Assembly (NCBI RefSeq): GCF_900095195.1
Contig: NZ_LT606950.1
Location: 300,001-332,000, forward strand
DNA from: Polynucleobacter necessarius
GTDB taxonomy: Bacteria > Pseudomonadota > Gammaproteobacteria > Burkholderiales > Burkholderiaceae
DNA length: 32,000 bases
Reading direction: 5' to 3'
Under the pieces are notes generated by a model that ran no database searches, was not told the DNA's origin, and saw only the letters and a program-made list of their open reading frames with translations. Positions 1-32,000 of the stretch are shown one piece after another (position 1 is the first letter of the stretch; every line of letters begins with the position of its first letter). Made by a program: the position numbers and the translations under genes.

Positions 1-312
1 TTCGTAGAATGCATCTGCTAAGGCAAGTGCGAAGTGCCGCTTCATCCATGCATGTTTATAAGAGGGCTTCTCGCTGACGGTCTCCGCTCTAGCGTTGTAA
101 GTTTTTCTGCCAAATTCTTCATCCTTTGCCCAGGAGGGTATCAGGCCGAAGCGAGCTGGTCCAATAGCGGTGCGTTGAGTGTTGTGACTCTTTAGGATAA
201 TCATTCCTGGGTAGGTGGGAAAAACATCGTGTGGGCTTGATGCCGATAGTGCGAGATCAAAATGGGTTTTTACCCAATCAACGTCCGCGGTGGTGAGGTA
301 CTGTACGCACAT
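1..312 (-). CDS. SOS-response-associated peptidase (SRAP/YedK family), N-terminal part; 3' end lies outside the window
   Basis: My minus-strand translation from ATG at 312 gives MCVQYLTTADVDWVKTHFDL...GLIPSWAKDEEFGRKTYNARAETVSEKPSYKHAWMKRHFALALADAFYE. It has the Met-Cys N-terminus and the IPSW...NARAET motifs typical of SRAP proteins. The frame is open to base 1. It is not in the ORF track because it is truncated by the window edge. Confidence 0.7.
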   Translation of the reverse strand, partial: MCVQYLTTADVDWVKTHFDLALSASSPHDVFPTYPGMIILKSHNTQRTAIGPARFGLIPSWAKDEEFGRKTYNARAETVSEKPSYKHAWMKRHFALALADAFYE

Positions 313-367
313 GTCCAGATTTTAATGCTTGCCTAGCTGGTAGTATTAGGGTTCCCTATCTGAAAGA

Positions 368-1081
368 TTGCTACACATGAAACTGAATATCACACCCTCT
401 ATCAAGCGTATTATCTCTATTGGTTTTTTATCCATCGCCTTATGTGGCGGCGCAAATGCCCAACAGAGTGGCTTGCCAATTAATGCTGCTGCTTCAGTCA
501 ATGACGCAATCGTTACAAACGATATGGTTGAACAAGGCATCAAGGCAGCCCTGGCTCAAGGTCAAAAAGATTCGCCCGAGTTGCGTAGGGCGGTGATTGA
601 AAAGTTCATTGAAGTCTTCTTGTTGTCCCAACAAGCTGAAAAAGATGGTACAGCAAGCAAGTAGTTTCATTAGGCCCACAGGGCATGATCAACGAATACA
701 AGATTAGTGACATTGCGGTTGCCTCTGAATCCGATGCGCAAGCCGCTTTAAATCGTATAAAAAAGGGGGGCTTTTGACAAGGTAGCAAAAAGTGTTTCAT
801 TAGCACCGAATAAGACACAAGGCGGGGCGGCAGGTTGGGTGCAACCTGGGCAAGTTCCTCCACAAATCTCAGCTGTATTGGTGAATCCTGGCAAAGGCCA
901 AACCTCCGCAGCGATTCAGATGCAGCAGGGCTGGTATTTGGTCAAACTGGAAGATAAGCGTTCCAGTAAGCCACCGACACTTGAACAAGCAAAGCAAGCT
1001 ATTCGTGCGGGCTTAGCTCAGAAGAAGCAATTTGAATTTATTTCTGGAATTGCCAAGAATTCAAAAATTGTTGTGCAGTAA
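368..1081 (+). pseudogene. Parvulin-type (PpiC/SurA-like) periplasmic peptidyl-prolyl isomerase, disrupted
   Basis: The N-terminal ORF 368-664 has a signal peptide (..SIALCGGANAQ) and a chaperone-like segment ending in a stop. The C-terminal ORF 839-1081 carries the end of a parvulin domain (GWYLVKLEDKR..). Between them the frames read EYKISDIAVASESDAQAALNRIKKGGF / DKVAKSVSLAPNKTQGGAAGW only after frame changes, one at the A6G6 run near 761-773. The linker between the two parts looks too short, suggesting an internal deletion. Confidence 0.7.
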
Positions 1082-1110
1082 GCAACAGTATTTAGAGGTC
1101 ATCGTGAAAT

Positions 1111-1136
1111 AAAAAGGGCTCCCGGGAGTCCTTTTT
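1111..1136. terminator. Putative bidirectional intrinsic terminator between the convergent PPIase pseudogene and folA
   Basis: The sequence is aaaaaGGGCTCCCGGGAGTCCttttt: a GC-rich hairpin (one G-T pair) flanked by an A-run and a T-run, directly after the folA stop (1135-1137). Confidence 0.5.
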
Positions 1137-1623
1137 ATTGACGCTCGAGAGTGACGAACTGAAAGTGAATATCGTTTTCGGATCCAGGCGTACGTTCTAC
1201 TTCTCTCCAGTCGTTGGGATTAGGTACTTCAAAGAATGTATCCCCGCCATCAATATCAAGATCGATTTCAGTAATGTATAAACGATCCGCTTTATCAAAA
1301 GCCTGCCTAAAAAGTTGTTCACCGCCAATTACAAAGACTCTAGGGGCTTTACTCAGTGCGTTGAGGGCCTCGTCTAGGGAGCCCACTAATTCTCCGTCGG
1401 TCAGCTCGTAGTCAGCATTGCGACTCACCACGATATTGCGTCGACCAGGAAGCGGGCGACCAATTGATTCCCAGGTCTTGCGACCCATGATGACGGGGTG
1501 ACCCATCGTGACACGCTTAAAAAATTGCAGGTCAGCAGAAATTTTCCAAGGCATTTGGTTGTCACGACCAATCACGTGATTCCGTGAGCGGGCAACAATT
1601 ATGGAGATAGCAGGTTGTGTCAT
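1135..1623 (-). CDS. folA: Dihydrofolate reductase
   Basis: 162-aa ORF containing ISIIVA..NHVIGRDNQMPW..DLQFFKRVTMGHPVIMGRKTWESIGRPLPGRRNIVVSR, the canonical DHFR signature. It sits next to thyA. Confidence 0.95.
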   Translation of the reverse strand: MTQPAISIIVARSRNHVIGRDNQMPWKISADLQFFKRVTMGHPVIMGRKTWESIGRPLPGRRNIVVSRNADYELTDGELVGSLDEALNALSKAPRVFVIGGEQLFRQAFDKADRLYITEIDLDIDGGDTFFEVPNPNDWREVERTPGSENDIHFQFVTLERQ

Positions 1624-1634
1624 AGGGCAATTTC

Positions 1635-2429
1635 TTAAACGGCTACAGGGGCTTTGATATGGGGGTGGGATTCGTAACCTACGATCTCAAAATCCTCAAA
1701 TTCGTAATCAAAAATAGAGTCGGGTTTGCGTAGGGTATTGAGTTTGGGTAACGGGAAGAAATCTCGAGAGAGCTGCAGATTCACTTGTTCTAGGTGATTA
1801 CTATACAAGTGGCAATCGCCGCCAGTCCAAACGAAATCGCCGACTTCGAGATTGCATTGCTGGGCCAGCATATGCGTTAACAAAGCATAGCTGGCAATAT
1901 TGAACGGAACTCCTAAGAAAATATCTGCACTGCGCTGATAAAGCTGGCAAGACAGTTTCCCATCTGCTACGTAAAACTGAAAGAAAGCATGGCAAGGCGC
2001 TAATGCCATACGGGGAATATCTGCAACGTTCCATGCAGAAACAATAATACGACGTGAGTCTGGATTCTTTTTGACTGTCTCCACTACTTCACTAATCTGA
2101 TCGATGTGTTGTCCATTAGGCGCAGGCCAAGAGCGCCATTGATAACTGTAAATTGGTCCCAAGTCACCATCTGGTGCAGCCCATTCGTTCCAAATGGATA
2201 CACCGCGCTCTTTGAGCCAATTGTTGTCTGTGCTGCCTTTAAGAAACCAAAGCAGCTCATAGATAATGGATTTGAGGTGCAGTTTCTTGGTTGTCACCAT
2301 CGGGAAACCGTCAGCCAAATTAAAGCGCATTTGGTGACCAAAGACAGACAGTGTTCCAGTACCAGTCCGGTCAGACTTTTTAACGCCGTTGGCTAAAACT
2401 TCCTTCATGAGATCGTGATATTGGCGCAT
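1635..2429 (-). CDS. thyA: Thymidylate synthase (ThyA type)
   Basis: 264-aa ORF with [26 protein letters not shown], the active-site [12 protein letters not shown], and the ending ..[10 protein letters not shown]. Full length relative to the usual 264-aa ThyA. Confidence 0.97.
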
Positions 2430-2489
2430 AGAAATTGACTAAAAGTGAATTGGTCGGTTTGTAAATTTTGGAATAGCTATAAGGGTAAC

Positions 2490-3531
2490 TTACTCGAGGG
2501 TAGTCGGCTTTACCCCAAGTACTTTATGCAGTTTAGGGGAGGTGGTGGTGTACTGAAGTTGAATCGGTTTTTCAGGATTCAGGTACGCGGCAGCAGCGAA
2601 AGCCGCTAATGCCGCCTCATGAAAGCCTGACAAAATCAACTTCTTCTTGCCGGGGTAGACATTAATGTCGCCGACAGCATAAATGCCCGGAATGCTTTTC
2701 TGAAATTTTTCTGTATCCACCACAATTTGTTTGCAATCAATATCCAGACCCCATTCGGCGATAGGGCCTAGTTTTGGGGATAGACCAAAAAATCAGAAGA
2801 TCATCTAAAGCGAGTTGTTTAGTGTTGCCGTCATTGTCCGTAAGAGTAATCTCGCTCAATTGGTCGTTTTGAATGTCATATCCAGTGATATGTCCAATGA
2901 AGAGATTTATCTTTCCAGAAGCACAAAGCTCTCGCATCTTTGCGATCGATTGTGGTGCTGCCTTAAAGTCGTCCCGTCGATGAATGAGGGTGACGCTTGC
3001 TGCTTTATCGGCAAAATATAAGACCCAGTCAATTGCAGAGTCGCCACCCCTGCAGATGGCAATGCGTTTGCCGATAAATTGGTCGGGTTGCTTCACGCGA
3101 TAGAACACGTTCTGATCTACATAAGCATCTAGACCCTCCAGATTCAGGGTTCTTGGCTGAAGAGCTCCTACTCCAGCTGCTATAAATAGCGTCTTCGTTA
3201 TAAAGCGCTGATCTTGTGAGGTGCGAATGAGGAAGCGGTCGTCGGATTGGCAATCGAGATGGGTGACTTCTTGTCCTAGATGAAGCTGAGGGTGAAACGG
3301 CTCAATTTGTTTCAGTAGATTATCGGTGAGCTCGCGACCAGTACAAACAGGGACGGCAGGAATGTCGTAAATCGGTTTATCGGGATACAGCTCAATACAT
3401 TGACCACCAGGTTCTGGTAAGGAATCAATGACGTGTGCGTTGATTTCAAGAAGTCCAAGCTCAAATACTTGGAAGAGGCCCACAGGGCCGGCGCCAATAA
3501 TGACTGCGTCAGCTTCTGTGGGTGGGTGCAA
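2490..3531 (-). pseudogene. Thioredoxin-reductase-like ferredoxin-NADP+ reductase (type 2 FNR), frameshifted
   Basis: The N-terminal 264-aa ORF (2737-3531) has the FAD motif [11 protein letters not shown] and EPGGQ. The C-terminal 77-aa ORF (2490-2723) reads [37 protein letters not shown]. The two are in different frames, and the join is near the A-run at about 2783-2790. The NADPH-motif region reads [11 protein letters not shown] rather than a clean GGGDSA. Confidence 0.8.
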
Positions 3532-3554
3532 AACGATACTCTTGGGTGATTAAA

Positions 3555-3878
3555 TTACTTTACGAGCTGATCCAGTTTATTTTTAACGTCTTTCCACTCA
3601 TCAGCATCTGGAAGAGCTGCTTTGGATTTGGTGATCGACGTCCATGACGGCGCGAGTTCGGCATTCAGCTTAATGAACTCTTGTTGATCGCCAGGTACAT
3701 CATCTTCTGCGTAAATAGCATTGACGGGGCACTCAGGAACGCAAACGGCGCAGTCGATGCACTCATCCGGATCGATCACTAGGAAATTAGGGCCTTCACG
3801 AAAGCAATCAACTGGGCAAACATCAACGCAGTCGGTGTATTTGCAGCGAATACAAGATTCAGTAACAACGTAAGTCAT
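3555..3878 (-). CDS. fdxA: 7Fe ferredoxin (FdxA type, [3Fe-4S][4Fe-4S])
   Basis: [60 protein letters not shown].. is the classic Azotobacter-type ferredoxin I pattern. I place the start at the internal Met (3878) rather than the ORF-track start at 3953. Confidence 0.92.
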
Positions 3879-3977
3879 GGTGTTTAATCGAATTAGCCCG
3901 CGATTAAGGGTTATTAGGTTATAAAACATTAATTTTAGCCGAAATGCCCTCATTTACTGAGGTAAAGTTTCCCCTTA

Positions 3978-5003
3978 TGAATACCCACAAAATACCCAAA
4001 CTACCCCCCAAAACGCCTCTCAGAAGCCCAAAATCTTGGTTGCCAGGGCTATTTTTCCTGAAGCGTTGGCAAAACTAAAAGAATCGTTTGAGGTGCTGGC
4101 AAACCAGGAAGACCAGATCTTGAAGCCCTGAGGAGTTACAAAATGCGCTCTCAGGCGTGGCGGTGCATTAGTTGCAGGAAGTAAACGCATAGACGCAAAT
4201 GCTTTAGCAATGGCCAAAGATTTAAAAATCGTTCCCAACATTTCAGTGGGCTATAACAATTTTGATGTATCTGCCATTACTGCGGCTGGTGTCATGACAA
4301 CCAATACACCCGATGTGTTGACCGATACTACCGCTGACTTTGGTTTTGCTTTGCTCATGGCAACAGCGCGGCGTATCACCGAATCAGAGCATTGGGTGCG
4401 CGCTGGCCATTGGGACAAATGGTCGATTGTGAATAACCCACTCGGTATGGATTTGCATCACAGCACAATCGGCATCATTGGTATGGGACGGCATTGGACA
4501 GGGTGTTGCTAAACGAGCATTGGGTTTTGGCATGAATGTGATTTATCACAATCGCAGTCGTTTATCGGAAGCGGATGAGAGGGCATGTGGCGCACGCTAC
4601 GTATCAAAAGAAGAAATTACTACGAACTGTGGATCACGTGGTCCTGGTATTGCCATATACCGCCGAAAGCCATCACACCACTGGAGCTGAAGAGCTTGCC
4701 TTCATGAAACCCACGGCAACCCTTATCAATATTGTTCGTGGCGGGATTGTTGATGACTTGGCTTTGGCGCAAGCCCTGAAAGAAAAACGAATATTTGTTG
4801 CTAGTCTAGATGTATTTGATGGGGAGCCAAACGTGAATCCTGAGTTACTCAAATTGAGCAATGTTGTTCTAGCTCCGCACATTGCGAGCGCGACTGAAAA
4901 AGCCCACAGAGCCATGGTGGACCTCGCAATCGAAAACTTGCAAGCAGCGTTGGCCGGGAAAAAACCGCCCAGCTTAATTAATGCTGAGGCATTTAAAGGG
5001 TAG
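3978..5003 (+). pseudogene. D-isomer-specific 2-hydroxyacid dehydrogenase (glyoxylate/hydroxypyruvate reductase-like), multiply frameshifted
   Basis: Recognisable segments lie in three different frames: KILVARAIFPEALAKLKESFEV (about 4020-4100), AKDLKIVPNISVGYNNFDV..TTADFGFALLMATARR (4210-4512), GIGQGVAKRALGFGMNVIYHNRS (4478-4690), and VVLVLPYTAESHHTTGAEELAFMKPTATLINIVRGGIVDDLAL..APHIASAT (4575-5003). The NAD motif GIIGMGRIG is split by a frameshift near 4490. Confidence 0.8.
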
Positions 5004-5048
5004 CACTTGTTTCTTGCTTTCGAAAAGGTTGCCGGAGAATATCAATGA

Positions 5049-5342
5049 TTACTCGGCATCTACTTCTTCTGGTAAATCGCGTAGTGCTAGCTCAACGCCA
5101 CCGAATTTTTCAGCAACCCAGTTATAGACTTTGCAAGCAATCCACAGCAAGGCAAAACCCAGTAACGCATTGAGAATTAATGCGGACAAAACGGTAAATC
5201 CAGGGATTGCACCATCTCTGATGAGGGCAACGAATAATGCCAACAGCACGATGGGCACTGAGAAGCAGAGGTAAACCAATACCAGTGTTTTAGCGGTATG
5301 GGTTGGATCGAGAAAGGCGAGTTCTTTTTTGGTAAGTTTCAT
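5049..5342 (-). CDS. Small hypothetical membrane protein (two predicted TM helices)
   Basis: Open frame reading MKLTKKELAFLDPTHTAKTLVLVYLCFSVPIVLLALFVALI...LNALLGFALLWIACKVYNWV. It has two hydrophobic stretches and an acidic tail, and I recognise no family. Start chosen at the Met just downstream of the moeA stop. Confidence 0.45.
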   Translation of the reverse strand: MKLTKKELAFLDPTHTAKTLVLVYLCFSVPIVLLALFVALIRDGAIPGFTVLSALILNALLGFALLWIACKVYNWVAEKFGGVELALRDLPEEVDAE

Positions 5343-5355
5343 GATGACCGCAATC

Positions 5356-6612
5356 TTAAAGCAGTCCATCAAAAAGCGCTATATCTACTAGGTCACCCGG
5401 AGCAACATTTCCTTGGTCGTGACCCAGAATGACAAAACAGTTTGCCTCGCTCATGGAGCGCAAAATGCCCACCCCTTGACTGCCAGTCAGTCGCACACTT
5501 GGCTTGCCATCAGCATTGCGCCCCAAGATGGCGCGTTGAAATTCGGTGCGACCAGGTTTCTTACGAATCGCTGTTTCGGCAATCGCTTGAACTAGTGGAG
5601 GCATTGTTTGAGTGGCCCCATTGAGTTGCAGCAGTGCGCTGCGAACGAGCTGATAAAAAGTCACCATAACGGCAACAGGGTTACCTGGTAAACCAAAAAA
5701 TAGGGTTTTGCGGGCAGGCGATTTTCCAGAAGCCAACATCACCCAGTTCTTGCATGATTTGTTTGGTGAAGTCTGCTTCACCAACAGAGACGCCACCAGA
5801 TGAAATTAATACATCGGCTTTAGAGACTGCTTCGATGAATGCTTGTTTTAGTGAAGCAGGATCATCACGCACAATTCCACAATCGATAATGTCTAGATCT
5901 AGACGATTGAGTAAGCCAGTAAGACTGTAACGATTGCTGTCATAGATGCTGCCAGGATCCAGGGTCTGACCCAAGGAACGTAATTCATCTCCCGAAGACA
6001 AAATAGCGACTTTGAGCTTGCGCCGAACATGAAGCGTGGCGATACCAAGGGATGCTGCCAATCCTAAATCCGAGGGTCGCAATAACCGACCAGCAGCAAT
6101 TGCAGGTTTGCCTTGTTGTAAATCCTCGCCACGCAGGCGACGATTTTCCCCTGCCTTCAATTGATTTGACTGAAATCGAACGAATTGATTGTCGTTGCTC
6201 GTTGTGAATTCCTGAGGGATCACGGTGTCGCAATCCGCAGGCATGACGGCGCCTGTCATGATTTTGAGGCATTCACCTTGAGCAATTTTGCCCTCGTAAG
6301 GTTTGCCAGCCAAAGCAGTGCCAACAATCTTTAATGAGATCTCAGCGCTATTTTGATTCAGGCATTGGCCATTAAATACAAAGCCATCCATCGCTGAGTT
6401 ATCAGCAACGGGACATCAATGGGTGAAAGGAGATCGCGCGCTAGAACCCGATTAATTGCTTGATCTAGTGGAACACTCTCGATATCGGCAGGATCATTGA
6501 TTGCAGCGGATTCTTGGAGTAATTCATCGACAAGATCTGCAATCGCCTGACGAGCTTCATCAACATGAAGTGATGACGTCAGCAAGATGGGGTTATTGGG
6601 AGAATGCTTCAT
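5356..6612 (-). pseudogene. moeA: Molybdopterin molybdenumtransferase MoeA, at least two frameshifts
   Basis: Three overlapping ORF pieces in different frames: 6358-6612 (..LSPIDVP..), 5681-6391 (MDGFVF...GAVMPADCDTVIPQE...SGDEL...SSGGVSVGEADF..) and 5356-5796 (..FGLPGNPVAVMVTF..RTEFQRA..SGILRSMSEANCFVIL). Frame changes are near 6405 and near 5720. Confidence 0.88.
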
Positions 6613-7212
6613 GCTGAAATGGCTTCTAGTGATTTCAATTCTTCTAGAGTATTGACGTTTGCAAATACTTGCTCATCGTCGAATACGACAGTGCTGCTCT
6701 TAATTTCTTGAAACCAACGATCAATTTTGAAATCGCCTTTACGCAAAAAAGCATCCAACGATTCTTGTAAATTAGCGCGCATTAGGCAGAACACTGGTTG
6801 TGCCCAAACCCTGTCATCGACACCTTTGGTCGAGGCATAAACCAATTGAAAATCGCCACGTTCAAGTTCGGCGGTAAGCTTTATGCCGAGATTTTGGGGC
6901 AATAGCGGTGAGTCACAGGGTGTGGTTAGTAGGTATGGTTTTACAGGCCTTGAGCCCCACCGAGAATCCTGCAAGTGGCCCAGAAAAATCGGGGGTCTCA
7001 TCCAGAATTACTGGGTAGCTATAGACGGCGTATTTGGTGATATTACGGTTGGCGTTAATCAGGATGGATCCAACCTGGGGCCTTAGGCGGGAGATGGTCG
7101 ATTCAATTAAGGGTTTTTGGTGAAATGGAATTAATCCTTTATCGATTCCGCCCATTCGTTGGGCACGACCGCCAGCCAGAATGAGTCCGGTTATATTTTT
7201 AGCAGTAATCAT
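6609..7212 (-). pseudogene. mobA: Molybdenum cofactor guanylyltransferase MobA, frameshifted
   Basis: The N-terminal piece 6913-7212 reads ITGLILAGGRAQRMGGIDKGLIPF. The C-terminal piece 6609-7001 reads ..YLLTTPCDSPLLPQNL.. in another frame. The frame change is near 6960. The stop overlaps the moeA start (ATGA at 6609-6612). Confidence 0.88.
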
Positions 7213-7213
7213 T

Positions 7214-7915
7214 AGCCACCAATGTAAGACATTTCAACTTTACGAGAATTGGATTTCAGACCTTCCGTTTGCGAGCCCCGAATTTCAGAATAGTGATTAT
7301 TGCGTCCAGACCAGGTATTCATGATGGCGTTCGCAATTTCTAAATCGGTTTTATCAGAGCGCAATAAGGATTTGAAACAAACCCCTCATTCGCAAACAAA
7401 CATAGATACATTTGGCCATCAGTAGAAATGCGTGCACGCGTGCATTCATGGCAGAAGGTTTGTGTCACGCTGGATATCATCTGATTCATCTGCATAACGC
7501 CAACGCTGGGCTACCTCACCAGGGTAGTTTGGTTCCATTGACTCCAGCGGAAATGTTGCATGGATCCTCGAGATAACCTCTTTAGATGGCAATACTTTTG
7601 CCATATTCCAACCATTCGAGCTACCAACGTCCATAAATTCGATGAAGCGCAAAATAATACCGCTGCCCTTGAAATGGTTTGCCATTGGCACGATCTCGTG
7701 ATCGTTCGTTCCTTTTTTCACCACAATATTGACTTTGATGTTCTCAAAGCCAGCGTCTTGCGCGGCAGCAATGTCATCCAAAACATCGGCCACCGAAAAT
7801 CAACATCGTTCATTTTGCGAAAGATGTCATCGTTCAAACCATCGAGACTGACGGTTAGCCTTTGCAATCCCGCTGCTTTTAAGGAAACTGCTTTTTTGCG
7901 CAAGATGCTACCACC
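7214..7915 (-). pseudogene. moaA: GTP 3',8-cyclase MoaA, C-terminal about two-thirds, multiply frameshifted and severed from its 5' part by an inversion
   Basis: Minus-strand reading: [40 protein letters not shown] / [56 protein letters not shown].. / ..[22 protein letters not shown] / [33 protein letters not shown]...KVEMSYIGG*. The Gly-Gly C-terminus is typical of MoaA. At least four frame changes are needed (for example near 7795, 7445 and 7385). Confidence 0.88.
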
Positions 7916-7977
7916 CGCTTCAAAGCGCTTGGATCTGCCGATAACTCCACTTGAGGTAAAACTTGATTACGATTCAT
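7916..7977 (-). pseudogene. yceD: yceD (DUF177) 5' fragment, first 21 codons, left behind at the inversion junction
   Basis: Minus-strand ATG at 7977 gives [21 protein letters not shown], then the reading abruptly becomes moaA sequence. It continues in frame with the yceD remainder at 15443 (..KR|DFCAPQ..). It is divergent from maf, as yceD is in E. coli. Confidence 0.6.
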
Positions 7978-8029
7978 GACATCAGTCCAAATCAAGGCAA
8001 GTGCAAAATCTGCAGTAATCACTAAATTC

Positions 8030-8626
8030 ATGAGTTCATCGAATAACCCACCGTTAATTTTGGCATCCACTTCGGTCTACCGTCGCGAGCTTTTAACTCG
8101 CTTACGCATTCCATTCGAAGTGGTCTCACCCAAGGTCGATGAGACACCACTTACTGGCGAGACCACGCTGGACCTAGCGTTGCGATTGGCGAACGCCAAA
8201 GCTGCAGCAGTTGCAAAAATACACCCCGATACCTGGGTCATTGGCTCTGATCAGGTTGCCGATCTTTGTGGTGCTGCGATAGGTAAACCCGGAAATTTTG
8301 ATAGAGCGCTTGCACAACTTCAACTCATGCGCGGGCAAACCATCACCTTTCATACTGCACTCTGCTTGATGAAAAACGATGTTCACACCACCCTGAGCAT
8401 TCCCACGGAAGTGACTTTTCGCAAACTCTCCGACGATGTTCTAGAGAATTATTTGCGCGCAGAAGAGCCCTACGACTGCGCGGGAAGCGCAAAGTCTGAA
8501 GGCCTCGGAATCAGTCTATTGGAGGCGATTAAAAGCGATGATCCAACCGCCCTAATTGGCTTGCCACTCATTGCGCTGACGGGTTTATTGCGAGATGCAG
8601 GTTTCGCTATTCCGGCTACCAAATAG
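8030..8626 (+). CDS. maf: Maf-like nucleoside triphosphate pyrophosphatase (YceF subfamily)
   Basis: PLILASTSVYRRELLTRLRIPFEVVSPKVDETP...VIGSDQV...GKP...YDCAGSAKSEGLGISLLE matches the Maf family signatures. Start taken at the Met at 8030, not 7976. Confidence 0.88.
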   Translation: MSSSNNPPLILASTSVYRRELLTRLRIPFEVVSPKVDETPLTGETTLDLALRLANAKAAAVAKIHPDTWVIGSDQVADLCGAAIGKPGNFDRALAQLQLMRGQTITFHTALCLMKNDVHTTLSIPTEVTFRKLSDDVLENYLRAEEPYDCAGSAKSEGLGISLLEAIKSDDPTALIGLPLIALTGLLRDAGFAIPATK

Positions 8627-8629
8627 ATT

Positions 8630-9400
8630 ATGGCAACGCTCGGCACACTCTATTTAATTCCGAATACTTTAGGCAATGACGCTCGTGCAGAGCAATTACC
8701 TTGGGTCTTATCAAGTGAGACGATTGCCTGTACTGCAAAGCTGCGGCATTGGATTGCCGAAGATGCTAAAACAGCGCGGGCATTTTTAAAAGCAATCGAT
8801 AGCATCTCACCACTCGCTTGCGCCATTCAAGAAATGCAAATGTCGGAATGGCGCGGCACATCCCGTCATGCAAAGTATGGTGACGCCGTTAAACCTGCTG
8901 ACTTACTCAAACCATTACTGGCTGGTAACGATATGGGTTTGATGTCCGAAGCAGGTGTTCCAGGCGTCGCTGATCCTGGTGCTGAATTGGTTCTCGCGGC
9001 CCATCGCTTCTGTGCGCAAGTCAAACCATTAGTGGGGCCAAGCTCGATCCTGCTTGGCCTGATGGCAAGTGGTCTTAACGGTCAGCGCTTTGCTTTTCAA
9101 GGCTACCTCCCGCAGGGAGCTCCAGAGCGAAGCGCCAAACTCAAACAACTTGAGACTGAGTCCCGCAAATTGAAACAAACCCAGATTTGGATCGAGACGC
9201 CGTACCGCAATACCGCCATGCTGCTGGCGTGCACTCAAGCGTTAGCACCGCAAACATTGCTTTGCCTTGGTGTAGACCTTAGCCTTCCATCGGAGATGAT
9301 TGCCACACTCTTCATTGCAGAGTGGCGCAAGCGCTACCCAAATGAAGCGGCCTGCGCAGCACTACAAAATAGGCCAACGGTATTTCTGCTGTTGGCCTAG
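8630..9400 (+). CDS. Tetrapyrrole-methylase-fold SAM-dependent methyltransferase (RsmI-like)
   Basis: 256-aa ORF with GTLYLIPNTLGN at the N-terminus, SEAGVPGVADPG, GPSSILLGLMASGLNGQRFAFQGYLP and IWIETPYR, a pattern like the RsmI/YraL-type methylase family. Confidence 0.75.
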   Translation: MATLGTLYLIPNTLGNDARAEQLPWVLSSETIACTAKLRHWIAEDAKTARAFLKAIDSISPLACAIQEMQMSEWRGTSRHAKYGDAVKPADLLKPLLAGNDMGLMSEAGVPGVADPGAELVLAAHRFCAQVKPLVGPSSILLGLMASGLNGQRFAFQGYLPQGAPERSAKLKQLETESRKLKQTQIWIETPYRNTAMLLACTQALAPQTLLCLGVDLSLPSEMIATLFIAEWRKRYPNEAACAALQNRPTVFLLLA

Positions 9401-9429
9401 TGATTCATTCATTAAATATATTCTGACTA

Positions 9430-10377
9430 TTACTTGAGGTCTGGTGATTTGACCAAGGCCTTGCCCGCTGCTGCACCTGCCTCAGCACCAAAACGTTTGG
9501 CGACGCGCTCCGCAAAGTTTTCTTTCATGGTGTAGTCCAGTACATCGGGCGCCTTAAAGATGTCGCGAGCAACCGAGTCAACTGTGCCATAACCATCTAC
9601 CAAGCCCAACTTAACTGCCTGCTCACCATTCCAAATGCGACCTGAAAATAAATCGGGTGCATCCTTTAAGCGATCACCACGACCCTCTTTCACTACCTGA
9701 ATAAATTGTTGGTGAATTTCGTCGATCATCTTTTTCACCATCTCGACTTGCTTGGGCTCTTCCTTGCTAAAAGGATCGAGCATGCCTTTGTTTGATCCAG
9801 CGGTAATCATGCGTCGTGTGACGCCCAACTTATCCATCAAACCAGTAAAACCAAAGCCCTCCATGATCACTCCAATGGAACCCACCAAGCTCGCTTTATC
9901 GACCAGAATTTGATCTGCGGCAACCGCCGCATAGTAACCACCGGATGCGCAGATATCCTCCACCACTACATAAAATGGCTTCTTGGGATAAAGCTTACGT
10001 AAGCGGTGAATCTCATCATTAATCATGCCCGCTTGAACTGGCGAACCCCCTGGACTGTTTATGCGCAAAATGACGCCGGCACTATGTTCATTTTCAAATG
10101 CCGATACCAAAGAAGAATTGATATCCATCGCATTGGCCATCGAGCTAGATGAGATTTCTCCCTCCAAAGTCACCATCGCTGTATGTCGCTCAACGCCCAT
10201 GCCACGACCAGGAATATGAAAATCAAATACCACGAGCACCACTGCAATAATCACCAACAAAGTCAGTACACGAAGTACCGCTTTCCAGCGACGCGCCTTA
10301 CGAGTCTCTTTGAGATTCTCTAAGAGCAAATATTCTAGGGCTTGACGCTCCCAGTTTGGATTGGAGTTATTTTCCAT
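9430..10377 (-). CDS. sppA: Signal peptide peptidase SppA, 36K type (S49 family)
   Basis: It has an N-terminal TM segment (VLTLLVIIAVVLVVF), then ILRINSPGGSPVQAG...CASGGYYAAVAADQI...GSIGV. Start placed at the Met at 10377, just after the upstream gene's stop at 10388. Confidence 0.88.
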   Translation of the reverse strand: MENNSNPNWERQALEYLLLENLKETRKARRWKAVLRVLTLLVIIAVVLVVFDFHIPGRGMGVERHTAMVTLEGEISSSSMANAMDINSSLVSAFENEHSAGVILRINSPGGSPVQAGMINDEIHRLRKLYPKKPFYVVVEDICASGGYYAAVAADQILVDKASLVGSIGVIMEGFGFTGLMDKLGVTRRMITAGSNKGMLDPFSKEEPKQVEMVKKMIDEIHQQFIQVVKEGRGDRLKDAPDLFSGRIWNGEQAVKLGLVDGYGTVDSVARDIFKAPDVLDYTMKENFAERVAKRFGAEAGAAAGKALVKSPDLK

Positions 10378-10387
10378 ATGGATTCCT

Positions 10388-11050
10388 CTATAGATTCTTT
10401 TCAAGCCATTGAGCCAGTTGCGGAACATCATCGACATGCGCAAGCGATGGCGATGCTTTTAACGTATCTGGTGGGTGGGCACCATAGGTCACCGCAATGG
10501 CATCAACGCCGGCATTGGCTGCCATATCTAAATCGTGAGTCGTATCCCCGATCATCAACATCCGACGCGTAGGCACTTGGGTTGCATCGGATAGCTCGAG
10601 CAGCATTCCCGGATGGGGTTTGGAGAAAGACTCATCCGCTGTGCGTGTTTCGTGAAAGAGATGTCCAATCTGATGGTGCTTAAGCGAACGGTCTAGACCA
10701 ACGCGCGATTTGCCAGTAGCTACCCCCAAGAGATACTGATCGCTTCGGAGCTTTTCTAGTAACTCACGAATACCCACAAACAAATCCAGTTCGTGATCTT
10801 TTGCTAAATAGTGATAACGAAAACGATCCGTCAACTTTGGAAAGTGCACTGGTTCAATCCATGGGACTGCGCGTCGCAACGAATCCTGGATGCCTAACCC
10901 AATCACCGAGCTGGCCAAAGAATCATCCGGCTCTTGAAAACCCAAATCGCGGCACACTTGCTGAATGCAGTGCACGATCGTTGGCGTGGAATCCATAATC
11001 GTGCCGTCCCAATCCCAAATAGCGACGATTGGCTTCGATCCTTCAGACAT
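10388..11050 (-). CDS. HAD-superfamily hydrolase (phosphoglycolate-phosphatase-like)
   Basis: 220 aa with motif I (AIWDWDGTIMDS), motif II (GVATGKS) and motif IV (MIGDTTHDLDMAANAG). It sits downstream of rluC, as in many Burkholderiales. Confidence 0.85.
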   Translation of the reverse strand: MSEGSKPIVAIWDWDGTIMDSTPTIVHCIQQVCRDLGFQEPDDSLASSVIGLGIQDSLRRAVPWIEPVHFPKLTDRFRYHYLAKDHELDLFVGIRELLEKLRSDQYLLGVATGKSRVGLDRSLKHHQIGHLFHETRTADESFSKPHPGMLLELSDATQVPTRRMLMIGDTTHDLDMAANAGVDAIAVTYGAHPPDTLKASPSLAHVDDVPQLAQWLEKNL

Positions 11051-11073
11051 TGTTCATGCGTTTCAGTTGCGTT

Positions 11074-12081
11074 TTATTGCTCAAAATTTTGCATCATGGC
11101 AGTAAATTCTGCTGGCAGCGGTGATTCAATTCGCATCTTTTCACCAGTACGAGGGTGCGTAAAACCCGCCAAGTGTGCATGCAAATATAAGCGCTTCGAT
11201 TTAATAAGCTTATCTTGGTCTTCAAATCCATATTTATCGTCGCCCAAAATCGCATGACCTAATTTTTGCAGATGTACCCGAATTTGATGAGTGCGGCCCG
11301 TTTTCAGCTGCGCCTCAGCCAGCGTCATGGCAGCGTCTGCGCGCGTAAATATTTTGGTAACACGCAAAGCCGTATGGCTGGGTAATCCATCGGGATCCAC
11401 TCGCACCCTTCTCTCACCATTGGCAAGGAGATATTTATGCAAAGGGTATTTCAATTGCATCACTTGCGCACCCTGCTGAATTTCACCGTGTGCCAGTAAA
11501 TAGTAGCGCTTGTCCGTTTGACCCTCACGAATTTGGCGATGCAATTCCACGAGCGCACTGCGCTTTTTTGCCAGCAGCAATACTCCGGAAGTATCGCGAT
11601 CGAGGCGATGAACCAATTCCAAGAATTTCAATTTTGGTCGAGCAATCCGCAACGCCTCAATTACACCCAAGGCAATCCCGGAGCCGCCGTGTACCGCCAA
11701 TCCAGCAGGCTTATCCACAATTAGTAATGCCTCATCCTCAAACAAAATGGGCATCTTCTCAGAAAAGCCTCGGGCACGAGATTTGGTTTTGGCAGTATTA
11801 ACTGCCGCCATTTGGGCTGGCTCGGCAATTCGGACCGGGGGAATTCGTACAACATCTCCCTCAATCAAGCGAGTCGTTGGCTCAGCCCGTTTTTTGTTAA
11901 TCCGAACCTCACCCGAGCGAATAATCCGATAAACGTGACTTTTGGGGGCTCCTTTGGCCCAACGCAGTAAATAGTTATCCAAACGCTGACCAGCTTCCTC
12001 TGGACCAATGGTTTGCAAATGGACTGCAGCGGGAGGGGGCGTTTTTACCTTGGAAGGCTTGGATACTGGGTCGGATTTCAT
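11074..12081 (-). CDS. rluC: 23S rRNA pseudouridine synthase C (RluA family with S4 domain)
   Basis: 335 aa with an S4-like QRLDNYLLRW..., the catalytic HRLDRDTSGVLLLAKK, and TGRTHQIRVHL. It is divergent from rne, the conserved arrangement. Confidence 0.92.
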   Translation of the reverse strand: MKSDPVSKPSKVKTPPPAAVHLQTIGPEEAGQRLDNYLLRWAKGAPKSHVYRIIRSGEVRINKKRAEPTTRLIEGDVVRIPPVRIAEPAQMAAVNTAKTKSRARGFSEKMPILFEDEALLIVDKPAGLAVHGGSGIALGVIEALRIARPKLKFLELVHRLDRDTSGVLLLAKKRSALVELHRQIREGQTDKRYYLLAHGEIQQGAQVMQLKYPLHKYLLANGERRVRVDPDGLPSHTALRVTKIFTRADAAMTLAEAQLKTGRTHQIRVHLQKLGHAILGDDKYGFEDQDKLIKSKRLYLHAHLAGFTHPRTGEKMRIESPLPAEFTAMMQNFEQ

Positions 12082-12541
12082 GATTTTGCTCCCTTGTCGC
12101 CTCGGAAAAAGACGATAAGGGACTCAACAATACCCCATTGTCATTCAACTTATGCCGTACAATCAACGCTCTAGCCAATTTATTCGCTAGATACCCGCCA
12201 AAAAAATGGCGTGAATTGTGGGGCTTGGAGTCGCCTTTTAATAGACTCTCGGGGTTGCCCCTCCCCCGTTGCAATGAGGCACAGGGTTGGTGTGCCGTAT
12301 GCCGCGACCCGCGATTAGATGACAGTTTTCAGGCGCGCGCCTGCATGGATGACCTAAAGGAGGTCTCTGCGGCGATCGTCAAGTGTGGCACCGATTTAAC
12401 CAACAGTTAACGAGGTGAACTAGGAAAAAAGTGCCTTATTTGCATGATCCACACTCATACACCGCCATAGGCTTGCCTATGCGGCCAATAACTGACCCCT
12501 AACGCATCGCGCTACTCCCACCTCCCCCATAGGAGAGTGTT
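12082..12541 (+). promoter_or_regulatory. rluC-rne divergent intergenic region, containing the rne promoter(s) and a long structured 5' leader
   Basis: About 460 bp are non-coding upstream of rne. Several local hairpins are visible: GGCAC-aggguugg-GUGCC near 12279-12298, the GGCGCGCGCC palindrome near 12332-12341, GACCU-aaagg-AGGUC near 12351-12365, and CAUAGG-cuug-CCUAUG near 12466-12481. A TACAAT -10-like hexamer lies at 12158-12163 and an AGGAG RBS at 12531-12535. E. coli rne is autoregulated through a long 5' UTR. Confidence 0.55.
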
Positions 12542-15154
12542 ATGAAACGCATGTTGTTTAATGCAACTCAACAAGAAGAGTTGCGAGTTGCCATCGTCGA
12601 TGGTCAAAAACTCATTGATATTGATATCGAAGCTGCCGGTCGTGAACAACGTAAAGGCAATATCTACAAAGGTGTTATCACCCGCATTGAGCCCTCTTTA
12701 GAGGCCTGCTTTGTGAACTACGGCGAGGAGCGTCATGGCTTCCTCCCCTTCAAAGAAGTTGCCAGAGCCTATTTCAAAGAGGGTATTGATGTGCGCAATG
12801 CGTCCATTAAGGATGCCCTGCGTGAAGGTCAAGAAATTATTGTTCAGGTAGAAAAAGAAGGGCGTGGCCAAAAAGGTGCCGCCCTCACCTCTTTTATCTC
12901 TTTAGCGGGTCGTTACTTGGTGTTAATGCCCAACAAACCACGGGGTGGTGGCGTCTCCCGTCGCATTGAAGGCGAAGACCGTCAAGAACTGCGCGAAGCC
13001 ATGGCTCAATTAGAGGTGCCTGATGGCATGAGCATCATTGCCCGTACTGCTGGTATTGGTCGTGATGCTACCGAATTGCAGTGGGACTTAAGCTACCTCT
13101 TGCAATTGTGGAAAGCCATTGATGAAGCTGCTAAGGGCAATTCAGCCCCGCTATTGATTTACCTCGAGTCCAGCTTGGTGATTCGTGCGATCCGCAATTA
13201 CTTCCAACCGGATATTGGCGAAATCCTGATCGATACCGATGACATTTACGAGCAAGCTGCTGCCTTTATGTCGGTGGTGATGCCAGATAACTTGCCACGA
13301 GTAAAGCGCTATCAAGATGATGCGCCGCTCTTCTCACACTTCCAAATTGAACATCAGATTGAGATTGCCTATTCACGCACTGTGCCACTACCATCGGGTG
13401 GCGCGATTGTGATTGACCACACTGAAGCACTTGTTTCTGTAGACGTGAACTCTGCACGCGCTACCCGCGGTTCCGATATTGAAGAAACAGCGACTCGCAC
13501 AAATTTAGAAGCTGCCGATGAAATCGCCCGACAAGCCCGTTTGCGCGACTTAGGCGGCTTGATCGTGATTGACTTCATTGATATGGAGTCCAGCAAGGCT
13601 CAGAAGGATGTTGAGAATCGCCTACGCGATGCTCTGCGTCATGACCGTGCGCGCGTTCAAATGGGCAAGATCTCTAAGTTTGGCTTGATGGAAATGTCCC
13701 GCCAACGTTTGCGCCCAGCGTTATCCGAAGGCAGTCATGTCACCTGCCCACGTTGCAATGGCACTAGTCACATTCGTGATACCGAATCTTCTGCATTGCA
13801 AGTTCTACGCATCATTCAAGAAGAGGCAATAAAAGAAAACACAGCGGCGATTCATACGCAGGTTCCAGTCGAAGTGGCTGCGTTCCTGCTCAATGAAAAG
13901 CGTGCAGAAGTCATCAAGATTGAGACTCGCTTCAAAGTTAATGTCTTGTTAGTACCGAATAAGTATTTAGAAACACCGCACTATAAGTTAGAGCGTTTGC
14001 GTCATGATGATCCTCGTTTGGATGATCAAAAGGCTAGCTATGTCATGTCTGAAGAAGCAGCACGCGAATTAGAAACTGACACTACAGTTAGTCGTAAAGA
14101 TGCGGATGTAAAAGCGCGTCCTGAAGCTGCAGTCAAAGGCATCACCCCAACGCAACCAGCACCAATCAGTCAGCCGCAGCCAGCACGCGCTGAGAAGGCT
14201 GCTGGCGAGAGTTCTGGTGGTTTCCTTGGTTTCATTAAGAAACTCTTCACCTCCAGCCCAGCTGCAGAAGAAAAACCTTCACCAAGTAATGGCCGTGGTC
14301 GCAACCAAGGGCGTAATGGTGATCGTAATCGCGGTCGCAATCGTCGCGGTGAGCGCAACGGTGATCGTGCAGAGCGCTCCGCAGCAAATGCTGGAGAGGG
14401 TACTACTGAAACTAATAGCAATCGTGGCCGCAACAACCGCAACGGCAACCGTAACCAAAACAATCAAAGTAACCAAAATGGCCCGAAACCAGAACGTCAA
14501 GCGAATCCCGCTGCCGTAACGCCTGCCACCGAAGCAACTCCTGGTAGTGAAACAACTTCAACGGCTGATAGCGATGAGCGTCGCGGTCGTGGATGTAACC
14601 GAAATGATCGTGGTGAGCGCACCGAAATTGGTGATGGCGCAACTGCGGCAACAGCCGCCCCATCTGCAAGTCCTTTTAGAAGGCCTCCCGTTGGTATGGC
14701 CGGCGCATCCGTTTCAATGCCGATTCAAAACATTGTCAATAGTTTTGGTGATAATCTGGTTGCCGAAAAATCTGAGCGCAACGAGAGGCCAGCACGCGCA
14801 CCGAGTCAATCAAATCGTTCTGAAAAAACTGCTGGCTCAGCATCATCAGCAGCACCAGTAGCACCGCTTGCAGTTGTAGCTACTGCAACAGCGATTGAAG
14901 TGATTGCAAAACCAGCGCCAGAACTGCCAAAAGTTGCTTTTCAAGCGCTTGAAGAAACGCCATTGCATAGCGTTGTGCAATCCGCTGGAATGATTTGGGT
15001 CGCTACCGATGCTTCGAAGCATACAGAAGCGCAAAACCAGATTCAGTCTGAACCCGTCATTCATAACGTCGGCAGAACACCAAAGCCAGCGGCCACGCTT
15101 CCAGAAGGCCCAATGGTTCTAGTTGAAACTGGCGGCCAAGAAAAAACGGTCTAA
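12542..15154 (+). CDS. rne: Ribonuclease E
   Basis: 870-aa ORF. The N-terminal half is canonical (MKRMLFNATQQEELRVAIVDGQKL.., an S1 domain, VIDHTEALVSVDVNS, LGGLIVIDFIDM, Zn-link CPRCNGTS). The C-terminal half is low-complexity and Arg/Asn/Gly-rich (GRGRNQGRNGDRNRGRNRRGERNGDR; NRGRNNRNGNRNQNNQSNQNG). Confidence 0.95.
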   Translation: MKRMLFNATQQEELRVAIVDGQKLIDIDIEAAGREQRKGNIYKGVITRIEPSLEACFVNYGEERHGFLPFKEVARAYFKEGIDVRNASIKDALREGQEIIVQVEKEGRGQKGAALTSFISLAGRYLVLMPNKPRGGGVSRRIEGEDRQELREAMAQLEVPDGMSIIARTAGIGRDATELQWDLSYLLQLWKAIDEAAKGNSAPLLIYLESSLVIRAIRNYFQPDIGEILIDTDDIYEQAAAFMSVVMPDNLPRVKRYQDDAPLFSHFQIEHQIEIAYSRTVPLPSGGAIVIDHTEALVSVDVNSARATRGSDIEETATRTNLEAADEIARQARLRDLGGLIVIDFIDMESSKAQKDVENRLRDALRHDRARVQMGKISKFGLMEMSRQRLRPALSEGSHVTCPRCNGTSHIRDTESSALQVLRIIQEEAIKENTAAIHTQVPVEVAAFLLNEKRAEVIKIETRFKVNVLLVPNKYLETPHYKLERLRHDDPRLDDQKASYVMSEEAARELETDTTVSRKDADVKARPEAAVKGITPTQPAPISQPQPARAEKAAGESSGGFLGFIKKLFTSSPAAEEKPSPSNGRGRNQGRNGDRNRGRNRRGERNGDRAERSAANAGEGTTETNSNRGRNNRNGNRNQNNQSNQNGPKPERQANPAAVTPATEATPGSETTSTADSDERRGRGCNRNDRGERTEIGDGATAATAAPSASPFRRPPVGMAGASVSMPIQNIVNSFGDNLVAEKSERNERPARAPSQSNRSEKTAGSASSAAPVAPLAVVATATAIEVIAKPAPELPKVAFQALEETPLHSVVQSAGMIWVATDASKHTEAQNQIQSEPVIHNVGRTPKPAATLPEGPMVLVETGGQEKTV

Positions 15155-15169
15155 GGCTTTTTCTTTTTC

Positions 15170-15442
15170 TCCAGACCGCCTCGTATCCCAAAAGGATATT
15201 GGGCGGTTTGGCAGAAACTCCGTTTCACAGATCAAAACTATTCGTATTTAGCACACAAAGAATTACTCAGTTTTGAAGAAATTACCCGCCTGTCCAACAT
15301 CTTCGCAACCCTGGGCGTTGAAAAGATTCGCCTAACCGGTGGCGAACCGCTGCTTCGTAAGAACTTAGAAGTATTAATCGAAATGTTGGCTGCCGTCCGC
15401 ACTCCAGCAGGCAAACATTTGGGTCTCACCTTCACGACTAAC
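15170..15442 (+). pseudogene. moaA: moaA 5' fragment, with radical-SAM region partly deleted, separated from the rest of moaA by the inversion
   Basis: Plus-strand reading gives ..[70 protein letters not shown], which is the MoaA N-terminal half directly after the rne stop. No TGT/TGC codon occurs on the + strand in 15155-15290, so the CxxxCxxC cluster motif is absent. The left boundary is approximate. Confidence 0.8.
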
Positions 15443-15950
15443 GGATTTTTGTGCTCCGCAGACCTATCAAGGTGCTGGTTTTTTAGGCATCTCGGATCTG
15501 CCCAGGCTGGCTGAGGAAGTTTCTACAGTTGCATCAGGGGACGGCTTTAATTGGGAAGTTCAAACCCATTTTGGGATTCCCCGGGGGTTGAGCCCCGTCA
15601 AATCTGCAATTAGGCCTCAACGGGCGCCTACATCTGATATGCCAGCGGTGTTTACAGGATTGCGCTGTAGATTTAGCTGAAAAACGGCGTTTTATCATTC
15701 TGGCAACTGAAGAAGAGGCGGATCACTATCCAGTAGAGGACGAGGACCAAGAGCCCTTGGTTGCCAGTCAGCAATTTAACTTTTGGAGACCATTGAGGAT
15801 GAAATTTTGCTCTCTATCCCTTTGATTCCAAAGCATCCCGAGGGCTTTTGTGAGTCCCATCTCCTGGCTTTGGGGGGCGAAGAGCCTGAAGAAGTTTCTT
15901 CTGAACGGGAAAATCCCTTTAACATATTGAAAAATATGAAGAAAAACTAA
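15443..15950 (+). pseudogene. yceD: yceD (DUF177, 23S rRNA accumulation protein) 3' portion, frameshifted
   Basis: It reads [40 protein letters not shown].. / ..LHLICQRCLQDCAVDLAEKRRFIILATEEEADHYPVEDEDQEPLVASQQFN / LETIEDEILLSIPLIPKHPEGFCESH..ENPFNILKNMKKN* across three frames. Frame changes are near 15600 and 15785. It lies immediately upstream of rpmF, as yceD always does. Confidence 0.8.
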
Positions 15951-16035
15951 ATTTGGGATGCCGCTTTTGGCTTTTGGGATGCCCCGTTGTTTTTGCTCAC
16001 TTCATTGATAAATCAAGCATTTAGACGCTTTTCCG

Positions 16036-16044
16036 TGCTAGAAT
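16036..16044 (+). promoter_or_regulatory. Candidate extended -10 promoter (TGcTAGAAT) for rpmF-plsX-fab
   Basis: TGCTAGAAT lies 24 nt upstream of the rpmF ATG, and AGGAG is at 16057-16061. I find no convincing -35, which is tolerable for a TGn extended -10. Prediction by eye only. Confidence 0.35.
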
Positions 16045-16067
16045 GTCGCCTTATTTAGGAGTTCATT

Positions 16068-16247
16068 ATGGCCGTTCAACAAAATAAAAAATCACCTTCC
16101 AAACGTGGCATGCATCGTGCGCACGACTTTTTGACCGCACCTGCTACGGCTGTTGAAGCCACTACTGGTGAGGCTCATTTGCGCCACCACATTTCACCTA
16201 ACGGCTACTATCGTGGTCGTAAAGTTGTTAAAACCAAAAACGACTAA
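16068..16247 (+). CDS. rpmF: 50S ribosomal protein L32
   Basis: My translation is [59 protein letters not shown] (59 aa). It is below the ORF-track length cutoff. It has the canonical L32 N-terminus and the expected position between yceD and plsX. Confidence 0.95.
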
Positions 16248-16268
16248 TTTCTTAGTCTAAACAGATCG

Positions 16269-16297
16269 AAGCGGCTCCATTTACGGCCGCTTTTTCT
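16269..16297 (+). terminator. Hairpin plus T-run after rpmF (terminator or attenuator ahead of plsX)
   Basis: The sequence is aAGCGGCuccauuuacgGCCGCUuuuuc: a 6-bp GC stem followed by T5. Confidence 0.45.
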
Positions 16298-16338
16298 TGG
16301 ATAACGTCGGTTAACCACTTGCTGCAATCGAACAGTTT

Positions 16339-17352
16339 ATGAGCGTTACTCTCGCTATCGATGCCATGGGCGGAGATCATGGAGTCGTCGTGACGGTTCC
16401 CGCTGCCTGCGATTTTCTAGAAAAACATACTGATGTGAAGATTGCCTTAATTGGCGATCCAGAGTTAATTTCACAAATATTAAGTAAGTCCTCTAAGGCG
16501 CCAGTAAAGCGCATTCAAATTATTCCTGCAAGTGAAGTGGTATTGATGGATGATCCCATTGAAATTGCTTTGCGCCGTAAAAAAGATTCATCCATGCGCG
16601 TTGCTATAGAGCAGGTTAAAGAAGGCGTCGCAGATGCAGTGATCTCGTCTGGTAACACCGGCGCATTAATGGCGATTTCTCGTTACATATTGAAAACATT
16701 AGATGGCGTAGACCGCCCGGCTATCGCTGCTGCGATACCGAATGAACTTGGGCGCGGCACAACGATGTTGGATCTGGGCGCAAACGCCGATTGTGAGCCC
16801 ATACACTTAGTGCAGTTTGCACAAATGGCCAACGTGATGGTTCAGGTTGTTGATGGCAAACCCATTCCTTCGATTGGCCTTCTCAATATTGGCGAAGAGG
16901 TCATCAAAGGCAATGAAGTAGTTAAGCAAACCAGTGAACTTCTGCGTCAAACAAACTTAAACTTTTACGGCAACGTTGAAGGAAATGACATCTTTAAAGG
17001 CACCACCGACATTGTGGTGTGCGATGGATTTGTTGGTAATGTTGTACTCAAGGCCAGCGAGGGTCTTGCGAAAATGATGAGCGGCATGATCCGTGAAGAA
17101 TTCAATCGCTCTTGGCTTACAAAATTGATGGCTGTTTGCGTTATGGTGCCATTATTACGAGTACGTAAACGTGTCGATCATCGCCGTTATAACGGCGCGG
17201 TATTGTTGGGTCTTCGCGGTTGCGTTATTAAGAGTCATGGTTCTGCTGATCGCTTTGCATTTGGTTTTGCATTAGAGCGCGCTTATGAAGCCGCTAAAAA
17301 TCGGATGGTTGATCGTATTGCTGCAGCCTTTGTAGCGGAGACAACAGAATGA
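16339..17352 (+). CDS. plsX: Phosphate acyltransferase PlsX
   Basis: 337 aa with [32 protein letters not shown] and GAVLLGLRG. Confidence 0.95.
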
Positions 17353-18335
17353 GTATTTTTGCGAGAGTAGCTGGAACAGGAAGTTATCTTCCGGCGCAAC
17401 GTTTAACGAATCAAGACCTAGTGGAGCGTTTAGCAAAATCGGGTTTAGAGACTAGCGATGAGTGGATTACGACGCGCAGCGGAATTTCGGCGCGCCATTT
17501 TGCTGCCGATCACGAACTAACCAGTGATTTGGCAGTCAAAGCAGCGCAAGCAGCGCTGACTAGCGCGGGCATCACTTCCAAGGATATCGATCTGATTATT
17601 TTGGCAACCTCGACTCCAGATCATTTGGGTGGTTTTCCGAGTACTGCTTGCGTCGTGCAAGATAAATTAGGTGCTCATACTTCTTGCGCCGTATTTGATG
17701 TGCAAGCAGTTTGCGCGGGATTTATGTATGCATTAGCTACAGCAGATGCATTTATTCGGACAAGCGCATACAAAAAAGTATTGGTAATTGGTGCCGAAAC
17801 ATTTTCTCGCATCTTGGATTTTCAGGATCGTGGCACCTGTGTTCTCTTTGGTGATGGTGCAGGTGCAGTAGTGCTTGAGGCCTCTACTAAAGCTGGTATT
17901 TTGTCGTCTGCATTGCATGCTGACGGTAGTCAACGCGATATTTTGTGCGTTCCGGGTCGCGCAGGTAATGGCGTTGTTCATGGTTCACCATTTATGACGA
18001 TGGACGGTCAAGCTGTCTTTAAGTTAGCAGTGAAAGTGTTAGAGCAAGTTGCGCATGAAGCGCTGGAAAAAGCCAAACTCAAACCTGAACAGATTGATTG
18101 GTTAGTCCCACATCAGGCAAACATTCGTATCATGGAGGGCACTGCTAAGAAGATGGGCATATCAATGGATAAAGTGATTGTGACAGTACATGAGCATGGC
18201 AACACATCCGCAGCATCGATCCCATTGGCTCTTGACGCAGGTGTTCGCTCTGGCCAAATTCAACGTGGTCATCACCTCTTGTTAGAGGGTGTTGGCGGTG
18301 GTTTTGCTTGGGGCGCGGTTGCTTTGAAGTATTAA
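17349..18335 (+). CDS. fabH: 3-oxoacyl-ACP synthase III
   Basis: 328 aa with the active-site Cys context ([14 protein letters not shown]), HQANIRI and [12 protein letters not shown]. The ATGA overlaps the plsX stop. Confidence 0.95.
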
Positions 18336-18406
18336 TTCTCTCCAATGGTTTTCAGTTCGCGTTAATCCGTATTTAATCGATTCCAATTCTTTACTAAATT
18401 CACCCT

Positions 18407-19315
18407 ATGACATTTGCATTCGTTTTCCCAGGACAAGGCTCTCAATCTGTTGGCATGCTCAGTTCCATTGCTGAGCGCCCCGAAGTGCGAGCAACATTGC
18501 AAGAGGCTTCCGAGGCTTTGGGTGAGGATGTGGCGAAATTAATCGCTGAAGGTCCTGCCGAAGCATTGTCATTAACTACGAACACCCAACCAGTAATGCT
18601 GACTGCAGCGATTGCGTTTTATCGCGCATGGCTAGCAGCGGGAGGCCCTGTTCCAAAGGTCATGGCAGGCCACAGCTTGGGTGAGTACTCAGCCTTAGTT
18701 GCCGCTGGCGTGATTTCGTTTAAAGATGCCGTTCCCTTGGTGCGTTTTCGTGCTGAAGCGATGCAGACGGCTGTGCCTGTCGGTACCGGCGGCATGGCTG
18801 CCATTTTGGGTTTGGATGACGCAACTGTGATTCAAGTGTGCGCGCAAGCGAGCGCTGAATCAGGCGGGGTTGTCGAGGCAGCGAACTTTAATGCACCCGG
18901 CCAAGTAGTCATAGCTGGTGCAAGTGATGCTGTAGCAAAAGCATGCGAACTTTTAAAAGTAGCGGGTGCTAAACGTGCGTTGCCGTTGCCAGTATCTGCA
19001 CCATTCCATTCTTCTTTATTGCAGCCTGCTTCTGAAAAGCTCAAGGGCTATTTAGCCAACATTGAATTTAAAGCACCTACTATTTCTGTAATCAATAACG
19101 TGGATGTAGAAATTCTGAATGATCCTGCGGCAATCAAAGATGCTTTAGTGCGTCAAGCGGCTAAACCGGTTCGCTGGCAAGAAACCATTCAAGCGATGGT
19201 GGGTCAAGGGGTTAATCAAGTCGTGGAGTGCGGCCCTGGAAAAGTATTAGCCGGTTTGACTAAGCGTATTAATGACCAGGTGACTGGCGTGCCAGTATTT
19301 GAGAGGCGAGCTTGA
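18407..19315 (+). CDS. fabD: Malonyl-CoA-ACP transacylase, with a possibly altered C-terminus
   Basis: 302 aa with FVFPGQGSQSVGM, GHSLGEYSALV and SAPFHSSLL. The last residues (..VPVFERRA*) look remodelled; see the fabD finding. Confidence 0.9.
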   Translation: MTFAFVFPGQGSQSVGMLSSIAERPEVRATLQEASEALGEDVAKLIAEGPAEALSLTTNTQPVMLTAAIAFYRAWLAAGGPVPKVMAGHSLGEYSALVAAGVISFKDAVPLVRFRAEAMQTAVPVGTGGMAAILGLDDATVIQVCAQASAESGGVVEAANFNAPGQVVIAGASDAVAKACELLKVAGAKRALPLPVSAPFHSSLLQPASEKLKGYLANIEFKAPTISVINNVDVEILNDPAAIKDALVRQAAKPVRWQETIQAMVGQGVNQVVECGPGKVLAGLTKRINDQVTGVPVFERRA

Positions 19316-19381
19316 ATGAAGTGCTTGCTAGCTTAAAGTAAAAATAAAACACAGTATCAATAAAACACAGCGAAAGACATT

Positions 19382-20125
19382 ATGAATCTCGACCTCAGCG
19401 GACAAATTGCCTTAGTCACTGGAGCTTCACGCGGTATCGGGCAGGCTATTGCAGATGAGTTAGTAAAGTGTGGCGCCAAAGTAATTGGTACCGCTACTTC
19501 TACCGATGGAGCCAGCGCTATCGATGCGCGTTTAAAACCTGCTGGCGGTGCTGGCTTGGTATTGAATGTCACTGCGCCTAATGCTTGCGAAGAAATTATT
19601 GATCGCATCGTGAAGAAGTATGGCGGCACTCATATTTTGGTGAATAACGCAGGCATCACGCGCGATAACTTAGCAATGCGCATGAAATCCGAAGAGTGGT
19701 CTGATGTCATCGATACGAACCTGAGTTCAGTATTTCGGTTATCCCAAGCAGCGCTTCGTCCAATGACGAAAGCACGTGGTGGTCGCATCATTAACATCAC
19801 ATCCATCGTGGGCCATATGGGTAATCCTGGTCAGGCAAATTACGCTGCAGCAAAGTCTGGTGTTTCTGGAATGACGCGCGCCTTAGCTCGCGAAATTGGC
19901 AGTCGTAACATCACGGTGAATTGCGTAGCTCCCGGATTTATCGATACCGATATGACTAGGGCACTGAGTGAAGAGCAGCAAAATGCACTAAAAGTGAACA
20001 TCCCGTTGGCGCGTTTGGGTAGCCCTGAGGATGTCGCCCAAGCTGTGGCATTTTTAGCCTCTCCAGCAGCGGGGTACATTACGGGTAATACCCTACATGT
20101 CAATGGCGGGCTCTATCTGGCCTAA
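19382..20125 (+). CDS. fabG: 3-oxoacyl-ACP reductase
   Basis: 247 aa with TGASRGIGQAIA, NNAGITRD and the YAAAKSG catalytic motif of the SDR family. Confidence 0.95.
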   Translation: MNLDLSGQIALVTGASRGIGQAIADELVKCGAKVIGTATSTDGASAIDARLKPAGGAGLVLNVTAPNACEEIIDRIVKKYGGTHILVNNAGITRDNLAMRMKSEEWSDVIDTNLSSVFRLSQAALRPMTKARGGRIINITSIVGHMGNPGQANYAAAKSGVSGMTRALAREIGSRNITVNCVAPGFIDTDMTRALSEEQQNALKVNIPLARLGSPEDVAQAVAFLASPAAGYITGNTLHVNGGLYLA

Positions 20126-20227
20126 CGGCAAAACGCGGATTTGGTCATTTTTTGGCGGTTTTGCTAATTACGTCCGCCAAACTGATAAAATCCTTCCATC
20201 GTTTTTTTACAACCCTTGGGGGACTTA

Positions 20228-20467
20228 ATGGATAACATCGAACAACGCGTTAAGAAAATCGTCGCTGAGCAATTGGGCGTCGCTGAAGGAGATATCAAGA
20301 ATGATTCTTCTTTTGTGAATGACCTGGGCGCTGACTCTCTTGACACTGTTGAGTTGGTAATGGCTTTGGAAGATGAATTCGGCATCGAAATTCCTGATGA
20401 GGAAGCTGAAAAGATCACCACCGTTCAACTCGCGATCGACTTCGCTAAATCAAAAGCTCAGGGTTAA
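20228..20467 (+). CDS. acpP: Acyl carrier protein
   Basis: [18 protein letters not shown]...[35 protein letters not shown], with the DSLD phosphopantetheine attachment site. Start taken at the Met at 20228. Confidence 0.96.
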
Positions 20468-20488
20468 TTCCCAAGCTTACGCATTACT

Positions 20489-21736
20489 GTGTCAGCATCA
20501 AATGGCCGACGCCGGATAGTAGTCACCGGCCTTGGCCTCATCTCACCTGTTGGTAATTCTGTTGATGTAGCTTGGTCTAATTTGCTTGCGGGCAAATCGG
20601 GCATTGCTACGATCACCAAGTTCGACCACGCTCCACTTAGCGTTCATTTCGCTGGAGAGGTGAAAGATTTCAATGTCGAAGAATATGTTTCTGCCAAGGA
20701 AGCGCGCCATATGGATACGTTTATCCATTACGGTATCGCCGCTGGCACGCAAGCTATTCGCGACAGTGGCCTGAAAGTAACCGATCAGAACGCCGAGCGT
20801 GTTGGCGTCATGGTTGGCTCAGGCATTGGCGGTTTGCCCATGATTGAAGAGACGAGCGCCGAGCATTTAGCCCGCGGTCCTCGTCGTATCTCACCATTCT
20901 TTGTGCCAGGATCAATCATTAATATGATTTCTGGGCACCTCAGTATTTTGTTTGGACTAAAAGGCCCTACCATTGCGGCTGTTACTGCATGCACAACAGG
21001 TTTGCACAGCATTGGTTTGGCTGCGCGTCTGATTCAGTACGGTGATGCTGATGTCATGATTGCTGGCGGCGCCGAATCCACTATCTCCCCGTTGGGTGTT
21101 GGTGGCTTTGCTGCTGCGCGAGCACTCTCAACACGCAATGATGACCCTGCTACTGCTTCACGTCCCTGGGATAAGGACCGCGATGGTTTTGTGCTTGGTG
21201 AAGGTGCTGGCGTAGTGGTGTTAGAAGAATATGAGCACGCAAAGGCACGTGGCGCGAAGATTTATTGTGAGCTCAAAGGTTTTGGTATGAGTGGTGACGC
21301 GTACCACATGACTGCTCCCAATATGGATGGTCCGCGTCGTTGCATGGTCAATGCAATGCGTGACGCTGGCATTAACCCAGATCAAATCCAATATTTAAAT
21401 GCTCACGGTACTTCGACCCCATTGGGCGACAAAAATGAAACGGATGCTATCAAAGCGGCGTTGGGAGACCATGCCAAAAAAGCATTGATTAATTCCACTA
21501 AGTCGATGACTGGCCACCTATTGGGTGGGGCGGGGGGCTTGGAGTCGGTTTTCACGATTCTGGCGTTTCATCACCAGAAATCACCCCCTACCATCAATAT
21601 CTTCAACCAAGATCCTGAGTGCGACTTGGACTACTGCGCCAATTCCGCCAGAGATGTGAAGATTGACCATGCAGTCAAAAACAACTTTGGCTTTGGTGGT
21701 ACTAACGGCACCTTGATTTTTGGTAAGCTGACCTAA
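20489..21736 (+). CDS. fabF: 3-oxoacyl-ACP synthase II
   Basis: 415 aa with a GTG start, [16 protein letters not shown], the active-site [24 protein letters not shown] and [10 protein letters not shown]. Confidence 0.95.
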
Positions 21737-21785
21737 TACTCTCTTTATCACCATTTTTTGGTTTTTACCAAGTAGGTCACGCATT

Positions 21786-23228
21786 ATGAAAAAGCACTTA
21801 ATTGCGCTCATGACTGTTTTGAGTCTGGGGCAAATGTCATTTATTGCGCCAGCCGTTGCGCAAAATCCTCGCGTCACTATTCCGGACTTTGCGGATTTGG
21901 TTGAGCGCGCTAGTCCCGCTGTAGTAAATATTCGGACGACTGAAAAGGTCATGGTGCAGCAGCAAAGCGGCATTCCAGGAATGCCAGAGGATCAAGCAGA
22001 ATTTTTTCGCCGTTTCTTTGGTGTGCCTATTCCAGGCATTCCGAATGGTCCTAAACAATCTCAGCCAAATTCGGGCAAGCCGCAAGAAGCGGAGCGTGGT
22101 GTTGGTTCAGGTTTTATTATCGAATCAAACGGTTTAATTTTGACGAATGCACACGTTGTGGAGGGTGCGACAACGATCTATGTCACGCTGACAGATAAAC
22201 GTGAGTTCAAAGCGAAGTTGCTTGGCATGGATAAGCGCACGGATGTCGCGGTAGTCAAGATTGATGCTCGTGAATTGCCCAAGCTTACTTTGGGCGACTC
22301 ATCAAAAGTGCGTGTTGGCGAATGGGTATTAGCGATTGGCTCCCCGTTTGGTCTAGAAAATACTGTGACGGCTGGCATTGTGTCTGCCAAGAGTCGAGAC
22401 ACTGGCGACTATCTCCCATTTATTCAAACGGACGTTGCGGTTAATCCCGGAAACTCTGGTGGCCCCTTATTAAATACTGCCGGTCAGGTGATTGGCATTA
22501 ATTCTCAGATCTTTAGCCGTTCCGGTGGCTACATGGGAATCTCCTTTGCCATTCCAATTGACGAAGCTATGCGAGTAGCTGATCAACTGCGCACAAATGG
22601 AAAAATGACACGTGGTCGTATTGGTGTGGCGCTTGGTGAAATGACAAAAGATGTTGCTGAGAGTTTAGGTCTCGGTAAGCCGCGAGGCGCCTATGTGCGT
22701 AACGTTGAACCAGGTGGACCAGCGGCAGCAGGTGGTATTGAGTCCGGCGATGTGATTTTAAGTTTCAATGGTCGTGATATTGCTAAGTCGACGGACCTGC
22801 CGCGTATCGTTGGCGATACAAAACTGGGCACCTCGGTTCCAGTGCAAGTGTGGCGCAAAGGTGCTACGCGTGAATTAACGGTCACCGTTACCGACATGGA
22901 GTCAGCGCAGGTTGCGAAAAAAGCCGATGCTTCAGCGGGTGGCGGAGGTAGTGCGAATTCTATGGGTGTGATCGTCACCGATGTTTCAGACGCCAAAAAG
23001 AAGGAGCTCAACATCAGAGGCGGCGTTGAGGTGACTGGCTTAGGTGACGGTCCCTTGGCTAGAGCGGGCGCTCGCCCTGGGGACGTGATTATTCGGGTGG
23101 CCGATACCGATATTTCGGGAGTAAAGCAGTTTGAGGCTCTGGTTAAAGGCTTGGATCCCAACAAGGCGGTTGCAGTCTTTATTCGCCGGGCTGATAGCAC
23201 TCTGGTCGTACCGGTTCGACCAAAATAA
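21786..23228 (+). CDS. Periplasmic HtrA-family serine endoprotease (DegP/DegQ/MucD-like) with two PDZ domains
   Basis: 480 aa with a signal peptide (..APAVAQN), the triad contexts TNAHVV, DVAVVKI and GNSGGPLLN, and two PDZ-like C-terminal segments. Confidence 0.92.
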   Translation: MKKHLIALMTVLSLGQMSFIAPAVAQNPRVTIPDFADLVERASPAVVNIRTTEKVMVQQQSGIPGMPEDQAEFFRRFFGVPIPGIPNGPKQSQPNSGKPQEAERGVGSGFIIESNGLILTNAHVVEGATTIYVTLTDKREFKAKLLGMDKRTDVAVVKIDARELPKLTLGDSSKVRVGEWVLAIGSPFGLENTVTAGIVSAKSRDTGDYLPFIQTDVAVNPGNSGGPLLNTAGQVIGINSQIFSRSGGYMGISFAIPIDEAMRVADQLRTNGKMTRGRIGVALGEMTKDVAESLGLGKPRGAYVRNVEPGGPAAAGGIESGDVILSFNGRDIAKSTDLPRIVGDTKLGTSVPVQVWRKGATRELTVTVTDMESAQVAKKADASAGGGGSANSMGVIVTDVSDAKKKELNIRGGVEVTGLGDGPLARAGARPGDVIIRVADTDISGVKQFEALVKGLDPNKAVAVFIRRADSTLVVPVRPK

Positions 23229-23364
23229 GCCCTTTTTTGGGTAAAAAATGGGGTTTGGCGCCTTTTGGGCGCCACCCATTACAATCCCTTTAAGATGGCT
23301 TTTTGCAGCGCATCATTGTGGTGCGTTCTGACAAGGCGTTTTTGGAATCACTGAATAAGACGCT

Positions 23365-25170
23365 ATGGATTTAATCCGCAATTTTTCTATCATCGCCCAT
23401 ATTGATCACGGCAAATCAACGCTTGCGGATCGCATTATTCAACTCTCCGGTGGTCTCTCTGATCGCGAAATGGAAGCCCAAGTACTCGATTCGATGGATA
23501 TCGAGCGAGAGCGTGGCATCACGATTAAAGCGCAAACAGCAGCGCTAAATTACAAGGCGAAGGACGGCAAGACTTACAACATCAATTTGATTGACACCCC
23601 GGGACACGTTGATTTTTCTTATGAGGTGAGTCGGTCTTTGTCTGCCTGTGAGGGTGCTTTATTAGTTGTCGATGCCAGTCAAGGTGTTGAGGCTCAAACA
23701 GTTGCAAATTGCTACATGGCCCTTGAGCTCGGTGTTGAAGTGGTTCCCGTTCTGAACAAGATTGATTTGCCACAAGCCGATCCTGATCGCGCGAAGAAAG
23801 AAATTGAAGATGTCATTGGTATTGATGCATCGGAAGCGGTCACTTGTTCGGCCAAGACAGGTATGGGCGTTGCGGATGTCATTGAAGAAATGATTGCGAA
23901 AGTGCCACCGCCAAAAGGTGACGCAGCAGCGCCCCTGCAGGCGTTGATTATTGACTCTTGGTTTGATAACTATGTTGGTGTTGTCATGTTGATTCGGGTT
24001 GCGAATGGCACCCTAAAACCAAAAGAAAAAATTACATTGATAGCCAATGGCTCAACCCATTTGGTAGAGCATGTTGGCGTGTTTAGCCCGAAATCGGTAG
24101 ATCGTCCTGAGCTTTCTGCGGGTCAAGTGGGCTTCGTGATTGCCGGTATTAAAGAATTAAAAGCGGCAAAAGTGGGTGATACCGTTACGCACGCTTCTGG
24201 ACAGCAAGGGCGCGTTCCTGCGGCTGAACCTTTGCCCGGTTTTAAAGAGGTGAAACCACAAGTCTTCGCTGGTTTGTACCCAGTCGAGGCAAGTGAATAC
24301 GATCAGTTACGCGAGTCGCTGGAAAAACTCAAGCTCAATGACGCATCCCTCTTATATGAGCCTGAGGTATCTCAAGCTTTAGGATTTGGTTTCCGATGCG
24401 GTTTCTTGGGTTTGCTCCACATGGAGATCGTCCAAGAACGCTTAGAGCGCCAGTACGGGATGAACTTAATTACGACTGCGCCAACTGTTGTCTATCAAGT
24501 TGAGCAGTCGGATGGCACCACCATCATGGTGGATAACCCATCCAAGATGCCTGAGGTCAGCAAGATCGATACTATCTTGGAGCCGATCGTTACCGTGAAT
24601 CTTTACATGCCTCAAGAGTATGTGGGTTCGGTGATTACGCTGTGTGTTGGCAAGCGGGGTATTCAGACGGGGATGAACTATTTGGGTCGCCAGGTTCAGT
24701 TAACGTATGAATTGCCAATGGCCGAGATCGTGTTGGATTTCTTTGACAGACTGAAATCGATTTCACGTGGTTATGCCTCGATGGATTATGAGTTTAAGGG
24801 GTATCGACCTGCCGATGTGGTGAAGGTGGATATCTTGATTAACGGCGATCGTGTAGATGCATTGTCCGTGATTGTTCATAGATGTAATAGTCAGTCACGT
24901 GGCCGAGAAGTGGTTTCTAAAATGCGCGGCATTATTCCTCGTCAGATGTTTGATGTCGTTATTCAAGCGGCGATTGGTAGCAATATCGTCGCGCGTGAAA
25001 ATGTGAAAGCATTGCGCAAGAACGTTTTGGCAAAGTGTTATGGCGGTGATATTTCTCGTAAGCGCAAACTCCTGGAGAAGCAAAAAGAGGGTAAGAAGCG
25101 CATGAAGCAAGTAGGTAACGTAGAGATACCGCAGGAAGCTTTCCTGGCAATTTTGCAGGTGGAAGAATAA
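23365..25170 (+). CDS. lepA: Elongation factor 4 (translational GTPase LepA)
   Basis: 601 aa with [32 protein letters not shown] and the characteristic LepA C-terminal domain. Confidence 0.96.
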
Positions 25171-25976
25171 TGAATTTTGCGCTGATCCTCTTTATCTTGG
25201 TGATCGTCTCAAGTGTTGCCTGGGTAGCTGACAGAATGTACTTCGCCCCCCAGCGCAAGCTAGCTGGTATTGATCGTATGCCGCCTTGGCTGGAATACAC
25301 AGCTGGATTCTTTCCAGTGATTTGCGCAGTTTTTGTATTGCGGTCTTTCATTGTGGAGCCATTCAAGATTCCATCAGGATCGATGATTCCAACACTGCAA
25401 ATTGGCGACTTTATTTTGGTCAATAAGTTCACTTACGGTATTCGCTTGCCAGTTATTAACCAAAAAGTGGTTGATCTGGGATCGCCCAAGCGTGGTGACG
25501 TAATTGTGTTTCGTTACCCACGTGACGAATCCGTTGATTACATCAAGCGTGTAGTAGCTATTCCTGGCGACGTCATTACGTACCAAGATAAACGCTTAAT
25601 CATCAATGATCAGCCCTTGCAATACAGTGGCGGTGAAGCTTATCTCGATCCTGAGAATATGCGTTACGCCAAACGCTATACCGAAACATTTCCGGTAGAT
25701 TTGGGCGGTAATCGTCACGAGATTCTGAATGATCCTGATCGTCCAGCAACTGTATTTCCAACAGAGCGTTTCCCAGGTGCTGAGTTTTGCCAATACCAAC
25801 CCTCAGGCTTAACGTGTAAGGTGCTACCAGGCCACTACTTCGCGATGGGTGATAACCGTGATAACAGCGCGGACTCCCGCTACTGGGGTTTTGTGCCTGA
25901 TAAGAACATTGTTGGACGAGCCTTCTTTGTTTGGCTTAATCTGGGCAATCTGGGCCGCATCGGTGGCTTTGAGTAA
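25170..25976 (+). CDS. lepB: Signal peptidase I
   Basis: 268 aa with PSGSMIPTL (catalytic Ser), YIKRVVAIPGD (Lys) and GDNRDNSADSRYWGFVP. Confidence 0.95.
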   Translation: MNFALILFILVIVSSVAWVADRMYFAPQRKLAGIDRMPPWLEYTAGFFPVICAVFVLRSFIVEPFKIPSGSMIPTLQIGDFILVNKFTYGIRLPVINQKVVDLGSPKRGDVIVFRYPRDESVDYIKRVVAIPGDVITYQDKRLIINDQPLQYSGGEAYLDPENMRYAKRYTETFPVDLGGNRHEILNDPDRPATVFPTERFPGAEFCQYQPSGLTCKVLPGHYFAMGDNRDNSADSRYWGFVPDKNIVGRAFFVWLNLGNLGRIGGFE

Positions 25977-26774
25977 ATGATCATGAGTGCGCGCGCCGTT
26001 ATCGAAACCGCACCGTTGCAAAAGCGCCTCGGCTATACCTTTAAGAAGCCTGAGCTTTTGCATCAAGCACTGACTCATCGTAGTCATAGCAAGAAAAATA
26101 ACGAGCGCTTAGAGTTTTTAGGGGATTCCATTCTGAATTGCGTGGTCGCAGACCTTTTGTATGAGCGTTATTCTGATTTAGATGAAGGCGATCTTTCGCG
26201 TGTTCGGGCAAATTTAGTAAAGCAACAAGCTTTATATGAGATTGCTCAGACCTTGTCGTTATCAGACTACCTACGTTTAGGTGAGGGCGAATTGAAAAGT
26301 GGAGGCATCCGTCGCCCCTCCATACTTGCGGATACGCTAGAGGCCGTGACAGGCGCTATCTTTCTCGATGGTGGGTTTGAAGCGGCTAAGGGATGCTTGC
26401 GTAAGCTGTACTCAATTATTCTGGCGCAAGTCGATTCAAAGAGCTTGGGCAAGGATGACAAAACACTACTACAAGAGTGTTTGCAAAGCTATCAACTGCC
26501 CTTGCCAACCTATAACGTTACTGGGACCAGTGGCGCTGCACACAATCAGCAATTTGAGGTGGAGTGTTTAATTCTGAGCTTGAAGGTATCGGTCAAAGGT
26601 GAGGGTGCATCTCGCCGCGCGGCTGAACAGTCAGCTGCCAAGACTGCATTGCTTGCAGTACTCAAGGCCTTGCCACAAGAATCTCGCAAGCCCAAGAAGA
26701 CTCGCTCAGCAAAGAAAAAAGCTGCCAAAAAAGAAGCGACCGAAGGTCAATTAAATCTGAAGCTAAAGGGCTAA
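25977..26774 (+). CDS. rnc: Ribonuclease III, with a Lys-rich C-terminal tail
   Basis: It has the [13 protein letters not shown] signature, a dsRBD (..[30 protein letters not shown]), then [20 protein letters not shown]. Confidence 0.94.
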
Positions 26775-26776
26775 TC

Positions 26777-27712
26777 GTGTTTAGATGCGGCACTATCGCC
26801 ATTGTTGGTCGTCCAAACATGGGCAAGTCCACCTTATTGAATGCTTTAGTTGGACAAAAGATCAGCATCACATCGCGTAAAGCGCAAACCACACGTCACC
26901 GAATTCTGGGTGTTCAAAACCGTCCAGAAGCGCAATTTATTTTTATTGATACACCCGGATTTCAGACGCGTTTGATGAATACGCTGAATAAAGCATTGAA
27001 TCGAACGGTGACTACGGCATTGCAAGATGTGAATGTTGCTTGCTTTGTAGTAGAGGCGGGTTATTTTGGCGAGGACGACAAAAAGGTATTAAAGCTGTTG
27101 CCGGATAACTTGCCGGTGGTGTTGGTGTTAAACAAGCTTGATGTTTTCAATAGTCGCTTTCAGACACCGTCAGAGCGTGATCAAGCCTTGCTCAATTTCA
27201 TCAAAGAAATGGCCCAGCCTTGGTGTGCAATCGGCGGTCATGAGGATCAAACGTCCGAGTTTGCGGAAATTGTGCCGATGAGTGCGAAGAGCCCTGGCGA
27301 TATTGAAAGGCTCTTAGATGTGCTGGAGGGATATTTGCCGGGAGGCGAGGCGATTTATGATGAGGATACTGTCACAGATCGTAGTGAGCGCTTCTTGGCT
27401 GCAGAAATTTTGCGAGAAAAAGTTTTTCGTTTTACCGGTGAAGAGTTGCCGTACACCTCAACTGTGGTGATTGATCAGTTCAAGATGGATGGCAAAATGC
27501 GCCGCATCTCCGCCACCATTTTGGTCGATCGTGATAGCCATAAAGCCATGATCATTGGTCAAAAAGGGGAACGTCTTAAAAAGATTTCAACCGATGCCCG
27601 CATCGACATGGAAAAGCTCTTTGATGGAAAAGTCTTTTTAGAGACTTGGGTCAAGGTGAAGCGTGGTTGGGCAGATGATCGCGCTGAATTGCGAGCACAA
27701 GGTCTGGAATAA
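26777..27712 (+). CDS. era: GTPase Era
   Basis: 311 aa with a GTG start, the G1 motif [22 protein letters not shown] and a KH domain (..[13 protein letters not shown]..). Confidence 0.93.
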
Positions 27713-27718
27713 AAACTC

Positions 27719-28453
27719 ATGGCTTCGATTTGCATTGCTGACGAGCCTGCTTTTGTATTGCACAGTATTCCCTATAAAGAAACCAGTCTCATATTAGACG
27801 TCTTTACCAGACAGCATGGTCGCATGGCGTTGATCGCAAAAGGTGCAAAACGTCCACATTCAACACTACGCCCAGTCTTACAGCGCTTTCAGCCACTACT
27901 GGTTTCTTGGAGTGGTAAATCGGAATTGCGTACCTTAACTAAATCTGAGTGGGTGGGTGGGATGCCCTCATTGGTTGGTGATGCCTTGCTTTGTGGTTTC
28001 TATCTCAATGAATTATTGGTGAAATTTCTGGCGCGTGAGGATGAGCACGAGAAACTCTACGATCGTTATGCCGAGACAATTAATGCGTTATCGAATCTCG
28101 AATTTGAATCCAAGGGTTTAGAGGAAATTCTGCGTCCTTTCGAACTCTCGCTATTACAAGAGGCTGGCTATGCTGCTGCCCTAGATCGCTGCGTGGAAAC
28201 CAACGATCTTCCAGACGCTGAAACGGAATATGTTTACCAGCCTGAGCGAGGGGTGCGTCCGGCGCAAGCTGATGATCCTGGGCATTGGCCTGTTCTGAAG
28301 GGCCAATCCTTGTTGGCGATTGCGGCAGGTGATTTTTCAGATCTGCAGACTCTTTCTGAGAGTAAGCAATTGATGCGTTTTCTATTGGGTTTGCATTTGC
28401 ATGACCAAGTTTTAACGACACGTCAAATTTTGATAGATCTCAAGAAAATCTAG
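27719..28453 (+). CDS. recO: DNA repair protein RecO
   Basis: 244 aa reading AFVLHSIPYKETSLILDVFTRQHGRMALIAKGAKRP.., the RecO N-terminal OB-fold pattern. It holds the conserved position after era. Confidence 0.88.
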   Translation: MASICIADEPAFVLHSIPYKETSLILDVFTRQHGRMALIAKGAKRPHSTLRPVLQRFQPLLVSWSGKSELRTLTKSEWVGGMPSLVGDALLCGFYLNELLVKFLAREDEHEKLYDRYAETINALSNLEFESKGLEEILRPFELSLLQEAGYAAALDRCVETNDLPDAETEYVYQPERGVRPAQADDPGHWPVLKGQSLLAIAAGDFSDLQTLSESKQLMRFLLGLHLHDQVLTTRQILIDLKKI

Positions 28454-28465
28454 TAATCTATAGGC

Positions 28466-29226
28466 ATGACAGCAAATTACCTTCTGGAGCTCGGTATCAA
28501 TATTGATCACGTTGCTACATTACGCAATGTTCGGGGTACGGTTTATCCAGATCCGATCAAGGTAGCCCAATTGGCTGAAGAAGCTGAGGCTGATTTAATT
28601 ACCTTGCATCTTCGTGAGGACCGACGCCATATTAAAGATGCGGATCTAATCGCGCTACGCCCATTGATCAAGACGCGCATGAATTTGGAGTGTGCGGTTA
28701 CACCTGAAATGCTCATATTGCGTGTCAAGTGAAGCCACACGATGTGTGTTTAGTGCCTGAGAAGCGTGAAGAGGTGGCCACTGAGGGTGGCCTTGATGTT
28801 GTGGGCCATTTTGCGGCAGTGAAAGCGGCAACGGCACAGTAGCAAGAAGCCGGTATCAGGGTGTCCTTATTTATTGACCCGGAAGAAAAGCAAATTCAGG
28901 CGGCAAAGGATGTCGGTGCTACTGTAGTGGAATTGCATACCGGACGTTACGCCGATTTGGGGGGCGCTGAACAAGCGCAAGAGCTAGAGCGTATCCGTCA
29001 AGCGGCGAAGCTTGGAAAAAGTATTGGGCTTCGAGTCAATGCTGGCCATGGCTTGCATGAGGGTAACGTCGTGCCAATTGCGGCGATTGAGGAGCCATCC
29101 GAACTTAATATTGGCCATGTCATCGTGGCAGAAGCTCTCTTCAAGGGCTGGCAAAATGCCATCGAAGATATGAAAGCCTTGATGGCTCGAGGTCGTCATA
29201 AAGACCATATTCATCCATTGAAATAG
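28466..29226 (+). pseudogene. pdxJ: Pyridoxine 5'-phosphate synthase PdxJ, with a frameshift and an in-frame stop
   Basis: ORF 28466-28732 reads [28 protein letters not shown].. and ends prematurely. The reading continues in another frame ([28 protein letters not shown]..), so there is a frameshift near 28714. It then hits TAG at 28840-28842 just before ..[33 protein letters not shown] (ORF 28861-29226). Confidence 0.88.
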
Positions 29227-29234
29227 AACGCCCG

Positions 29235-29627
29235 ATGATTATTGGTATTGGCACAGATACATTGCAGATCGAGCGCTTACAAGCGGCCTACGATCGCACC
29301 CAGGGTCGATTAGCTGAGAGAATTCTTGGCCCCGATGAGATGAAGGTGTTTCAGCATCGTCTTGCCAGAAATCACAAGCGCGGTATGGCATTTTTAGCGA
29401 CTCGATTTGCAGCCAAAGAAGCGTTTTCAAAAGCGATTGGTCTGGGCATGCGCATGCCGATGACCTGGCGTTCCTTGCAAACCTTGAATGAGCCTAGCGG
29501 AAAACCGATCACTACCTATTTGGGAGCCTTAGCGCAATTTATGAAGGAAAAAAACTGGGAAGCGCAGGTTACCGTAAGCGATGAACAAAATATGGCTATT
29601 GCGCATGTCATTGTTACGCAAAAGTAA
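29235..29627 (+). CDS. acpS: Holo-ACP synthase (4'-phosphopantetheinyl transferase)
   Basis: 130 aa with MIIGIGTDTLQIERL... and FAAKEAFSKA. Confidence 0.92.
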   Translation: MIIGIGTDTLQIERLQAAYDRTQGRLAERILGPDEMKVFQHRLARNHKRGMAFLATRFAAKEAFSKAIGLGMRMPMTWRSLQTLNEPSGKPITTYLGALAQFMKEKNWEAQVTVSDEQNMAIAHVIVTQK

Positions 29628-29686
29628 ATCACGGAATATTTTTAACCATTATTAAAACGCTCGATTACCGATATCCAGAGGAAAAG

Positions 29687-30763
29687 ATGACTGTAGCCAC
29701 CATGAAACCAGGCCCAATTATCTTGGACGTAATAGGTCAGACACTGAATGCAGAAGACCGTCGTCGTATCTTGCATCCACTGACTGGCGGTGCCATTTTG
29801 TTCGGTCGCAATTTTGCCAATCGCCAACAACTCACCAAATTAACATCCGATATCAAAAAGCTGCGCCCCGATGTCTTGATTTCGATTGATCACGAGGGTG
29901 GTCGAGTACAGCGTGCCAAGACCGGTGGCTTTACCCATTTACCTGCAATGCGCAAGCTAGGGGAGTTGTGGGGCGCAAAACATAAATCCACTCATGCGGC
30001 TGAGTCTGCTGCATTGGCTATGGCGGCAGCGACTGCCTGTGGATATGTGTTGGCTACAGAGTTGCGTGCGTGTGGGGTCGACTTTAGTTTTACGCCAGCA
30101 CTGGATTTGGATTTCGGTCGCAGCGGTGTCATCGGTGATCGTTCATTTAGCCGTGATCCGCAAATCGTGTTTGCCCTTGCAAAGAGTTTGAACGAAGGTT
30201 TGCGACTGGGTGGCATGGCAAATTGCGGCAAGCATTTTCCAGGTCACGGCTGGGCTGAAGCAGATTCACATGCTGCCATTCCAGTCGATGAGCGTTCTTT
30301 AGCCGAAATCCTAAACGACGATGCCAAGCCCTATGAATGGTTAGATCTGAGTTTGGCAGCGGTGATGCCGGCGCACGTGATTTATCCCAAAGTCGATCAG
30401 AACCCAGCCGGCTTTTCTAAAATCTGGTTGCATTCGATCTTGCGTCAAGAACTAGGATTTGAGGGCGTGATTTTCAGTGATGATCTGTCGATGGAGGGTG
30501 CAAGTGTTGCTGGATCGGTAGTGAAAGGCGCCGAAATGGCTTTGGATGCAGGCTGCGATGCAGCGTTAATTTGTAATCGTCCTGATTTGGCAGATCAATT
30601 GCTCAGCAAGTTAACGGTTTCTAAGCAAAAACAAGCAGAGTCTGCTGTTCGATTAAATCGCCTCATGCCGAGCTCACCGGCGCTTTCGTGGAATGCGTTG
30701 CAAAAAGAGGCTGAGTATCAGCATGCGAAGGGCTTGCTGAAGCAGTTCAAGTTGATTGCATAA
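29687..30763 (+). CDS. nagZ: Beta-N-acetylhexosaminidase NagZ (GH3, peptidoglycan recycling)
   Basis: 358 aa with ILFGRNF, SIDHEGGRVQR, KHFPGHG and VIFSDDLSMEGA. The start could be the Met at 29702 instead. Confidence 0.92.
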   Translation: MTVATMKPGPIILDVIGQTLNAEDRRRILHPLTGGAILFGRNFANRQQLTKLTSDIKKLRPDVLISIDHEGGRVQRAKTGGFTHLPAMRKLGELWGAKHKSTHAAESAALAMAAATACGYVLATELRACGVDFSFTPALDLDFGRSGVIGDRSFSRDPQIVFALAKSLNEGLRLGGMANCGKHFPGHGWAEADSHAAIPVDERSLAEILNDDAKPYEWLDLSLAAVMPAHVIYPKVDQNPAGFSKIWLHSILRQELGFEGVIFSDDLSMEGASVAGSVVKGAEMALDAGCDAALICNRPDLADQLLSKLTVSKQKQAESAVRLNRLMPSSPALSWNALQKEAEYQHAKGLLKQFKLIA

Positions 30764-30787
30764 ATTGAGCGCATAACCTAAACAAAA

Positions 30788-30816
30788 GAAAAAAGCCCGG
30801 CATGCCGGGCTTTTGC
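30788..30816. terminator. Bidirectional intrinsic terminator between convergent nagZ and efp
   Basis: The sequence is aaaaaaGCCCGGCAUGCCGGGCuuuug: a perfect palindromic GC-rich hairpin flanked by an A-run and a T-run. Confidence 0.8.
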
Positions 30817-30834
30817 CTATTTGTAGCTGACTAC

Positions 30835-31395
30835 TTAGTTAGCACGGCTACGATATTCGCCAGTACGAGTATCGATCTCAATCTTATCACCTGTGTTACA
30901 GAATAAAGGTACTTGCAATTCATAGCCGGTAGCCAATTTTGCTGTCTTCAATACTTTGCCTGAGCTCGTATCGCCTTTCACTGCAGGTTCTGTGTAAGTA
31001 ATCTCGCGTACTAAGGAATTTGGCATCGCAACTGAGAGTGCTTTGCCTTCGTAGAACACTACTTCGCATGGCATGCCTTCTTCGAGGTAGTTCAAAGCAT
31101 CGCCCATGTATTCGGATTCCACTTCATATTGGTTGTAATCACCATCCATGAAAACGTACATCGGATCAGCAAAGTAAGAATAAGTGCATTCTTTTTTATC
31201 CAGAATGACCACATCAAACTTGTCATCCGCTTTGTAAACACCTTCGTTGGGGGCGCTGGTTAACAAATTCTTAAATTTCATTTTCACAACGGAGGAGTTG
31301 CGACCTGAGCGGCTGTATTCGGCCTTTAAGACGACCATGGCATCAGCGCCAATCATCACTACGTTACCAACGCGGAGTTCTTGTGCTGTTTTCAT
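30835..31395 (-). CDS. efp: Elongation factor P, Arg32 (EarP-modified) type
   Basis: [45 protein letters not shown].. has the loop SGRN with Arg at position 32 instead of the Lys34 loop (PGKG). The remainder is typical EF-P. Start taken at the internal Met at 31395. Confidence 0.93.
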
Positions 31396-31483
31396 ATTTG
31401 CTATTCCTGGGAGCAGAATGCTTAATCTGCGGTTTTTATCAAAACCAAGATTGTAACCGCCTGTAAGGCACTTTAGCCGGGGT

Positions 31484-32000
31484 CTAGGACACAAACCGCA
31501 ATAGACGGGTCACTAAGTCACCATCACCCTGATTTTGGAGTAATTGGGCGCGCCATTCTTTAGCATGCGTGCCCCATGGATCGAGGAGGTCTAGCCACTC
31601 GCTTGGCATGGCCCATGTCATCGCCGCAATGATCGCAAGCCGTAGCTCCTGAGAGGCATCCGCGAGATAAAGATCTAAAAATGCAGCCAATTTCACCTCA
31701 TGTGCACGATCTTCTTGAGGGTAGATGTGCCAAATAAATGGCTTGCCAACCAATTGTGCTCGAATGAAAGAATCTTCGCCCCGCACAATATTGAAATCGC
31801 ATTGCGATAACACCCAGTCGTAATGGTCTTGTGAGACAAACGGAATTGAAATCAATTGCACATTGTTCGGTATTTCAAATGGCTGTTCCCCATAAAGATG
31901 GAGATGCTCTGCATGGCCATGAGTGAGAATGACATCCACTTCAATACCCAAGTTGCCCAGGTCTAGCAACCATTTACGCAATGGCGCGCCGGGATAACAG
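31484..32000 (-). CDS. earP: EF-P arginine-32 rhamnosyltransferase EarP, C-terminal part; 5' end lies outside the window
   Basis: ..[43 protein letters not shown].. matches my recollection of the EarP/DUF2331 family. The frame stays open upstream of 31981 to the window edge (..[10 protein letters not shown]..). It sits directly upstream of efp. Confidence 0.8.

Follow-up and report, generated by a model that had tools for sequence, protein, structure and literature searches.

In a chemostat survey of Salmonella, every experimentally confirmed spontaneous inversion had short inverted repeats at its ends, and junction homology of at least 12 bp was deduced as the cut-off for true inversions (PMC3411829). 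Like these events, the inversion described below is intrachromosomal, spans a few kb and is free of mobile elements. It differs from them in its overlap of 2 bp, and is thus unusual when set against the Salmonella value. Rearrangements mediated by IS elements or repeats in host-restricted symbionts provide a second comparison. The present case shares with them a young obligate symbiont, many pseudogenes, relaxed selection and the fixation of a gene-disrupting rearrangement, but no IS element, transposase, target-site duplication or repeat was found in the window (the whole 32,000-nt stretch of DNA that was analysed). A third comparison is illegitimate exchange mediated by DNA gyrase, as proposed by Ikeda and co-workers and outlined in a published summary (PMC11164529). 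As in that type of recombination, unrelated duplexes appear to have been joined reciprocally here, with almost no homology and independently of repeats and mobile elements. However, known gyrase-type cases are mostly plasmid–phage or excision events, whereas here a chromosomal inversion has apparently become fixed, and the role of an enzyme is conjectural.

The affected neighbourhood is also found outside the genus. Genes b1084–b1095 of E. coli K-12 (rne-rluC-maf-yceD-rpmF-plsX-fab) have the same order as our locus after re-inversion in silico and as all Polynucleobacter relatives examined. Compared with E. coli, Polynucleobacter has genes for a HAD hydrolase, SppA and a methyltransferase added between rluC and maf, and carries moaA-mobA-moeA downstream of rne; in the strain of the window, the block is broken within yceD.

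The window comes from Polynucleobacter necessarius, here a ciliate endosymbiont. In blastn comparisons with 80 Polynucleobacter loci, positions 1–7913 are collinear (plus), 7913–15444 are reversed (minus) and everything from 15444 onward is collinear again (plus). Thus, 7,534 bp (7911–15444) lie in reverse orientation relative to every relative examined. The uninverted state is present in all 48 free-living Polynucleobacter loci that have both sites, in a second symbiont genome (LT606949.1, in which yceD is intact with 191 aa), and in a sister strain with 99.0% DNA identity (L084/L085; accessions SRR32119647 and ERZ27248707). The sister strain is represented by two assemblies, from Logan and ENA, which differ at 4 positions over 16.6 kb. 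When the segment was re-inverted in silico, the restored junctions aligned without a break to 51 of 51 loci for moaA and to 70 of 71 for yceD. These comparisons agree with the proposal of an earlier note on this DNA that moaA and yceD are each split into halves lying about 7.5 kb apart on opposite strands by a lineage-specific inversion with breakpoints inside both genes, and they show that the uninverted order with intact moaA and yceD exists. They also agree with its reconstructed order, rne (reverse), rluC (forward), through maf (reverse) and yceD (forward) to rpmF, plsX, fabH, fabD, fabG, acpP and fabF, which is present in free-living Polynucleobacter and in E. coli K-12. We consider it highly probable that this 7.5-kb inversion is genuine, evolutionarily recent and private to one Euplotes-endosymbiont lineage of P. 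necessarius, and that it was a neutral, homology-independent event fixed by drift. The segment carries maf, the methyltransferase gene, sppA, the HAD hydrolase gene, rluC and rne, together with the 5′ ends of yceD and moaA. The features of the locus are as follows.

5356–6612, minus strand: moeA pseudogene, with −1 at about 6413 and −59 at about 5719
6609–7212, minus strand: mobA pseudogene, with −2 at about 6939
7212–7910, minus strand: moaA 3′ fragment (Pfam, nucleotide alignment)
7911–15444 at most, 7913–15442 at least if the shared GG/CC is given to the flanks, no strand assigned: inverted segment (blastn orientation, GC skew)
7911–7912, no strand assigned: left junction, CC on the plus strand (GG on the minus strand), a 2-nt overlap common to both parental sites
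7911–7977, minus strand: yceD 5′ fragment, 22 residues plus a G, inside the inverted segment (nucleotide alignment to relatives and to L084)
7976–8626, plus strand: maf, intact, divergent from the yceD start (NCBI start 8030, 198 aa)
8630–9400, plus strand: SAM-dependent methyltransferase (NCBI name), intact
9430–10443, minus strand: sppA-like Peptidase_S49 gene, intact
10388–11050, minus strand: HAD-family hydrolase
11074–12081, minus strand: rluC, 335 aa, intact
12542–15154, plus strand: rne, 870 aa, intact, no indel relative to the sister strain
15230–15444, plus strand: moaA 5′ fragment (Pfam, nucleotide alignment)
15443–15444, no strand assigned: right junction, GG, a 2-nt overlap
15445–15950, plus strand: yceD 3′ fragment, stop codon at 15948–15950
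16005–16247, plus strand: rpmF (16068–16247) with a conserved upstream block, outside the inversion (65 sequences aligned)

Both junctions can be read to the nucleotide. In the following, a slash marks the point of exchange. On the minus strand the left junction reads ..AAGCGGGTGG/TAGCATCTTG.., and on the plus strand the right junction reads ..ACGACTAACGG/ATTTTTGTGC... In relatives, the corresponding site before inversion is ..ACTAACGG/TAGCATC.. in moaA (TTNGSIL) and ..GCGGGTGG/ATTTTTGT.. in yceD (LKRVDFC). The sister strain has the parental sites GCGGGTGG/ATTTT and ACTAACGG/TAGCATC, and the junctions of the window are their exact reciprocal products. The earlier note had rejoined the halves as TTNGGSIL and LKRDFC, which is 3 nt off: across all relatives moaA reads ..ACTAAyGGyAGCATC.. 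and lacks the extra GGT codon, and yceD reads ..CGGGTGGATTTTTGT.. (LKRVDFC) and has the Val/Ile codon. Its interval of 7916–15442 was correspondingly misplaced by 3–5 nt and is replaced by 7911–15444 at most and 7913–15442 at least. With these corrected breakpoints, its central observation of a nucleotide-exact reciprocal exchange with only GG shared is upheld. Zero bases were gained or lost, and alignment to relatives and to the sister strain gave no window-specific indel at either restored junction. The only bases shared between the parental sites are the 2 nt GG/CC, and bases beyond them match at random level. By calculation, about 16% of random reciprocal joins would show microhomology of at least 2 nt by chance.

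This junction anatomy bears on the possibility that the public P. necessarius assembly simply carries a mis-oriented 7.5-kb piece, while the real chromosome is uninverted. As such an error would predict, a single assembly has the inversion, and both assemblies of the closest strain (99% identity) are uninverted. However, both joins are seamless and lie in unique coding sequence with no Ns, they are exact reciprocals that overlap by 2 nt, and the segment ends have no inverted repeat that could have misled an assembler. Two independent chimeric joins that are base-exact complements of each other would be very improbable. We therefore regard an assembly artefact as unlikely. Exact look-ups of the window's RluC, FabH and Rne proteins matched no recorded contig, and searches of metagenome contigs gave 0 matches for the left-junction sequence. 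A 21-mer spanning the right junction had 3 exact matches, which were set aside as chance matches, since these contigs have no other similarity to the window.

Several classes of inversion can be distinguished by what they leave at the ends. For repeat-mediated inversion, inverted repeats, usually of at least 12 bp, would be present at both ends, and no inverted repeat with one arm at each junction was found. For inversion mediated by an IS element or transposon, an IS copy or transposase and a target-site duplication would be expected; all were absent at the junctions and throughout the 32-kb window, in line with what the earlier note had reported for IS elements, transposases and long inverted repeats at the junctions, and all stretches flanking both junctions align to housekeeping genes of relatives. 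A programmed switch of the Hin, Gin or Fim type would have flanking inverted repeats and an invertase gene nearby. The flanking repeats are absent, and the 32-kb window contains no open reading frame for a transposase or recombinase. These absences also argue against a reversible or polymorphic orientation, in which the segment would be invertible or a standing polymorphism instead of the product of one fixed event. Nothing speaks for this directly, apart from the other orientation in the sister strain. Moreover, the breakpoints cut coding sequences that are intact in relatives (yceD in 70 of 72, moaA in 51 of 52), and the two strains are about 1% apart throughout, which indicates separate lineages and not phase variants. 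We hold such an orientation switch to be extremely improbable. What is found at this locus, homology of a few bp and two junctions from the same parental sites, characterises homology-independent reciprocal inversion.

GC skew suggests that a genuine inversion would be young. Skew of the segment is −0.055, compared with +0.038 ± 0.009 for the same segment in 48 relatives; its magnitude is about as in the relatives and its reversal is confined to the segment, which points to a recent inversion. Polarised substitutions in the segment, counted in ancestral orientation, were 8 C>T and 5 G>A in the lineage of the window and 18 and 7, respectively, in the sister lineage, all of them small counts. 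In the window lineage, substitution polarity still resembles the strand bias of the ancestral orientation, as would be the case for an artefact or for a very recent event; we lean towards the latter. The skew and the weak substitution polarity are as expected if the segment had never replicated in its present orientation, and a mis-oriented contig would give an identical reversed skew, so that on this point the data also accommodate the assembly error considered above. Horizontal replacement by an imported segment in reverse orientation was also considered, and was rejected on the basis of equal divergence from the sister strain in segment and flanks (98.98% and 99.00% identity, respectively) and of exactly reciprocal breakpoints.

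Because sequences 99% identical to each other represent the states before and after the inversion, the breakpoints, the missing homology and the order of inversion and gene decay can be read directly. For moaA, the earlier note had treated the inversion as the event that destroyed the gene, and this was not borne out. A −1 frameshift (position about 7796) is common to the window and the uninverted sister strain, so that moaA was already dead before the inversion. Family membership is clear from Pfam: Radical_SAM profile positions 26–85 are matched by the fragment running up to the right junction, and the fragment at the left junction resumes at 91–121, continues at 128–164 and is followed by Mob_synth_C. 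Nucleotide alignment of the fragments to intact moaA of relatives is likewise continuous. By family match, moaA of the window is a member of MoaA (GTP 3′,8-cyclase), but a pseudogene. Additional lesions are a deletion at 15229/15230, private to the window (204 nt relative to free-living relatives and 218 nt relative to L085), which took out the start codon and the CxxxCxxC iron-sulfur motif, together with −11 at about 7481 and −1 at about 7378. Neither of the last two is demonstrated as shared with the sister strain, which lacks the 7481 region and has an inverted 41-nt remnant without the −1 at 7378. This separate inverted remnant lies between deletions at the moa locus of the sister strain and represents a second event of inversion type.

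Decay of yceD is less simply ordered. The 3′ fragment has three private −1 frameshifts, near 15573, 15604 and 15779, and its two pieces cover positions 8–60 and 61–119 of PF02620 with 23.8 and 27.6 bits, each below the gathering score of 33.2. The 5′ fragment (7977–7911) was assigned by full-length nucleotide alignment to the 191–195-aa yceD of 70 relatives. The uninverted sister strain carries private yceD frameshifts of its own. The gene in the window is split by the inversion and its frame is broken, but the earlier claim that the inversion destroyed yceD is uncertain. Between window and sister strain there are 6 indels in the 573 nt of yceD, whereas intact genes totalling about 9 kb (rne, rluC, sppA, methyltransferase, maf, rpmF, plsX, fabH and fabD) have 0. 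Such a clean record in intact genes also makes the indel calls of the window look reliable, which weakens the case for a faulty assembly. Private frameshifts in both strains suggest that yceD was probably already dispensable, or under relaxed selection, before the inversion.

Both rne and rpmF-plsX-fab remain intact after the inversion. The earlier note had stressed that the essential rne gene was flipped; its orientation did change, and GC skew now places it on the G-rich (leading) strand, but rne itself is unharmed and retains its own upstream region. The 65-sequence alignment shows that the conserved block upstream of rpmF contains TGCTAGAAT. From sequence conservation, this block is probably rpmF's own promoter; a consensus promoter scan gave no site. 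Scans with consensus promoters and terminators around both junctions gave hits at or under shuffle expectation. A conserved leader containing a hairpin sits between rne and moaA, and Rfam searches of the window and of four related loci gave no family match, the rne–moaA leader and the rne 5′ region included.

In accordance with these observations, a course of events can be proposed. The two sites, moaA at ..AACGG/TAGC.. and yceD at ..GTGG/ATTT.., which are read on opposite strands, were cut and their ends rejoined crosswise, at a time when moaA was already frameshifted and yceD already, we infer, under relaxed selection. Such an exchange would be a conservative, homology-independent (illegitimate) break-and-join, a mechanism that fits the junction anatomy. 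Candidate routes are religation of two staggered or blunt double-strand breaks without resection, or an exchange of topoisomerase type. Gyrase cuts with a 4-bp stagger, so that a simple exchange of its subunits should leave a 4-nt footprint unless repaired; unlike this, the junctions here show a 2-nt overlap and no footprint. All intact genes would have kept their upstream regions, namely rne with its leader, maf, and rpmF-plsX-fab with its conserved block, so that the rearrangement was probably effectively neutral. Drift would then have fixed it in a population that was small, restricted to its host and undergoing gene decay.

A 2-nt overlap also raises the question of whether a conservative, site-specific enzyme acted at cryptic sites. 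Serine-type recombinases, for example, make 2-nt staggered cuts, and their two sites must have identical central dinucleotides in inverted orientation. Here the exchange is perfectly conservative, its sole shared bases are an inverted GG/CC as such a stagger requires, and the sister strain has its second inversion-type event at the same locus. However, the chance level of 2-nt microhomology given above, the lack of flanking inverted repeats or recognisable sites, and the lack of a recombinase gene in the 32-kb window make a real inversion by such an enzyme very unlikely. More generally, it is conceivable, though we think it doubtful, that IS-free Polynucleobacter symbionts have an active conservative, homology-independent strand exchange that repeatedly rearranges decaying loci. 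Such an activity may be topoisomerase- or serine-recombinase-like with a 2-nt stagger. If so, the 2-nt reciprocal inversion and the inverted 41-nt moa remnant of the sister strain would be two footprints of it.

Setting this idea aside and returning to a neutral illegitimate inversion, our results offer a clean worked example of early genome erosion in a symbiont, and introduce no new mechanism or system. Where the genes at its boundary come under relaxed selection, a gene neighbourhood conserved between E. coli and Polynucleobacter can be disrupted with no mobile element involved. In addition, the inversion can serve as a dated marker of how strains of Euplotes symbionts are related.

In the window, moaA and yceD are each divided between the two ends of an inverted interval, 7911-15444 (7913-15442 if the shared dinucleotide is assigned to the flanks). 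On the minus strand the first 22 codons of the YceD/DUF177 protein (7977 to 7911) join mid-moaA without a gap, and beyond the 3′ end of rne the plus strand holds the 5′ part of moaA, which passes into the continuation of yceD at 15444/15445. In Pfam, the moaA fragment ending at the right junction matched Radical_SAM profile positions 26-85 and the fragment starting at the left junction matched positions 91-121 and then Mob_synth_C; the downstream yceD pieces covered PF02620 positions 8-119, each alone falling below the gathering score.

A genome-collection scan with RluC as query gave 80 Polynucleobacter loci, and every locus that was long enough was collinear over 1-7913, reversed over 7913-15444 and collinear again from 15444 onward. 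All 48 loci holding both sites on one contig were uninverted. Re-inverted sequence aligned straight across the junction for moaA in 51 of 51 loci and for yceD in 70 of 71. Moreover, moaA was intact in 51 of 52 relatives, the exception being another symbiont genome, and a full-length yceD ORF (191-195 aa) crossed the site in 70 of 72, the other two being shorter (173 and 34 aa). The order in E. coli K-12 is identical (rne<- rluC-> yceF(maf)<- yceD-> rpmF plsX fabH fabD fabG acpP fabF). Thus, the window carries the derived state.

The closest comparison came from an uninverted sister strain of P. necessarius, represented by a 19.4-kb Logan contig (L084, SRR32119647; Maf protein look-up) and a 184-kb ENA contig (L085, ERZ27248707; sister Rne look-up); over 16.6 kb, 4 positions distinguish the two. 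Both are uninverted, with identities to the window of 98.98% inside the inverted segment and 99.00% in the flank. Their pre-inversion sequences are GCGGGTGG/ATTTT and ACTAACGG/TAGCATC (a slash marks the breakpoint), and the two window junctions are exact crosswise products of these. The splitting of both genes by inversion, proposed in the earlier note, is therefore confirmed by relatives and sister strain. The joins proposed there, ACTAAC/GGTGGTAGC and TTGAAGCG/GGATTTTTGT, keep the reading frame but miss the true positions by 3 nt, and the breakpoints needed corrections of 3-5 nt. All relatives read ..ACTAAyGGyAGCATC.. (TTNGSIL) in moaA and ..CGGGTGGATTTTTGT.. (LKR-V-DFC) in yceD, and the parental sites are AACGG/TAGC and GTGG/ATTT, respectively. 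With corrected breakpoints, neither junction has window-specific indels, and the exchange is reciprocal to the base, with only GG/CC common to both sites.

The window flanks have a GC skew of +0.04 to +0.09 and the segment one of -0.055, and the corresponding segment of 48 relatives has a skew of +0.038 +/- 0.009. The segment skew has not re-equilibrated, so the inversion is recent; by sequence comparison it dates from after a split of ~1% divergence. Reversed skew would be expected equally from a contig mis-oriented during assembly, and polarised substitutions (window lineage, 8 C>T versus 5 G>A; sister lineage, 18 versus 7) are too few to separate the two readings. However, both joins are seamless, lie within unique coding sequence and fit one another as reciprocal partners to the base, there is no inverted repeat with arms at the two ends to flip the graph path, and the window assembly has 0 indels relative to the sister strain in ~9 kb of intact genes. 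No contig with these junctions turned up in metagenome scans. We consider the inversion, seen in one assembly, very probably real.

No IS element, transposase, recombinase or repeat was found in the window or at the junctions. Homologous inversion, IS-mediated inversion and programmed inversion consequently lack their defining features (inverted repeats; an IS element or transposase; inverted repeats together with an invertase gene, respectively), which leaves conservative, homology-independent break-and-join, in which two sites would have been broken and rejoined. By our own calculation, summing (k+1)(1/4)^k(3/4)^2 over k>=2, microhomology of at least 2 nt is expected in ~16% of random reciprocal joins, and hence the overlap is no evidence for homology-guided joining. 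Gyrase cuts with a 4-nt stagger, and its exchange should leave a 4-nt footprint, but the window junctions show none. Such type II topoisomerase exchange is the classical bacterial candidate (PMC11164529). The 2-nt overlap could be explained just as well by religation of two unresected breaks as by an enzyme that cuts cryptic sites with a 2-nt stagger. In Salmonella, every confirmed spontaneous inversion had short inverted repeats at its ends, and at least 12 bp of junction homology was the deduced cut-off for true inversions (PMC3411829), whereas the window junctions have only the 2-nt overlap; this junction type is thus uncommon. Perfect 8-nt palindromes, TTGCGCAA (7896-7903) and AAGCGCTT (7923-7930), flank the left junction at distances of 8 and 12 nt; each ancestral breakpoint therefore had one beside it. 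The 32-kb window contains 129 such palindromes, and a palindrome near both sites would arise by chance with a probability of ~0.016, a pattern sought only after the palindromes had been noticed.

The core of the earlier interpretation is right, but it went too far on what the inversion destroyed. A -1 frameshift at ~7796 of moaA is common to the window and the uninverted sister strain, so this gene had already become a pseudogene when the inversion took place. Further damage followed separately in the two lineages. In the window, a deletion of ~204-218 nt at 15229/15230 took the moaA start codon and CxxxCxxC motif; the moaA lesions at ~7481 (-11) and ~7378 (-1) and the frameshifts in mobA and moeA may likewise be its own. 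The deletion begins just past a conserved leader between the rne stop and moaA (15155-15229), which has a 10-bp stem, CCAGACCGCC..GGCGGTTTGG, in all relatives; no Rfam family, Moco riboswitch included, matched this leader. The sister strain has its own small indels and lacks ~2.1 kb of the moa locus (window 5497-7605), of which 5497-7369 and 7410-7605 are gone while the intervening 41 nt (window 7370-7409, part of moaA) remain in inverted form:

L085 13419-13459 (L084 16217-16257), inverted: 41-nt moaA remnant, within the complex rearrangement at window 5497-7605

The -1 at 7378 is absent from this remnant, which is the product of a second, independent inversion-type illegitimate event.

For yceD, the split stands, but "destroyed" was an overstatement, since the sister strain has frameshifts of its own and indels cluster in this gene. 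Window and sister strain share no yceD lesion and differ by 6 indel events in its 573 nt, versus 0 in rne, rluC, sppA, the methyltransferase gene, maf, rpmF, plsX, fabH and fabD. The window has three -1 frameshifts (~15573, ~15604 and ~15779), and the indels of the sister strain are -1, -3 and -1; in one of its two assemblies a +1 restores the frame 12 nt after the first -1. This one-base difference between assemblies (L086 5355 versus L085 5355) may be a within-population polymorphism. We infer from these sequences that yceD was already unconstrained in this symbiont clade, although LT606949.1 retains an intact copy; in the window lineage, its frameshifts may have come before or after the inversion.

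All six complete genes inside the segment are intact, and rne moved together with its own upstream intergenic region; by skew it left the C-rich strand for the G-rich (leading) one. The inversion does not reach rpmF, and a non-coding block upstream of this gene (16005-16067), near-invariant across 65 Polynucleobacter sequences, contains TGCTAGAAT ~30 nt before the start codon. The rpmF-plsX-fab genes probably have their own promoter in this conserved block; consensus scans found nothing for such a promoter. Taken together, the event looks selectively neutral. In relatives, a hairpin and then a T-run separate yceD from the block. The yceD start (7977, minus) and that of the longest maf ORF (7976, plus) overlap back to back, and the NCBI maf start is 8030, 119 nt from the upstream breakpoint at 7911; whichever maf start is used, each of the divergent yceD and maf promoters must sit inside the 5′ region of the other gene.

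Polynucleobacter necessarius is an obligate endosymbiont of Euplotes ciliates, and Maf, Rne, PlsX, FabD and the methyltransferase encoded in the window have identical counterparts among NCBI proteins assigned to this species. A second P. necessarius symbiont genome (L087, LT606949.1), ~76-80% identical, is uninverted with yceD intact at 191 aa; its sppA has broken into two ORFs and its moaA is truncated (6857-7803 and 796-1569). Separate symbiont lineages are shedding different genes of the rne-yceD-fab neighbourhood. Other decayed genes lie outside the inversion in 1-5500 and 28453-29226: a 2-hydroxyacid dehydrogenase retains only a C-terminal piece (4575-5003), pdxJ matches profile positions 126-234 only, and 7 indels separate window and sister strain in 648-4887. 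The inversion adds a new, well-resolved case to a known type of event; gene decay is a known trait of the genome that carries it.
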